Assembly (NCBI RefSeq): GCF_000787575.1
Contig: NW_012236524.1
Location: 679,665-743,664, forward strand
Source: Acytostelium subglobosum
Lineage: Eukaryota
Direction: 5' to 3'
Length of the DNA: 64,000 bases
Shown: positions 1 through 64,000 of the stretch, in pieces
Numbering within the stretch: the stretch's first letter is position 1
How the letters are laid out: the number at the start of each line of letters is the position of its first letter
Made by a program: the position numbers and the translations under genes
Notes under the pieces: model-generated
The model's input: the letters and a program-made list of their open reading frames with translations, nothing else
Told to the model about the DNA's origin: nothing
Database searches by the model: none

Positions 1-1024
1 TCCATTCCAGCCAAACGACACCAATGCACCATTGTCATCAATGATCAATGTGTGAGAGAAGCCACAAGACACACGTCTTGTACTATCCTTTGTTGTGATT
101 GTCAGTCCATCAATCATCTTTGGTCGATATTGATGTTGGTTGTCGCCATGGCCAAGTTGTCCAAACTCGCCACTTCCCCAAGACAGCAGTTCTCCCCTGT
201 CTGTGAGTGCCATCGAGTAGTCTGATCCTGCATATATATCGACAATCCTGTGCTGCCGCAGTTGATCCAGCACGACTGGCAATGTGACCGGGGCAAGGTC
301 GTCTGATTGGCGACCGCCCAAACCGAGCTGTCCATCCTTGGCCCATCCCCAGACATAGACCTCTCCATTGCTGCTCAGCGCCATTGAGTGACCCCATCCA
401 CAAACTGCTTTGACAATGTTGACGCCATTCAGTGCGGTAACCTTTGTAGGTGTGACCTGATGCAGCTTATCACCATGACCCAGTTGATATTCTGATCCAA
501 CGCCAAAGGAGTATAATTGACCTTGTGTATCTACAATGAGTGTATGTCGTCTACCTCCCGCCACACTCTTTACCAACAAGTCATTATCATTGTTGTCCAC
601 ACGTGTAGGGTACGTGGCCTTGTAGTTTGTCTCCTTCTTTCCCTTCTCTCCACCTACAAATGATGTCCATCCCCATGAGTATAGTTTGGAGTCTAGTGAT
701 TAACGGGTAAGTACAAGGAATGATTGGGTCTCTATCAATCATATACATACCATTGCTTATGAACATGCTGTGATAGTGACCACAACCAATGTAGTTGAAC
801 TTTGAGTGGCCATCGACTTGTTCAATGTGATATGGATAAGCTTCGTAGCCATCTATGCGACCATTAGCTAGTTTACCATCGATGGCACAACCAAAGGAGT
901 ATAACTTGCTTGTACTAGTACTTGCCGAGCTCATACTACTCATACTCCTCGATTTAACCGAGTGTGTACTCAATGTAGACAGAGCAGTGCATGTCCCTGT
1001 CCCCAGTCGTCTAAACATATTCAT
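1..1024 (-). CDS. RCC1-repeat (regulator of chromosome condensation-like) protein, 5' part. Start ATG at 1024, exon 1 1024..751, intron 750..693, exon 2 692..1 continuing beyond the window.
   Basis: The minus-strand translation is continuous across 692..1 and shows repeated RCC1 blades (GELLSWGSGEFGQLGHGD, GEVYVWGWAKDGQLGLGG, VSCGFSHTLIIDDNGALVSFGWNG). Exon 1 (ORF 587..1024) ends ...FISNG, followed by a GTATGT donor and a TAG acceptor; the frame is restored only after removing the 58-nt intron. Confidence 0.65.
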
Positions 1025-1248
1025 GATTATAACTATATCTTATGCTGTATGGTATGGTATGTACACTATAGTGTTTCTCAATTTATACCTTGCAGCTAAC
1101 TACCTAATCGTCTGTCAATCAGTTCGTTCAAATTGTATGTGAATGGGCAAAGTGCCTTGATTATCTTCAGATCTGCGAACTTGCTTCATTTCATTAAATG
1201 AACACACTACAAAGAATTCATTCAACTCCACATTCGTCTACATTCATA

Positions 1249-1278
1249 AAGATAGAGATAGAGATAGAGATAGAGAGG
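1249..1278. repeat. (AGAGAT)n microsatellite in the divergent intergenic region between the RCC1 gene (-) and the FNIP gene (+)
   Basis: The sequence agatagagatagagatagagatagagag is read directly; a near-identical block occurs at 45127..45160. Confidence 0.8.
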
Positions 1279-1295
1279 CAAACAACAACAATAAC

Positions 1296-3743
1296 ATGGT
1301 TGTTTGTGCGATGTGTATAATATGTAGAAAGGAGTTACCTTATCTTGAAGTACCTAAACATGTTAGAGAGGAATGTCTACCATCTCTAGCAAAAGATTAT
1401 GGATTCAGCCTACCGACTGTAGAGGAGTTTGATCAGCTCAAGTCTCAGAACAATACTCTAAAGGATGAGAATGATACCCTAATCAACAAGTTGAAGCAAC
1501 TTGAACAAGAGGTCGAACTACTACAACAGAAGCTACTTCCACCGCCTCATCAACCTCCTCCTTCTCCTCTGGCTGCTATAGATCCTCCACCTCCTCCTTC
1601 CCATCCACCTCCTGCTGCTATTGATCCTCCTCCACCTCCTTCACATTCCAACATCAACACCGACAACAACACTGATAACAACAACAACAACACCGACAAC
1701 AAAGACAACAAAGACTATTTTGAATACAATATATTTGAATCTGGTGGTGGCAATGATTATTACAATGGCAATGACAATGAAGAAGATAATAATGAAATTG
1801 AAAGCAAGTGCAATATCAATGTGAAGAATGAAGATGTAGCCATGTCAGAGTCAAGTGAATCAACATCAGATGCGGTCGAGTCTGACGACGGCGGCGGTGA
1901 CATTGATGCTGGTGTGGATTGGCAAGCATGTCCATTATGCACTGAACTCATCATGATGGACCATTGGAGCGATCACATGTATGCTGATCACAGGGATCTG
2001 GTGGAGAGAGAGATTGAATTCTTCAGTGGCACTAGCAGCAACAACACAAACAGCAGTGCTGGAAACAAAAACAACAAGAGCAAAACACACAAGAGCGGAA
2101 CAAACAACAGCACCTACAACAACAAGAGCAATGGTAGCAAACCAGTCACACCATCAAAGAACACAACATTATCACCAGTCACAACGCCAAAGTCTACTAC
2201 ACCAATCACAACGCCCAAGTCCACACCAAAAACAATGACACCAACAAAGATGGAGATTATGTCAACGCCAAAGTCACCAGCAACCACGACGACCACTACG
2301 ACTACGACAACTACAACAAAAACAATACCATTGACACGCCAACGGGCAAGAGCACAGTCACCAATGGCCATATGTGGAGTCAATTTCCCAATCATTCTTT
2401 TGAGGATGATATATCAAAAACTGGATCCAGCGGACAAGGTGCTATTTTCACTAACATGCAAACAGTTCCACACATGGCTGCGGGAACAGTCACAACAAAT
2501 CGAACAACAAGTGATCTACGAGCATGAAAGTCCTATCAAGCGTGGAACAATCCCATCAACAGTCACATCTCTTACATTCAACGACTCTTTTCACATTGCC
2601 ATTCCACCGGGAAAACTGCCGTCGAGCATCACCTCGCTCAAGTTTGGTGCCAAGTACAACAGAATGTTCAAGAAAGAGGTGCTCCCCGACAACCTCATCG
2701 AGCTGACATTTGGCAACAGTTTCAATCGGCACATCGATGATGATTCATTCCCCACATCACTGAGAACACTCAGCTTTGGGCAAGGCGGCCAGTTTATGAA
2801 CAGCTTCAACATGAAGCTTACCAAGCGCACTCTCCCAAGGGAGCTCACATCTTTGACCCTTGGCGCAGCCTACAGACACCCGATGGAAGCAGGAGTACTC
2901 CCACCGGCACTCTGCTATTTTGACTTCTCTTTCAATGCGGTGCTGAATCATCAAGTGCTCCCTTCATCACTGCGAACACTCAAGTACATGCGACAACTAC
3001 CCGAGAACTTTGTCTATCCCCGGTCCCTCACCGAGTTGAGCGTCTATCGACAACCAACCACGGCGCCTGCAAGGATCAAATTGCTCTCCTTCATCTCTGC
3101 TAGTATCCCTGCTCCCGTTGCGCTGCCCCCGACGCTCACCTATCTGAGCGTTGAGAATATGGTGATTGCGCCACGATCACTCCCTCAAGAATTGCAAGTC
3201 CTGGAGTTTGGTCCAGTATTCAACCAAGTGATCGAGGAGCACATCCTTCCGGTGTCCATCACCACGCTCAGGTTTGGTGCCAAGTACAATCAACACATCA
3301 ACCCAGCTCACCTGCCTTCGGCACTCACATCGTTGTCGTTCGACAACTGCAACTTCCAGTTGCACACCCCCAACTCCCTGCCCAACTCGCTCCGTCGACT
3401 GAAAATATGCTCCAGCCCAAGCGACCAAGAGTACACCAGCACCGGGAAACCATTCCGCGAGGCAAAGTTGACCTCGCTAACCGTCGACCTGACTGGCGAG
3501 GAGAAGTTCCACGAGTTTGTCACCCTTAACCTTCCAAGGTTGGTCCTAGCTTTCCCAACAATCACAACCTTCATCCTCACTCATAGTACTTTAGACAAGG
3601 AGTGCATCCTGCGAATGACTGCAGAAGGTGGCGTAGTGGTGGCGACACATCAATACGATCATAGTGTGCCATCAGCATTTAGATTCTTAACAAGAGATCA
3701 ATTACTTGAAGCACCTGACCATAATGATAATGAAGCAACTTAG
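1296..3743 (+). CDS. FNIP-repeat protein (815 aa, single exon) with a Cys-rich N-terminus, a coiled coil, a poly-proline block and a C2H2-like finger
   Basis: About 15 tandem ~22-aa repeats of the form LPxSLxxLxFGxxFNQxI (e.g. LPSSITSLKFGAKYNRMFKKEVLPDNLIELTFGNSFNRHI) match the FNIP repeat family known from dictyostelids and mimiviruses. The N-terminus carries CAMCIICRKE, the PPPPSHPP runs and CPLCTELIMMDHWSDHMYADH. Confidence 0.8.
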   Translation: MVVCAMCIICRKELPYLEVPKHVREECLPSLAKDYGFSLPTVEEFDQLKSQNNTLKDENDTLINKLKQLEQEVELLQQKLLPPPHQPPPSPLAAIDPPPPPSHPPPAAIDPPPPPSHSNINTDNNTDNNNNNTDNKDNKDYFEYNIFESGGGNDYYNGNDNEEDNNEIESKCNINVKNEDVAMSESSESTSDAVESDDGGGDIDAGVDWQACPLCTELIMMDHWSDHMYADHRDLVEREIEFFSGTSSNNTNSSAGNKNNKSKTHKSGTNNSTYNNKSNGSKPVTPSKNTTLSPVTTPKSTTPITTPKSTPKTMTPTKMEIMSTPKSPATTTTTTTTTTTTKTIPLTRQRARAQSPMAICGVNFPIILLRMIYQKLDPADKVLFSLTCKQFHTWLREQSQQIEQQVIYEHESPIKRGTIPSTVTSLTFNDSFHIAIPPGKLPSSITSLKFGAKYNRMFKKEVLPDNLIELTFGNSFNRHIDDDSFPTSLRTLSFGQGGQFMNSFNMKLTKRTLPRELTSLTLGAAYRHPMEAGVLPPALCYFDFSFNAVLNHQVLPSSLRTLKYMRQLPENFVYPRSLTELSVYRQPTTAPARIKLLSFISASIPAPVALPPTLTYLSVENMVIAPRSLPQELQVLEFGPVFNQVIEEHILPVSITTLRFGAKYNQHINPAHLPSALTSLSFDNCNFQLHTPNSLPNSLRRLKICSSPSDQEYTSTGKPFREAKLTSLTVDLTGEEKFHEFVTLNLPRLVLAFPTITTFILTHSTLDKECILRMTAEGGVVVATHQYDHSVPSAFRFLTRDQLLEAPDHNDNEAT

Positions 3744-3779
3744 CAATGTTGGAAATGGCCACATCAATCATACTCATGA

Positions 3780-6700
3780 TTATGTGGTGCTGTTCATTGA
3801 TATCATGTCAATCCTCTTGTCTTCTCGTCTGAATCTGAGACGCTTCTTCAAGAACACGCCAGTGCCAATGGCTGCGGCCAGTAATATTGCCGCGCCTCCA
3901 ACGGCAACAGCGATTATCCACCAGTTGGACTTGTGTTCCACACATTTGTTCGTCAGTGAGTCCACACCACTGTCGGTTAGATAGGAGAAGTTGGGGTCGA
4001 TCACTGCTTGATCGCGGAATGAAGGGGTCACGAGCGCGAACACGACACCAAGCGTATCGGCTCCCTGGGTGTAGTTTGTCTGCTCAAAGAATGGATCAGT
4101 GAGGTCGAGTGTCCTGACATTGCTCACGCTGAGTCTTGAGTCGACCTGCACCACATTGATGAACTTGGACACCAACACCTTGTCACCGACCTGCATCTCA
4201 ATGTAGCGGAGGTCGCTCTGCTGATTGGGGTTCTGGCTGATTGTTGAATCATGGCATCGAGTCGACTTGGAAGGTGATTGGATGCGATAGATCAACTCGA
4301 GTGTGTTGGTATATGATTTGAATGGCCAGCCTGCAAGAGTAACGTCGGACTTGATCGAGTTGGCATCAATGAGGATAGTCTGGCCGCCAAAGTCCAATGT
4401 GGTCTGATTGATAAACTTGGTAATGTTGACTGTGATGTTGAAATCTTGGATATAGGATAGTGTACCAAATGATACTTGATTGGTTGTAGTGTTTACATTG
4501 ATATTCCATTGTACATCAGCCACTGGATATGTTACCAAAGGTACACCATTGCCATCCATCTCACGTATATGTGTGAAGAAGATTGAGAACTCTCCAAATA
4601 ATGCACTACTTGGGTTGACAACAGGGTCAACATTGGTTGTTGATGATGCTGTAGTATTACAAATTGGACCATTGTATCCCTCGGTTGTACAATTACATGT
4701 ACCATAAATACATTGACCTCTTCCAGAGCAAAGTGCTCCTGGTCCACATCCATCTGAAGTTTGGAATGATTGAATGAGTGATTGGATTATCAAACTTGGG
4801 CAACTTTGGGTACATACCTGTGTAAGTAAAGTTTAAGATGTTTGATAGTTGTCCACCAACATTCAATTGTAGTTTGTTCTGATTGAGTCCAGGGGGAATG
4901 TTGAAGCTGATTGATTGATGAGGTTGGATGATGGATAAGTTTAAGTTGGAGTTGATAGATTGGTCGCCATTGTAAATGAGTTGGATGACTGATGACTCAT
5001 TTCCAAACTGATCTCCAGTTAGTGTCACTAGACCACCATCAAATGGAGCTATTGATAGTGATTTCAACACTGGTGGATAATAACCAAGTTGGACTTGATT
5101 TGTAGTCTTGTTATTCTCCACATATAGTACAAGTGATCGAGCTGACCCATAACCACTTCCAAACATCACACCAAGAGTGTTGTTGTTCTGGAATGGAACA
5201 ATGTAGATTGGTTCAATCTTTAAACCACCTAATACCAATGTGTAGTTACTGCTTGATAGTTTGAGGTTGTCCACTGGGAGGCTGATCCAACCACCAGAAG
5301 TAGGAATTGTGAAATTGCCTGTCGTCAGGAATACAGGAGCAGGCAAGGTAGTATTAAATATAACATAGTAATAATTGTAAGCACCGACCAACTGCTTAAA
5401 GCTGAGTCCTGTCTTGGTATAGTCAGCTGACAATATTGTCATTGTGATGGCTTAAGTGGAATGGTGGGATTGGTTAGGAGTTGGACGTTTTGGTATGGCT
5501 TCTTGTACATACAAGTGTTGGAGATGACTGCTGTACCGGGAGAGAAGATTGCGCTATTTATAACATTGTTGGTCAGGATGTTTGCACCTTTGTGCGGACC
5601 ATTAATGAACTGGAAGCTTGCTAAATATGGATGTTAGAAAAGGGATTGTTTGTTTGAATGACGAGGGTATGTTACATACTGCTGACATTCTTTGATGGAT
5701 AGTACATTGATACATTGCTGAATAAACTTCTAACAAAGATCATATCACTTTGTTTCACTGGAGAGAATACCTGACATGGCAATCCTTCAGCCACAAAGTA
5801 TTCTTTAATCGGAATACCAGTGCTATAATAATTGCCAGTTGACATGATGAAACTGGAAGTATCCTTGTTGTCTATGAATGATAATAAAAAGATTGTTAGA
5901 TCATGATGCATTTGAACAAACCAAAGGTAATGATACATACACATAGCAATCCTTGAGATATCTTTCATGAGTACTCCACCAATCTGTATATCAACTGCTG
6001 ATATACCTTGCAAGGAGGTGACAGTTGTGGAGTTGATTGAGGCAGTAAGGTTACAAGTAAATGATCGATCAGGTACTAGCATCTTAAGTGGCTTGCAAGC
6101 TACCTTGAGGGTACTGATCTTCACTGACTCCACATACTCTAGCGAGTCACCAAAGTTCTGCCCATTGATTGTTATCAAGTCACCAGCATACAATCCAGGA
6201 TACATTGATGATATCATTGGCACTGTTTGATTGAGTTGGTCATGGTCAGTTGTTGGTTGATTGATTGGGTTGAGACTGAGAGTTTAGGGGTACATACTGT
6301 TTGGATGGTATCCCTTGTGGGAGTAGCTCTGGACACCATCCGTGATGAGTATGTCATACTCACCAACCATGAATGGTGTAGGACACTTGACTGATGTGCT
6401 GGAAACTGTGTTGAGTGTACATTCAAAGCTATCTCGCTTCCTTGTACTGTTGGTGATTGTAACTTTAAGATTTGATATGTTGAATGGTCGTTTGTCCAAG
6501 TTGGTGATTGTTATATTTCCAGGTTGGCAGTCTGTTGGCCATACAACTGGATCTTTCTCACCACCATACTCAATGAGTATACCTCCAATGTTCTGTTCAG
6601 TAGGTGACAGATCATCCCATGCATAGTTACGCCAAAAGTATACATCAGTCTGAGGTTCTGCTCTATTGTTATCAGGTTGATTCCTAATGAATCTACAGTA

Positions 6701-7179
6701 ACCAAAACACTTGCTATACTTCCTATCATACAATGGTTGGCCAGCCTCTGGTCCAGTTTTCCAAGAGTACAACGTCTCATCATTGGGTGGTCTAGAGTTC
6801 GCTCCAAGCCATAATGATTGATCATCAGCTAATCCAATATGTGAATGAGTTGAGTGAGTGAGGGAGTGGAATAGCTCCAATGTGTGTATACCAACATACC
6901 CATTTTGCTCACAACAAAGTTGTATTCACGTTGTGTTGTGATTGTGGCGAGATAACCTTTGGGATACTTGGAGGCAACATAGGCAGTTGCTTCATCATAG
7001 GTGAAGTTGAGTTTGGAACTATCTGTCGAGTACAACAAAGTGTAGTTATGCCCATTGTCTGGATTGGTGAATGTTGTTGTGGTCACCTGACCAACGACCA
7101 ATCCATATTTGATAAAGTTGGAATGAGCCAACAATGCTACAACTAATATGAATAATATTGGTTGTAATGATGAATCCAT
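3780..7179 (-). CDS. Type I transmembrane glycoprotein with signal peptide, C-type lectin-like domain, IPT/TIG-like repeats, an EGF-like module and one C-terminal TM helix; about 7 exons (ORF blocks 7179..6829, 6880..6284, 6223..5672, a small exon near 5640..5520, 5442..4693, 4793..3780).
   Basis: MDSSLQPILFILVVALLAHS is a signal peptide. WLGANSRPPNDETLYSWKTGPEAGQ...CQPGN has lectin-like spacing. PGLYAGDLITINGQNFGD is IPT-like. CGPGALCSGRGQCIYGTCNCTTEGYNGPIC is EGF-like. NWWIIAVAVGGAAILLAAAIGTGVFLKKRLRFRR is a TM helix plus basic stop-transfer. Frame changes between ORF blocks coincide with GTATGT..AG introns. Confidence 0.65.
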
Positions 7180-7602
7180 GGATATATCTTATTCTATATC
7201 TTGTTAGATAGATATTAGGTTTGATATTATGTTTGATAATAATTGTTGGAGTGTTGTTGATGATCGTGGTGTGGATAGGATTGGTTAGGAAGAAAGAAGA
7301 AGAAGTGGAGGAAGGACCACTCATCAGAGAAACATCGATCATCACGCGACACTGGGTATCGGAGTGATCAAAGAGACGGCTGTCAGGTCTTGAGGTATGC
7401 CCAATACCAGTTTGTAGATATTTTGGTTCTCATCTTAAGAGACTCTTCGTGGTCCACCCACGATCACTAAAAAATCTGCAAGTCTGGTTCGTGTAATCCC
7501 CGATGATTTGTAACGTTTGATGATAGTGATCGCGTATCTGTTGCTAAACGTGTCGATTGGCTGTGGCAGGGACAGTAATAGTTTATTCTTACCATCTCTC
7601 CA

Positions 7603-10600
7603 TCATTCTTCGATAGCATACTTCAACAAAAGGTCGTTGACCATGCTCAATCCCTTCTCAGCTGGCAGCTTCTCCAAGTCCATCTGTTTGAACTCCTCCA
7701 AGAACTGATTGATGTTCTTCTTCAATGACTGAGGCAAGGTGTGTGAGTTAGTGGGTGAGCTCGGGAGCGAGTGATTGAGGCGTGCCGGTACCAGTACTTA
7801 CATTTGATTCGAATGACTCTAGCTCGTTGGCTTTGGCCTTGGCCACGTCGATGACCTCTTGTGGGAAACCAGCCATGATGGCTACGTGTATACCGAAACT
7901 TTGATCGCAACTTCCTTCCTCAACCTTGTACATCAATGTCAGTCTGTTGTCACTAATGTTGGCAGATACATGAAGGTTGTTGACCACTGGAATCAGGTCG
8001 GACAGGACAGTGAGCTCGTGGAAGTGAGTGGCAAACAGACAAAAGGCACCGATCTGATTGCAAATGTACTCGGCAATGCCCCATGCCAGGCCAAAGCCAT
8101 CATAGGTGGACGTACCACGGCCAAGCTCATCGATAATGATCAAAGAGTTCTGAGTTGCCGTCCTCAAGATGTAGGACGTCTCGAGCATCTCTGCCATGAA
8201 CGTTGAGACACCACGAAGTTGACTATCACCTGCGCCAATCCTCGTCAATATGCAGTCAACGATCGAGATTGATGCCTCGTCAGCTGGAACAAAGCAACCA
8301 ATCTGTGCCATCAATATAATGATACCTGTCTGTCTAATGAATGTTGACTGTTTGTTTGATCGATTGAGTGAGTTAGTGAATGAGATGGATGGATGGATCG
8401 ATCATGGACATACCTTTCCACCCATGTTTGGACCAGTGATGACGTGGAACTTGGACTTGTCGCGTATTAGTTGAATGTCGTTTGGAATAAAGTTGACGCC
8501 GTCTTGTATCTCAACACAAGGATGTCTGCCGCCAACAATCACAGTGTCTCCAGTACCCATTGGATGCATCTTTGGTCGAACAAAAGGTGTTGGTGCTGTT
8601 GCTGATACATGTGCCAAACTAATGTTTGATTGAGTGAGTTAGTGAGTGATTGATTGATTCATCGAGTGATGAATAACTTACTTTACATATACATCAATGG
8701 TGGCAATAAGGGCACTCAGCTCATCGACCAATGGAATGAAACTGGCGGCCACATCGAGAGCTTGTTGGACAAGTGATTGTTGCTTCTCGGAGTAGAGACT
8801 GGCGAGCTTGGTGTACTGCTCGTTGAGTGTGCGCAGCTCGGTGGTGGAGAACCTGACTCCGTCCTTCTGTGTACCATGTGTGAAGTACTTGCTTGTGCTG
8901 CCACGAATCAGCTTCTCATCCTTGCGACCCATCCTGAACAGATAGCCATCCTTGTCCGACTGATGCAGCTTGAGCTTTGCCTCATCGATGCCCAGGTCAT
9001 CGGCAATCTTCTCTCGCAATTGATTGATCTTGTTCATGACGTTCTTCTTTTGTGTGTCGATTTTGGAAAGCACCTCGCTGAATGTCGATCGGATCACATA
9101 CTCGTGCGAGTCGTTGGCCAGGTCCAGGTCGATCGTCTGCTCGACCATCGCGAGGTACTGAGCAAAGTTGCTGACGATGCTCTCGAGGGGCACGGTGAAC
9201 GACTCGCTGACAAGCTCAGCGCACTGGCCCGAGTAGTTCTGTAGCGATGACAGGAGCACGGGGAGACGCTGCACGATGCCGTAGAGGTTGACGCAGTCCT
9301 CGAGGTTGGCCTTGCCACCGACAAACTTCTTGGACAGACGGTCGAGGTCGCATATCTTCTTGAGGTCGTTGGACTTGAGTGATTGGCGGAGTTCGAGCGC
9401 ATCGACAAAGACCTCGACAAAGTTGAGTCGCTTCTCAATCTCGTCGGCGTCGACTAGTGGCTGCTTGATCCACTGCGCCAGCTTCCTTGAGCCCATTGGT
9501 GTGTTGCACTTGTCCAGCAGGTTGAAGATGCTCATCGACTTGCTGCTCTCGTCGTCCGAGATGATGTTCAGGCCGCGGAACGTGGCCGAGTCCAGACGCA
9601 TGTAGCTGTCGAGATTGAATGTCTCCAGTTTGAACTTGCCAAAGTAGTTGGGGTTGGATAGCAGGTCGAGATGCTTGATGAGACAGCTGAGCGCCTGCAT
9701 TGCGTGCTCTTGATTGAGCTCATTCAGCACGCTGTTGACCGAGCCCAGCAACGTGGTCAGGTCTTGCTCGATGTTCTTGACGTTGAAGTCCGCGTTGGGG
9801 ATGTCGGTGAAGGGGAGGTCGCAGTCCTGCAGCTTCTCCACCACTCGCTTGTTGTCTACACTCTTCTCGTCCACGTGGATGAGGCACTCCTTGACGCCCA
9901 TCTGCAGCAGGAATGATCCCAAGTTGGACAGATGCTCGTTGTCGACGAACTGCAGGACGCCCAGTGTCTTGAGACTGGCGTCTCCAAATGCCGCACCAAT
10001 AACTCTGTTGCCCCGCTCGGATGACACGCGCAGTGCCACCATGAGTGATTGACCCTTCATATTGAGGACATCCTCGAACATTTGAATGTTGCCAGGTGAG
10101 CAATGTCTGGACACCTCCCACTGATTGATTCTGTTGGGCTTCTGTGACCATATCTCCACGCGTAGTTTCTCCGCCACCAACTTTTGAACGACGGTTTCAA
10201 ACTCAATGCCCTCTCTAATCGTCAGATAGGCAAAGCCAGGCTGAGCATCTTGTGATCCGCTGCCAATATTGTCATCGAGCATTGAACCGGAGCGTGATAG
10301 AGTTGGTTTGGCCTTGCTTGCTGCTGCTGATGTGTCAACACGTTGTTTCTTCAAAGGTGTTGAAGGTACATCAGCCCAATACTTGAGGGCTTTCATTGAT
10401 TTGAAGTGTAACATTGCAACAAACACAGCATCATCACCATGTATTGAGTAGTAACCCTGTTCAATCATTCATTGTTAGTGTTGTCCTACACATTCATCTC
10501 CTGCTTGCTTTGGCTCTGTCTGCCCTGCCTACCTACCTTTCTATCGAATAACTTTATAACATTATCTTTCTTCTCTATTGATTTATAGAATGTAACAAAT

Positions 10601-10650
10601 CCCTTATCCTCCTTCAACTGTACCTTCTCATCCTCTGCTGATGGTTCCAT
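7603..10650 (-). CDS. msh2: DNA mismatch repair protein MSH2 (MutS homolog); 5 exons, approximately 10650..10537, 10456..8678, 8617..8402, 8314..7802, 7728..7603
   Basis: The Walker A motif [11 protein letters not shown] is split across an intron. [25 protein letters not shown]...FATHFHELT is the MutS signature with MSH2-specific context. A cryptic first exon [38 protein letters not shown] joins [14 protein letters not shown], paralleling human MSH2 [20 protein letters not shown]. The last exon ([41 protein letters not shown]) follows a GTAAGT intron. Confidence 0.85.
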
Positions 10651-10899
10651 TCTTGTATGTATAGTATGTATGTTGTAATGAATGAACAGGCAAATGAATG
10701 AATGTGTGACGAAGTGTAGTGATTCAAATTGAAGTTAGTTTCGCGCGCAAAGTCACACTTCCAAGAATTCAAGATCTTGCCTTTGACACACTTAATTAAT
10801 TGAAGAGATATAACAAACAACAAATAATTGAAGTTATGTACAATATGTATTATTTGTATTTATTGTATTTATAAATATATCTATATATAAGAGATTAAA

Positions 10900-11370
10900 T
10901 TAGTTGAACTCCTCCTTGATGACAAGACCATCCTTCCACTCTTGCATAGCCCATTGAGTCTTTTGTACTCTGTGACCGCCATAGGTGAAGTCCATATACA
11001 TCTGGTATGCTGTGTTGTTGCCATCGATGATCAACTTCTCAACTCTTGCCTCGTGGAATGTAGCGTTCTTGAGGAAGTTCTCCTCGGCAATCCTATTGGC
11101 AGCCTTGCCCACACGGTTGGTTGAATCGCCCTTCTCATACATCACAATGTCCTTGTGATAGTACTTGTCAAAGATCTCTAATATTCTGCCCTCCAAAATA
11201 CCCTTGAGTATCTCTTGGATTCCCTCGGCCACCTGATAGTTCTCGGACTTAAAGCTATAATGTGGCACCTGTGCTACTGGTGCTGCTGCTGGGACAACCT
11301 TGGCAACTGTTGGAGGAACCTCAGTGGCGGACTTGGTGCTTGACTTGTGCTTTCTTGAGAAGAGACCCAT
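10900..11370 (-). CDS. Small hypothetical protein (156 aa), possibly NTF2-like/SnoaL-like fold
   Basis: A clean single ORF with GC3-rich codon usage matching neighbouring genes. The C-terminal half (ATFHEARVEKLIIDGNNTAYQMYMDFTYGGHRVQKTQWAMQEWKDGLVIKEEF) resembles NTF2-like domain patterns. The family assignment is inference only. Confidence 0.45.
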   Translation of the reverse strand: MGLFSRKHKSSTKSATEVPPTVAKVVPAAAPVAQVPHYSFKSENYQVAEGIQEILKGILEGRILEIFDKYYHKDIVMYEKGDSTNRVGKAANRIAEENFLKNATFHEARVEKLIIDGNNTAYQMYMDFTYGGHRVQKTQWAMQEWKDGLVIKEEFN

Positions 11371-12855
11371 GATTATTATTTATATTTGGTATGTATTAAT
11401 GAATGTAAGTATATATATAAGTGTTTGATTACTTTGTAAGCTTCTTGCTGTAAGTATCTATCTTTGTTGTTTGATTGTTAGATTGTTGAATTGATGTCTT
11501 TACCGATCCATCAATCGATTATTTATAAACAATGGATGGACAATGTCCATTGTCAATTGGAGTAGCATGTTGCCAAACAATTTCTTTCGATCACCAAGTT
11601 GGAACGATTCAGTGATATTCAGGAACCGAGTGCGCCCTTCCAATTCGAAGTCTTTAGAATTGATTGGAGTCAGTGTAAATGACACTAGTGTTTATTTGAA
11701 TGGTCTCGAGCAAAAGCGCTTTACGACCCCCAAAGTGTAGACCCCACCCAATAATTCCGGAAGTGAAGAACAATCCTGAAGCGATTCCGGAACCCCCACC
11801 TTTATTTGTTCGACCAACTATTTTGACCTGGTTATTTGGTCAACAGTTGATTATTATTATTTTTCATTGACCAACAAAAACATTATTATTGTCTATATCG
11901 GGTATATTTAAAGATTTATAATTATCGAATACCGGACAACAATAACAAACAAAAATACAACACACACAAACATAACAATTTATTTTTATTATTAATAATA
12001 TATATCTATCTACGAAGTACTTCCAACATGTGTGTTAATGAAGATACACAACAATTCGCAATTAGTAACAAACTGACTCTTAAGGAGTAACTTCAAACAC
12101 TTTGAGTTATCATCTGGGGATGAACTTCCCAAATGGGTAATCTGGGTTGCTTTCTCTCGCTTCCCATTATTTAATTTTTCTTTTTTTTTTCATTTCATAC
12201 GAATGTTGGGGGTGAGCCCATTCGCTTAACCCTAAGTCGTTCGCACTGACAACACATACACGCGTATTCTCATACTTGCTCAACAACAAACATATAATTA
12301 TCTATCTTTATATCTATACATACAAGCTTTAACTCAACAACATTACTTTGTTACTTCTTAACATATTTTCAAACTACTATTCATATATACATTAACATTG
12401 TCTTACTTTTTTTTAAAGAGTAGACTTTTATATTAGACGTTTTGTCACCTGCTTAACCGGAGTGATAGAGCTATAATATAAAAGAGCACCAAGTACTTGT
12501 GCTTAACTAAACCCCCTTCGTGGATTCGAAAGCCGTTCTCCTACCCTTTGTTCATACTACCGACTTTATGTCCAAGGGGTGCCAAAGGAAGCTAACTTCT
12601 TTCAACTTCACTCTCGCACTCTACGTTGCCGACACAGGAATTTCCTAGCGTTCGCTATTATAATCTATTATATACTATAATTATATACTATAACACAATT
12701 TCACAAGCTATTATCAACAATCAATACTCCTACTCTTAATATATTCTTAAAATATCGAACCGACACGACACGACTCGAATATCGATCGATACACATATAC
12801 AACACCTTACACTCAAACAAAAAGAACGACCGTTTAAACAACAACCAAACATACT

Positions 12856-14122
12856 ATGCCAATCATGTAAGTAGTTAGCTGATATTTCAGGAATATGTCA
12901 CGTGACACGATAAATATCACGTGACCGACTCGTCTTTTTCACTTTTTTTTTTGATCATCTGACCTAACATTTTTTGTACTTCCTTTCTCATTCTAGGACA
13001 ACAAACAAGACCTTCAATGAGTCCGATGCAGGATTTGAGGTAGAGGAGCAATGCTTCCCAGGAGGATTCGAGGGACCAGAGAAGAAGCTCGACATTCGTT
13101 TCCATCCAATTAACAAGACTGGAAAGTCTCAACCATCTCGTTTGGGACTCCGAACACTCAACAAGGAGAGATGGCAGTCCGTCTTGGACTCTGCCCGTTG
13201 CACTATCATCAGCCAGACCAGCAACGACTTTATGGACTCGTACGTGCTCTCAGAGTCATCGCTGTTTGTTTACCCACGCCGTGTCATGGTCAAGACCTGC
13301 GGCACCACCACTTTGCTTCACCTCGTCGATAAGATGGTCGAGGTTGGCAGAGAGTGTGGCCTGGAGATTGAGATGGTTCTCTTCTCGCGTAAGAACCTCA
13401 ACAACCCCCACAAGCAGGTGTTCCCTCACTGCTCTTTCGACGACGAGGTCAAGTACCTCAACAAGACCTTCAACGGACAGGCCTACGTGATGGGCCCCCT
13501 CACCAAGGACCATTGGAACCTCTACATTGCTGACATGCGACAGGGCAACACTTTGCAGCGCACCGAGCAGACATTCGAGGTGATGATGCACGATCTCGAC
13601 CAGGAGGTCATGAAGCAGTTCTTCAAGCGCGAGGGCGTCACTGCTTGGGACACCACCGTCAGCAGCGGCATCGCCAACCTTATCCCTGGATCCATCATTG
13701 ACGACTTCCAGTTTGAGCCATGCGGCTACTCGATGAACGGCCTGCGCAACAAGGCTTACTGGACCATCCACATTACCCCCGAGGACCACTGCTCCTACGT
13801 CTCGTTTGACACCAACCTCGCCGTCGCCGACTACAACCAGCTTCTCCAGGACGTCCTGGCCGTGTTCAAGCCCGGCCGCTTCACTGCCGCCCTCTACTGT
13901 GAGGATGGTGCACCATGCGGTGACCCATACTCTGCGTTCAACATTGACATGCCCGAGTTTGCCATGACCAACAAGACAATCCACGGCTTTGACGGTGGCT
14001 ACGATGTGGTCGTGTGCAACTTTGACCGACAGAATGTCCTATCCAAGTCCATTGACGGTCCAACTGGTGCAGCCCAGCTCATTGAGTCAAACAATGTTGA
14101 TTGTAACTTCATTGTTGCTTGA
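12856..14122 (+). CDS. amd1: S-adenosylmethionine decarboxylase proenzyme; exon 1 12856..12866 (11 nt, atgccaatcat), intron 12867..12996, exon 2 12997..14122
   Basis: FEGPEKKLDIRF, the proenzyme autocleavage site LSESSLFV, KTCGTT, FEPCGYSMN and YWTIHITPE are all AdoMetDC hallmarks; the protein aligns end to end with human AMD1. The long ORF has no in-frame ATG upstream of FEGPEK. The only way to supply one is the ATG at 12856 followed by a GTAAGT donor 11 nt later and the TAG acceptor at 12994..12996; the reading frame closes exactly (at|g aca aca aac). Confidence 0.8.
12897..12925. promoter_or_regulatory. Two palindromic GTCACGTGAC / TCACGTGAC E-box/G-box-like elements 11 nt apart inside intron 1 of the AdoMetDC gene
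   Basis: Read directly as atgtcacgtgacacgataaatatcacgtgacc. CACGTG is the canonical bHLH/bZIP G-box core; a regulatory function is inferred, not shown. Confidence 0.3.
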
Positions 14123-14500
14123 AACACTCAGTCAGTAGGCGATCCTTAGCCAGTACCAATCAGTCATTCAATCATTCACTCAATCAATCAGTCACCAACA
14201 TCCATCCATCCGCCCATTCATTCATTCAATCTCAATCAACCACCAATCACAAGGGGGATGTCTCCATCCCCCTTGGTAGTAGAGTAGGAGTAAACATTAT
14301 TAGTGGCCTTCCGTCAAACGGACAGCATTCAAGTAGCATCATATCAAACTCATGTTAGTGTACAACGTATTATTATTGTTATTATTATTATCCAATGATT
14401 TATTGGGTAAACTATATATATCTGGGGAGTTTGATTCCTGTTCGTGTTCGTCGTCGTCGTATCATATTCGTACATGTCTTTGAGCGCTTTGTATACATAT

Positions 14501-16644
14501 TTATTCCCTGGAGTTGGAGTAGCCGCGACTTCCACCGCCACTGTAGCCACTGGTGCCACTGTTGCCGCCACTGCCACCACTGTTCATGGCGGTCATAAAT
14601 TGGGAGCCGCCGGAAATGGTGGTCTGGTTCTTCCTTGTTCGCTGCATCTTGAGTTGGGGCAGTCCGTCATCCTCTGTTGGCTTGTAAATCTTCCAGATCT
14701 TGCTGCCAAAGATAATGAGCATGGCAGTGAATGTGGTGAAGATGGCCATGGAAGAGACGATGGCGTCACGACTGCGCTGGCTCTCCACGCCTGCCATCAA
14801 TGGGATGACGATGAACAGCGTGAATGTGATGAGGTAGGTCACGGTGGCGAACTCATGGGTCTCCTCAAACTCCTCGAGATCGATCACGCGAGTCTTCCAA
14901 GAGATGACGCATCCATAGAGCAGCTGGAGACCGTGGAACACGAGCAAGGCGTACAGGATGTTGTCACCATGTTGGTTGTTCACACAGGTTTGAGTGAACT
15001 CGTACTTGCCAATGCCGTCGAGGCCAAGCGAGTTAAAGTTGGTTGGGCCGCCAACGCCAGAATACAAGGCCAACAACAGGAGGTTGAGCAGCAAGATGCC
15101 CGAGTACAGGTTGTACACACGCTGTGGCATGATGGGCGAGATCTTGTCTGACTTCTTGGCGAGCAGCTCATTGAACTTGAGGTAGATCCTGGTGTTCTTG
15201 ATAATCATGAGGCCCACGAGGAAGGTGTAGCCGAGCGAGATCATCCAGACACGGGAGATGCACAGGCCCTTGGTCTTCTGATGAGTGTTGAACAAGATCA
15301 CACCGATTGGCACCAACAATGTTCCAAGCATAAGTCCACCGATGAACAACAGGTTGGAGTATTGCACTGGCAACTTGTTGCGCAGGAAGATGCACATGGT
15401 CATCAGGACCAAGCCGGCGAATATCTGAATGGACGATACTGAGATAAAGACCTTGTTGATACGATCGCGGTCATAGATCTCGGTGGTTGGCACTGAGTAG
15501 TATCCCTTGTCCACAACGTCATCGTACAACTCTGTCATTGACAACATGTCGGCATGAGTAATGCACTTGGAGCCAAACACTTCAACGTTGCGATCGGTAC
15601 AGAGGTATGGGTGTGAGTTCAAGTCATTGGCCTTGAGCTGGTCCAACACAACCGAGGCATTGGATACCATTGATTGTGTCAACTAATGTATGAATAATGT
15701 TGGTTAGCGAGTGATTGATTGATTGGATGATTGAATGATTGAATGAGTGGACTTACCAAGAATGAGAAACGATCAAGTGTGTAGAATCCATTGTTAAAGT
15801 CGAGGTAGTGATGGGTGTTCTCAAAGGACTGATCTTTGATTGATTGTCCAACTTGGGTGAACAGGACGTGATAGTTGGTTACGATGCTCTGGAGAACAAA
15901 GTCGCCGAGGACGGACTCGTGAGGGAATCCATTGGAGCCAAAGGCGGCAACACCTTGCTTGAGGAAGGATTGTGAGACGCTCATGGTGTACTGGCTCTGG
16001 GTGATGGCATCGATCGACAGACCCTTGAGTATGTTAACGGCGCCAAGTGCAGTGTCTGGGTCGTTGTACGATTTGGTCGAGACGACATTGACCACGGCGT
16101 TGGCATTGGCAGCGGCCACGCCAGAGTAAAAGGCGTTGGCGGTGTAGTAGTTCTCCACGGGTGGACCGGGCACGACCAGTCCAATGTTGTTCCTACTCAG
16201 ACCGGCAATGTATCCAAGCATGTAGAATGGCGAGATTGGGTTGAGGTCGTACGACGAGATGTACTGGTTGCTGTCCTGGTGCACGCCGGAGGTCCTGATC
16301 AGGAAGTAGACCTTGCGTCTGGACGCGTAGCGGTGGGCGGCGTCAAAGGCGGCGCTGGCCTGGCTCGGATCACAGGTGATGATGTAGTTGTATCCATTGT
16401 TAATGCTGCTGACGATGTTGTCGTAGACCTCGTCGTACGTGTTGACCATCTCCAGGATGGCCGACGAGGATATTTGCAACTGCTGTTCAGAGCGGCCAGC
16501 GCCTTGGTTGACCATGTAGTTGAAGGAGACGTCCGTGATGACGCCTGGCAGCAGGACGGCCATCTTCAAGGTCTGGCCCAAGGCCATGCCCATGAAGGCC
16601 AATGTCAACAGTAGTAATATATGTGTGTGGTTGTTCATGTACAT
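14501..16644 (-). CDS. Family C (metabotropic-glutamate/GABA-B-like, Grl-type) 7TM receptor with an N-terminal Bmp/PnrA-type periplasmic-binding-protein ectodomain; exon 1 16644..15757, intron 15756..15683, exon 2 15682..14501
   Basis: A signal peptide (LLLLTLAFMGMALG) is followed by an ectodomain with Bmp-family motifs (LLPGVITDVSFN, FYMLGYIAGL, NAFYSGV). Seven hydrophobic helices follow (e.g. VFISVSSIQIFAGLVLMTMCIF ... AIVSSMAIFTTFTAMLIIFG), then a Gly/Ser-rich tail. The GTAAGT..TAG intron joins ...LDRFSFL to LTQSMVSN in frame. Confidence 0.7.
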
Positions 16645-17731
16645 GTTGGTTGATTGTGTATGTGTGTGATTATGTGTGTGTTTAAGATTGATTGATGATT
16701 AATGGACTACAGGAAGTAGACGAGTTTCGAACAATGTCGTCTTGGGCAAGGTTGGACCAAATGTGTTGTTGTTGTTGTTGTGTTGCGCGCTGTTGTTGAG
16801 ATTATACATGTACCGTCTATTGTACCATCCATGCAAGCATTGATTGATACGATCAATCAAACCAAACCAATGAGGAGATACAAAGAGGTTTAATTAATAA
16901 TCGATCAATCATTGACACTGTATCCTCATACACTTCACACACTCACCCTCTAACCAACACCAACACTAACAGGTCCAGATGGATAAGGCCAGACACCACC
17001 ATTCATGCCCTCACTGAGTTGATAGGCCCTGTATCATAAAGCCCCACTATGTAGTGTAAACAATTAGTCCTGCCCAATCACATTGCTCAAGGACCTAACT
17101 GGCAACACACACAATCACTATTGGCCCCCAAATCAAGGTGGATGCGAAATCGACCTGTGGAGACCAAAAGGATCGTCCCCAGTGGACCCACTACCCCCCA
17201 CATAGATCAAAAACGAATGATAAACGATATCTTTCAACCACACACACACAATCAATCACATAACTTACTTGAAGCACCCCCTTTCTGTCATTGTTGCCGA
17301 CTTGATCTTTCAATCAGCTTGTTTGGGGAGATAGGGCGGGGTGATCACCTTCTAAATGAAGGACAGTATCAGGCGATATTAATTGCATCGATTGACCAAA
17401 GAATGGTCATACAACAGTACATTTGCACGTCCCTTTGCCAACGAGCGAAATGGAACGAACGTATTATCATACCCAGATCGATCGATATGGGGATGCTGTT
17501 GGAGATAAATGAGTTTCGGGAGGTTTGATCTGATCTGTCAGTCTCGTCAACTGTCGGAGTCTGTCTAGCCGGCGGTCAATCAGCTGAGGGTATGAATAGA
17601 AACTAGAAACTAGAAATACCACCTGTTGTCGCAGATCAACCTGTGATCAACGTTGTTGGGGGCGGGCGAGTACATGCATTCATGAATGAATGATTGATTG
17701 ATAAAGCTGTCGACTTGAGGAAGACGACAAA

Positions 17732-19766
17732 CTAGTCCCAATATTTAATCTTGCCATCCCATCCACATGTGACCACTTTAGACTGTTCAATAGGATGCCA
17801 CTCTATGCCGATGCACACTTCGTCGTGAGCGTTCAGTGTCCTATTGTTATTGATTGGTTTGAGGTAGTCAGTAAACTGCCAACAGGGAGATTGGAAAGTG
17901 GAGAAGGGTGCATTGCACGAATGGACATTGATCGATCTATGATCTCATCGACCATCGAGTGAGCTCACTAACTAATGTTACATACTTATAAACTTTAGAT
18001 GTCTTCCAGTCCCAGAAGTACGCCTTGCCAGAGCCGTCACCACTGATCAAATACTTGCCATCAGGCGAGAAACCAACCTGGCATGCATAGCCAGCCGATG
18101 TGTGGCCTTGGAATCTCTTCTTCTTGTTCATTCGGAACTTGTCACGTGCGCTGTATATCAGGATTTGGTTGTCCATTGACTGTGCGGCAAACCACTTGCC
18201 ATTGGGATGCACGGCCACTGCGGGCATGCTGTGCATCTCTGGGTCACTGATGTACTTGATCACGACTGGGATGTCCCACTCCCAGACTCTCAGCGACTTG
18301 TCATCACTGGACGATACGAAACGTCGGTTGTTGTCGATAAAGGTGAGCGTGTTGATGGCGCCCATGTGCTGGTCGTACTCCTGGACGACGGTGTTTGAGT
18401 TGGTGTCGTACTGGAGGATCTTGCGATCGGATCCACCGACCAGGAAAAGGTGCTGCTTGTCCTCGTCTGGATTGAACTTGAGGCAGATGGGCTCTGCACC
18501 ATTGGTGTAGGATGAGATGATCTTGCCTGTCTCTGTGTCCCATAAACGAGTGATACGATCATATGCACAGGACAAGAACTGTCTGCCATTGTTTCTGAAG
18601 CAAATGTCACGAACTGCCTGTCCATGTCCAGTGTACGTCTGGATGCAGTCGCGCTCATTGTACACATCCCAAATCTTGACAGTGCTATCCTTGCCTGCTG
18701 ACAGCAACAGGTTGCCATATTTGGGCATGAGACGAATGGCCGACACACCCTTGGTGTGTCCAGTCCATGTGTGGATGAGCTTCTTGGGCAGGTAGGCATC
18801 GTTGACGCCTGGATGCAGCTCGGGCGATGGCTCCAGCCAACTCCTGCCCATGTAATCTCGCGTCTGCTTCCTGTGCATTGTCGCAGTGACATCTGGAGCA
18901 TCCTTACTCTTCTTTTGCTGCTTCTTGCGCATATCCAAGTAGGACTGCTGTTCGGCGCTGAGCACAACATTCGAAGCGTCCTGTAAGTCCTGCTCGACCT
19001 GTCTCGACTTGAGCTCGATCTCCTCCTCCTTGGCAGCCCAAGGTCCTTGGTATCCCTTCACATCGGAAGGGTCATCATGCTGTCGCTTGTTGTTCTTCTT
19101 CTTTGCCTCTGGACGTATATTACTGCTAAACACAGTCATTCCCTCTCTATAGTTGTCCAGATTACCAATCACTCCATTGCCACTTGGGTCTGCGGCGTAA
19201 CCAAGTGATTGGAATGTATGATACTGTTCTTTGAAAGCAAAGTCATTCACATGGAATGACTCTACAATGCCTGTCTTGTGATTCTTCAATGCTGGGTCTA
19301 TTCTTTGTTCTATGTTATGTATGATTGAGTGAGTGATCGTTCGTTAGCATTCGTCATGTCATTGTAAGTCATTCAATCAATCATTCATACTTGATCTTGA
19401 GAATGGTGTTTGTGGACCTGCTATATCTCCATGCATGCTCTCGTATGTTGCATTGTATGTAAGTGCTCTTGCATTTGGGTCTATCTTATTCTCAAGTACC
19501 TGTTGTTGTCGATGATGATGATGCAAAGATGTTAGAAGACGCGTACTCATTCATTGTTATCATTCAATCATTGTATACTATACTCTAATAGATTGTACTG
19601 AAGGTGCTATAGAAGTAGGTTTAAATGATGTGAACTCCTTTAGTTGTACATTATCTTTACATATTGTCTGTGTGCTGTTGTTGCTATTATTATTGTTGTT
19701 ATTTATGCTGTTGTTGTTGGTGGAGTCTTCATCATCATCACTACCATATGCAGCTAACAAGTCCAT
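17732..19766 (-). CDS. cdc40: Pre-mRNA splicing factor PRP17/CDC40 (WD40 protein); at least 5 exons, with the final intron 17985..17841 and the last exon 17840..17732
   Basis: [62 protein letters not shown]...[49 protein letters not shown] is near-identical in pattern to human CDC40. N-terminal exon: [13 protein letters not shown]. The terminal exon [35 protein letters not shown] matches the human C-terminus after removal of a GTATGT..TAG intron that the ORF track ran into. Confidence 0.85.
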
Positions 19767-20029
19767 TTATAGTGTGTATGTATAAGTATGGTGTATATAT
19801 ACAAATAAAGTAAAGGTATACTTAATATGAGCTCAATCAAGTAAGAATGACTAAATTAGAATGAATGAAGTCGACACCTTTCGCGAAAGGCAACTTCACA
19901 CAAACAATGCAAACACAACATTCTTTTGTGGAAACTACGTCTAACAATGGATCGAACGAATGAATAAGTGATTGTAATGTAATGTCTGTACATGTTTAAT
20001 ATTAAATATATATTGTATGGTCTAATGGT

Positions 20030-20865
20030 CTACTCATCATCATTGTCAGTGATACGCTTTCTTTTCTTTAACATTGTCTCATCACGCCTGTTATTTGTTG
20101 TTGTAGCGGTGTATTTACGATCGGATGTCACTATCTTATCACCTCGCCTGTCTTTCCAACTGTCATAGTCTGCAGATGCCTGATATCCTAGTTCAAAGAC
20201 ATGGTTCTCTCTAGACGTCAGATTGGACTGCAGTCTGGATATGTCCGTGTTCTTCAAGTGCATCGACTGCGTGAATATGTTGAACAGGCGTTGCTTGAAC
20301 ACCTTGGCCAGTACCCTAGCCAATGAATCATCCTTAAAGCTTCATTCACAAGGTAAGTAAGTATTACATTCATTCATTCAATCAATCAATGAACTTACAA
20401 TGCAACTATCATTGAACCATAACGATCATAGTAGGGGAACTTGCGCATTGAAATGACCTTGGCATCAGCCATCAGTTTGTTCTTGAAGTCCTCGAGATAT
20501 ATTACAGGTGGTGAGTTGGATATGATATCATTGTTATTCAGTACCTTGGCGAGCCAGAATGGTAACTCAAGTGATGTGCCCTGTTTCATCTGTATGATTG
20601 ATTAAGATAAGTCGATGTCCTACCTACCTCTCTACATTGCTAACAAACTTACATCCTGATGCATGGATGACTGGTCCAAATGACCCAAGTTATAGCCGTC
20701 CGTTTCAAAGCATGATACTATCCTCTAGAGTTCAAAGATATCGTGACAAGTTAGTCAATCATGTTAAGGATATGGACATGGTCATGGAATGTTATTCATA
20801 CTTACCTCTTCCTCTGCGAGTATCTGATCAATATCGTAATAATTACTTTGATGTTGATATGACAT
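20030..20865 (-). CDS. gins3: GINS complex subunit Psf3 (GINS3); 4 exons (approximately 20865..20802, 20743..20672, 20589..20395, 20333..20030)
   Basis: TSLELPFWLAKVL matches human GINS3 SKLELPLWLAKGL. The C-terminal block SRLQSNLTSRENHVFELGYQ...LKKRKRITDNDDE parallels ARLDEMERGLFQTGQ...YKKRKFTDMED. N-terminal micro-exons MSYQHQSNYYDIDQILAEEE and RIVSCFETDGYNLGHLDQSSMHQD are bounded by GTAAGT donors. Confidence 0.7.
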
Positions 20866-21081
20866 GTCTATTCAATGAATGAGTTGGAAGAAGTCTTATA
20901 TACAACAACAATCATTATACCAAGGTCCATATGAACTTTCAAAAGTTGGTAACCGAATCAAAGTGGCGCCTTTTTCAAATTTTGATCACTCTTCCCAAAC
21001 CCTTGCCCTAACTCAAAAAGAGCACTACTTTAAAAAACAAAGAGATAGAGTTTATTCAAACAAAAGGAGTAAGTATTATAA

Positions 21082-21891
21082 CTAATTCTTCTTTAAATGA
21101 TCGTTGGAGTCATCAACATTTAGAAGAGGAATTTGGTTCTCTTCGTCTTGTTCCTCTTTCTTGTTGCTTGCCAGATCAAGATCTTGAGATTGGATCTTTG
21201 GAACGGCTCCACCAGCAATGGACTGGCCAACAAAGTCGCCAGAAATAATTTGCACTGGAGATGAGGGCAAGAGACCTTTGTGGAGGATGGACGCGACCAA
21301 ATGATCGATACCAACATCCAATACTCCTCTTACTCCATCCAATGCAACTCCAGCAATAGCCATCACCACTGGTACGACAATTGAGTTTCCCTTCTTGTGC
21401 TCCTCAATGATGTGATCAATATCCTTGACTACTCCAACTGGTTTGAACTTGCCATGCGAAGATGTCTGTATTAATGTCATCATACAATCGTAGGACGCTC
21501 CAACGACAATAGCAATACCAGCTGCGACTAAGTAGCCTACACCGCCACTAAACATTATGACTCCATTCATGACCAATGAGCGAGTGGACAAGAGAAAGGA
21601 CTCTTCAGCGCGCTTATAATTTCCTTTGGCAAGGTGGTATAAGCCTATACCATGGCCAACAATTGGTATATTGTCACAGAGATGGCTGAGAGTGTCCAGA
21701 AACTCGAGTTGGATTCTCTTTGCCTCCTTATTATTGCCGGCAATTGAATGTATTAATGAGTTGACCTGGGACACCACTGGACAGTTCCTGCTAAACTCGA
21801 TTTGAATCTTTCTGGCCATTTCCTTATCACCAATAATGGCATAAATCAATGATATGATTTGGGATGCTCCCGGAACAATGGTTAATTTCAT
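21082..21891 (-). CDS. Hypothetical protein (269 aa) with internal ~35-aa repeats and hydrophobic Gly-rich segments; no family recognised
   Basis: A single clean ORF. Repeats IGDKEMARKIQIEFSRNCPVVSQVNSLIHSIAG / NNKEAKRIQLEFLDTLSHLCDNIPIVGHGIG are followed by GVIMFSGGVGYLVAAGIAIVVGAS (TM-like) and an acidic C-terminus. Confidence 0.4.
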   Translation of the reverse strand: MKLTIVPGASQIISLIYAIIGDKEMARKIQIEFSRNCPVVSQVNSLIHSIAGNNKEAKRIQLEFLDTLSHLCDNIPIVGHGIGLYHLAKGNYKRAEESFLLSTRSLVMNGVIMFSGGVGYLVAAGIAIVVGASYDCMMTLIQTSSHGKFKPVGVVKDIDHIIEEHKKGNSIVVPVVMAIAGVALDGVRGVLDVGIDHLVASILHKGLLPSSPVQIISGDFVGQSIAGGAVPKIQSQDLDLASNKKEEQDEENQIPLLNVDDSNDHLKKN

Positions 21892-22352
21892 TGTTATAAT
21901 TATTATATTGATATATATTAATATTAATATTTATGTATACAAATAAGTATTGATATACTTTCTATTCCAGCGATCAAACAATTAGGGTATTTATAGACCA
22001 CCATGATTGATACTTATAAGTTCAAGTTTTTAATAAAGTGATTGATAGGGTCTATTAACTCAATCTTTCAAGTTATTGTGGGTGATTACGACTCTACACA
22101 TCGTTTCAATTATATAGAGTTGGTCAATCTCTAGATATATGTAGATGTTGTAGTTAATGATTGAGATTACCTCCACCGTATCAATATTAACTAAGGTCCA
22201 GCCTCAATCTAATTTTTAAGTATGAAGTTGATGATAAGAAACGAAATTTCCAGATCTGCAAGCCGAAGAGGTTTATCAGATGTCCCGTTGTGCCCCACTT
22301 ACATTTATTACATACATTGTTATTGAGTACAGATACGAATAATATATATATA

Positions 22353-23436
22353 ATGTTATCGACATCAAGTGTAGTCAGAAGTCTGTTTAGCACACGTGTC
22401 ACACCAGTCTTTAGCAGAGGTGGAGCAGCATCAGCAACAACTTTGTTGTTAAACAGGAGCTCATACTCAACCACAACCACGACTGGAGCATCATCGGGTT
22501 CATTGGCCGATGAGTGTACACTCGAGCGTCTGTCTGGCAAGGATGCAGGTATCAGTGTGATCTCATTCAATCGTGCACCCGTCAAGAATGCCATTGGTGC
22601 CAACCTGCTCAAGTTGTTCAAGAGCCACTTGCAGACTCTGCGCTTCGATAACACTACCCGTGTCGTCCTTCTTCGCAGCACTGTCCCAGGCATCTTCTGT
22701 GCTGGTGCCGATCTCAAAGAGCGCGCTCAAATGTCACAACAACAAGCATCCGAGTTTGTCTATGACCTGCGATCATCTTTCACTGATCTCGAGGTATGTT
22801 TGATTGATTGGTTGATTGATCGAATGATTGAGTGATGATGATCGCTAACACAATTATACGTAGGTCATGCCAATGCCAACGATCGCTGTCATGGAGGGCG
22901 CAGCACTTGGAGGTGGAATGGAGATGGCCATCTCATGTGACTTTAGAGTTGCCAGCAAGTCATCAAGGATGGGTCTGCCAGAGACAGGTCTGGCCATCAT
23001 CCCAGGGTAAGTCGTCGCCCCACCCTTCCCATGCTCACTCGCTCACTGACTCACTCAATCAATCACACGATCAAACAGTGCAGGTGGCACGCAAAGACTC
23101 CCAAGACTCATTGGACCAGCATTGGCTAAGGAGTTGATCTTCACTGGCGAGATATTGAACTCACAGCGCGCAAAGGAGATTGGATTGATTCAACATGAGA
23201 CTGAGCCAAACGAGGCATATAACAAGGCATTGGAGTTGGCAAGATTGATCCTGCCAAAGGGACCCATCGCCATCAAGGTGGCCAAGATCGCAGTCGACAA
23301 GGGAATGAATGTAGACATTGCCACTGGCATGACCATCGAACAAGCATGTTACGCTCAAGTCATCCCAACCAAGGATAGAACTGAAGGACTCACAGCATTC
23401 AAGGAGAAGAGGTCTCCAGTTTACAAAGGAGAGTAA
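22353..23436 (+). CDS. auh: Methylglutaconyl-CoA hydratase (AUH-like enoyl-CoA hydratase/crotonase family), mitochondrial; exons 22353..22793, 22864..23006, 23079..23436
   Basis: [46 protein letters not shown] and [16 protein letters not shown]...[30 protein letters not shown] align almost residue for residue with human AUH. The N-terminal Ser/Arg/Thr-rich presequence ([16 protein letters not shown]) suggests mitochondrial targeting. Both introns are GTATGT/GTAAGT..AG with the phase conserved. Confidence 0.85.
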
Positions 23437-23694
23437 CTTCATTCAATCAATAATGATCAATCAAACGATCTATTAAATGTCCATATTTGGAAGTTGTCAT
23501 TAATGATTGTGGTGGAATCATTCCAATCAATTTTAATACCACATCGGGGGTTGGTTCGTATGGGTACGTCATCACCACGACATTTTTGATGAGTAGCACC
23601 GGACCACTTTGAGAGCCTCAAACAGGTCCACTTCGTTCATTCATTCACTCATTTATCATTCAATCAATCACTCAAACATAGTAATAATAACAAG

Positions 23695-24459
23695 ATGAGA
23701 TTGTTCTCAGTGTTGAATCAGAGATTATGGCAACCCTATCTAAGGGCCTTGGACTCATACCCCCTCGTCAGTACGTAGGCCTTCCCAATGATCACACGAT
23801 CAACTTGCTCGCACTCACTCAATCATCACACTCATTCAATCACTCAAACAACAATCACACTCAATCACTGGAATCATTCCATTCATACTCACTAACTCAC
23901 TCACTCAATCAAACAAACAGCTAAATCATTGTCGACAGCCGCATTGATGGGCACTGGAGATGTTATAGCACAGAGATTGGAATATCATTATAAGAGCCCA
24001 AGTGAAAGAATGAAGACGAAGGGTTTCGAGGTGGATGTGAGGAGAGCATTGACAATGACTGGAGTAGGTGCCTTCTTCTCAGGCCCCCTCCTGCACTTTT
24101 GGTACAAGCGTCTGGACATTTTGGTTCGTGGCGAGGGCGCACTAGTAGTAGTCAAGAAGCTGGCATTGGATCAACTCGCATTCGCACCTGTAGTGATCTC
24201 TGCTTTCATCGGTCTGATGGGCACACTCAATGGCAAGACACCCAGTCAATGTATACAGGCTATTCAGAATGATCTGTTCTTTGCACTCAAGGCCAATTGG
24301 ACACTGTGGCCACTGGCCAACGCGATCAACTTTGCACTCATACCACCATCACTCCGAGTACTCTACGTATCCACAGTCAGTGTCTTTTGGAACATCTTCT
24401 TATCGAACCTTGGCAATAAAAAGCATGACGAGGGTTCAACTACATCCTCGTCTTCTTGA
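23695..24459 (+). CDS. Mpv17/PMP22 family membrane protein (Mpv17/SYM1-like); exon 1 23695..23770, intron 23771..23920, exon 2 23921..24459
   Basis: AALMGTGDVIAQRL, LDQLAFAPVVISAFIGLMGTLNG and NWTLWPLANAINFALIPP match Mpv17 family signatures. The first exon MRLFSVLNQRLWQPYLRALDSYPLV lies in a different frame from the ORF-track call and is joined through a GTACGT donor and a CAG acceptor (phase 1), reproducing the Mpv17 N-terminal pattern (LWRAYQRALAAHPWKV in human). Confidence 0.7.
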
Positions 24460-24846
24460 TTGACCAAGTTGATTGATTAGTGTGCATGTGTGTGTGTCGC
24501 CTTGATGTAGAGATAGGACTCATACATGTTATGGTAGTACAAGACATTGGACAATGAAGTACCTGTCAATCGGGGTGTCTTGGTGGGACAAGCCAATCTT
24601 TGAATTGATGTGATCACCCACAAACCCCACTGATCACACACTGTTTTGATCAAGACCGTTTTGTTTGATTAAAAATACTTTTAAAGATGTGATCCCAACA
24701 TTCAATCTGATTATTCGTATCGACAATTCATACTTATACATAAACATATAATATATATATACTCCACTCACTCAATCAATCAACTCAAATCAAATCAAAT
24801 CAAACTCGCACCGACATAATCGATTGTGTCTGGTAACGCGACAAAT

Positions 24847-27527
24847 ATGACTACTACGACTACACCACCAACGCCAACAACCACTGACACTCCAACTATA
24901 ACGACAAATACAATGAATAACCCTTCTGCAGACCCGATAATGACAACGACAACGACAACGACCAACTCAAACACAACAAGTGGACCATCCTCACCACAGC
25001 CATTCCTCAACACATTTGAGAACTCAATCGATCTGCTCGACTCACTGGACGACTCGCCACAGTTCAGGAAGCAACTACGCGACAATGAGCAAAGTGTCGA
25101 GGAACTAAGCCAGAGCATCAAGAAGCTGCTCAAGTCTGCGCGCCAGACCTGCGACCTGGGCAACGAGTACAACAACTCATTCCGCACATTCACCGACGAC
25201 GTCCTGTCCTACAGACTGGATGCGCGCGTCAATGACGAGGTGCTCGAGAAGGGCATGATCAAGTTCGCCACCGCCCTCAAGGAGATTTGCAACTATCGCG
25301 AGATGCTGCACATTGAGATGGAGGCGCTGCTGCACAACCCTCTCAGCGAGTTTGCCGACAACGACTTGAAGCAGGTCAAGGAGCTGTACAAGAAGTACGA
25401 CAAACACAGTCAGCTACATGACACGGCCGCACTCAAGCTCGGCCAGATCAAGAAGAAGCACTCCAATCGCCTCGAGGAGGTCGGTCAGGAGGTGACGGAC
25501 ATCTATCGCACACGCATAGCACACAGCGTGGACTTGGTGGAGAAGATGAATGAGCTTCAGGCACGTCGTCGCTTCGAGTTCCTCGAGATGTTCTGCGTGT
25601 ACCTTCAAGCACAGTCCACCTTCTTCCACCAAGGCTACGAGTTGTTCCGCGACCTTGAGCCACAAATGCGCATCTTCTCCAGCTACCTCCAATTCACCAG
25701 GAAGCACTTTGATGAGACAAAGCATCAACAAGAGGTACTCAAGCAAGATATTGTCAATGTATGTCATCGTAGCGTTCATTCTATCGATCAAACAATCATG
25801 CATGCTGACACCTGGAACCATTCCACCCCACCACCTCCATCACGTGATCGATCAATCAATTCAGAGATCCAACCTCTCATCCTCCCCATCACAAACACAT
25901 ACACATCCTGCCAGCAAGCAGTTCTTGCAGGGTCGTGCATCAGATGTAGCTTGCAAGAAGGGTTACTTGTTCAAGAAGTCCAGCAGCAAGTTCAGCAGAC
26001 GCTTCTTCTCATGCGATGATGGCAAGCTATCATATTACAAGAGTGGCAATGTATGATGATGGTCGATGATGACATTGGTGATAGTGATGAGGGACTGGTC
26101 TAACATACCTTACCCCACCTTAGGAGCATACACCGAGACATACATTCAAACTATTCTTGACAACAGTGCGCATTAGAGAGGACTTGGAGCATAGGAACTG
26201 CTTTGAGGTACTCTCACCTGACAACTCACTCATTCTACAGGCAGAGTCAAATGAGAGCATGATGGAATGGGTACAAGTGTTACAGAACTCGACGGCCAAT
26301 CTCATCAACAACATCTCACCAACCTCAGACAGACCCAGACTACATAGCTCTGGTGGTGGACACAACAATAACCACCACAACAGTGGCAACAGTGGCAACA
26401 ACAGCGTAAATGGTACATCATGTAATATAGTCAATAGTAACAATAACAGTAACAACAGTAACAGTAACAATAGCGGCAACAATAACAACAACGATCTCAC
26501 TCAATCATCATCAACAGAGGATGAGGATACACCACCACTGGCCATTCTACGAAGTTTGGACGCGTCAAACAAGATGTGCTCGGACTGTGGCGCAAAGGAT
26601 CCAGACTGGGCCTCAATCAACTTTGGCTCAATCGTCTGTATCGATTGCTCAGGCGTACATCGCAGTCTTGGAGTGCACATTACCAAAGTGCGATCACTTG
26701 TCCTCGACAAATGGGAGCCAGAACTATTTGATGTATGTAGTAGCATGGAGAAGTGTGTCGCGCTGGATGACGATAGAGTAGTGAGTAGTGAACTAACAAA
26801 GTGATGGAATGGATGTGTAGATGATGAAGCGTATAGGTAACAACAAGGTCAATCAGATATTCGAGTCGAATGTGGCAGCGGACAGAGTTAAACCGACAGC
26901 AACATGTTCATTCGAAGCGAGAGCAAAGTGGATCAGGGACAAGTACGACAAGAGGTTGTTCGTGACCTTTATCGAGAAGCCACTGGTCGAACTCAACTCA
27001 GTATGTAGTCTGGCGACCAGGTATCATTTGGAACTATTCCACTCATTCACTCAATCAATCAATCATTCAATCAATCTAAATAGATGTTATACAAAGCAGC
27101 TGGAGAGGGCGACACTGGACACTTGCTGGATTTGATGGCCAGCGGAGCAGACCCTAATCACTACGACCCGGAACATATGTACAGATCACCACTGCACAGT
27201 GCAGTGGCCAATAACCAGGCGCAGAACCTTTGTTTGTTGCTACAGAATGGCGCGCAGACAGGTATACAGGACATCAATGGCAACACGGCATTGCACGTGG
27301 CCGCCGACTGCGGCAGTACGAAATGTAGCATACTGTTACTGATGAAGAATACGGCGCTACTAAACATCACCAATAAGGATAAGAGGACTGCACTTGACCT
27401 GGCTGTGGACAAAGGGCAGGTGGGCTGTGTGGCCATCCTTCGACTGTCACAGCTACAGCGAGATGAGAACAGACAATTCGACGACTGCTTTGCCGATGTG
27501 CTTCGAGGATTCTCTGGCAATAAATGA
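24847..27527 (+). CDS. ACAP/centaurin-beta-type ArfGAP (BAR + PH + ArfGAP + ankyrin repeats); 5 exons 24847..25758, 25865..26050, 26124..26732, 26821..27000, 27084..27527 (about 776 aa)
   Basis: An N-terminal Thr-rich tract is followed by a BAR-like coiled region. The PH domain is [30 protein letters not shown]...WVQVLQNS. The ArfGAP zinc finger is [46 protein letters not shown]. Ankyrin repeats are [37 protein letters not shown]. All four introns have GTATGT/GTATGA donors, AG acceptors and consistent phases. Confidence 0.8.
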
Positions 27528-27574
27528 TGTTGAAGTAGTTTGTTCAAATGCATATCCATTTATTATTCCGTGTA

Positions 27575-29233
27575 TTACTTATGGGTTTGGATTGGAAGTG
27601 GCTTGTCAGAGATGACACATGTGGCACACCAATCAAGATATTTAATACTGTCTAAGTCTTCGATCTTTGTCCATATGTCTTCATCGATGGAGTACCTATA
27701 GTTACCATCGCCTCCCTGAAGCACCAACAATGTGCCAGGCTGTGCTGTACATGTCACCAAATGACCAAATATGGTGTTTTCTTTATCGTCTTTTTCATCG
27801 TTATCTATACTAATCCACTAAATCATCATCCTCTTGATCATCATCCTCTTGATCATCATCCTCTTGATTATCATCCTCTTGATCAAAATCCTCATTGATG
27901 AGGGGACCATCATTCTTGGTTATTGGCATTGGTGCCAACTCTGTTGAATGCAGTTTGATGGACACATTGTCTATTGATAATGGCATGCTGATGAAGCGAC
28001 CTCCAACAAACAGGATGTATATATTGTCCTCGTAGAGGGTGCATGACTCAACCTCGCCCTCCAACTCACACCAATGCACTTGCTCTCTTCGGTTGAGATC
28101 AAATGCATTGATTGAATTGGTAGAGGATTCTTTGTCAATGCAATACAACCAGTTGAAATGTTTGAACATGAACGTGACACATATTCCGTCATCGAGATCT
28201 CCAAGATGAGAGAGAGCCTGTTGTTGCTGCTCCTCAGATTTGCTAATGTTGAATGTGTACACTCGAGAGTGACTGTCACTTTTATCATCATCGTCTTGTG
28301 TTGTGTGGCCAATCAGATAGATGAGTTTTTCTCCATCAATCCAGGCTGCGGACATGTATTCGAATCCTCTTGGGTTGACAACTCCTTCTAGTTGGATGTC
28401 ATGGCGCCAACTGCGATCGATAACCGAGAATACAGAGTATGTTTGTGGAATGGAATAATAGTCCCCTGTTCCAAAGACGAAAACATCACCATGAGCGTAC
28501 ACAGCTGATGAGCCTAGTGTGTATATGTAGCCTAATCCATCGATATCCTCCTGTGTCCACTTGTTGGTCAATGGTCAGAATAGAGCGTAGGAGTCATGGT
28601 CGACGCACATGACATGGTTCTCCTCGATCGAGGTCATGAGTACTTCTCAGAGTCTTCCAACAGTTGGAAACTGGACCTCAGTTGATCTTTGATGCCATTT
28701 AATCTGTTGGTGTCAAACTTTGCCTTCAGCCGTCGAATGAGTTGGTGTTGTAGAGTCATCTGGACCAATGTCAACAGTTCAATGTCGGTGATCTTAATAA
28801 CAGAGTCTGGTGATGTTGGCAACGTTTGTTCAATGAACTGATCGAGTGATGAGCATGATGCAATCGCTTCAATCATCTCATTGTCCAATTCAACATCGTT
28901 ATTGTTGTCCACAGTTTGTTTGAATGTATTGGTAATGGTCTTGATCTCATTTATGATGCCAAGCATTGTTGTTTGAGTCTGTTCCAACCTGTCATTAATT
29001 GTTGAGTTGAACTTATGTTCCTCAATGACAAGCATGTTATGCAGTTGTTTGAATTGCTCCGATACATCCATTGTCGATTGAGTCAATGTCTGATGTGTTG
29101 CAGCCAGTTGTTGAAGAGCACTCCATAACAACTTCAATCTCAATTTTGACGAGTCATTGTATTGACGCTTTTCAATCAATGATCTTATATGCTTGACACA
29201 TTCAACATCATGTCTCTTGTGGCTTGAACTCAT
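27575..29233 (-). pseudogene. BBK-A: decayed copy of the B-box/coiled-coil/Kelch-propeller family (nonsense codon plus at least 2 frameshifts, no in-frame start)
   Basis: Homology to the intact paralogs is continuous across three different frames (ORFs 28634..29233, 27810..28571, 27575..27760). Where paralogs have a Ser codon in the TLFSP(L/M)TNKWT motif, this copy has TGA at 28575..28577. The B-box region is preceded by polyQ/K but has no ATG. Confidence 0.55.
27826..27890. repeat. 15-nt tandem repeat (atcatcctcttgatc)x4 encoding an acidic (DDQED)n linker in BBK-A
   Basis: Read directly; analogous poly-Asp linkers (DVDDVDDDDDD) occur at the same position in the other family members. Confidence 0.7.
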
Positions 29234-29499
29234 ACACAGTTCACAAACCAGACAGTTACAGTCGATACATATAAACCTCTGATCATTGAGTGACTGACAA
29301 CAGTGTTTCTGTGATTGTTGCCTCTTTTGTTGCTTCTTTTGTTTCCTCTTTTGTTGTTGTTGATGTTAAATTTGAAGCAAAAAGTCCAAAAGCAACTAGA
29401 ATGGCTGGCCAGCCATTTTACTTTGGCGATTTCTTTGGCTCTCACTTTGGCAAGGCAAACAAACAAACAAACATTGTTTATTTAGTATGTCGCTAGATG

Positions 29500-31353
29500 T
29501 TAAGTATGGATTGGACGTGGCTTGTCAGAGATGACACAGGTAACAGTCCAACCAAACTCTGCTACAACCATGTCTTGGACTTGGATCTTTGACCATGTGT
29601 CATTCTCGATGGAGTACTTGTAGTTCATATCACCGCCTTTGAGTACCAACAATGTTCCAGGTTCCGATGTTGATGTTACCATGTTATTATATCTTTGTTG
29701 TTGTTGATCATTAAGATTGTCATCATCATCATCGTCGACGTCATCAACATCAACAACATCCTTCCTCTTTGTAATCGTTGTTATTGATGCCAACTCTGTC
29801 GATTGGTCCAACGTCGTCTTCTTCCTGGACAATGACATGCTGATGAGGCGACCTCCCACAAACAGGATGTACAGCTTGTCCTCGTGGAGTGTACATGCGT
29901 CGACATCATCCTCCAGATAGCACCAATGCACTGGCTCTTTGGTCTTAAGGTCGAACACACTGATTGAATGATGGTCCGAATCATTGTCCAAGCAATACAA
30001 TGTGTCGAAATGTTTGAACAAGTAAGTCGTTATGCAGCCTTCTTCGAGATTGCCGACATGAATGAGATGATCCGGGTTGTCAATGTTGAGGCTGTACACT
30101 CTAGACTGTCGATAGCCACCAGGGGTCACGTGGCCAATCAAATAGATGAGCTTGTCTCCATCGAAGCATGCAGCCGACATGTATTCGAACCCATCTGGAT
30201 CGACTACTCCATCGAGTGGTATGGCGTGGCGCCATTGCCCATCGACCACCGAGAATACAGAGTATGTAGGTGGCGGGTTGTCATCAACACTTGTTCCAAA
30301 CACATAGATATTGCCACGAGCGTACACTGAAGATGAGCCACGTTGGTAGATGTTGTCAATTCCCTTGAGTCCGATTAATGTCCACTTGTTGGTCATTGGC
30401 GAGAACAGTGTGTAGGATGTGCTATTGATGAACATGACCTGATTCTCGAGTTCGTCAGTGTACTTGTCCGAGTCCTCCAACAGCTGAAAGCACAAGCTCA
30501 GTTGATCATTGATGTCATTCAATCTGTTGGTGTCAATCTGGACTGAGAGGGGTCGAACTAGTTGATGCTGTGACGTGTTCATCGTTTGAATTGTGCGCTG
30601 GACCAATGTCAGAAGTTCAATGTCTGTGATCCCAATCACAGGGTCAGATGATGAGGTTGTTGGGTATGTTTGTTCGATGAACTGATCGAGTGATGTGCAT
30701 GATGTTATTGATTTAACCAATTCAATATCAATGTCTGTGTCTGTCTCCATCAGGTCATCGTTGTTGTCAGCGGCCACAGTCTGTTTGAATATATTGTTGA
30801 TGTTCTTGATCTCATTGATGATATTGTGAATGTTTGTTGATGTTTGTTGTAATCTGTCATTGATTGTTGAGTTGATCTTGTGTTCTTCAATCACGAGCAT
30901 GTCATGTAGTTGTTTGAAGTAATCACTGACACTCTTGCTAGTGTTGGTCAATGTCTGATGTGTTGAAGCCATTCGTTGTAGGGTACTCCACAACAACTTC
31001 AATCTTGATGTTGACGATTCATTATATTTATGTTGTTCAATCAATGATCTTAAATGCTTTACACTATCTGCATCATGTCTCCTATGACTTGAGCTCATAC
31101 ACAGTTCACAAACCAGACTATTACAGTCGATACATATGAATCTCTGTTCATTGAGGGTCTGGCAGCAGTACTGCGGCTGTTGTAGTTGCTGTTGCAGTTG
31201 TTGCTGTTGCTGTTGCAGATTTTCTATATCCATCTCTACTGGCATATCTTTGAAACATATTACTTGTATTTGTTTGTTGTGCGTGGTTTGAAACTTTTTT
31301 GTTTTGTTTCCGCTTCTCTTGCCCTCAACCTCCCCCAACTTCCGTGTTTCCAT
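29500..31353 (-). CDS. BBK-B: B-box zinc finger + coiled-coil + Kelch-type beta-propeller protein (intact, up to 617 aa; the true start may be the internal MPVEMDIENLQQ)
   Basis: CCQTLNEQRFICIDCNSLVCELCMSSSHRRHD has B-box C/H spacing. It is followed by a heptad-rich coiled coil (LKLLWSTLQRMASTHQTLTN...), then propeller strands (VYARGNIYVFGT, KLIYLIGH, KLYILFVGG), a poly-Asp linker and a final blade GGDMNYKYSIENDTWSKI. Confidence 0.7.
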   Translation of the reverse strand: METRKLGEVEGKRSGNKTKKFQTTHNKQIQVICFKDMPVEMDIENLQQQQQQLQQQLQQPQYCCQTLNEQRFICIDCNSLVCELCMSSSHRRHDADSVKHLRSLIEQHKYNESSTSRLKLLWSTLQRMASTHQTLTNTSKSVSDYFKQLHDMLVIEEHKINSTINDRLQQTSTNIHNIINEIKNINNIFKQTVAADNNDDLMETDTDIDIELVKSITSCTSLDQFIEQTYPTTSSSDPVIGITDIELLTLVQRTIQTMNTSQHQLVRPLSVQIDTNRLNDINDQLSLCFQLLEDSDKYTDELENQVMFINSTSYTLFSPMTNKWTLIGLKGIDNIYQRGSSSVYARGNIYVFGTSVDDNPPPTYSVFSVVDGQWRHAIPLDGVVDPDGFEYMSAACFDGDKLIYLIGHVTPGGYRQSRVYSLNIDNPDHLIHVGNLEEGCITTYLFKHFDTLYCLDNDSDHHSISVFDLKTKEPVHWCYLEDDVDACTLHEDKLYILFVGGRLISMSLSRKKTTLDQSTELASITTITKRKDVVDVDDVDDDDDDNLNDQQQQRYNNMVTSTSEPGTLLVLKGGDMNYKYSIENDTWSKIQVQDMVVAEFGWTVTCVISDKPRPIHT

Positions 31354-31530
31354 TTTTCAGTTTCCTGCTGCCACACTCTTACAAAGTTTGGAGACACTCT
31401 TCAACAACTCTTTGATTCAATATTAATTAATCAATCAAACAACCAATCAACAATATTTAAAGTTTATTATATTCAAATATTCATATTGTTATATTTTGTG
31501 ATAAGATAAAGAGGTCTTTTTTTTCTCTGA

Positions 31531-32654
31531 TCAAAAGTTATCGCTCAATCTTGTCCATTGTCCAGTTTCAATTTCATAATTCCAGTTCTCCCCTACACCA
31601 AGAAGAAGGTGTATCCCAACATCCTGGGAGTTTGGACTGTAGTGCAACTTATGGCAATGTTTGATGTTCTTCTTTTTAGGCGGGAATTGGAGAGTTTCGA
31701 CATGTTTGGTCAGGAGGCACACACGGAGGAACGTGCTGTCAGTCAGAACATATATATGATTTCCATCGAAAGAGAGTCTTCTCCAAGGTTTAGCCCGTCG
31801 ATGTGAGTTTCCCATTCCAACGTGTTGACGTTGAGTGCCAGAATTGTTGAGTGATGTATCTGGTGATAAAACCCACCAACGACATAAAGTTTTCCATCGT
31901 GAAAGAAGGCACCAGCCGTGTTACAAGGTGATGGTAGCGATCCAAATCGGCTGAACTCTTGTGTCATGATGTTGAAACGTTCGACAAGAGCAGAGGATTT
32001 TCCATTAACAATGCCACCCACCAAATAGATATGGTGATCTCCATCGAAGCAAGCTGAGGTTGAACGCCTTCCCTCTATTCCAACGATGGGTATATCGTTG
32101 TACCAACGTTGCTCCAGAGTTGAGAAGCGGGCATAGGTGTTCGGGCTCTCTTTGCCGCCAAAAACATAAACATTGTCTCCATCGTGCACCATTGCATTGG
32201 TGGCACATGTACGGCCCTTGAAGTCATATATCAAGATCGGTGTTGATGAGAGTGGATTGAACAAGGTGCAACTATCTTCAGTGAGGGAGAGGACTTGATA
32301 GCACGGGTGGGGATCAATAAATTTGAAGCAAGATTTGATGTTCGACTTGATGCTCTCCAACAATGGGTAACTCGTACTGACTTGGATATGACTGAGCTTG
32401 ATGCTCATCGGCTTCTGTGACATTCGCTCACTCTCCTGAATGGCGTGCAGCAACTCAATGTCATTATAATCAACAACATTGATTGATTGGTAGATGATGA
32501 GACCGCCACTTGCGATGAACTGCTCCATTGACGCTGATTCATTGATTAAAGTCGTCACGCTGTTCATGTCAAGTGCATCATCATCATCATCATGGCCAAC
32601 ATTTGAAGGCTTGTCCAACAAGGTACCATTAGTCAACGATATGATGTGGGACAT
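31531..32654 (-). pseudogene. BBK-E: divergent Kelch-propeller family member lacking the B-box/coiled-coil module, with the C-terminal blade in a shifted frame (likely disrupted, or possibly a short undetected intron)
   Basis: Classic Kelch doublets are present: NVYVFGG, HIYLVGG, KLYVVGG, RWYNDIP. The terminal blade (GENWNYEIETGQWTRL) is only in the frame of ORF 31531..31815, which overlaps the body ORF 31743..32654 out of frame. Confidence 0.4.
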
Positions 32655-33778
32655 TTCCTCTTTGATTCCCTTTTACACTTGCTTGGCACATGGACACTCA
32701 AATATATGAGTTTGCCTCCGTCATATAAAGCTGCAGTCGGGTATATAAAATCACCATCTTCCTCAATTCCTTCGAGTGGGATGTTATGGCGCCATTGACG
32801 ATCGGCCACAGAGAACACAGAGTATGTTGGTGGAAAGGTAGCACTCGCACGCGTGCCAAACACATAGACATTGCCACGTGCGTACACTGCCGAGGTGCGA
32901 TGTTTGTATATCGCGCCAATCCCATACAGTCCGACTTTTGTCCACTTGTTGGTCAATGGTGAGAACAGAGTGTATGAGCCTTTATCACTGATGAGCATGA
33001 CACTGTGATCGAGGTTATTGGTGTACTTCTCAGAGTCCTGGAATAGTTGGAAACTTGAACTCACTTGTTCCTTGATATCATTAATTAGGCGAGTGTCAAC
33101 CCAACACTTTGCAGTCAATGGTTGAAATAGATGATGCCGTACATTCATGTGCTGAGCAGTGCTTTGAACCAATGTCAGCAGTTCAGTGTCGGTGATCATC
33201 GACCCATCTGATGATGTTGATTCTGAAGTTGGAAATGCTTGTTCGATGAACTGATCGAGTGATGAGCATGTTGTTATCATATCAATGTCTTAGCTCAAAC
33301 CATCATCGTTGTTGTCCAAGGTACTTGATGTTGATTGTTTGAACAGGTTGTTGATGTTCTTGATCTCATTGATGATATTGTGAATGTTTGTTGCTGTTTG
33401 TTGCAATCTGTCATTGATTGGTGATGTGATCTTGTGCTCCTCAATCACCAGCATGTCATGCAGTTGTTTAAATTGCTCCGATACATTCTTGCTCGATTGA
33501 GTCATTGTCTGATGTGCTGAAGTCAGTTGTTGAAGATTACTCCATAACAACTTCAATCTTGATGTTGACGATTCATTATATCGGCGTTGTTCAATCAATG
33601 ATCTCAAATGATTGACACTCTCAACATCATGTCTCTTATGAGTTGAACTCAAACATAGATCACAGACCAAACAATTACAATCGATACATATGAACTTATG
33701 ATCATAATTTGGTGACCTACAACTACAATACTGCTGCCGATGCTGTTGTTGCTGAGGTTGATTATTTGATGTAGACAT
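32633..33778 (-). pseudogene. BBK-C: family copy with an in-frame TAA (33290..33292) between the coiled-coil and middle regions, and a propeller truncated after about 2 blades
   Basis: ORFs 33290..33778 and 32633..33280 are in the same frame and separated only by TAA: ...DNNDDGLS*DIDMITTCSSLDQF. Homology ends at KLIYLSVHVPSKCKRESKRKCPTSYR*, right where BBK-E begins in another frame. Confidence 0.55.
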
Positions 33779-33856
33779 TTAATATATATCTGATTATGTA
33801 TCTGTATCTTCTTTCAAAGTTCGTGAATGAATGAATGATTCGAAAGTGAAGGGGGA

Positions 33857-35494
33857 CTATTTAGTTTGAATTGGATGCGGCTGGTCGTTGATGACACACA
33901 TGACAGACCATCCAAATTCATCTATCTTACTGTCTTTGCCGTGCTTGATCTTCGTCCACTTGTTTCCTTTGATCGAGTACTTGTAGTCCATATCACCACC
34001 TTGAAGCACCAACAATGTTCCAGGCTCTGATGTTGATGGAACCATATTGTAATATCCCTTTCCTTTCTGTGCTTTCTCTGTTGTTGATGGTATTTGAGCC
34101 AACTCGACAATATGATCGATGGATATATTCCTCACGAGTGGCAAGCTACCTAGGCCACCATCTTCAAATAGAATGTACATATTGTCTTCGTATACTGTAC
34201 AGGCGTTGGCTTTGTCCTTGACGCAACACCAGTCAACCTGCTCACCGGTGCTCAGGTCGAATACATTGATGGTATGATCTTTCGAATCGTTGTCCATGCA
34301 ATACAAAGTATCGAAGTGTTTGAACATGTATGTCACTTTGTGACCTTCATCGATATAGCCAACTTGATTGAGACGTCGTTCCTTCTCTGGTGTGTCAATG
34401 TTGAAGCTGTACACTCTGGACTCCTCTTCTTCGTCATTTTGTCCAATCAGATATATGATCTTGTCTCCATCGTAGCATCCTGCAGTCAAGTATTTAAACT
34501 GATCATCTTCATCAACAACTCCTTCGAGAGAGATATCATGGCGCCATTGACCGTCGGCCACGGAGAACACAGAGTATGTTGGTGGCGGGTCATCGTTCTC
34601 ACCCGTACCAAACACATAGACATTGCCACGAGCGTACACTGCTGATGAGCCATATTTGTAGATCATGTCAATTCCTTCCTGTTCGACAATTGTCCATTTG
34701 TTGGTCAATGGTGAGAACAGAGTATACGAGTTATCGTAGATGAACATGACATTGTGATCGAGGTCATGCGTGTGATTCTCAGAGTCCTCCAACAGTTGGA
34801 AGCATGATCTCACTTGATCCTTGATGCCATTCAATCTCTTGGTGTCAAACTTAGACATCAATGGTCGTACAAGTTGATACTGTCCATTCATGTGCTGAAC
34901 AGTACTTTGAACCAATGTCAGCAGTTCAATATCGGTGATATCCTTCATTGAATCAGTTGACCCCTGTGACTTAGATGTAGATATTGATGGGAACGCTTGT
35001 TCGATGAACTGATCAAGTGATGAGCATGTTGTGATCATCTCAATGTTATTGTCCAAGTCCTCGTTATCCACGATACAAGATGTTGGTTTGAATATGCTGT
35101 TGATGCTCTTGATCTCATTGATGATATTGTGAATGTTTGTTGATGTTTGTTGCAATCTGTCATTGATTGTTGAGTTGATCTTATGCTCCTCAATCACCAG
35201 CATGTCATGCAGTTGTTTGAATTGCTCCGTTACATTCTTGCTCGATTGAGTCAATGTCTGATGTGTGGTTGCAAGTTGTTGAAGAGTGCTCCATAACAAC
35301 TTCAATCTCGATGTTGACGAGTCATTGTATTGACCTTCCTCTATCAATGATCTTATATGCTTGACACTCTCAACATCATGTCTCTTGTGACCTTTGCTCA
35401 TACATAGATCACAGACCAAACTATTACAATCGATACATATAAACTTATGCTCGATGTTAAGTGTACGACAACAATCCATCTGGTCTGTGTCCAT
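33857..35494 (-). CDS. BBK-D: intact B-box + coiled-coil + Kelch-type propeller protein (545 aa)
   Basis: MDTDQMDCCRTLNIEHKFICIDCNSLVCDLCMSKGHKRHD is B-box-like. It has the same coiled-coil and propeller blocks as BBK-B (VYARGNVYVFGT, KIIYLIGQ, MYILFEDGG) and the terminal blade EPGTLLVLQGGDMDYKYSIKGNKWTKI. Confidence 0.7.
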   Translation of the reverse strand: MDTDQMDCCRTLNIEHKFICIDCNSLVCDLCMSKGHKRHDVESVKHIRSLIEEGQYNDSSTSRLKLLWSTLQQLATTHQTLTQSSKNVTEQFKQLHDMLVIEEHKINSTINDRLQQTSTNIHNIINEIKSINSIFKPTSCIVDNEDLDNNIEMITTCSSLDQFIEQAFPSISTSKSQGSTDSMKDITDIELLTLVQSTVQHMNGQYQLVRPLMSKFDTKRLNGIKDQVRSCFQLLEDSENHTHDLDHNVMFIYDNSYTLFSPLTNKWTIVEQEGIDMIYKYGSSAVYARGNVYVFGTGENDDPPPTYSVFSVADGQWRHDISLEGVVDEDDQFKYLTAGCYDGDKIIYLIGQNDEEEESRVYSFNIDTPEKERRLNQVGYIDEGHKVTYMFKHFDTLYCMDNDSKDHTINVFDLSTGEQVDWCCVKDKANACTVYEDNMYILFEDGGLGSLPLVRNISIDHIVELAQIPSTTEKAQKGKGYYNMVPSTSEPGTLLVLQGGDMDYKYSIKGNKWTKIKHGKDSKIDEFGWSVMCVINDQPHPIQTK

Positions 35495-35523
35495 TACTAT
35501 TATCTTATTATCACAATGATTGA

Positions 35524-37437
35524 ATGAATGTAAAACCGAATGAAGATGAGTTAGTGGATATTATCATTCTCTCACTAATTCACTCAACTCACACGATCGA
35601 TCAGATCATATATATAATAATGGAGTTACCATTAAATGTCATCAGGAATGTACTGATGTACCTTTGGGATAATGATGTACCCTCAATTGACTGTGCATGC
35701 TTGAGCCTCACATGCAAGAGAATGTTCAAAGTCGTACACTCAACTCACATCAGACTACATCGACATCGTTTGAGATGGAGTATACTCGATAAGACACATG
35801 ATGAATATGACAAAGATATACATACCAAGACAGTCGACACATCACAATCACTATCACTTGGCTACTCATACAATGAAGTGATCACAAGTGATACTCTTCC
35901 ACCGAACTTGACATCGCTGACCTTTGGTCACTTTTTCAATCAGGTGATAGATGTTGGATGCCTCCCTCAATCAATTGAGACACTTCACTTTGGTGACAGC
36001 TTCAATCAACCTTTGAACAAACATGTACTGCCTCGCGCACTAAAGTCTCTGTACTTTGGCGTCGCCTTCAATAATGATGTTATGCATCTTCCAAATGGAT
36101 TACATTCACTTGTGTTCAAGGATAGGTTCAAACGAATGATCGCGCCAGGTGACCTACCTGATTCAATCACATCATTGTCGTTCTCAGACTGTAATGCCGA
36201 ACAAACTATCATCCCTGGCCTGATGCCCTCGTCACTCACCTTCCTCAGACTCGGGGCAAGCTTTGACCGTCCATTGACAGTTGGTGCCTTGCCATTCGGC
36301 CTCACATCACTGTCGTTTGGATACTGTTTCAATCAAGTACTGATACCTGGATCACTACCAGACAGCATCACAGACCTATTAATGGGCAATAGTTTCAACA
36401 CAATCATTCAGCCAGGATGTCTTCCGCAATCACTCCTGACCCTTACGTTTGGTTATCAATTCGATCGCGAACTGGAGATTGGAGTACTACCTCAATCAAT
36501 CACTCATATATCTTTTGGATGTTGTTATAATCGATACATTGGTCCAGGTGTAATCCCATCATTGGCGCTGAGGTCCTTGAAGATGGGACATGAATTCAAT
36601 CGTGAGTTGACTCCAGGCACGCTCCCAACCACCTTGACCAAGTTGTCGCTCATCCAGTACGACACACAACTTGTGCCAGGCTCATTGCCATCATCACTTA
36701 CATGTCTGGACCTGGGCAATTGTTTTGACAAGCCGTTCACACGAGGACTGCTGCCCGACTCCATCACCAAGCTCATCTTACCAAGTGCCTACAATCAATC
36801 ATTTCTACCTGGTGCACTACCATCATCACTTCTCAAACTAAGGATTGGACGAGTGTTCAATCAAATGATCATGCCAGGTGCCTTGCCTCAGTCGCTCACA
36901 TGTTTGATCTTTGGACGAAACTTCAACATGATGATGCCGCCCGGCGTGCTACCACCGTCACTCACCGACCTCAGACTTGGAGAACAGTACAACATGATAC
37001 TGGGCAAGGATGTACTACCCAATGGATTGAAGAGTCTGACTGTGTTTGACAAGTTCTATCGTACATGTTCGGCGGGACCACTGGGCAGACTGCTAAAGGG
37101 CAAGCATGTACTACCAACATCACTTTGCAACATCACCTTGACAACACATACAACACCAGATGATACAATACCAGATATAACCAAGAGTTTCCTACCATTC
37201 ATCCATCAATTTTTAAAGACAATATGCTGTTCACAACATCTACGAACCAACAATATCAATAACTTTAGGATTATCTACTCTTATGAGTATATAAAATCTG
37301 GTGCACTATACATTGAACTTAGAAGGATTGGACCTGTACCTGAACATGGACATGGAACATTCATCTGCAAGTTTGGATGTTACAAGATTCCCCAACAACG
37401 TCATTTCAGCAAATGGCGACCCCTGATCATTGTGTAA
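35524..37437 (+). CDS. FNIP-repeat protein with an F-box-like N-terminus (probable true start MELPLNVIRNVL at about 35620)
   Basis: More than 15 FNIP repeats (LPPNLTSLTFGHFFNQVIDVGCLPQSIETLHFGDSFNQPL...) are preceded by LPLNVIRNVLMYLWDNDVPSIDCACLSLTCKRMFKVV, which resembles an F-box. Confidence 0.75.
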   Translation: MNVKPNEDELVDIIILSLIHSTHTIDQIIYIIMELPLNVIRNVLMYLWDNDVPSIDCACLSLTCKRMFKVVHSTHIRLHRHRLRWSILDKTHDEYDKDIHTKTVDTSQSLSLGYSYNEVITSDTLPPNLTSLTFGHFFNQVIDVGCLPQSIETLHFGDSFNQPLNKHVLPRALKSLYFGVAFNNDVMHLPNGLHSLVFKDRFKRMIAPGDLPDSITSLSFSDCNAEQTIIPGLMPSSLTFLRLGASFDRPLTVGALPFGLTSLSFGYCFNQVLIPGSLPDSITDLLMGNSFNTIIQPGCLPQSLLTLTFGYQFDRELEIGVLPQSITHISFGCCYNRYIGPGVIPSLALRSLKMGHEFNRELTPGTLPTTLTKLSLIQYDTQLVPGSLPSSLTCLDLGNCFDKPFTRGLLPDSITKLILPSAYNQSFLPGALPSSLLKLRIGRVFNQMIMPGALPQSLTCLIFGRNFNMMMPPGVLPPSLTDLRLGEQYNMILGKDVLPNGLKSLTVFDKFYRTCSAGPLGRLLKGKHVLPTSLCNITLTTHTTPDDTIPDITKSFLPFIHQFLKTICCSQHLRTNNINNFRIIYSYEYIKSGALYIELRRIGPVPEHGHGTFICKFGCYKIPQQRHFSKWRPLIIV

Positions 37438-37823
37438 ATCTAGCCTCTTGTTGGCCATAGAGGTCATGATTGTAATACCATTGCATCACTTCAAACTACT
37501 CCATCACTTGCTCCAGCCACTTCCTTCAAATATTGTCATATTGAAAGAATAAATGAAAGAATGCCGCTCAAATCAATCAATCAATCATTTAACCAATCAA
37601 ACATTCTCCAAACACAACTGCTGGACTTTGTGGTCTTTAAAGGAGGAGAACTTTCTAATGCAATGCCCTGATCCCAGTGGAACATGGAAAACATTCATTG
37701 ACATCATCCTCAAAGAGCGAACACCATCACAATTGGCATCGGGAGCGAAAAGCATTCGGGAACAGGTCAGTGAACGGCTGAATAATATATTCTGCTCCTA
37801 GAAGAACTAAACTATTTGGTCAA

Positions 37824-39269
37824 GTGGTATACTTCTTGGACACATTCATGCGCATCTTCAATGGACCCAATGGTCACCAACATCACAGATTGTTGTCAGA
37901 GCCATTCATTGTTGAGGATTCAAGATATAGAGGCCATGGATTAAATGATATAATTAGACCATGGTCTATTGTGGACATTGATGACCGAGCGAGTGAAGTG
38001 CACTCAATCAATATCAACAACAACAACAACACACGACCACAAATACCTCTGACAATAATCAGAAGTATAATTAGAATGCTCATACTGGATCATACGACCA
38101 CAACGATATGAAAGGTGTCTCTGGCAACAGTGATCTCGACTTTCCATCGAGAGGTGGCGTCAATCATTTCAAACAACCCTTTACCAACACTATGTGTAGT
38201 TATGTCCTTCCTCATACCTCATATTTGTTCGCGATTCTGTCTGTTCAAGAACTTGCGCAAACATATCCATGCAAATGACATTGTTGATATAGACATAGAC
38301 CACCTGCCACAATTTCTCGACCAGCTTGAATCATTGACATTGCCATACTCTGGCTATAGAGCCCTGGATCAATCGGAGCAATACCGATACATGAAGATAT
38401 TTGGCTTGAATCAACTCAAACGAATATACTTCATTGAGTCTGCCATCCCTCGTAATCGCCAAATCAAATGCTCCGGTATTGATTACGTGGTTGTGGTCAA
38501 TGGTGTACCAGAGAATGACGCGCCAAATGCTCTCCCACTGTGGCTCGATCACTATGTGAAACATTGTCCAAACTTGGAGAGCGTGTCCATCAATGCGCTC
38601 TATCCTGAAGGGCCATTTCCCAAGAATGTATCCAACAACATCATCCATCATCACCTTCAACTCTGGTACCCAAAATACATGAGGCTTCATCATGGACGAC
38701 TTGCCAATGTTAGCCACATCACATCACTCTTTGTACCATTCAAATCAAAAAATCTCCAATATCTTCCATTGTTCATCAACATCAACATACTCCACATCAC
38801 AGTCTATTCTCATTATCGGACCTCTCAAGATCAAGTGATGGATGTTCTTCAACAACTGTACAGATCTGCCGGCAAATTGACATCACTGATTGTTGTAGTG
38901 CCGGCAATCAAGGACACAATCCATTTGCTTCCAAATGTTCGCAATAGTATCCAATCGATAGAGATCAGATTGACTGATGATGAAGTTGCAATCACGTCCA
39001 CTCTTGATGGCCTAACTCATCTTGACATTCTACGCAAACATTTGGATCGAGCTATCTTTGATCGACTCACTCGACTCTCCATTCAATATGTTCTTGAAGG
39101 TCATGTAATACCATTGCATCGAGACATCCTTCTCAAACACTTGATGCTGCCACTTCACTTCCTTCATTGTGTTGGACTGAATTCTACCGACAGCGACCTA
39201 CTACATTACCTGTCCCTGTCACTCTCACTGGTGTGGCGTGATCCAACAACAACAACTACACATAGATAA
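37824..39269 (+). CDS. Hypothetical protein; two same-frame ORFs (37824..38111 and 38115..39269) separated by a single TGA at 38109..38111
   Basis: ...LDHTTTTI-TGA-K-VSLATVISTFHREV.... The long ORF has no ATG near its 5' end; it opens with GTG directly after the stop. The gene model is unresolved; an intron spanning the stop, an upstream exon (ORF 37553..37801), or a pseudogene are all possible. Confidence 0.35.
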
Positions 39270-39740
39270 TCGGCATCGAAAATGACCGAGTCTCAACACA
39301 CCAAAGTATCTCAATTTGTGTTTTTTTTCGTTTTTTTGTGTTTAAAGGAGTGTGTTTACAAAGCAGAGGGTGCGTCAGTTGAGCTGACCTCATTCACAAA
39401 CATAAAAGGGTAGGTTGTCTTTCTATTTGCATCATCTTTGTGTGTGTGTGTGAGCTGATCTGTTGACAAGATTCATTCAAGTGAGACAGACAGTGACACT
39501 GAGACTAGACCCAATACATTCATTCAACTTGAACACTCACTTTGACTCATTCATACAGATACACACACACAAACATATTTATATATATATACACACATAC
39601 AATCAATATTACTACCTTTATAGTATTAATAGTGGGATAGAGATAGTTATCAATCGCACACAAGTTAGCTATCTGAATCGACAAACCTGTATCAATCATT
39701 CGATATAGTATAGTATAGAATATAATAATAATAGAATAGA

Positions 39741-41281
39741 ATGATAGACATCGATCAATACCTGGACTTTGGATTCCCGGTGGACCAGATCAAGTTCTTC
39801 ATATGTATGATGGCTTCATACCCATTTGCTATGATCTTGAAACGTCTGCCCAATGCAAATATGAAGCATATACTGTCGATCGTGCTCGGTATCACTTATT
39901 GCAGCTTCTCACTTGGAGCCTACAGTTGGGTGCACTCGCTGATCAGCTCGACCGTCGTCTATATTTTGGTCAACGTGCTGCCAAGACGTGTGGCGCACAT
40001 CTACGTCTTTGTGTTTGCCATGGGCTACATGTCCGCCAGCCATTGGTACCGCATGTACGTCGACTACATGGGCTGGACGATGGATTTTACCGCGCCACAG
40101 ATGGTGCTCACACTCAAGCTGACGTCGTTCGCCTGGAACCTATATGATGGATCGCGTCCAGTTGCTGAGCTCTCGGCCGACGAGAAGAAGAGATCCATCA
40201 AGAAGATCCCAACCCTCCTAGAGTTCTATGGCTTTGTCTACTACTTCCCAACCTTCCTCGCCGGTCCAACCATCGAGATTGGTGACTACCTCCGTTACAC
40301 ATCCGGTGAGATGTTTAGTGAATTCGTAAGTACATCACCATTGATTGATTGATTGATCGATTGACAATGACTAACATTCTCCTGATTAGAAAACAATTCC
40401 AAGTTCTGGATTTGCTGCTTTGAAGACCTTTGTATTGGGTCTTCTCTGTTTCCCAATCCTTACTCTAGGCGGTACATACACTGTTGCATATCTCTTCACA
40501 CCAGAGTTTGCCATGGAGCCATTGTACTTGAGAGTGTTCCGCATGTGGTTCCACATCGTACTCTCCAGATTCAAGTACTACTTTGGCTGGTACGTCTCAG
40601 AGGGAAGTGCCATCCTCTCTGGTATGAGCTACAATGGTCTCAAGGATGGAGTTCCAACGTAAGTAATCACATTGCCCAATCATGCCACCATGATCATCAT
40701 GATCACTAACAACCAATACTAATCAATCAAACATATATATATATAGATGGGATCGCCTTACAAACGTCGTTCCACTCAAGGTTGAGTTGGCCTCGAACAT
40801 TCGTGATGTATCCACTTATTGGAACATGGGCACTGCTGATTGGTTGAAGACATACGTGTATTTGAGATTGGCCCCAGCTGGAACCAAGCCATCGTTCAAG
40901 TCCACTATTGGCACCTACGCCGTCTCTGCCTTCTGGCACGGATTCTACCCAGGCTACTACATCTTCTTTGTGCTCTCTGCCTTCTTGACCGAGGTGGCCA
41001 AGGACATCCGTCGCAAGATCCGTCCATACTTTGTCAGCGGACCAAAGGACACACCAATCCAGCCATTCAAGCTTGGCTACGATATAATTGGATCGATGAT
41101 CACCGCTTGGTTCCTCAACTTTTATGGCGCTTCCTTCCTTATCCTCAGCTTTGACAAGACTCTTGTGCTCTGGCGCTCGTTCAGCTTCATGCCACCAATC
41201 ATTCTCGTTGGATCATTCTTCATTCTTAGATTCTTGGTGCCAACACCAAAGTCACAAAAGGTTGTTACCAAGTATGCTTGA
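39741..41281 (+). CDS. MBOAT-family lysophospholipid acyltransferase (ALE1/LPCAT3-like); exons 39741..40325, 40390..40658, 40747..41281 (462 aa)
   Basis: WNMGTADWLKTYVYLRL...AVSAFWHGFYPGYYIFF is the MBOAT catalytic His region with the LPLAT-type YPGYY; multiple TM helices are present. Introns are GTAAGT..TAG with phases 0 and 2 verified. Confidence 0.8.
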
Positions 41282-41656
41282 TTCTCAGCAGTATCATCAT
41301 CTTTGCCCTCCCCCTCCTACTCTTCTTCATCACCTTCATCAACATCTCCAAACAAAGATGATTGATACGATCATTATATTAAAGTATACAATCCCAATCA
41401 ATCCATGAGGCTGGCTCATCATCATTGGTGGACAAGCATGTTGGGCGTGTGTGTGTGTGAGTTCGTCGTGTTGGGTGACATTGTTGTCCTCACCCCCAGG
41501 GTTAATCGAAAGAGAGCGCATGTTGGGGGTTGGGTTGACGAGTCTGAACCCAGATTCATTCATTCATCTGAACCCAAAGACAAACAATCTCGAGACATGT
41601 GTCATTAACAATGCGAGCATGAACATGAATGAATAGAGAGATATACAGATACACAT

Positions 41657-43330
41657 ATGATAATGAATGATCATGATTATGATGATCAACTTATCATCAA
41701 TGATAGTAATAGTAAAATGACATCGACAACATCAACTTCTTCAACAACTTCAACAACTTCAACAACTTCAACAACTTCAACAACTTCAACTTCATCATCA
41801 AGAATGAACGACATCGACGAGAATAATAATAATAAGATTGTTGTTGTAGACTTGATATCAATGCCATTGGAGATTTTGGATAGGATACTTCATTCACTCA
41901 ATCAATCAACTTTATATACTTTATCATTGGTCAATGCACATTGGCACAAGATTATAATGTCAATGTGGCATACAATAGACTTGTCCAAGGCACACAGTCA
42001 CTACACGCATCTCAGTGCCAAAGTAAAGCTCTCTCTTCAGACTCTAAAGAGGTCAGGTGCTGCAATACATTCACAAGAGAACGGCAATGGAAATGGCAAT
42101 GGCAACGGCAACGGCAACGGCAACGGAAGTGTCAATGGTAATGGATCATCAGCTTCAAAGTGGATGGCAAACTTGGAGTCGATAGTGAACAACTTGGTGT
42201 CTAATTATGGCTTCCTCATACCGGGGCTGGGCTCGGATTCACCTCCAATCTTCCAGCGACATAATCATAACTTGCTAAAGTCAAAGGCCGCCCAACAACA
42301 AATAGCCAGTCAGTTTGAATTGCGAATCGATCGTTTCTTTGAGGACATGAGCACGCGTTACCAACGCGTCGAAGTACTAGACCTGAGTGGCTGCACCGAC
42401 CTCAAGTTGGCATCTCTCTCACTACTCGTTCGCCAGTTCTCGTCCACGCTAACCAAGCTCGTCACGCGTCGTTGCAAGTCTGACACAATGACTGATTCAG
42501 GATTCGCCCAACAAGTCGTGGCGATGGCGCCTAAACTGCGTACACTGTGTGTTGGCGAGATGCCAATGATTGGCGACGAGACCATGGAAGCACTATGCTC
42601 CACAACACCGGATATTGAGTGTTTGGGCCTGGCCCGATGCCACAAGGTCACCGACCGTGGGATCCACGCACTGGCCGCCAGCCAGCTGTGCACTCGAATG
42701 CGTATACTGGGCCTTAACCATCTCGCACACCTGTCCGACGGCGCCATCCTTCAGCTGGGCATGGCCTGCAACAACTTGGTTATATTCAGCGCGAGCAACC
42801 TCAGAGAGTTGTCTGCCGACACGATGGCATCGATCTTCCTGGCATGTCCACGCCTGGGCTCAATCGACTTGGGCGGCTGCGAGAACACAGACGACACGGC
42901 ACTCGAAGCCATCTCGATCAACTGTCACGAACTCTTCCAACTCAATGTCAGTCGATGCAAGCGACTCACATCACACTCAATCAATCTGGTGGTCAAGCAA
43001 TGCAAGCAACTGCGTATACTGTTTGTATCGCGTACGGCAATTGACGATGATTGTCTGTTGAATGCCACGGAACACCTACAGCTCGAGGTACTATATGCCA
43101 TGGGTTGTCCCAATCTCACTGATCGCACTGTGCAAGGACTGCTCAAGCTGGGCAACGAGCGATTGATTCGCATGAACATCAACTTGTTGTCATGTCCCAA
43201 CGTCTCACAATCACTAGTGTCGATACTACAGCATCTGACCAAGCCGACGCCAGGCGAGGGCCGCGGCGCGTGCATTGGTGGATCTGATGCGAGTTGCACG
43301 AGCAGCTCGCTTCTAATGGACGACGAATAA
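41657..43330 (+). CDS. F-box/LRR-repeat protein (FBXL-like), 557 aa, single exon
   Basis: The F-box is LEILDRILHSLNQSTLYTLSLVNAHWHKII. Cys-containing LRRs follow: LDLSGCTDLKLASLSLL, LGLARCHKVTDRGIHALA, IDLGGCENTDDTALEAI, LNVSRCKRLTSHSINLV. It also contains (TSTTS)n and (NG)n tracts. Confidence 0.75.
   Translation: MIMNDHDYDDQLIINDSNSKMTSTTSTSSTTSTTSTTSTTSTTSTSSSRMNDIDENNNNKIVVVDLISMPLEILDRILHSLNQSTLYTLSLVNAHWHKIIMSMWHTIDLSKAHSHYTHLSAKVKLSLQTLKRSGAAIHSQENGNGNGNGNGNGNGNGSVNGNGSSASKWMANLESIVNNLVSNYGFLIPGLGSDSPPIFQRHNHNLLKSKAAQQQIASQFELRIDRFFEDMSTRYQRVEVLDLSGCTDLKLASLSLLVRQFSSTLTKLVTRRCKSDTMTDSGFAQQVVAMAPKLRTLCVGEMPMIGDETMEALCSTTPDIECLGLARCHKVTDRGIHALAASQLCTRMRILGLNHLAHLSDGAILQLGMACNNLVIFSASNLRELSADTMASIFLACPRLGSIDLGGCENTDDTALEAISINCHELFQLNVSRCKRLTSHSINLVVKQCKQLRILFVSRTAIDDDCLLNATEHLQLEVLYAMGCPNLTDRTVQGLLKLGNERLIRMNINLLSCPNVSQSLVSILQHLTKPTPGEGRGACIGGSDASCTSSSLLMDDE
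41741..41796. repeat. 9-nt coding tandem repeat (acaacttca)n
   Basis: Read directly; encodes STTSTTSTTSTTSTTS. Confidence 0.8.
42083..42126. repeat. (GGCAAC/GGCAAT)n hexanucleotide repeat encoding (NG)n
   Basis: ggcaatggaaatggcaatggcaacggcaacggcaacggcaacgg is read directly. Confidence 0.8.
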
Positions 43331-43432
43331 CGAATAATCAATAATCAAACGAACAAATGAATCAATGGATTTGGATGAATAAAACGACCGAGTTATCCAC
43401 ATCGATCGTTGCGAGCGAACCTTCTTCTACCT

Positions 43433-44316
43433 TTACTTTGATGATGTCAATGATTGCGATGATGAGGATGATGATGGATAGTTGAGTTGATACTTGGAGA
43501 ATTGGTATGGAGGTGGCGGTGAGCCTCCAATCTCGCTGGCCTGTTGGTATTGTTGTTGCTTCTGCGCCACTGGGTAGGTGTATGTTTGGAAAGTGTTGTA
43601 GGATGGTGTATACGATGAGGATGATGCTGACGAAGTTGGAGTACATCCTTTGGCAGTGTAATGATTGTTGTTGTTGTTCGATTCCTGGACAGGTCTAATT
43701 GGCTGGACATTGGATGGCAATATACTTTGATAGATTGGAGGATCTTGCAAGACACATTCATAGTCCATTGATGGAATATAGATATCAAGTAGTCTCTTCA
43801 ATTGGATCGACAAGAGAATTGAGTATACACCCAAGACCATCCAGATCAATGAACTTATCATGGCTATGATAAGGACATCCTTGTTGTGGAAGAACTGGCC
43901 ATTATATTGTTCATCCTTTGCTAATGTTACCATGGCATACACAATACCAACGAAACAAAGTAGACATGATATCGATCCAGTCACTTGGTACTAAGAGTAG
44001 GATATGAGTTAGGAGTGAATGAATGGGCATGGCCCAACAACCAACTTAAAGTACTTACAGTGAGTAGAAGTAATCTCTTACGATTGAGTGTAGCCACAAT
44101 ACATATTAAGATGGATACGATTGAGATTATACCATTGACAAGAGTGAGTACACTGGCGAATAGGCATGGTATGAGTAACATTGCCATCAACGCCAATAAT
44201 ATCTGAAGTCTAACAGTGATCCTATAAAGAGTGTCCTCTCTCGTAATCACTGGTGACACAGACTCAATGTCTCCAGCTTGGAAGTAGTTAATAGATGAGT
44301 TTTGTCCAGATGGCAT
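43433..44316 (-). CDS. Four-TM membrane protein with C-terminal PPxY motifs (LAPTM-like by architecture); exon 1 44316..44059, intron 44058..43991, exon 2 43990..43433
   Basis: Four hydrophobic helices (LQILLALMAMLLIPCLFASVL, IISIVSILICIVATL, ISCLLCFVGIVYAMV, IIAMISSLIWMVLGVYSILL) are followed by a Ser/Gln-rich tail with PPPPY and DPPIY. The GTAAGT..TAG intron has phase 0. Confidence 0.5.
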
Positions 44317-45126
44317 TCTTTACTATTCTTTGTATCTCTCTCTCTACTCAAGTTAACATCACAACATCATAATGAATGAATGAATGAATGATCAATAGTG
44401 ATTGAATACCATCCTCTCATACTCCTCCTCTGTAAGTGATAGTGAGGCGTATACGCCACCCTAATTACTAACATGTAGCTTTAAACATGAATGAATGAGT
44501 GCGTGAGTAAGTTAGTGTGGTAGTGATTGAAGGCTTGCCACGCTGCCACACCAACTGTTATAATCATTATACTTGTGAGTGTGTGTGTGTTTGAAAGGAT
44601 TGATCGATTGATTGGCTTCACTACTCTAGTGATCATACACACACACCTCATGAAGGCCTCAAAGGTCTTTGAAGTTGTCAAGAGTAAGTAATGAAGTTCA
44701 ATTATGAATAGAGATGATGTCGTCAGGACATTTCACAAAACAGTGCGAATGGATGGTGATTCTTCCCAAAAGTTTGGGAAGTTGCATTGCGAATCTTCCT
44801 TAGAACTTCCAATTTAGGGTAGTGTTGTGAATACCAAACAACAACAACAACAACAACATATTTTATTAATAAGATTTATAATAATGTTGTTTGTTTTGGT
44901 GTTACTTACACCTGACTGAATGTCTGACGAATCCATCAACCTCTCAACTCTTAAGTTGTTGTTGTTGTTATTGAACAACTTACTTAATCCAATAAACTAA
45001 CTACTACACTACCACTACTACAATATATATATTAAATATATATAAATATATTTTATTATCTGATTCATTCATTGACAAACAAAGGTTTGGACCTTAACAC
45101 TCACTCGCCAAACACACTCACTCACT

Positions 45127-45160
45127 CACTTACGACAGAGATAGAGATAGAGAGATAGAG
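45127..45160. repeat. (AGAGAT)n microsatellite in a divergent intergenic region
   Basis: agatagagatagagagatagag is read directly; same motif as 1249..1278. Confidence 0.8.
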
Positions 45161-45371
45161 AACAACATTCATTCAACGTGGACACATTCGAACCACACAC
45201 ACATCATACACATCATTCACTTCACTCGCTCAATCATTCATTCAATCAATCAATCAACTCTCATTGGTCTTTGACTAACATCCTCACCTTAATGACATAT
45301 TAAGTCATAATATAGATAGTTAATTAGTTAATATATATATTTATTTATATATATAAATCATATATAAGAGG

Positions 45372-47315
45372 ATGAGTGATAGATTTCATCATCTTCAGAG
45401 GCCGCTACAACAACAGCAGCAGCAACACTCGATCGAGGACTTGTCATTTGAAGACTTGATATTTGGTGAACCTGATAATGAACAGCAAGATGCCTCACAA
45501 CATCATCAACATCAACACCAACAACAACATCTGTTATTGCGTCGACCATCACCTGATTCACAACATCTTCAACAACATCTACTACAACATCAACAACAAC
45601 AACAACATGGCTTCTCATCACCATCATCACAATATATGGCATCACCAATGATGCCAATGCCAATGCCCATGCCCATGCCAATGCCAATGCCAGTGCCAAT
45701 GACATCGACGTCGACAACAACATCATCGGCTGCAACTAATATTGTTGGCGTGGGCTTTCCCAAACTCTCCAACAAGGAGAAGCGACACGCAAAGTTGGAC
45801 AGGTCCGATCGCCACGCCGTGCTGATCAGCTCCAAGGGCGACAGGATCAACTTGGCCGTTCTGTTGAAGCAGCTCGAGGAGTGTGGATCGGTGCGAGCAC
45901 ATCACTTTAGAGACCGACAGAACTTTGGCTTTGTCCAATTCCTCGACTCTGACTCTGTGGACAACGCCATCGAGCGATTGAGCGGACGCGAGATCGATGG
46001 CCAGACATTGCTCGTCGAGAAGATCAAGCGAATCACACCGGGCAAGGACCCGCGCATTGCAACTGTGGGCTCGCCACAGTGCTCCTCGTTGCCCACCCAG
46101 CTGCCGTCAATGATGGAGAACAAGCCCGACACGACGTTGGTGCTCAAGAACTTGCCGTTCCTACTCAAACAGGTGCAGCTACAAGAGATACTCGAGAAGA
46201 TCAATCCGTCTGCGCCACAATCAGTCAACTTCCACTATGACAGCGTGGGAGTGTTCCGTGGCATGGCCTTTGTAAAGTATCGCCTGCTCGAGGACGCCAT
46301 CAAAGTGTACGAGGCACTCAATGGCGCCGATGTGTTTGGTCGTCGCGTGCGTCTAGAGTACAAGCGCAAGGTTAGCAAGTCAAGCGAGATCCCGCCAGAG
46401 GTGCTCGAGGATGAGAAGTTGCGCAAGGTGTGGGACCAGCTGCGCGAGTTCAGAGATGACGTCGCCGCTACCGAGATCACCTTTGCCGCATTCACTGGCG
46501 TCCAACGAATGTACATACACAACATGGCCGAGAAGCTGAAGCTAACGCATACGTCTGTGGGCGAGGAGCCCAATCGCTCAATCGTCATCAATAAGAAGCC
46601 GCTGGCCGTTGGCACACCGACAGGCGGCGACGACGCCCTCTCGGCGCACTTCCTTTCGTCGTCACCTACGCCCATTGGTGGCATGCACTTTGCGATGCCC
46701 TCGTCGACCACGCCAACCAACTCTTACTCCTCGCTGTCGTCCACGCCAACCTCATCAATGTTTATCAACAGCAACAGTGGCACTGGCACAAAGCCAGTCG
46801 AGGTATCTTCGAGTCTTGGCAACTTTATCCTCTCCAACACATTGGTGGCGGCTCCATCGCCAAACGCTGGCGCCTCAACAAAGTCGTCCACGCCGTCGCT
46901 GGGCATCATCAACGATCCCAGGACAACGATGGGCACGTCATGGGAGAAGTCACCGCCAAACACCGGCCTGCTCTCATCATATCCTCACCTCACTACACGT
47001 GGATTTGGTATCAATCGCGATAGATCATCCGAAATAGACATGTCAACATCACCAAGTAACTTCAACTTCCGAAAGGAACCAATCAGTCATCCTCACAGTA
47101 TCAATATCAACATCAACAACAATAACAGTAGCAACAACAACAACAACAACAACAACAACTATTATAACACAGGTGGTGGTACACCTGGTGGATATAGCAT
47201 CTTCCAAGCAAGTGCCAGCTTACCATCATCAATAGCCAATGGAGGTGGAGCAATGCATCACTTTAATCATTTCCCAACAATTCAAACAACAACAGCCACA
47301 ACAACAAATGTATAA
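45372..47315 (+). CDS. RNA-binding protein with two RRM domains and an R3H domain; polyQ/polyH N-terminus, (PM)n tract, Ser/Thr/Asn-rich C-terminus (647 aa)
   Basis: RRM1 is AVLISSKGDRINLAVLLKQLEECGSVRAHHFRDRQNFGFVQFLDSDSVDNAI. RRM2 is TLVLKNLPFLLKQVQLQEILEKI...RGMAFVKYRLLEDAIKVYEALNG. The R3H-like region is FAAFTGVQRMYIHNMAEKLKLTHTSVGEEPNRSIVINKK. Confidence 0.65.
   Translation: MSDRFHHLQRPLQQQQQQHSIEDLSFEDLIFGEPDNEQQDASQHHQHQHQQQHLLLRRPSPDSQHLQQHLLQHQQQQQHGFSSPSSQYMASPMMPMPMPMPMPMPMPVPMTSTSTTTSSAATNIVGVGFPKLSNKEKRHAKLDRSDRHAVLISSKGDRINLAVLLKQLEECGSVRAHHFRDRQNFGFVQFLDSDSVDNAIERLSGREIDGQTLLVEKIKRITPGKDPRIATVGSPQCSSLPTQLPSMMENKPDTTLVLKNLPFLLKQVQLQEILEKINPSAPQSVNFHYDSVGVFRGMAFVKYRLLEDAIKVYEALNGADVFGRRVRLEYKRKVSKSSEIPPEVLEDEKLRKVWDQLREFRDDVAATEITFAAFTGVQRMYIHNMAEKLKLTHTSVGEEPNRSIVINKKPLAVGTPTGGDDALSAHFLSSSPTPIGGMHFAMPSSTTPTNSYSSLSSTPTSSMFINSNSGTGTKPVEVSSSLGNFILSNTLVAAPSPNAGASTKSSTPSLGIINDPRTTMGTSWEKSPPNTGLLSSYPHLTTRGFGINRDRSSEIDMSTSPSNFNFRKEPISHPHSINININNNNSSNNNNNNNNNYYNTGGGTPGGYSIFQASASLPSSIANGGGAMHHFNHFPTIQTTTATTTNV
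45653..45702. repeat. (CCAATG/CCCATG)n hexanucleotide repeat encoding (PM)n
   Basis: atgccaatgccaatgcccatgcccatgccaatgccaatgccagtgccaatg is read directly. Confidence 0.8.
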
Positions 47316-47334
47316 TGCACAGCCACAACCAGCC

Positions 47335-47372
<38 letters not shown>

Positions 47373-47385
47373 TTAGTATTAGCAA
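47103..47385. repeat. Interrupted (CAA)n/(AAC)n trinucleotide tracts at the 3' end of the RRM/R3H gene and in the following ORF
   Basis: Read directly at about 47130..47160 and 47330..47372 (encoding polyN/polyQ). Confidence 0.7.
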
Positions 47386-48846
47386 TAGTATATCGATCAA
47401 TGGATTTGGCAACAACAACAACAACAGTAACAGTAATAGTAATGGCGGTGGTGGTAGCAATAGTAATAGCCTTGTTTCATCACCAGTATATCGCCAGCCA
47501 AAGGGTCCAGATGGGACAAAGGGCTTCACCGATAACTATAGGACAGCTCGCAAGCCAAGCCCTGCATCCCCCAATGCACCCGGCGCCAACTAACGAATCA
47601 ATCAATCAATCAATCTATGAATGAATGAATGGACACACAGACGAAAGACCACATGACCACGACGACGACTACTACAACATCTTCAACATCTTCGATGGAC
47701 AATAATATTATTATGTACGATTATATAACCTTTTTCCAAATACTTGTTCTCAGCTGGCTGTCTGGCTGCTACATCAAACACGTTCGAGCAGCAAGCAACA
47801 AGCATTGCTATGATTTCAAAAGGAATACAATGAATAAACCATTCAGTTGTGTCCTCTCCCTCCAACCAACCTACTCCTATATTGATCATCAATATAGCAT
47901 AAGCATCATTGTTCTATACCACCAGATGATTAAGGACCATTCTCCATTCCATTGGCAACATAGTCACGCCTCAATCATAACATAAGTGGGTCTTGAGAGT
48001 GCGAAACACACTCGCCACTGCAACACATCAATTAAATGATGTGATACAGATATTGTCATATGATAATTGGTCCCTGGCTGTGATCAATATATTTGGATAT
48101 GGAATGGCTTGCTACCTACCCCAATAATGGCTATGAGAAGTGACCCTCTCTATTTCTTTTTGTGTTGGATCATTAATCATCAAAGGCAACAACAGTGTGT
48201 GTGAAAGTGGTGACTCTGTTGCCAATGTGGTCAACATATGATCAAATGGGGTAAGATCAGTCCAACATGTTGTTAATACATACAATACCTGATAATGGGG
48301 TGTCAGATATAGTAGTAGTGAGGGCCAACCCATCTTGATTGCCAACTACGAGTCATTGCTGTTGATGGTGGTGGCAACGCGACCTAACCTCAATGAGAGG
48401 ACACTACCCATTCAACCATTCATAGACCCTCCCCAATAACCAAGTAAAGTAAATAAGATTAAGATTGAGATAGAGTCCTGACTCCCAATATATTGGTAGC
48501 GGGATCAATCGATTTATTGTTTGAGTTGGAGTATGTGGTTGTGTGTGTTATCAATAGGTCCATTGAGTGAGGTTCGCTGCTGGTGATTGCAATTGTAAAC
48601 AAAGTTTATAAATAATTATTATTGTGAGATTGAATGGAATGGTAGAGTCTATCAAGTCCTGGAAGGACGATACGATGTACGTGCCGCACTCCACACACTC
48701 CACATCTCCGATAACTCTATCTAACATTCTCACTTTAAAGGACATATATATATAAATGATCATATTCATTCAAATAATTTAGTATACAAATAATTAGTCA
48801 ACTTAATAATATTAATAATAATAATTATAATAATAATTTATTTATC

Positions 48847-49809
48847 ATGAAGATATTGTTAGAGGAGTTTGAATATTTGTTGGAATCATTTATTCAAAGT
48901 GAAGTGGAGGATAATAATAATCATGCTACATTATTCCGAACCAACAAGTCAATAGTTGTGGAGATGATCAAGATATATGTTGGTGCTGATCATGCATGTG
49001 ATATATATATTCGTAGTATACTATTACCTGTATATTCACATATTAATAAGTTGGAAGCAATGGGCAAACAGTTGGACATCAATCAAGAGATGGAAAGATT
49101 GTTGGAGAGGATTGTTAGCCTGATGTATATATGTCCGAGACGAATCCAACTCTGTTGTCACATGTTAAGACAATATGTTTCCAGGAGGTATACCGAACAT
49201 TGGAGGTCAATAGTTTGCGGATTCTTTTTCCTCAGGCTGCTCTGTCCTGCAATGGTTTCACCATCACTGATGGGTGTCAAACTCATACGCAACACAATCA
49301 ACAAAGACTTGGTATCCGTTGCCAAACAACTTCAAATGAGGTCCAACTCATCGAATGAAGCACCTGCCTCCGACCCAATCTCAATAATATTGGATCAATT
49401 ATCGACTGATACATCAATGATAATGATGATGAGTCCAGATCATCAATATAACGAGATGGATAATACTATTGATGTGACGCCAGACTTGTTCATGGAGATG
49501 TTGGCCGCAGCCCAGGGCATCATAGACAAGATCAAGCCAGCATTGATCAGTGGCATCCAATCACAAAGAGACAAGATATTAGAGATTGAAAGGATATTAC
49601 TACCATTGCATACAGAGTATATAAACTCTACAAATGTAGAGTATGCAATGGAGACCAAGTTATCTACAACTTTGTCAAGATCACTATCAACACCAACATT
49701 CAACAAGTTGTCATTATCATCATCATCAATATCCTGTACATGTCCAGAGTCTGCTGGACAAACACCACTTCTTCTTAGAAGCAATACTAAAGCAAAGCTA
49801 TTCAAGTAG
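48847..49809 (+). CDS. Small RasGAP-domain protein (320 aa)
   Basis: The arginine-finger loop is HATLFRTNKS (FLRxN[ST]-type). It is followed about 100 aa later by RSIVCGFFFLRLLCPAMVSP (the FLRxxxPAIxSP motif of RasGAP domains). Confidence 0.55.
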   Translation: MKILLEEFEYLLESFIQSEVEDNNNHATLFRTNKSIVVEMIKIYVGADHACDIYIRSILLPVYSHINKLEAMGKQLDINQEMERLLERIVSLMYICPRRIQLCCHMLRQYVSRRYTEHWRSIVCGFFFLRLLCPAMVSPSLMGVKLIRNTINKDLVSVAKQLQMRSNSSNEAPASDPISIILDQLSTDTSMIMMMSPDHQYNEMDNTIDVTPDLFMEMLAAAQGIIDKIKPALISGIQSQRDKILEIERILLPLHTEYINSTNVEYAMETKLSTTLSRSLSTPTFNKLSLSSSSISCTCPESAGQTPLLLRSNTKAKLFK

Positions 49810-50112
49810 CATTCCTTCTTAACCTATACTTATACTTCGTACTTGTAGTATTACATGTTATTATCTGTTCGACTTATACTTGATTTATGGGGATTGTTAC
49901 TTTTACCAAAACATAGATTCCCCACTCTCCACCATGAAATCTGCGATCCTCAAGCCAAAACCCTGGTGAACGAGGGTGCAACCAATCAACATCAGGTTTC
50001 AAGATTGTTCATTCAATCATTCTTATATTATCTTATTATTATTATTATTACATACATATACATAGTACATATACATAACACAAGTGATGAGTGATCGTGT
50101 GAATAAATTAGA

Positions 50113-53100
50113 ATGACATCAACAACATCAACAACATCAACATCAACATCAACAAATAATAATAACAATAACTATGGACGTGGCAATGTTGAACTTAAGG
50201 ATAGTGTTGGACTTGGACATCCTAGAATGTTAGCAAACTCTGCGAATAGAATAGAGGAACAATATGTACTCAGCTTACTTGCCAAGGCCAAAGATCCACG
50301 TCATCCCAAACTAGGAGAGATCATCTCAGTGTTTGATAAGGTTGGTACTTGAAACGAACACGACAGCCTGTCACTCACTCACTAACACGATCAATCAATC
50401 AATCAATCAATCTAGCTTGTAGAGTTGGCCAAGGTCGATATAATGTCGTTGACAAAGCAGAACTTTGATTACTTTCACATGTTCATGAACGTCTTGCTAG
50501 AGCTGCCGGCGTTCTCATTGAGCGACAATAGAGATCTTCATATGATGTTACTAAAGAAGTTGAACGGTCTGATATTCTCAAACATTCTGGTGCAGACCTA
50601 TTGTTGTAGCGATCGCTGGATCATCAAACTGCTCAATCTACTCATTGGATGCACGCGTGACTCTGATGTCATTGGCGAGATATCCATCACATTGCAAATA
50701 CTCTGTTGTTTCAACATCACTCCCAAAGAGCTCAAGTACCTCTTCCGTCTAATGGAGAGTGTCGGTGATGAACGTGTAAGTACGAGCACGCACGAGATAG
50801 TGCAAGGTGATCACATGACCTAACCCCTGCCAACCAATCAATCACAACAGCCATTCTATTGGAGTGTACTGGTCGAGGTACTTGAGTACATACTGCGACC
50901 GCGACAGGGTCCAGATTCATACTTCAACTTCAATCAGAGTAATGGCGGACTGATGATTCCAGAGAAGGTTCCATTCGATGGAGGATATACATTCAGTTTG
51001 TGGATCAATGTGGAGGATTTTGTCGATCTGCGCTACGCTCCCATCTTGTACAGCTTCTTCACAGATATTGAGACGGGCTTTGAATGCAGCTTCCAAGGCC
51101 ACTCACTACGCTACTCTGTCAAGACCAAGAACAAGAGCGCAGTGCAAAAGTCGCAGTTTGTCTTCCACCCCAAGCGATGGTACTACATCACGATCGCACA
51201 CGAGTACTTCCTGTTCAAGAAGAGTCAGCTGTCGTTCTTTGTCAATGGCAAGCTGGAGGAGAAGATCCCCCTGCTCTACCCGCGCAACGACACGACCTAC
51301 ACGCGCTGCCATGTCGGCAACTCATCGACTCTGAACGCTGGCTTCATCGGACGCATGGGCTCAATACTGATGGTGAACGAAGCAATGACGCCCGTCGAAG
51401 TGCAGGCGCTCTACAACCTGGGCAAAGACTACACCCTGGTCATCGAGAAGCTGCCACGCGAGGGCACCATTGGCATATTCAACAACGAGATGCACCTCGA
51501 GTCGCGCAAGATCAAGGTGTTGTTCATGTACTATCCAAAGGCTACCGACAAGGCCCTGTGCTTCGATATTTCCAGCGGCGAGCTGCCGCATGCCGCTACG
51601 ATGGAGGGCGTCAACATCATCAAGACTACTTCGCCCATCGACCAGCTATTATACGTGGGCGGACTGCCTATGATATACCCACTGTTCTCACAGCTAGGAC
51701 ATCCGATTAACGGCATCGACACTATGCCAGCCGACATCAACGAGCAGACCACAATCACATCCACATTCATACAGTACATCACCATCCCAAACAACTCGAC
51801 ACATAGCCCCATCGCGATATTCCCGCGACCCACCAACTTTGGCCACCCATCGATCGTGTTCCGCCTGCTCAACACAATCATCGAGAACAATGCAGTGTTC
51901 CTCGAGCAGATCGTCGAGACACAGGGCTTCCAGACCATCTCTTTCCTGCTGCAGTCGCTGCCGTCCAGCGCGCCATTCTGGACGCCTGACGACATTGAGA
52001 CGCTGAGTCGCCTGCTATCATACTGCGCGTCCAACCCCTCACTCTACACGCTGTCAATCGAGCATCTCATTTTCCGACTGTTCCAGCTCTGGTCCAACAC
52101 GCACACACTCACACAGATGGCCCTGTTTGAAGCGATCAGACTGCGAGTCCAAAACAGCGCAGCATTTTGGCGTGGCAACATCAGAGTGGAGCGATGGTTG
52201 GAGATCATGAAGCGTTTCTACACGCTTGAGATGGTACTCCCAAGCGAGCAGACACCAACATTTATCGCCACAACAGAGAGGATCAAGCGATCGCGATCGC
52301 AGATCATTGTAATATTGCGCGAGAGTTGTATGCCGGTGTTCTCCATGCAGGAGACGCGCTGGCTGGCGCTCTACCTCAAGGAGTCCACCGTGGAGAATCA
52401 GGACGACATCACAAAGATGCTGGAGGACATGCTGCCCGCGCAGCACCTCAACTTCACCGCCAAGGATCTGTTCTTTGGCGAGCTCATCAACGACCAGCCC
52501 AAGCCCATCCAGCAGTTTGGCCCCACACAGATCCCATTGCCCAAGCACCTGGCCTATTTATGGGACATTGACGTTACGGATGAGATGGCGCGACGCAGCG
52601 AACTGGTGCCTCTCGATGAGAAGCACGCATATTTATTGTATCGCCACTGGATCAAACTGCGACGCACGAGAGCTGGCAACCTGAGTGGTGCCAAGGTGAA
52701 GAAGTCATTGGAGTTTAGCACACAGACACTGTACAACATGCCACTGATATATCGTCTGAAGGAGTTGGGCATACCAAACACACACGCGGCTGCTGCCTCA
52801 TCCAGCGCGTCAATGGTCACATCGACAATGTCACCCACGACCATGTCCCCTACTACCATGTCGCCTGCAACAATGTCGCCGGCCATGTCTCCGTCGTCCT
52901 CTCCGCCACGACCAAACAGCCTGCTGAACAGGACTGTGTCATCATCAGTTCAAAGCCCAGGCGCCAGCAGTAGTGACCCCTTTGGACAGAACGCGACATC
53001 CCTGGTAGATTACGAGGACACGACCGTAGTACGTTGGAAACTGGACCGCTCCGAGGGTCCAGGTCGCATGAGACGCAAGCTCAAGCGCAACTACCTTGGC

Positions 53101-55938
53101 TCAGACTACAAGGGATTGTCCAAACAGAACAAGTTTGGAAGGAATAGACGTGCTATCGTGGACATCTATACATCGGACAGGGATCGCTACTACATCGATC
53201 ATGACTCTGGCGATGGCCTGGGCAGCATCATTGTTCGACTGCGTCTCGACCCACTACTAGACCCCAACACAACACTTGCTATCGAGCGACAATTGGGAGC
53301 CTCCAACTCATTGTTGGGACTGGACCAGCAACAATTGGACACATCTGTGTCAGGCAGTGGCAATACGAATGCGCTCCAATCACCTGGCATCACACGACAG
53401 GACTCGACCATTGACAAGTCATCACTGATGAGAACACCCACCAAGCTACAGCATCAACACTCAATACTCAACACCAGCTCACCGATCAAGAACAGTCTGT
53501 CGGAGACTTCGACGCGCGACCTTTTGTCCCAGTCTCAGCAACTGCAACAGCCAGAGAAGATTGTTGGCGTGTATCAATGTGGCATGGTCACGCCCATCGG
53601 CTTGATCAAGGGAGTGCTGTCACTCACAACCCTTCAGCTCTGCTTTGACAAGTCACCGCCTCAGATCGACGAGGTGACGGGCAAACTGACGCTGGAGCCA
53701 GACCACGGATGCGTGCGCATCAAGAACTACTACACATTCAAGGTGAAGGATCTGCTTGAGATACATCGTCGACGCTACCTACTGCGCTGGAACGCCATCG
53801 AGGTGTTCCTGCACCACAAGAGCTACATGTTCACGTTCGCCTCGGACAACGAGTCGGTGCAGGTGTTCAACAAGATCACCGGACTTCACCCGCCGCAGCT
53901 CAAGGTCAAGCACGCAGACTCGCCCTCCAAGCTGATCAAGCGACTCAACTACACCCAACGCTGGAAGAACCGTGAGATCAGCAACTTTGAGTACCTGATG
54001 CATCTCAACACGATCGCCGGTCGCACGTACAACGACACGTCACAGTATCCAATCTTCCCACAGGTGGTCGCGGACTACCACTCAGAGCACCTCGACCTCA
54101 CCAGCGACGCATCGTTCCGCGACCTCAAGAAGCCGATTGGCGCGCTCAACCAGCAGCGTCTGGACACACTCATCCAACGCTATCACTCGTTCAACGATGC
54201 AGAGATCCCTCCATTCCTGTACGGCAGCCACTACAGCAACTTTGGCATCATCGCCTACTACCACGTGCGTCTCGAGCCCTTCACCTCCTACCACCTGTCG
54301 CTGCAGAGCGGTGTGTGGGACCACCCGCAGCGCATGTTTGAGTCGGTGGACCGCATGTGGGACGGCGTGACCAGTCCCAACCTGGCCGACGTCAAGGAGC
54401 TCACGCCCGAGTTCTTCTACATGCCTGAATTCCTGACCAACAACGAGCACTTCCAGTTTGGCTTCCACAACAGCACGTCAGGCGACCTCATCCTGCCACC
54501 ATGGGCGCACGAGTCGCCCGAGCTCTTCATCCAGAAGAACCGCGAGGCGCTCGAGTCTGAATACGTCTCGATGCACCTCAACCACTGGATCGACCTCATC
54601 TTTGGTTACAAGCAGAAGGGTCAGGCGGCAGTCGAAGCCAACAACGTCTTCTTCCATCTGACCTACGAGGGCAACGCCGCACTCAACAAAGAAGACCCCG
54701 AAGAGCGACGATCAGTCGAGTCACAGATCAAAGAGTTTGGCCAGACACCACCACAACTCTTCACCAAGCCACATCCAAAGCGCAAGACTCTCAAAGAGCT
54801 CGACCGTCCACAAATCGACATACTCACCAAGTTTGCCAACCTCTTCCCCAACGCGCTACAATTGGGCGCGGCGCAGGCGCAAGCCAATGCAGCCAATGCC
54901 GACACAGACACAGATCAGCAACAACAATATCCATTCAAGATACTCAAGACCAACAGCTGTCTGCCACTCGTGCACATTGGCGCATGCTCAGACAGCGACA
55001 CAATCGTACTGGTGTACCGCGATGGTGTGCTGGCAGTCAATCAGTTCGTGCCGACACCCTCCAACAACCTACCATTCACATTCGACATTGACAAGACGCT
55101 GTCCACGTACAAGGAGAAGCAGATCGACACGCTGTTCATGTCAGACTCGGTCACATGCATCAGCAATTGTTTCGTGATGACGCCCGACGGCAAGATGCTG
55201 TTCTCCTGCGCCAACTGGGACAGCATCTTCAAGTGCTGCAACATCCAGAACGGCAAGATACATCGCATCTACCGCGACTTCCACCGCGGCATGGTCACAT
55301 GCATATCGATGGGCTCGAGCGGCCACACGCTGGCCACGGCCTCGACCGATACCACCATCCTTGTGTGGGACGACGTGTCCGCGCTGATCAAAGAGGCAAA
55401 GACCAAGCCCGCATACCGACTGTGCAGCCACGACGAGCCAGTGCACTGCATCGACATCAACGAGGAGTGGGACCTGATTGCCAGTGGCTCGCAGGACCGC
55501 AAGTGCATTCTGCACACACTACGCACTGGCAACTATGTCCGCACGATGCTACACAAGGGCGCCGTAGAGATTGTCAAGATATCGACCGTGGGCCAGACCA
55601 TCATTTCATACTGCTCCATGAACTACTTGTACGTCCACTCATTCAATGGCAAGCTTCTTAAGATGGAGCAGTGCGACGAGCGACTATACGACCTCAAGCT
55701 TACTGGCGAGTCGGTCAAGAAGGGTGGCGTGCTTGGCGTTGGAGACTCAGTGCAATTCCTGGTGACAGGAGGCACTCGTGGCGTCAAGGTTCGCAGTCTT
55801 CCCGACCTCACCATTGTAAACAGCTTTGACAGTCCGACCACTATCCGAACGGTTGCACTTGTGGCGCGTGAGAAGTACATGATGATAGGTCTGAACGATG
55901 GCAATCTAGTGATCATTCCATTCGAGACATCAGTCTAA
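50113..55938 (+). CDS. BEACH-domain protein (Lvs/Beige family) with an N-terminal ConA-like lectin domain, PH-like + BEACH domains and C-terminal WD40 repeats; exons 50113..50340, 50416..50775, 50851..55938 (about 1890 aa)
   Basis: BEACH core: REISNFEYLMHLNTIAGRTYNDTSQYPIFPQVVADY...LYGSHYSNFGIIAYYHVRLEPFTSYHL...WIDLIFGYKQKGQAAVEANNVFFHLTYEG. ConA-like: GGYTFSLWINVEDF. WD40: ISMGSSGHTLATASTDTTILVWD. Two GT..AG introns with phase 0 link the short N-terminal exons. Confidence 0.85.
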
Positions 55939-56408
55939 TGGACAACTTGCATGTTTGAACCTGGAATAAATGTCAACTATGACATGGACATGATTGGTAC
56001 CAAAAATAGATAGAGATACATGGGATGACGTTGTACGGACAAATAATGTCAACTTCAGATGTCTAATCATTGTTGTCCATGGACGACATTACGGGTGCAT
56101 TGTGTTTTTGTGAAGATAAATCCATTTTTGGATACTGATCACACCTTTGTGAAGGGGTTGATTGTGTTTTTTGGGTCATTCTTTTTTGATCATTTCTGTG
56201 CGAACAATCATACACACAGGTCCAATGCCTGTTCGATTAGTGGGCATGGAATCCACATACCTCAACTCAATCAGTTAGTTGTTTATCTTTGTTATTTGTA
56301 TCAATACTCTTTATTTATTTATTTGTGTGTGATCAATCAATCAATCAATCACTCAATCAATATCTTAAATCTAGTTTGTTAGATATATCAAACAATCAAT
56401 CAATCACA

Positions 56409-58117
56409 ATGGTAGAGGACACTCCTTATCAACATCAACACCATCACCATCACCATCACCAACATCATCAACATGGCGATCACCCTACAGTATTGGAGAG
56501 AGTCAACAGTTTTAGATACCAGGTGGAATCAAAGACCAGATACTTGTTCCTTTTGGACATGGGCAAGGCTGAGATCAACATCAATCATCACTATCACAGG
56601 AGTAAACTAGGTGTAATAGTCAGTACAATAGTACTAATAATCATAGCATTCTTTATTATAATCACTGTAGCACAGTTCTCAAAAGGTAACATTATCAACA
56701 TGTTCCATCAATCAATCACATGATAAATCACTCACTCATACAATCAATCAAAACAGGAACACCATCAATCATATATAATGCAAATATACCTTCACAGTAC
56801 AATCCACTTCTTACACCAGAGGTTGGTGTTGTATTATTACGCAGTGGAGCTATCACAAAGATTGATCCGGCTCACGTCAGTGTGGTGTTCCGATACATCA
56901 CCATCACTGATCAGGACACAAAGCCACGCGTGGTCGAATACCTCAACGTAACAAAGTGCACATTCTCCGATAATCAGCCATCGGAAGACGCTGCGTCCAA
57001 TGTGTTGACCGACTCGGCGTCATGCCCACTCGAGCAGGTGGTGATGTCGGGCTCCTACGCCATGAACACCTACCGATACCTGGACATTGGCGTCGTGCGC
57101 TGCACATGCGCACCCAACGACACATCATGCGGTTGCTCGTCCGACGCAGACTTTAAGAAGTACTACTACAACGACACTGCCATCAACATACTCATCTCTG
57201 AGCACATACCCTCGTACTCAGTGTTTGCGCGTCGATTCAATCTCTTCCCTCCCAACCCCAACTTTGCGCATCCACCAACCATTAAGAACTACACTCAATC
57301 CATCTATTGGTACAGCTCCCAATACGTCGTTCAAAAGGTCGACATCTCAATCAGACGCAAGAGTATATACAACGCGCCAAGATTCATCTTTGATTATGGT
57401 TTTGGAGAGTTCTACAGTGTCGGAGAGGTATGTCATTCATTCGATATTAATCAATCAACTCAATCACTCACTCGATCACTCATTCAATCAATCGATCAAT
57501 AGATTATTTCGAGACAGGTCGATGCTTCAGCTGCTGGAAATGTCTTATTCAAAGCTTTCGTTAGACTTGATCAATATGAGAATCAGGAATTTCGTCAGAG
57601 CCCTGGCTTCTTGCAATTGATTGGATCATGGGGTGCACTCTGGACATTCTTCAGCATCACAGCACTTCAATTGGTGAGGATGTATAACAAGAGGATGTAT
57701 CATTCATCTTTGGCCAACTCTGCACCATCATCTCCACGTGTTGCTGGTAGTCGACTGCCCCCACATCAGCATCACACGACAAACAATGATCATCATGAAA
57801 GTCACCAGCAACATGGTGACATCCAACTCAAATCAATGCGTAGTTCAAGGAATATATTACATGCCAGTAGCACCAGTTTGGAGAAGTTTGCTTGGGAGAC
57901 CAGCAGGACGCAACCGTCTGGCGGTCTGACCTCGAGCTATGACCTCAATGACAGCAACAATCACATTGTACACAGCGACAACTATCTAAACTCTACCGAC
58001 TTTGGCAGCAGCGAAAACATGGCGAACAACAACAACAACAATGGAAGCAGCAGCAATATGAACAACAATAATAATCTTAGTCAACAGTTTGAGAACACCA
58101 ATGTAGAGAGGGGATAA
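56409..58117 (+). CDS. P2X receptor-like ATP-gated channel subunit; exons 56409..56685, 56757..57427, 57503..58117 (about 520 aa)
   Basis: Topology: cytoplasmic His-rich N-terminus, TM1 LGVIVSTIVLIIIAFFIIITVAQF, a roughly 300-aa Cys-containing ectodomain, TM2 LIGSWGALWTFFSITALQLVRMY. The pre-TM2 segment NVLFKAFVRLD and YNAPRF align with P2X4 LIKAYGIRFD (ATP-binding Lys) and YNFRFAKYY. Intron phases 1 and 0 were verified. Confidence 0.65.
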
Positions 58118-58159
58118 TCCCCATACTTGTTGGAACAATAAAATAAAATGTATTCATAT

Positions 58160-61100
58160 TCAATAGATGGGGAGTCGATAGAACTTGGTAGTACTTCCAG
58201 CCTCAGGGTGGAAATGGAGAGGAGATAGAATGTACTTTGTCAAAGTATGGATGTTGAGAGGCATCAACTTGGTAATGGGCACTTGCGTATTTGAGTAAAT
58301 ATTGTAACTGCCAATAGAAACGATATATTTGCAATAGATTTCCAAATAGGAGATATTGTTGAATATTGGTTGTTTGAGTGAAGTGCAGAGAGTGGACAGG
58401 TGTCTTTGAAGTGAAGAATTAATATCGGACTGTATGATCTCTTGAAAATTGGTTACAAGTTCTAACTTGTTGATAGGGGTTTGTACCTGGGGAAGAATAT
58501 CAACAACATGAGATAGATTAGGAAGTTGGATAATTAGGGTGTCCAGTTCTCCAGTGTTCCTCACAAAATAATTTTGAAGTGATTCTAGTTGATCTGGAGA
58601 TAAAGAAGAATTTGGTTGAAGATCAAATGCATCTATTATGAGTTTGTTTAGATTCTGGAAATGACTTAGTTGGTTAAAGGAGATCTTGAATGATATTTCC
58701 AATACAGTGATATGTAAGAAATTAAATGAATCTTTCTGAAGAAAAAAGTTTGGATTGAATGATGTTTGATATAGTCTGACTTTAAATTGTTTAGATGGAA
58801 TATCATCCAAATCGATAGTTTCAAAGGGTTCGAAAGAATGAACTTCTAATGATTGAATGGACTTTCCAATATTAAAAGAGAGAAATTTCTTCAATAAACT
58901 AGTTTCGGTTCTGTCATATATAGTTAAGATTTCTAATCCATAGTCCCTCTTGTAGTTTTCTAGTTGCCTAGGTGATGACAACCAAGAATACTTGGAGTGT
59001 ATATCAGGCATCTCAATAAGTTTCAAATGTTTTAAATTTGGAGCTTTAAACATTAATTGATGTCCCTGATATGAAAGCGTCATTGTTTGTTTCCTGATTC
59101 TGCTAAAATCAATGGGAGCCACCAATGATTCCAATTGATTAATGAAGGATTTAAAATGCTCTAATGGAATATATTTAAAAGAGAATGCCTGGAAATTCAA
59201 AGGAGGAGATTTGAAGAGACAATATTTTGATCCAATATCCTTGATTGTAGAGCATATATCATTCTCATTTGGTAGCCATTTGAAAATCATAAAATGGGAA
59301 ATTGCCAAATGAAACTGTGATGATACCGTTGATAATAAGACCTTCCACTTTGAACTAAGAGTATTGTCTTTTATAAGTAGTTCAATTATGCCTCTCATTA
59401 CCATAATTGGCAATCTTGGCATTGGCATATCAATAGGGATAGCATTAAGATAGCTGGATTCTTTGGAAAATAAAGAATGTTTCTGAAACTCTTTGAATTG
59501 TTGTACTAGTTCAGGGTTTGATGAAATATTGTCCAATATCAGTTTTTTTGTAGCTTTGTAATTGGTTTTGAAAATATCATAATTATATCCAGTCATATGT
59601 TTATAATAATGAAGGTACTTCAGAAGATGAAGCAAAGTTGTTGGACACTTAATATAAATTATCATAAGTTTGGAGACTGAATAGCCAGAGCAGGAATCTT
59701 TGTTGACCAAATGAGGCATTATATCATCGATAAAATCTGGTCCATTTAACAGAGAATAATAGATGCATTTGGAAATAAATTGATAATTTTTTAAAAATGG
59801 AATAAGTATTTTTAAATTATCCTGGAAGAATTGTTTGATAATTGATCCATTTCGATTATCAGTAATAATATCTTCAGAACTCATTATTAGAGTATTAGGG
59901 GATACCTTAAGAATCATCGCCATTGCAATATCAAAGTAATTATGTAATTTTTCACCTCCTATTTGGTATAATGAGAGCAATCCACGAATACAAGAGCTGA
60001 TTGTCATAATATAAGAACTGGTTGATTCTTCTCTCCTAATATAAAAGTCATCTTTCTTTTTCAAGTAATTGGTGATATTGTACTTTGAAATACCAACCAA
60101 ATGATTGATTAGAGATGAAATTAAAGGATGTTGATAAGTTCCTTCAATGTTATTGAAACATTGGATAATTGTATCAAGAACAATGAAACAATTATAATCA
60201 GTGCCATTAAACAAATTCAGAATGTCTTTTTCATATTCTTTGTAATTCTATTATTATTATTATGATAAGTATTATTAATAATTCATCTGTTTTATCAAAC
60301 ATGATTACGTACCTCTTTAATAAAATCTTTCGAGAGATTTATTAATCTAGATTGGTTGATGTGATTGATTTTAGTAAAACATTGAAGATATTTCTCGACG
60401 GTCCCAAGGTATGGATAGAGTAGTTTAAATAGTTCATTTGATTCTTGATGGATGTCGCAAGCCAATAAATTGATCATTTTATCATGATTTTCCTGTTTCA
60501 TTGTTGTCTTATCTAGTATTATATTGAATATTCTCTTTAACTCAACCCATAGAGGAGAATGAGAAAATAATTCAGAATCATAATATATATCAAATTTATC
60601 CTTTAATCCTTTCATTAAGATGCTAAATAAAAAATTAAAGTATAAAATTAATAAATATAGAAAAAGAGAATAAAAAATAATTACTTACTCAAACACTAAT
60701 TGTTTGTTATTGATCAAAAATAATGAAGTTTGTTTGTTGGATAAATAATAGAGGACATACATCTTCGTCTCCAAAATTGAATCCTGACGATATTCGTTGT
60801 CGACGACCTCCAAATCGTTATTGTTATATACATTCGACAACAACCAAGTCTCTAGAGCCTCCTCAACTCGATCAAATCCAAATGCTTTGCAAATATTGAA
60901 GTAAACGTGCTCATGGGAACCATACCTTTTGATATATTCAATATAGAGAGGGAAAAAAGTTGAATCTATAATGTCATCATTTTCTTTGAGCTTTCTGGTA
61001 TCGAGCAAGGTATTAAGAAATTCTGGATTTGTTAAACCTGGTAAATGGCTATCCTCTTTGTCATAAATGGATATGATCAGGAAAACCTTTGTAACCTCTT

Positions 61101-61504
61101 GAATGTTGACATATATTATGTCCGTCCACAAATGACCAAAATCTGATTTTGTTGGAAGATCAATTGTTTCATCATGGTCAAAGTCATATATTCCTACTAA
61201 ACAATGAATAATTGTATCTTTGATATTGATATTCTCAATTTCATCTTGATCGTTGTCTATACATCTAGTTAAAGTCTAAAAAAATATAATAATAAAAAAA
61301 ATTATTAATTATGAGTAGTTTGGTATTGATGGAGAAAAAGATCTAACTCACCTCTGACAATATAGGTAACATAGTAGAAAGGTCTTGAAAGCTTCTTTTC
61401 ATTTTGTACTCATCAACTCCAACTTTCAATCTCTTAAGTTGTTCCGTTGACAAAGTATTATCTTTTAAATACTCTTTTAATATATTAATTATAGAACTGG
61501 TCAT
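58160..61504 (-). CDS. Large hypothetical protein encoded by a strongly AT-rich, multi-exon gene (ORF blocks 61504..61355, about 61283..61140, 61131..60685, 60615..60295, 60214..58160); no family recognised
   Basis: Codon usage is dominated by AAA/AAT/ATT/TTA, unlike all neighbouring genes (AAG/AAC/ATC/CTC). Introns are AT-rich with oligo-T tracts (gtgagttagatctttttctcc...ttatatttttttag) instead of the CAAT/CACT-rich introns seen elsewhere. Confidence 0.5.
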
Positions 61505-61722
61505 TTGAAACAAATATATATTGTTGTTAACTAACTAACTAAAATTAAATGGATTAAAATGAAATACTCTTGGTATTTATAACAATGTGAGATGTTCCTT
61601 AAGCGTGTCACATCTAGATGTATACCCATCCAGATCCATTTTATCTGGATGGGAATGTGTTGATTATATATTTATTTTTTATTTATTTAATGTCTTTCGA
61701 ACACTTGAAGAATAAGGAAAGA

Positions 61723-64000
61723 TTAGAGCAAGGGTACAGCCTCGTTGAGACCAGAGTAACCACGTCTGTAGCGAATGTATCCAATGCTACCCATGATGAC
61801 ACCACCTAGGAACATCAGACCTCCTACAAGGGCAAGTACCACCTCGGGTACAATGTTGAGTGCGCGCAGAGTCTTGAGCTGGCTCTTGAGCTGGTTGATG
61901 CTGTCGCTGCTGGGCATGGCAGTCTGACCAATCTTCCATGATGGATAGTAAATGTTGGACGAGATCTTGTTGTAGAGTTGCCACGAGCCGTCCCAGGCGG
62001 GGATGGTGTTGTCCACCAAGAAGTTGAGCTGGAGCTTCAGGTTGTAGTAGAGCGCATTGCCAGTGATTGGCTCGAGATCCAGTGGGATGGCGGCGTTCTC
62101 GTAAGTGGGGTTCTGGCCGTCCACCTTGGACGAGATACTGGTGTCAACCTCCCACATGTCCCACAGGGTGATGAATGCGGGCACTCCATCCTGGACAGAG
62201 GTGAGGTTGGCAAAGCCGGCCTGGGTGGTGAAGTAGGTAGGGTCGACGGGGAAGCTGTCGTTCTGGAGATAGTATCTCCTGGTCTTGATACCATCGACGT
62301 TGGTGTCGTTAAAGTAGTTCAACTGGATGGTGCGGAAGATGTTCTCCTCAAAGATGTCCAGAGTCTCCATCTTGTCCTGGAGGGGTGGGAACTGACCACT
62401 CTCGACGTAGCCCTTGACGGGCACCGGCGAGGCCCAGAATGGGAGCTCGGTGAGGTTCTGCCACTTGACCAAGGAGTTGACAAGACGGTTGTCGTTCTTG
62501 CCAGAGTTGATCGTGGTTGGTGGTGGGATAGTGTAGTTGGACTGCAGAGCACATGGTGTTCCGGCTTGCAAGTAGTTCAGCATTGGGTCGTTACAGTTCC
62601 ATAGCCAATCGCCAACAGTCTTGGTTGCGATCAGTCCACCTCCATTTGTCATTATCTGGCGTCCATAAGCTGCAAAGTATCCTTTCGAATTACCAAGCTA
62701 TATGTGATTGGTTGATTGATTGTATTAGTAATCCAAACAAACATGTGCAAAACATGACACGCTTACTGTAAACATCCAATTTCCCAATGCTGCAACTGTA
62801 GTATTATCCATTCCCCAGATGTTGACTCCTCTAGGGTCTTCCATTGCGAGTGCTGCCAGGGCCTAGATTGAATGATAGATGGGATGGTTAGTAGTCTGGT
62901 CTCCGGGGGACATATGATATATCATGTCACATACAGCTCCACCATTGATGTTGTTGAGGTTGTATGGTCCAAAGTATGGTAAGAAGAAATAGGCATATAG
63001 CTTCTGGATAGGCTCTGATAGACCGAGGATCTCTGGTGCGCCTTGAGTTGGATTGAAGATGTTGTTGATAATGTTGAACTGGGAGATTGAGGTACCGTTC
63101 AATGCCAGTCTATTGTAGAGCTGGCAGAATCCGAGCATGGGGTCGGCCATGCTGGTAGCATTGCAACTCGTGAGAAGGGGCGTGGTGGCATTGAGCGAGT
63201 AGGAGTTGGTTCCGTTCATCCACCAACCGATGACAGAGTTCATCTGGGCAGGGGTGATGCCCAGGCCAGTAGTGAGCTGTTGAGTGGCGGTGGCTTCACC
63301 AAACGATGCATTGTACCAGAGTGGCAGACCAACGGTGTAGTTCAAGATCGACAATCCAGAGGTAGCGTCAAAGATCAACTTGGCGGCTTCAACTGTGATG
63401 CCTGTGGGTGGGTTGGCACCAATGATCATTCCTGCCCAATGGGTCGATGTGGTTGGCAACTGATGGACGGTTGTGAGAGAGTTAGGATGAGTGAGCGTGC
63501 ACAAATAAGGTCGATCCACATACAGTTGTGTCATTGGCCCATGAACTGTAGAAGGCATCAATGGTAACATCAGCAATCAATGATTTGAGCTGATTATTGA
63601 AGATTGGGATAACATTGTAAGACAGGGCCAAGGTCTTGAAGTAGACAGAGTTCAGGTATGGCATGAACATGCTTAAGTTGGGGGTAGAGAGTGAGAGAGG
63701 AGAGGTGTTAGTCTGTGCTGTCATAGGCCTTGTCAATGTCCACAACTACTCACTTAATAGTTGGGAATGTACCAACCATGAGGAAGCTTGTACTGTCTTT
63801 AGTCTGTTGCATAAGTCCAATGAATGCTGTGAGCGAGCGTGGATATGATTGATGGATGGGTGTTAGGAAGACTCCAACTCAACATGGGTCATGCAAGCCA
63901 AAGAGACACATACCTGGGTTGATGTTGGTGATAAGAGTGTCCTCTGGCAACTTGGAAGTCTCGGAATCAAACTCGTAGAACTTCCTCTGTGAATAGGTGG
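61723..64000 (-). CDS. CD36/LIMP-2 (scavenger receptor class B) family protein, 3' part; multi-exon, 5' end beyond the window
   Basis: Large glycosylated ectodomain exons (many N-x-T/S sites). The C-terminal TM helix IVPEVVLALVGGLMFLGGVIMGSIGYI and the short tail YRRGYSGLNEAVPLL* match the CD36 family. Exons 62863..63576 and 61723..62652 are joined through a small exon at about 62757..62862. Confidence 0.6.

What the first reader, a model, noticed from the sequence alone, without database searches (positions are those of the whole stretch)
27575..35494. Tandem array of five RING-less TRIM-like genes (B-box + coiled-coil + Kelch-type propeller), two intact and three decaying
Five consecutive minus-strand paralogs share one architecture: a B-box-type zinc finger (C-x2-C...C-x2-C-x4-H-x2-H, e.g. 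CIDCNSLVCDLCMSKGHKRHD), a long coiled coil, a linker, a roughly 6-blade beta-propeller with Kelch-like GG/hydrophobic doublets, a poly-Asp/Glu insertion, and a last blade after the acidic linker (GGDMxYKYSI). BBK-B (29500..31353) and BBK-D (33857..35494) are intact. BBK-A, BBK-C and BBK-E carry nonsense codons, frameshifts or truncations. The paralogs are clearly divergent from one another, and the array is flanked by two FNIP-repeat genes. B-box + coiled-coil + propeller with tandem birth-and-death turnover is the signature of TRIM-like innate-immunity or ubiquitin-adaptor families in animals. Such an array in an amoebozoan appears uncharacterised and deserves attention.
Basis: partly seen in the sequence, partly recalled or inferred. 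Interest (0 to 1): 0.8.

Follow-up and report, generated by a model that had tools for sequence, protein, structure and literature searches.

The report
Tandem RING-less B-box/coiled-coil/Kelch genes
Five head-to-tail copies (two intact, three dead) of a social-amoeba gene family of roughly 100 members, undescribed in the papers searched, whose proteins look like animal TRIM proteins without the RING finger and with a Kelch propeller; their function is unknown.

Summary
The window is Acytostelium subglobosum LB1. Positions 27575-35494 (minus strand) carry five paralogs. B (29500-31353) and D (33857-35494) are intact ORFs. A, C and E are pseudogenes with several independent lesions that are not introns.

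- E belongs to a different subfamily and is truncated at both ends.
- Only one FNIP gene flanks the array.
- The acidic insert is in A and B only.
- Copies A-D have lost one of the eight zinc ligands (His to Leu/Pro).

The array is a small part of a lineage-specific family: about 100 gene models in A. subglobosum and about 50 in Heterostelium album. No Dictyostelium discoideum protein was seen among the hits that could be named.

B versus D gives dN/dS of about 0.25 with no window above 1, so purifying selection is shown and an arms race is not. Function as a TRIM-like dimeric adaptor is inferred, not shown. I rate it a new variant of a known kind, of moderate interest.

The parts
33857..35494 (-). 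BBK-D: intact ORF of 545 aa. It corresponds to GenBank SAMD00019534_052050, whose gene model clips the B-box.
   Evidence: ORF. P0001 is 100% identical over 90% of the ORF. AlphaFold model 2 has mean pLDDT 77.5.
35378..35470 (-). B-box of D, residues 9-39: C9, (L12), C20, C23, C28, C31, H36, H39. Seven of the eight family zinc ligands are kept; ligand 2 is His>Leu.
   Evidence: Invariant columns of head alignment A3. Motif scan of the family. Pfam zf-B_box E 3.5e-3 for D, and best 4.9e-8 in the family. PDB profile hits to TRIM B-boxes. pLDDT 83-85.
35090..35329 (-). Predicted coiled-coil helix of D, residues 56-135. It contains no Pro or Gly.
   Evidence: A single 80-residue helix in both AlphaFold models. 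Local heptad registers are clear at 56-98 and 105-135, with a register shift between them. The alignment to TRIM3 extends from the B-box into this helix.
34802..35056 (-). Helical linker of D, residues 147-231. It carries the family motifs SC-SLDQFIEQ and D-ELLTLVQ.
   Evidence: Helices 147-156, 160-167, 188-202 and 218-231. Conserved columns F163 and L191.
33893..34750 (-). Six-bladed Kelch propeller of D, residues 249-534. The C-terminal strand 531-534 closes blade 1.
32685..33778 (-). BBK-C: pseudogene. It has an ATG at 33778, a B-box, a coiled coil, a linker and blades 1 to about 2.5. There is an in-frame TAA at 33290-33292, and the 3' end is deleted.
   Evidence: 68% identical to D over D residues 9-349. 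Stop codon and breakpoint located.
31531..32680 (-). BBK-E: relic of a different subfamily with canonical Kelch repeats. It lacks the B-box and coiled coil, has a 1-nt frameshift near 31766, and lacks the closing strand.
   Evidence: 27-30% identical to B and D. 49% identical to P0044 residues 138-508. Pfam Kelch_6 5e-17. Reading frames.
29500..31353 (-). BBK-B: intact ORF of 617 aa. It corresponds to SAMD00019534_052040, whose gene model splices out part of the B-box. The B-box is at 31075-31164, and there is an acidic insert between blades 5 and 6.
   Evidence: ORF. P0002 sequence. Pfam Kelch_6 at 29.4 bits (cut-off 25.3) and zf-B_box at 20.7 bits.
27575..29365 (-). BBK-A: pseudogene with at least four lesions. 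There is no initiator ATG; an indel pair gives TGA at 28634-28636; there is a TGA at 28575-28577; and there is a TAG at 27810-27812 with a frame change.
   Evidence: Three tblastn pieces in frames -1, -3 and -1. DNA alignment. Walk upstream in frame.
27822..27899 (-). A 15-nt tandem repeat, five copies, that encodes the (QEDDD)n acidic loop of copy A.
   Evidence: Tandem Repeats Finder.
35524..37437 (+). Divergently oriented FNIP-repeat gene of 637 aa, with a weak F-box-like N-terminus. This is the only FNIP gene next to the array.
   Evidence: Pfam FNIP E 1.9e-115 over 13 repeats.

Best explanation
Shown:
- The region is a compact head-to-tail cluster of five members of a lineage-specific multigene family. 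Spacers between units are 78-177 bp.
- The family is found in group-2 dictyostelids, Acytostelium and Heterostelium.
- Its proteins consist of a TRIM-type B-box (type 2), a roughly 80-residue helix, a helical linker and a six-bladed Kelch propeller. They have no RING, BTB or F-box.
- B and D are intact and have evolved under purifying selection (dN/dS about 0.25 at dS about 0.9).
- C is the sister of D (dS 0.44). It was killed by a nonsense codon and by an out-of-register deletion, which also removed the 5' part of the neighbouring copy E. E belongs to a different subfamily.
- A carries four or more disabling lesions.
- The locus therefore records tandem duplication followed by decay (birth and death).

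Inferred mechanism:
- As in TRIM proteins, the long helix pairs into a dimer, antiparallel by analogy. This places one Kelch propeller at each end as the ligand-binding module.
- The B-box provides further self-association.
- With no catalytic or E3-recruiting domain, the proteins would act as non-enzymatic adaptors or scaffolds for protein ligands.
- Each paralog would differ mainly in its propeller loops.
- A link to protein turnover or autophagy is possible by analogy with the D. discoideum B-box/FNIP protein AreA, but nothing here shows it.
For: Anatomy and lesions:
-.

Domains:
- Pfam on the window copies.
- Pfam on 35 family members: Kelch_6 in 33 of 35, zf-B_box in 22 of 35, and no RING, BTB or F-box.
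- The head profile against the PDB returns TRIM B-box2 domains almost exclusively; the TRIM3 alignment runs into the coiled coil.
- AlphaFold model with pLDDT 77.5, B-box at 83-85, helix 56-135 and six blades.

Selection:
-.

Family size and distribution:
- 136 cluster representatives at E<=1e-30.
- Every named hit is A. subglobosum or Heterostelium album, apart from one Synstelium protein that matches only the Kelch part.
- About 97 of the 156 listed proteins are assigned to A. subglobosum.

Assembly quality:
- The assembly is a Sanger plus Illumina hybrid (PMC4334915).

Analogy:
- AreA binds Atg101 and damps autophagy (PMC4554924).
Against: - There is no experimental or expression evidence for B or D. 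The exact ORF products are not in the gene-position index.
- The GenBank models for both genes omit part of the B-box.
- Copies A-D lack one of the eight zinc ligands (His>Leu/Pro), so their B-box may be structurally weakened.
- Dimerisation and antiparallel geometry were not modelled.
- A single heptad register over the whole helix is not significant: 310 of 2000 shuffles reach the observed score.
- For the window copies alone, the Pfam B-box scores are below the gathering threshold.
Confidence: 0.6

Rival explanations
1. The family is a diversifying recognition repertoire, for innate immunity against bacteria or viruses or for kin/allorecognition, analogous to TRIM5 or fish finTRIM expansions. 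On this view the array's turnover reflects an arms race.
For: - The expansion is lineage-specific, with about 100 gene models.
- Family members sit in tandem clusters in both species: locus-tag runs.
- Three of the five copies in this array are pseudogenes.
- Two propeller segments approach neutrality: pN/pS 0.99 at residues 263-292 and 0.94 at 354-386.
Against: - Overall dN/dS is 0.25, and no window exceeds 1.
- There is no expression or induction data.
- There are no viral relatives or matching viral architectures.
- Large lineage-specific repeat-protein families, such as FNIP, are common in dictyostelids without any known immune role (PMC4334915).
Confidence: 0.15
2. The proteins are substrate receptors of a ubiquitin ligase, analogous to BTB-Kelch or F-box-Kelch proteins. 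The B-box/coiled-coil head would recruit a separate E3 or E2 in trans.
For: - The nearest structural neighbours of the propeller are CRL3 and CRL2 substrate receptors: KLHL7, KLHL12, KEAP1, KLHDC2 and KLHDC3.
- The head resembles TRIM E3 ligases.
- F-box-like genes lie nearby in the window, at 35524-37437 and 41657-43330.
Against: - No RING, BTB, BACK, F-box, SOCS or other E3-docking module is found in any of the 35 members scanned.
- B-boxes alone have no established E3 activity; this rests on general knowledge, not on a test here.
Confidence: 0.15
3. The 'pseudogenes' are artefacts, arising either from sequencing or assembly errors or from unrecognised introns, and all five genes are intact.
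For: - The public gene models in this region are unreliable: B and D are both mis-modelled.
- The single frameshift in E lies in a CT-rich run.
Against: - A has four or more independent lesions, including a point nonsense codon and the loss of its ATG.
- C and E are joined out of register, with hundreds of codons missing.
- The indels are 1-7 nt, with no intron-sized GT...AG insert.
- The assembly is Sanger plus Illumina.
- The genome's own annotators called no family member at A, C or E: only locus tags _052040 and _052050 were recovered here.
Confidence: 0.03
4. B and D are also effectively dead or neutral. On this view they are recently silenced members of a decaying cluster, and the locus has no current function.
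For: - Their B-box has lost a zinc ligand in all four related copies.
- The annotators could not build full-length models.
- No transcript evidence was retrieved.
Against: - Two ORFs of 545 and 617 codons remain open at dS of about 0.9, with dN/dS 0.25. This requires long-term purifying selection on both lineages.
- The propeller and coiled-coil cores are conserved against the family profile.
Confidence: 0.07

Closest known systems
Animal TRIM/RBCC proteins, especially class VII TRIM-NHL (TRIM2, TRIM3, TRIM32, TRIM71, Brat, Mei-P26) and the RING-less TRIMs (e.g. TRIM29, TRIM16, TRIM14)
   Same: - A type-2 B-box is followed directly by a long coiled-coil helix, then a linker, then a C-terminal six-bladed beta-propeller that would bind ligands.
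- The head profile hits TRIM29 and TRIM3 best.
- Like TRIMs, the family is expanded in tandem, with pseudogenes.
   Different: - There is no RING.
- Only one B-box is present.
- In copies A-D that B-box has 7 of 8 zinc ligands.
- The family is known only from two dictyostelid genera.
- Marin 2012 (PMC3503706) found only TRIM37-like genes outside animals, so common descent with TRIM-NHL is unlikely and convergence by domain shuffling is more plausible.
BTB-BACK-Kelch (KLHL/KBTBD) and F-box-Kelch substrate receptors
   Same: - Both have a six-bladed Kelch propeller at the C-terminus. These are the best structural matches: KLHL7, KLHL17, KLHL12 and KEAP1.
- Both have an N-terminal oligomerising module.
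- Both form large, lineage-specific families that evolve by birth and death.
   Different: - There is no BTB, BACK or F-box, and therefore no known route to a cullin.
- The N-terminal module is a B-box plus coiled coil.
Dictyostelid B-box/FNIP-repeat proteins (OrthoMCL OG5_126643: 241 in D. discoideum and 381 in A. subglobosum), including AreA (DDB_G0279871)
   Same: - An N-terminal B-box is fused to a C-terminal repeat domain.
- The family is hugely expanded in dictyostelids (PMC4334915).
- HHpred of AreA also points to TRIM B-boxes (PMC4554924).
- A FNIP gene abuts the array.
   Different: - The C-terminal module is Kelch, not FNIP.
- Whether the B-box and coiled-coil heads are homologous beyond the B-box could not be tested: the head-profile search returned only two family members.
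- The Kelch family was not seen in D. discoideum among the named hits.

Membership tests
TRIM / RBCC | N-terminal RING finger | tested here: not met
   - No RING-type Pfam hit in the window copies or in the 35 family members scanned.
- D's ORF starts 7 residues before the B-box, and only 29 bp separate it from the neighbouring ORF.
TRIM / RBCC | B-box zinc finger (type 2, with eight zinc ligands) | tested here: inconclusive
   - At family level it is met. 33 of 156 gene models carry C-x2-H-x7-C-x2-C-x4-C-x2-C-x4-H-x2-H, the best Pfam zf-B_box hit is 4.9e-8, and the PDB hits are TRIM B-boxes.
- The window copies A-D keep 7 of 8 ligands (His2 > Leu/Pro), and their Pfam scores of 17.9-20.7 are below the 24.1 cut-off.
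TRIM / RBCC | Coiled coil immediately after the B-box, forming an antiparallel dimer | tested here: inconclusive
   - An 80-residue helix with pLDDT 68-84 is predicted.
- The TRIM3 alignment runs into this helix.
- Local heptad patterns are present, but the whole-segment register is not significant.
- Dimer geometry was not modelled.
TRIM-NHL (class VII) | C-terminal NHL-repeat propeller | tested here: not met
   - There is no Pfam NHL hit.
Kelch-repeat superfamily | Kelch sequence motifs | tested here: met
   - Kelch_6 scores 29.4 bits for B (cut-off 25.3), 25.2 for D, and 61.6 for E.
- Kelch_6 is found in 33 of 35 family members.
Kelch-repeat superfamily | Six-bladed propeller closed by the C-terminal strand | tested here: met
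   - The AlphaFold strand pattern shows six four-stranded blades, with strand 531-534 joining blade 1.
- This rests on a predicted structure, not a solved one.
BTB-Kelch (KLHL/KBTBD) | BTB and BACK domains N-terminal to the Kelch repeats | tested here: not met
   No BTB or BACK hit in any member.
F-box-Kelch | N-terminal F-box | tested here: not met
   No F-box hit in the BBK proteins. F-box-like hits occur only in neighbouring genes.
Dictyostelid B-box/FNIP family (OG5_126643) | FNIP repeats C-terminal to the B-box | tested here: not met
   No FNIP hit in copies A-E. FNIP repeats occur only in the adjacent gene, 35524-37437.
   - B and D helped build the profile, so their match is by construction.
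- Independent members match end to end at E 1e-127 to 1e-30.
- A, C and E align to members over their surviving parts.

The most novel reading that the evidence does not exclude
Group-2 dictyostelids independently assembled a TRIM-like module, with a B-box, a dimerising coiled coil and a propeller but no RING. In Acytostelium they amplified it to about 100 genes, close to 1% of the proteome, as a variable intracellular recognition repertoire for immunity or self/non-self discrimination. This would be a convergent counterpart of the animal TRIM expansions.
Probability: 0.15. Interest if true: 0.75.

Novelty: new variant of a known kind. Interest (0 to 1): 0.45.

Why it matters
If the inferred mechanism is right, the TRIM-style arrangement of B-box, coiled coil and variable C-terminal binder would have arisen outside animals, on a Kelch propeller and without the catalytic RING. 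It then expanded by tandem birth and death. That would give a tractable non-animal system for asking what the B-box/coiled-coil scaffold does on its own, since dictyostelids are genetically manipulable.

It also flags a large family that D. discoideum-anchored comparative analyses would miss or would lump with the B-box/FNIP proteins (PMC4334915). On the practical side, the GenBank models for these genes systematically clip the B-box and should be revised.

If the proteins are just one more repeat-protein expansion, the finding is a routine annotation improvement.

Tried and rejected
- **Introns as the cause of the disruptions.** Rejected. The indels are 1-7 nt, there are point nonsense codons, and there are no intron-sized GT...AG inserts.
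- **Transcript or locus evidence through the look-up of encoding contigs.** Tried for D, B, P0004 and P0005. Nothing is on record.
- **Head-only profile search (A3) to ask whether B-box/FNIP proteins share the head.** It returned only two family members from 2880 candidates, so it is uninformative.
- **Viral relatives.** A pattern scan of IMG/VR found none. The BFVD fold search gave only generic propellers.
- **AFDB fold search for the taxonomic spread of the architecture.** The library was unavailable.
- **Supplement search of the genome paper for Kelch, B-box or locus tags.** No occurrences.
- **Single-sequence PDB search with D.** Only marginal hits, KAP1 at E 0.2. The profile was needed.
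- **Second FNIP gene on the flank.** Rejected.
- **Nearest-neighbour species assignment below 35% identity.** It proved unreliable when checked against names: P0078, P0082 and P0092 were mis-predicted. Thirty hits were therefore left unassigned.
Full report
**Source and observation**

A protein search with the D ORF returned SAMD00019534_052050 of Acytostelium subglobosum LB1 at 100% identity, on a 1.23-Mb contig. The window is therefore nuclear DNA of a group-2 dictyostelid. That genome was assembled from Sanger plus Illumina reads (PMC4334915).

tblastn of the two long ORFs against the whole window finds homologous segments only between 27584 and 35494, all on the minus strand. They fall into five units.

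- D (33857-35494, 545 aa) and B (29500-31353, 617 aa) are uninterrupted. They are 60% identical.
- The quoted motifs are present.

**The three disrupted copies**

Copy A (27575-29365):
- Its frame is open only from 29365, with TAA at 29366-29368. It has no ATG ahead of the B-box.
- A 2-nt deletion and a 7-nt insertion create TGA at 28634-28636 and shift the frame.
- TCA has become TGA at 28575-28577.
- A TAG at 27810-27812 and another frame change lie inside an acidic (QEDDD)5 tract. That tract is encoded by a 15-nt tandem repeat.

Copy C (about 32685-33778):
- It has its own ATG.
- It has an in-frame TAA at 33290-33292.
- It loses homology at about residue 349 of D.

Copy E (31531 to about 32680):
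- It begins about 137 residues into the family architecture, so it has no B-box and no coiled coil.
- It has TAA at 32673-32675 immediately upstream.
- It has a 1-nt frameshift near 31766.
- It stops before the closing strand.
- It is only 27-30% identical to B and D, but 49% identical to family member P0044.

E is therefore a relic of a different subfamily. The C/E junction is out of register, which points to a non-homologous deletion that removed the 3' end of C and the 5' end of E.

None of these lesions has the size or the boundaries of an intron. The genome's annotators called no family member at A, C or E. I regard the three pseudogenes as real.

**Domains**

Pfam on the window copies:
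- Kelch_6 scores 29.4 bits for B (cut-off 25.3), 25.2 for D and 61.6 for E.
- zf-B_box scores 20.7 and 17.9 bits, below the 24.1 cut-off.

The family context resolves the weak B-box signal:
- In 35 members, Kelch_6 hits 33 and zf-B_box hits 22, with a best E-value of 4.9e-8. No RING, BTB, BACK, F-box or NHL hit appears.
- 33 of 156 gene models carry a full C-x2-H-x7-C-x2-C-x4-C-x2-C-x4-H-x2-H signature.
- A profile of the head (B-box, helix and linker; alignment A3) searched against all PDB sequences returns TRIM B-box2 domains almost exclusively. The hits include TRIM29 (5.6e-6), TRIM3 (5.9e-5, with the alignment running about 50 residues into the coiled coil), XNF7, TRIM5, MID1/2, KAP1, PML, TRIM2, TRIM21 and TRIM72.

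In A3 the invariant residues are C9, C20, C23, C28, C31, H36 and H39 (D numbering). The second ligand is His in the other 12 sequences of A3. It is Leu in D, B and A, and Pro in C. An extra Cys sits one or two residues upstream in all four. The A-D clade has therefore lost one canonical zinc ligand. Whether the extra Cys compensates is unknown.

**Structure**

With a 35-sequence alignment, AlphaFold gives the following for D:
- mean pLDDT 77.5, and 83-85 over the B-box;
- one helix from residue 56 to 135;
- four shorter helices between 147 and 231;
- six four-stranded blades from 249 to 534, with the last strand closing blade 1.

A crude heptad test finds clear registers at 56-98 and 105-135 with a shift between them. 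A single register over the whole helix is not significant. The coiled coil is thus predicted, not demonstrated.

**Evolution of the array**

Nei-Gojobori estimates:

| Pair | dS | dN/dS |
|---|---|---|
| B-D | 0.87-0.92 | 0.25-0.26 |
| C-D | 0.44 | 0.47 |
| A-B | 0.87 | 0.34 |
| A-D | 0.88 | 0.31 |

- C and D are the youngest pair.
- The pseudogene comparisons are only mildly relaxed, which suggests recent inactivation.
- In 30-codon windows for B versus D, no value exceeds 1. The maxima are 0.99 (residues 263-292) and 0.94 (354-386), both in the propeller.
- Codons 107-136 of the coiled coil have pS of 0.12 against about 0.5 elsewhere, which hints at gene conversion.

Purifying selection on B and D is therefore shown. 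Diversifying selection is not.

**The family**

An exhaustive HMMER search of 1.84 billion cluster representatives gave 136 hits at E<=1e-30, many of them full length. Naming worked out as follows:
- Thirty representatives were looked up by name, and 29 further hits carried names. All are A. subglobosum or Heterostelium album PN500 ('B box-type domain-containing protein'). The one exception is a Synstelium protein that matches only the Kelch part.
- Counting names plus at least 35% identity to a named protein, about 97 of the 156 listed proteins are A. subglobosum and about 28 are Heterostelium. Thirty hits remain unassigned.
- Locus tags show further clusters in both species.

No D. discoideum protein appeared among the named hits. 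That absence is not proven, for two reasons: only the best 150 hits are listed, and the search profile lacked the B-box columns.

The genome paper anchored its family analysis on D. discoideum genes. It reports only a 'B-box and FNIP repeat' family, with 381 members in A. subglobosum. This Kelch family would have been missed or merged into that one. I found no paper describing it.

Marin 2012 found only TRIM37-like genes outside animals, including one in D. discoideum. The TRIM-like layout seen here is therefore more likely convergent domain shuffling than shared descent.

**Mechanism (inferred)**

By analogy with TRIMs, the long helix would dimerise and place one propeller at each end. The B-box would add self-association. 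Specificity would reside in the Kelch loops. Without a RING, BTB or F-box there is no evident catalytic or cullin link, so an adaptor or scaffold role is the most economical reading.

The only functionally studied dictyostelid B-box repeat protein is AreA. It binds Atg101 and restrains autophagy (PMC4554924). That gives one concrete, testable direction.

The immune or arms-race reading rests only on the family's expansion and turnover. The selection data do not support it.

**Context and corrections**

- Left of the array lies a BAR-PH-ArfGAP-ANK gene (24826-27527).
- To the right lies a single FNIP gene (35524-37437).
- Next comes an ORF with no recognisable domain (38115-39269).
- After that comes an F-box/LRR gene (41657-43330).
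- The GenBank models of B and D both damage the B-box. P0001 starts at Met32 and replaces the last 26 residues. P0002 splices out half the finger.

**Verdict**

The functional interpretation is unproven. The finding is a new variant of a known kind: a RING-less B-box/coiled-coil protein with a Kelch propeller, in a large family specific to a dictyostelid lineage. Interest is moderate, at 0.45.

Noticed in passing
window 33857-35494 and 29500-31353 (GenBank SAMD00019534_052050 and _052040): The public gene models clip the B-box. P0001 starts at internal Met32 and replaces the last 26 residues with 'TTTASAAVL'. P0002 splices out part of the B-box and the start of the coiled coil. Many other family models also start inside or after the B-box, so the family is systematically mis-annotated.
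   Followed up: partly
window 35495-35523: Only 29 bp separate the ATG of D from the first ATG of the divergent FNIP ORF. The second Met of the FNIP ORF (MELPLNV..., the start of the F-box-like stretch) is a more plausible start, which would leave about 125 bp for a shared promoter.
   Followed up: no
window about 35090-35180 (D) against about 30810-30900 (B), codons 107-136 of D: Synonymous divergence between B and D drops to pS 0.12 in the C-terminal part of the coiled coil, against about 0.5 elsewhere. This could be a gene-conversion tract or a nucleotide-level constraint.
   Followed up: no
window 27822-27899: A 15-nt tandem repeat, 5.1 copies at 92% match, encodes a (QEDDD)n tract in the loop between blades 5 and 6 of copy A. 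B has a different acidic insert at the same loop and D has none, so this loop is a hotspot for low-complexity expansion.
   Followed up: partly
window 35467-35473 (D), 31162-31167 (B), and the corresponding sites in A and C: All four related copies replace the second B-box zinc ligand (His) with Leu or Pro. All four also carry an extra Cys one or two residues before the first ligand (CC or CxC). Closely related paralogs such as P0006 and P0111 keep the canonical C-x2-H.
   Followed up: partly
window 38115-39269 (+): A 384-aa ORF has no Pfam hit at E<=1 and no similarity to the adjacent FNIP gene or to the F-box/LRR gene.
   Followed up: partly
window 24826-27527 (+): A multi-exon ACAP/centaurin-beta-type gene (BAR, PH, ArfGAP and ankyrin repeats) is split over at least four ORF segments. 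It ends 48 bp from the 3' end of copy A, so the two genes converge.
   Followed up: partly
P0062 (A. subglobosum SAMD00019534_063600, 1062 aa) and P0003, P0012: Some gene models fuse a coiled-coil/Kelch unit to FNIP repeats (P0062), or fuse two family units in tandem (P0003, P0012). These are either merged neighbouring genes or genuine fusions. Kelch and FNIP family genes appear to be neighbours at other loci as well.
   Followed up: no
window 58001-62000: G+C falls to 0.31-0.33 against about 0.44 for the rest of the window, with a positive GC skew at 58-60 kb. This was not examined.
   Followed up: no

What the first reader, a model, noticed from the sequence alone, without database searches (positions are those of the whole stretch)
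58160..61560. A 3.3 kb compositional island: one gene with radically AT-rich codons and AT-rich introns
Every other gene here uses GC3-rich codons (AAG, AAC, ATC, CTC, GAC), and their introns are rich in caatcaat/cactcact motifs. This minus-strand multi-exon gene (about 1000 aa) instead uses AAA/AAT/ATT/TTA/ATA almost exclusively. Its introns are oligo-T rich (for example the first intron, gtgagttagatcttttt...tttttag), resembling Dictyostelium discoideum-style genes. The boundaries are sharp: the GC-rich P2X gene ends at 58117 and the CD36-like gene starts at 61723. Possible explanations are recent acquisition from an AT-rich donor genome or element, a very lowly expressed gene escaping GC-biased conversion or selection, or a rapidly evolving lineage-specific gene. 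The protein has no recognisable family.
Basis: partly seen in the sequence, partly recalled or inferred. Interest (0 to 1): 0.7.

Follow-up and report, generated by a model that had tools for sequence, protein, structure and literature searches.

The report
AT-rich lineage-specific F-box/LRR-like gene
The AT-rich stretch is one intact four-exon gene of a gene family found so far only in Acytostelium and Heterostelium social amoebae; its silent-site composition lies at the low end of a smooth range seen in neighbouring genes, so it is an unusual native gene, with import not shown but not excluded.

Summary
The island is real. Window 58160-61560 has GC 0.30 against a window mean of 0.44, and the next-lowest 3.4 kb has 0.377. 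It coincides with one minus-strand gene of 4 exons, 3 GT-AG introns and 1045 aa.

Neighbouring genes span GC3 0.35-0.74. At fourfold sites the gene (GC4 0.26) equals four other coding segments (0.22-0.27).

Four features are truly deviant:
- amino-acid composition (GC1 0.36, GC2 0.26);
- introns (GC 0.11-0.20 against 0.33-0.49, without the (CAAT)n runs seen in most other introns);
- no T|T avoidance or T|G excess at codon boundaries;
- a dinucleotide signature outside the window's range.

The protein does have a family. An exhaustive HMMER search gave 35 hits. All 25 looked up are Acytostelium subglobosum or Heterostelium album hypothetical proteins. Alignment is collinear over most of the length, and a truncated paralog lies 20 kb away.

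Best reading: a native family member without codon-level selection. Import from an AT-rich relative is not excluded, but phylogeny gives it no support. Interest is modest.

The parts
61352..61504 (-). Exon 1 (ATG at 61504-61502; 51 codons, phase 0)
   Evidence: Spliced CDS is in frame. In alignment A1 the N-terminus lines up with the first residues of several family members (e.g. P0001, P0012).
61276..61351 (-). Intron 1: 76 nt, GTGAGT..TTTTTTTAG, GC 0.20
60689..61275 (-). Exon 2 (587 nt; GC3 0.35)
   Evidence: tblastn of P0003 matches 61035-60340.
60623..60688 (-). Intron 2: 66 nt, GTAAGT..TTATTTAG, GC 0.11
60313..60622 (-). Exon 3 (310 nt; GC3 0.24)
60248..60312 (-). Intron 3: 65 nt, GTACGT..AATAATAG, GC 0.18
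58160..60247 (-). Exon 4 (695 codons plus TGA stop; GC3 0.31). Encodes the end of the helical repeat, the F-box-like bundle and the LRR-like solenoid.
   Evidence: HMMER hits. AlphaFold model with pLDDT 79.
58988..59422 (-). Conserved family core (protein residues about 626-770): LPxL..II..L..D..W.V.LSTVSKQFH ... IGSxYCLFxxPPLH ... IPxxH..CLxRLESL..P ... APNLxHI
   Evidence: In A1 (15 sequences) the invariant columns are L629, L655, V658, H663, G689, S690, C693, L694, P699 and P711. The core is the region hit in every family member.
59282..59422 (-). F-box-like three-helix segment (exon-4 residues 276-322)
   Evidence: Model helices at 281-293, 299-308 and 310-322. hhalign against a small F-box alignment aligns in the expected register, P = 0.0026, probability 11%. 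Pfam F-box is not reached.
58175..59200 (-). LRR-like beta/alpha solenoid (exon-4 residues about 350-691)
61505..61722 (.). 5' spacer (218 bp, GC 0.27) between the stop of the CD36-family gene and this gene's ATG; presumed promoter
58118..58159 (.). 3' spacer (42 bp, GC 0.26) between the converging stop codons of this gene and the plus-strand neighbour
38037..39269 (+). Paralog of the C-terminal half (core plus LRR-like part): 25% identity, E 4e-20, ordinary composition (GC3 0.44). It has an in-frame TGA at 38109-38111, aligned with the nearly invariant W651. It is a possible pseudogene or short form.

Best explanation
WHAT IT IS. This is a resident, intact nuclear gene. It belongs to an uncharacterised, fast-diverging family found so far only in Group-2 dictyostelids (Acytostelium and Heterostelium).

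THE PROTEIN. The 1045-aa product has about 620 residues of alpha-helical repeat, then an F-box-like helix bundle, then a leucine-rich-repeat-like solenoid. It most likely acts as a substrate-recognition adaptor of an SCF-type ubiquitin ligase. That function is inferred from the predicted fold only.

THE COMPOSITION. The gene looks like an island because it sits at the unselected end of this genome's codon-usage range.
- Silent fourfold sites across the window run smoothly from GC 0.22 to 0.69.
- Conserved housekeeping-type genes are at the high end. Lineage-specific expanded families are at the low end.
- This gene (0.26) shares the low end with several neighbours.
- I infer that GC-ending codons elsewhere are maintained by a gene-specific force, such as selection linked to expression or constraint. 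This gene would lack that force, presumably because it is rarely or weakly expressed.

WHY IT STANDS OUT. Three further things make it conspicuous:
- it has 3.1 kb of uninterrupted coding sequence;
- its amino-acid make-up has drifted towards AT-rich codons (I, N, K, F, Y, L);
- its three short introns are of the plain oligo-T/A kind, not the (CAAT)n-bearing kind of its neighbours.

SHOWN VERSUS INFERRED.
- Shown: the gene model, family membership, the composition statistics, and the fold as predicted.
- Inferred: low expression, the selective origin of the continuum, and SCF adaptor function.
For: - Gene model: clean, with canonical splice sites and an end-to-end open frame. The chance of such a frame is about 1e-23.
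- Family: the exhaustive HMMER search gave 35 hits, 16 of them at E <= 1e-10. All 25 looked up are A. subglobosum LB1 (19) or H. album PN500 (6) hypothetical proteins.
- Collinearity: it aligns with A. subglobosum P0001 over residues 132-1043 against 130-1019, E 8e-41. All ten columns invariant across the 15 sequences of A1 hold in this gene.
- A second family member lies in the same window at 38.0-39.3 kb.
- Tree of the core: the gene falls among A. subglobosum members. Best trimmed-core identity is 42% (A. subglobosum) against 36% (H. album).
- Synonymous sites: GC4 is 0.26. That equals RasGAP (0.27) and segments 5675 (0.26), 6287 (0.22) and 4696 (0.24), within a continuum of 0.22-0.69. The two-fold C/(C+T) fraction is 0.28 against 0.27 for RasGAP.
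- High-GC3 genes are MutS, SAM decarboxylase, GPCR family 3, WD40, BAR, MBOAT, BEACH and CD36. Low-GC3 genes are FNIP, B-box/Kelch, ComC-like, RasGAP and the paralog.
- It shares with the other genes of the window a preference for C before A and avoidance of C before G at codon boundaries.
- Very AT-rich native non-coding patches exist elsewhere, for example 48744-48848.
- No flanking repeats. No viral or metagenome relatives.
Against: - The gene is an outlier beyond silent sites. GC1 is 0.36 and GC2 is 0.26 (z -2.3 and -2.55).
- The fraction of residues that are F, Y, M, I, N or K is 0.394, and of G, A, R or P is 0.099. That matches the H. album members (0.32-0.41 and 0.09-0.14). It does not match A. 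subglobosum members (0.22-0.35 and 0.13-0.21) or any other protein of the window (maximum 0.338).
- Its introns (GC 0.11-0.20) lie below all 11 other introns (0.33-0.49). That includes the introns of the equally low-GC4 ComC-like gene.
- Non-coding DNA elsewhere in the window averages GC 0.375. 'Decay to the local neutral level' therefore does not by itself explain the introns.
- The dinucleotide signature distance is 201, against 61 +/- 21 (maximum 104) for other 3.4-kb windows, and 174 against the window's non-coding DNA.
- Codon-boundary context is indistinguishable from the gene's own codon shuffle: T|G 1.07 and T|T 1.06. Nearly all other coding segments, including the low-GC4 ones and the paralog, show T|G 1.3-2.4 and T|T 0.3-0.9; the only departures are the F-box gene at 41.6 kb (T|T 1.06) and the short first P2X segment (T|G 0.80, n=159).
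- Its distance to the pooled other genes is 0.266, against a resampled null of 0.076 +/- 0.019.
- Expression was not measured.
- The F-box assignment fails Pfam.
Confidence: 0.55

Rival explanations
1. The gene, with its introns, was acquired from an AT-rich dictyostelid relative in which the same family exists (for example a Heterostelium-like species). The route could be interspecies transfer, cell fusion or introgression. It has kept the donor's amino-acid composition, intron style and lack of the recipient's sequence-context habits.
For: - Amino-acid composition matches the H. album members rather than the A. subglobosum members or other proteins of the window.
- Introns are of the oligo-T/A type at GC 0.11-0.20 and lack the (CAAT)n runs.
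- The dinucleotide signature lies outside the window's range.
- There is no T|T avoidance or T|G excess at codon boundaries, unlike nearly every other coding segment of the window and unlike the paralog.
- The composition changes at the gene's own borders, within about 200 bp upstream.
Against: - No donor is identified. The best hits by score and coverage are A. subglobosum proteins.
- In the core tree the gene lies outside the cluster that holds all six H. album members, even though shared composition should pull it there. Support is negligible either way.
- GC4 of 0.26 is not lower than in several other genes of the window, so silent sites carry no foreign signal.
- There are no insertion scars or repeats. 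The gene fits a slot with 42-bp and 218-bp spacers.
- Transfer of intron-bearing nuclear genes between dictyostelids is, to my knowledge, undocumented.
Confidence: 0.2
2. A local regime explains it: the locus is a recombination cold spot or a permanently silent chromatin patch. It would escape biased gene conversion or transcription-linked processes that raise GC and spread (CAAT)n runs elsewhere. The gene would then preserve the AT-rich state ancestral to dictyostelids.
For: - Exons, introns and both spacers are all AT-rich.
- All other sequenced dictyostelids are AT-rich, and A. subglobosum is the exception at 55% A+T (PMC4334915).
- The (CAAT)n runs mostly lie on the sense strand of the intron's own gene, which hints at a transcription-linked origin.
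Against: - The boundaries coincide with the gene ends. The adjacent last CD36 exon has GC3 0.71 only 220 bp away, so there is no gradient.
- Intron GC in other genes does not track their GC3. That argues against a regional force setting GC3.
- A 3.4-kb silent patch between closely packed genes is unusual.
Confidence: 0.12
3. The gene came from a giant virus or a bacterium, or is part of an integrated mobile element.
For: - Giant viruses of amoebae are AT-rich (my own knowledge) and carry F-box, LRR and FNIP expansions.
- Foldseek against viral models finds such proteins at E about 1e-3.
Against: - The gene has three spliceosomal introns.
- Of the 35 hits in the search of 1.84 billion representatives, all 25 looked up are dictyostelid and one further hit looks spurious; the remaining nine were not looked up.
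- The viral matches are generic fold resemblance: TM 0.2-0.35 and 10-16% identity.
- There are no viral or metagenome relatives by sequence.
- There are no transposase or reverse-transcriptase domains and no terminal repeats.
Confidence: 0.02
4. It is an assembly chimera or contamination, or the product of repeat-induced point mutation (RIP-like C-to-T decay of a duplicated gene).
For: The composition is atypical and the gene belongs to a multi-copy family.
Against: - Genes of the window's ordinary composition abut both ends in continuous sequence.
- The frame is intact over 1045 codons.
- RIP indices are not RIP-like: rho TA/AT = 0.70 and (CA+TG)/(AC+GT) = 1.5, derived.
Confidence: 0.02

Closest known systems
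Uncharacterised Acytostelium subglobosum LB1 / Heterostelium album PN500 hypothetical-protein family (e.g. GAM17064.1 = P0001, GAM25054.1 = P0005, GAM26550.1 = P0003, EFA78645.1 = P0017)
   Same: - Similar length (about 900-1070 aa in the long members) and collinear motifs from near the N-terminus to the C-terminal 'FYR(L/I)P' tail.
- The same conserved core: LSTVSKQFH, IGSxYCLFxxPPLH, CLxRLESL, APNLxHI.
- Members occur near each other in the genome, for example the consecutive A. subglobosum locus tags _101270, _101280 and _101290. Here two members lie 20 kb apart.
   Different: - Only 19-29% identity to any member in the full-length alignment A1.
- Amino-acid composition is much more AT-codon-rich than in any A. 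subglobosum member.
- It has substitutions at some near-consensus positions: SSQFH for SKQFH, and PPLNF for PPLH(L/I).
F-box/LRR substrate adaptors of SCF ubiquitin ligases (FBXL type: rice D3/Arabidopsis MAX2, TIR1, COI1, KDM2A/B, FBXL3)
   Same: - The predicted architecture has a short helix bundle immediately followed by an LRR solenoid.
- The LPxxxxxxIxxxL....V(S/C)K motif aligns in the F-box register.
   Different: - The F-box-like element lies about 620 residues from the N-terminus, behind a large helical-repeat domain.
- Pfam F-box and F-box-like models do not reach threshold.
- Skp1 binding is untested.
Within-genome codon-usage gradients, where conserved or highly expressed genes use GC-ending codons and lineage-specific genes sit near the mutational baseline (general knowledge). 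A related case is the AT-rich multigene-family compartments in the otherwise GC-richer Plasmodium vivax genome (my own recollection, not checked here).
   Same: - There is a smooth GC4 gradient of 0.22-0.69.
- Conserved families are at the top and expanded lineage-specific families at the bottom.
   Different: - Here a single gene, not a chromosomal compartment, is affected.
- It also differs in introns, amino-acid composition and codon-boundary context, which a simple gradient does not predict.

Membership tests
Acytostelium/Heterostelium uncharacterised family (P0001-P0035 set) | Significant sequence similarity to several members | tested here: met
   The phmmer search over 1.84 billion representatives gave 35 hits at E <= 1e-3 and 16 at E <= 1e-10. 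blastp against P0001 gives E 8e-41.
Acytostelium/Heterostelium uncharacterised family (P0001-P0035 set) | Collinear architecture over most of the length, with the invariant core residues | tested here: met
   Residues 132-1043 align with P0001 residues 130-1019. All ten columns invariant across the 15 sequences of A1 are present in this gene.
Acytostelium/Heterostelium uncharacterised family (P0001-P0035 set) | Taxonomic restriction to Group-2 dictyostelids | tested here: inconclusive
   All 25 hits looked up are A. subglobosum (19) or H. album (6). Ten hits were not looked up. The species of the window is undetermined: five of its proteins are absent from the collection.
F-box/LRR (FBXL-type) SCF adaptors | Recognisable F-box domain (Pfam PF00646 or PF12937) | tested here: not met
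   This protein gets no F-box hit. One of 15 family members gets a weak F-box hit at E 0.021.
F-box/LRR (FBXL-type) SCF adaptors | F-box-like helix bundle in the right register by profile or structure | tested here: inconclusive
   hhalign gives the correct register, P 0.0026 but probability 11%. The model has three helices at exon-4 residues 281-322.
F-box/LRR (FBXL-type) SCF adaptors | LRR solenoid directly C-terminal to the F-box | tested here: met
F-box/LRR (FBXL-type) SCF adaptors | Binding to Skp1 and assembly into an SCF complex | not testable with these tools
   This needs co-immunoprecipitation, or co-folding with the species' own Skp1.
Horizontally acquired gene | Composition deviant from the resident genome | tested here: met
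   GC1, GC2, introns, dinucleotide signature and codon-boundary context all deviate. Fourfold-site GC does not.
Horizontally acquired gene | Phylogenetic nesting within a donor lineage | tested here: not met
   In the core tree the gene is a deep, unsupported branch among A. subglobosum members, outside the cluster that holds all six H. album members.
Horizontally acquired gene | Absence from the syntenic position in close relatives | not testable with these tools
   No genomic DNA of relatives was reachable. The look-up of encoding contigs has no record for P0001.
Horizontally acquired gene | Insertion scars or mobile-element context | tested here: not met
   No terminal or target-site repeats flank the gene. 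No transposon-type domains were found.
RIP-like mutated repeat | TpA/ApT high, (CpA+TpG)/(ApC+GpT) low, and a degraded reading frame | tested here: not met
   The indices are 0.70 and 1.5. The 1045-codon frame is intact.

The most novel reading that the evidence does not exclude
An intron-bearing nuclear gene moved between social-amoeba species, from an AT-rich Group-2 relative into this GC-neutral genome. It still carries the donor's protein composition, intron style and lack of the recipient's codon-boundary habits. A variant reading is that it is a 'compositional fossil' of the AT-rich ancestral dictyostelid genome. In that case the GC rise in the Acytostelium lineage acted gene by gene, not genome-wide.
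Probability: 0.2. Interest if true: 0.65.

Novelty: new member of a known kind. Interest (0 to 1): 0.33.

Why it matters
- It gives a name and a probable fold to a gene that looked like an orphan. The protein combines a helical repeat, an F-box-like bundle and an LRR-like solenoid. Its family has expanded in Acytostelium: at least 19 distinct representatives at 50% identity.
- It shows that in this window the spread in codon GC is a gene-by-gene continuum that tracks gene conservation. The 'island' is the extreme of that continuum and not a separate class.
- The residual oddities make this locus a convenient single-gene test case. They are AT-rich plain introns, AT-skewed protein composition and the missing T|T avoidance. 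They bear on what raised GC in the Acytostelium lineage while all other known dictyostelids stayed AT-rich.
- If a closer AT-rich homologue were found elsewhere, this would be a rare documented case of eukaryote-to-eukaryote gene movement among social amoebae.

Tried and rejected
- The word-indexed protein search with the full protein found nothing. For the neighbouring CD36 gene it also found nothing. For the BEACH gene it returned only relatives at up to 54% local identity (36-40% over the full query), none named as a dictyostelid. That search appears blind to dictyostelids, so it could not identify the species.
- Exact look-ups of five proteins of the window, and of P0001's encoding contig, failed. 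Synteny and the DNA composition of paralogs could therefore not be examined.
- Pfam on the protein and on 15 family members gave no domain. PDB searches with the sequence and with the family profile gave nothing.
- The single-sequence AlphaFold run was useless (pLDDT 37). The run with the family alignment worked.
- The AFDB fold library was unavailable.
- Scans of viral and metagenome contigs found no relatives. The family alignment was too divergent for pattern scanning.
- Flanking repeats or target-site duplications: none convincing.
- RIP was rejected on the indices and the intact frame.
- The window has no tRNA genes and no Rfam matches.
- The first automatic intron enumeration was too permissive. 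It was replaced by a stricter version.
Full report
1. THE OBSERVATION

The window averages GC 0.44. Per-kilobase values are 0.35-0.57 everywhere except 58-62 kb, where they fall to 0.28-0.35. At the scale of the finding (3.4 kb) the island has GC 0.30. The mean is 0.439 (sd 0.043) and the lowest value outside the island is 0.377. No 1-kb window outside the island is as low as the island's median. So the low-GC stretch is real and is the extreme of the window.

Reading the minus strand and the open frames gives a clean gene model.
- Exons: 61504-61352, 61275-60689, 60622-60313 and 60247-58160.
- Introns: three GT..AG introns of 76, 66 and 65 nt.
- Product: 3138 nt of CDS, 1045 aa.
- A 695-codon open frame at this base composition has a chance probability of about 1e-23.

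The gene's first residues line up with those of several family members, and its C-terminal 'FYRLPIY' tail matches the tail of the closest full-length member. The model is therefore complete.

2. HOW DIFFERENT IS THE GENE?

I compared it with 33 other coding segments of the window.
- Their GC3 ranges continuously from 0.35 to 0.74 (mean 0.53, sd 0.11). The gene's 0.31 is the lowest value, but only 1.9 sd below the mean.
- The claim that every other gene is GC3-rich is therefore wrong. About a third of the segments have GC3 below 0.46.

Fourfold-degenerate sites make the point more strongly.
- The gene has GC4 0.26.
- That is the same as the RasGAP-like gene at 48.8 kb (0.27) and three exons of the ComC-like gene at 4.7-6.9 kb (0.22-0.26).
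- The whole window forms a smooth series from 0.22 to 0.69.
- The C/(C+T) fraction at two-fold sites (0.28) also matches RasGAP (0.27).
- Only the G/(A+G) fraction (0.35) falls below the minimum of the other genes (0.43).

Pfam shows what orders the series.
- The top of the series holds widely conserved families: MutS, S-adenosylmethionine decarboxylase, family-3 GPCR, WD40, BAR, MBOAT, BEACH and CD36.
- The bottom holds expanded or lineage-specific genes: FNIP repeat, B-box/Kelch, ComC-like, RasGAP-like and the paralog described below.

So at silent sites the gene is the low end of a continuum, not a separate class.

3. WHAT REMAINS DEVIANT

Four things remain.

(a) Amino-acid composition.
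- GC1 is 0.36 and GC2 is 0.26, which are 2.3 and 2.55 sd below the other genes.
- The fraction of F, Y, M, I, N and K residues is 0.394. The fraction of G, A, R and P is 0.099.
- Both lie outside every other protein of the window.

(b) Introns.
- Their GC is 0.20, 0.11 and 0.18.
- Eleven plausible introns of other genes have GC 0.33-0.49, whatever the GC3 of their gene.
- All three lie below all eleven (exact rank probability 1/364, my arithmetic).
- At least 10 of 12 other introns carry runs of (CAAT/CACT/CATT)n, mostly on the sense strand of their gene. None of the three does.

(c) Dinucleotide signature, normalised for base composition.
- The island's distance to the rest of the window is 201 (x1000).
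- Other 3.4-kb windows give 61 +/- 21, with a maximum of 104.
- The island is also 174 away from the window's non-coding DNA, which has GC 0.375.

(d) Codon-boundary context.
- Nearly every other coding segment shows an excess of T|G (ratio 1.3-2.4) and an avoidance of T|T (about 0.3-0.9). This includes the low-GC4 ones and the paralog.
- The gene has 1.07 and 1.06, the same as its own codon-shuffled sequence.
- Its distance to the pooled other genes is 0.266. The null from resampling those genes at the same size is 0.076 +/- 0.019.

A purely synonymous test, the choice of C or T in the third position according to the next base, gave the following.
- The gene shares the preference for C before A and the avoidance of C before G.
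- It lacks the preference for C before T: 0.27 against 0.60.
- One other gene, the F-box/LRR gene at 41.6 kb, also has weak context bias (T|G 1.28, T|T 1.06). The gene is therefore extreme but not wholly isolated.

4. THE PROTEIN HAS A FAMILY

Pfam and PDB sequence searches give nothing. The word-indexed search also found nothing.

An exhaustive HMMER scan of 1.84 billion representatives with the exon-4 product found 35 hits. The best has E 1.4e-21 at about 30% identity.

Twenty-five hits were looked up.
- Nineteen are 'hypothetical proteins' of Acytostelium subglobosum LB1.
- Six are from Heterostelium album PN500.
- One further hit (P0026) is a spurious repeat protein.

The full protein aligns collinearly with A. 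subglobosum P0001 (residues 132-1043 against 130-1019, E 8e-41) and with P0005. The multiple alignment shows shared motifs from near the N-terminus to the C-terminal tail. All ten columns invariant across the 15 aligned sequences are kept in this gene.

A second member lies in the same window at 38037-39269 (+).
- It matches the C-terminal half at 25% identity, E 4e-20.
- Its composition is ordinary for the window (GC3 0.44) and it has the usual codon-boundary context.
- It has an in-frame TGA at 38109-38111, aligned with the nearly invariant tryptophan W651. It may be a pseudogene or a short form.

The genome itself looks like a Group-2 dictyostelid of the Acytostelium type.
- It has FNIP-repeat, B-box/Kelch, BEACH and CD36 genes.
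- Five complete proteins of the window are absent from the 15-billion-protein collection. The source is therefore either an unannotated genome or differently annotated. Draft genomes exist for A. leptosomum and A. ellipticum (PMC5114724).
- I could not name the species.

5. FOLD AND LIKELY FUNCTION

With the family alignment, AlphaFold gave a confident model of the exon-4 product: pLDDT 79, pTM 0.79. In exon-4 numbering it has three parts:
- an alpha-helical repeat (residues 1-270);
- three short helices (281-322);
- a beta/alpha solenoid (about 350-691).

Fold searches gave these matches.
- Other F-box/LRR proteins recur: KDM2B (7.9), KDM2A (7.1), TIR1 (7.0), COI1 (6.9) and FBXL3 (6.6).
- NLR-type LRR proteins also score well: NLRP9 (9.3) and NLRP3 (7.7).
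- Foldseek agrees.

The motif LPxLxxxxIIxxL...W.V.LSTVSKQFH aligns with a small F-box alignment in the canonical register, but weakly: P 0.0026, probability 11%. Pfam's F-box models are not reached.

I therefore call the protein F-box/LRR-like. I infer a role as a substrate adaptor of an SCF ubiquitin ligase, at moderate confidence. Membership of the F-box family proper is not established.

6. ORIGIN OF THE COMPOSITION

Several origins can be set aside.
- Foreign origin from bacteria or viruses is effectively excluded. The gene has three spliceosomal introns, and every hit looked up in the exhaustive search is dictyostelid. Viral and metagenome scans found no relatives. Viral fold matches are only generic (TM 0.2-0.35).
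- No terminal repeats or insertion scars flank the gene.
- RIP-type decay is excluded by the indices and the intact frame.
- An assembly chimera is implausible. Genes of ordinary composition abut both ends, at 42 bp and 218 bp.

That leaves a native origin, or acquisition from an AT-rich dictyostelid.

For acquisition:
- the amino-acid composition equals that of the H. album members (F/Y/M/I/N/K fraction 0.32-0.41) and not that of the A. subglobosum members (0.22-0.35);
- there are also the intron style, the signature and the context differences listed in section 3.

Against acquisition:
- the strongest and longest matches are to A. subglobosum proteins;
- a neighbour-joining tree of the 136-column core places the gene as a deep branch among A. 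subglobosum members, not in the cluster that holds all six H. album members, although shared composition should attract it there;
- best trimmed-core identity is 42% (A. subglobosum) against 36% (H. album);
- support values are negligible (1-3.5%), so the tree does not decide;
- silent fourfold sites are not distinguishable from those of several other genes in the window.

A regional explanation, such as a recombination cold spot or silent chromatin, fits poorly. The composition changes at the gene's borders: the neighbouring CD36 exon has GC3 0.71 only 220 bp away. Intron GC in other genes also does not follow their GC3.

7. VERDICT

The most economical reading is a resident, functional member of a fast-diverging, lineage-specific F-box/LRR-like family.
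- It lacks whatever gene-specific force maintains GC-ending codons in conserved genes. That is probably selection linked to expression or constraint.
- It therefore sits at the genome's AT-rich silent-site baseline.
- Its protein composition has drifted towards AT-rich codons, and its introns are plain AT-rich ones.

I put this at about 0.55, acquisition from an AT-rich relative at about 0.2, and a local regime at about 0.12.

Two observations are explained by no reading:
- the introns are far more AT-rich than those of equally low-GC4 genes;
- the T|T avoidance typical of the other genes is entirely absent.

The finding is a real but modest curiosity. It is a new member of an existing, uncharacterised family, and an extreme of a known kind of within-genome compositional gradient.

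Noticed in passing
window 57461-57500, 56334-56361, 50388-50411, 45231-45258, 27040-27075, 15710-15749, 8641-8656, 6252-6267, 4765-4784, 62707-62722: Runs of (CAAT/CACT/CATT)n tetranucleotides lie in most introns and in 5'-leader-like regions across the window. In most cases they are on the sense strand of the gene concerned. An exception is 40340-40363, which is antisense to its gene. These runs raise intron GC to 0.33-0.49. They could be a splicing or transcription-linked signal, or a strand-biased microsatellite.
   Followed up: partly
all coding segments of the window (e.g. 50824-55935, 1161-3740, 29503-31356): There is a strong codon-boundary context bias across the window that does not depend on GC3. 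Third-position T is followed by G 1.3-2.4 times more often than expected. It is followed by T only about 0.3-0.9 times as often. C is preferred over T before A and before T.
   Followed up: partly
window 35524-37437 (+) and 37553-39269 (+): A FNIP-repeat gene lies directly upstream, on the same strand, of the truncated family paralog, which carries an in-frame TGA at 38109-38111. In A. subglobosum one family member (P0008, 1496 aa) is a fusion of the family's body with C-terminal FNIP repeats. That suggests a recurring association between the two.
   Followed up: partly
window 27810-35494 (-) and 41657-43330 (+): There is a cluster of B-box/Kelch genes (29500-31353, 31743-32654, 33857-35494). 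A bona fide Pfam F-box/LRR gene lies at 41657-43330. The window is thus rich in putative ubiquitin-ligase adaptor families.
   Followed up: no
window 3783-7429 (-): The ComC-like gene is heterogeneous within itself. Its upstream exons (4696-6925) have fourfold-site GC 0.22-0.26, and its last large exon (3783-4832) has 0.42.
   Followed up: no
window 48744-48848: An extremely AT-rich patch (100-bp GC down to 0.09, 'aataataat'-type) lies immediately upstream of the ATG of the RasGAP-like gene. It shows that native non-coding DNA of this genome can be as AT-rich as the introns of the finding.
   Followed up: no
Its C-terminus is a low-complexity Asn-rich tail. The identity of this gene is unverified.
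   Followed up: partly
tools, not sequence: The word-indexed protein search returned no hit named as a dictyostelid. This held even for the conserved BEACH gene (full-length matches at 36-40% identity) and for the CD36 gene. The exhaustive representative search did return A. subglobosum and H. album proteins. Negative results from the first tool should not be read as absence in this clade.
   Followed up: yes
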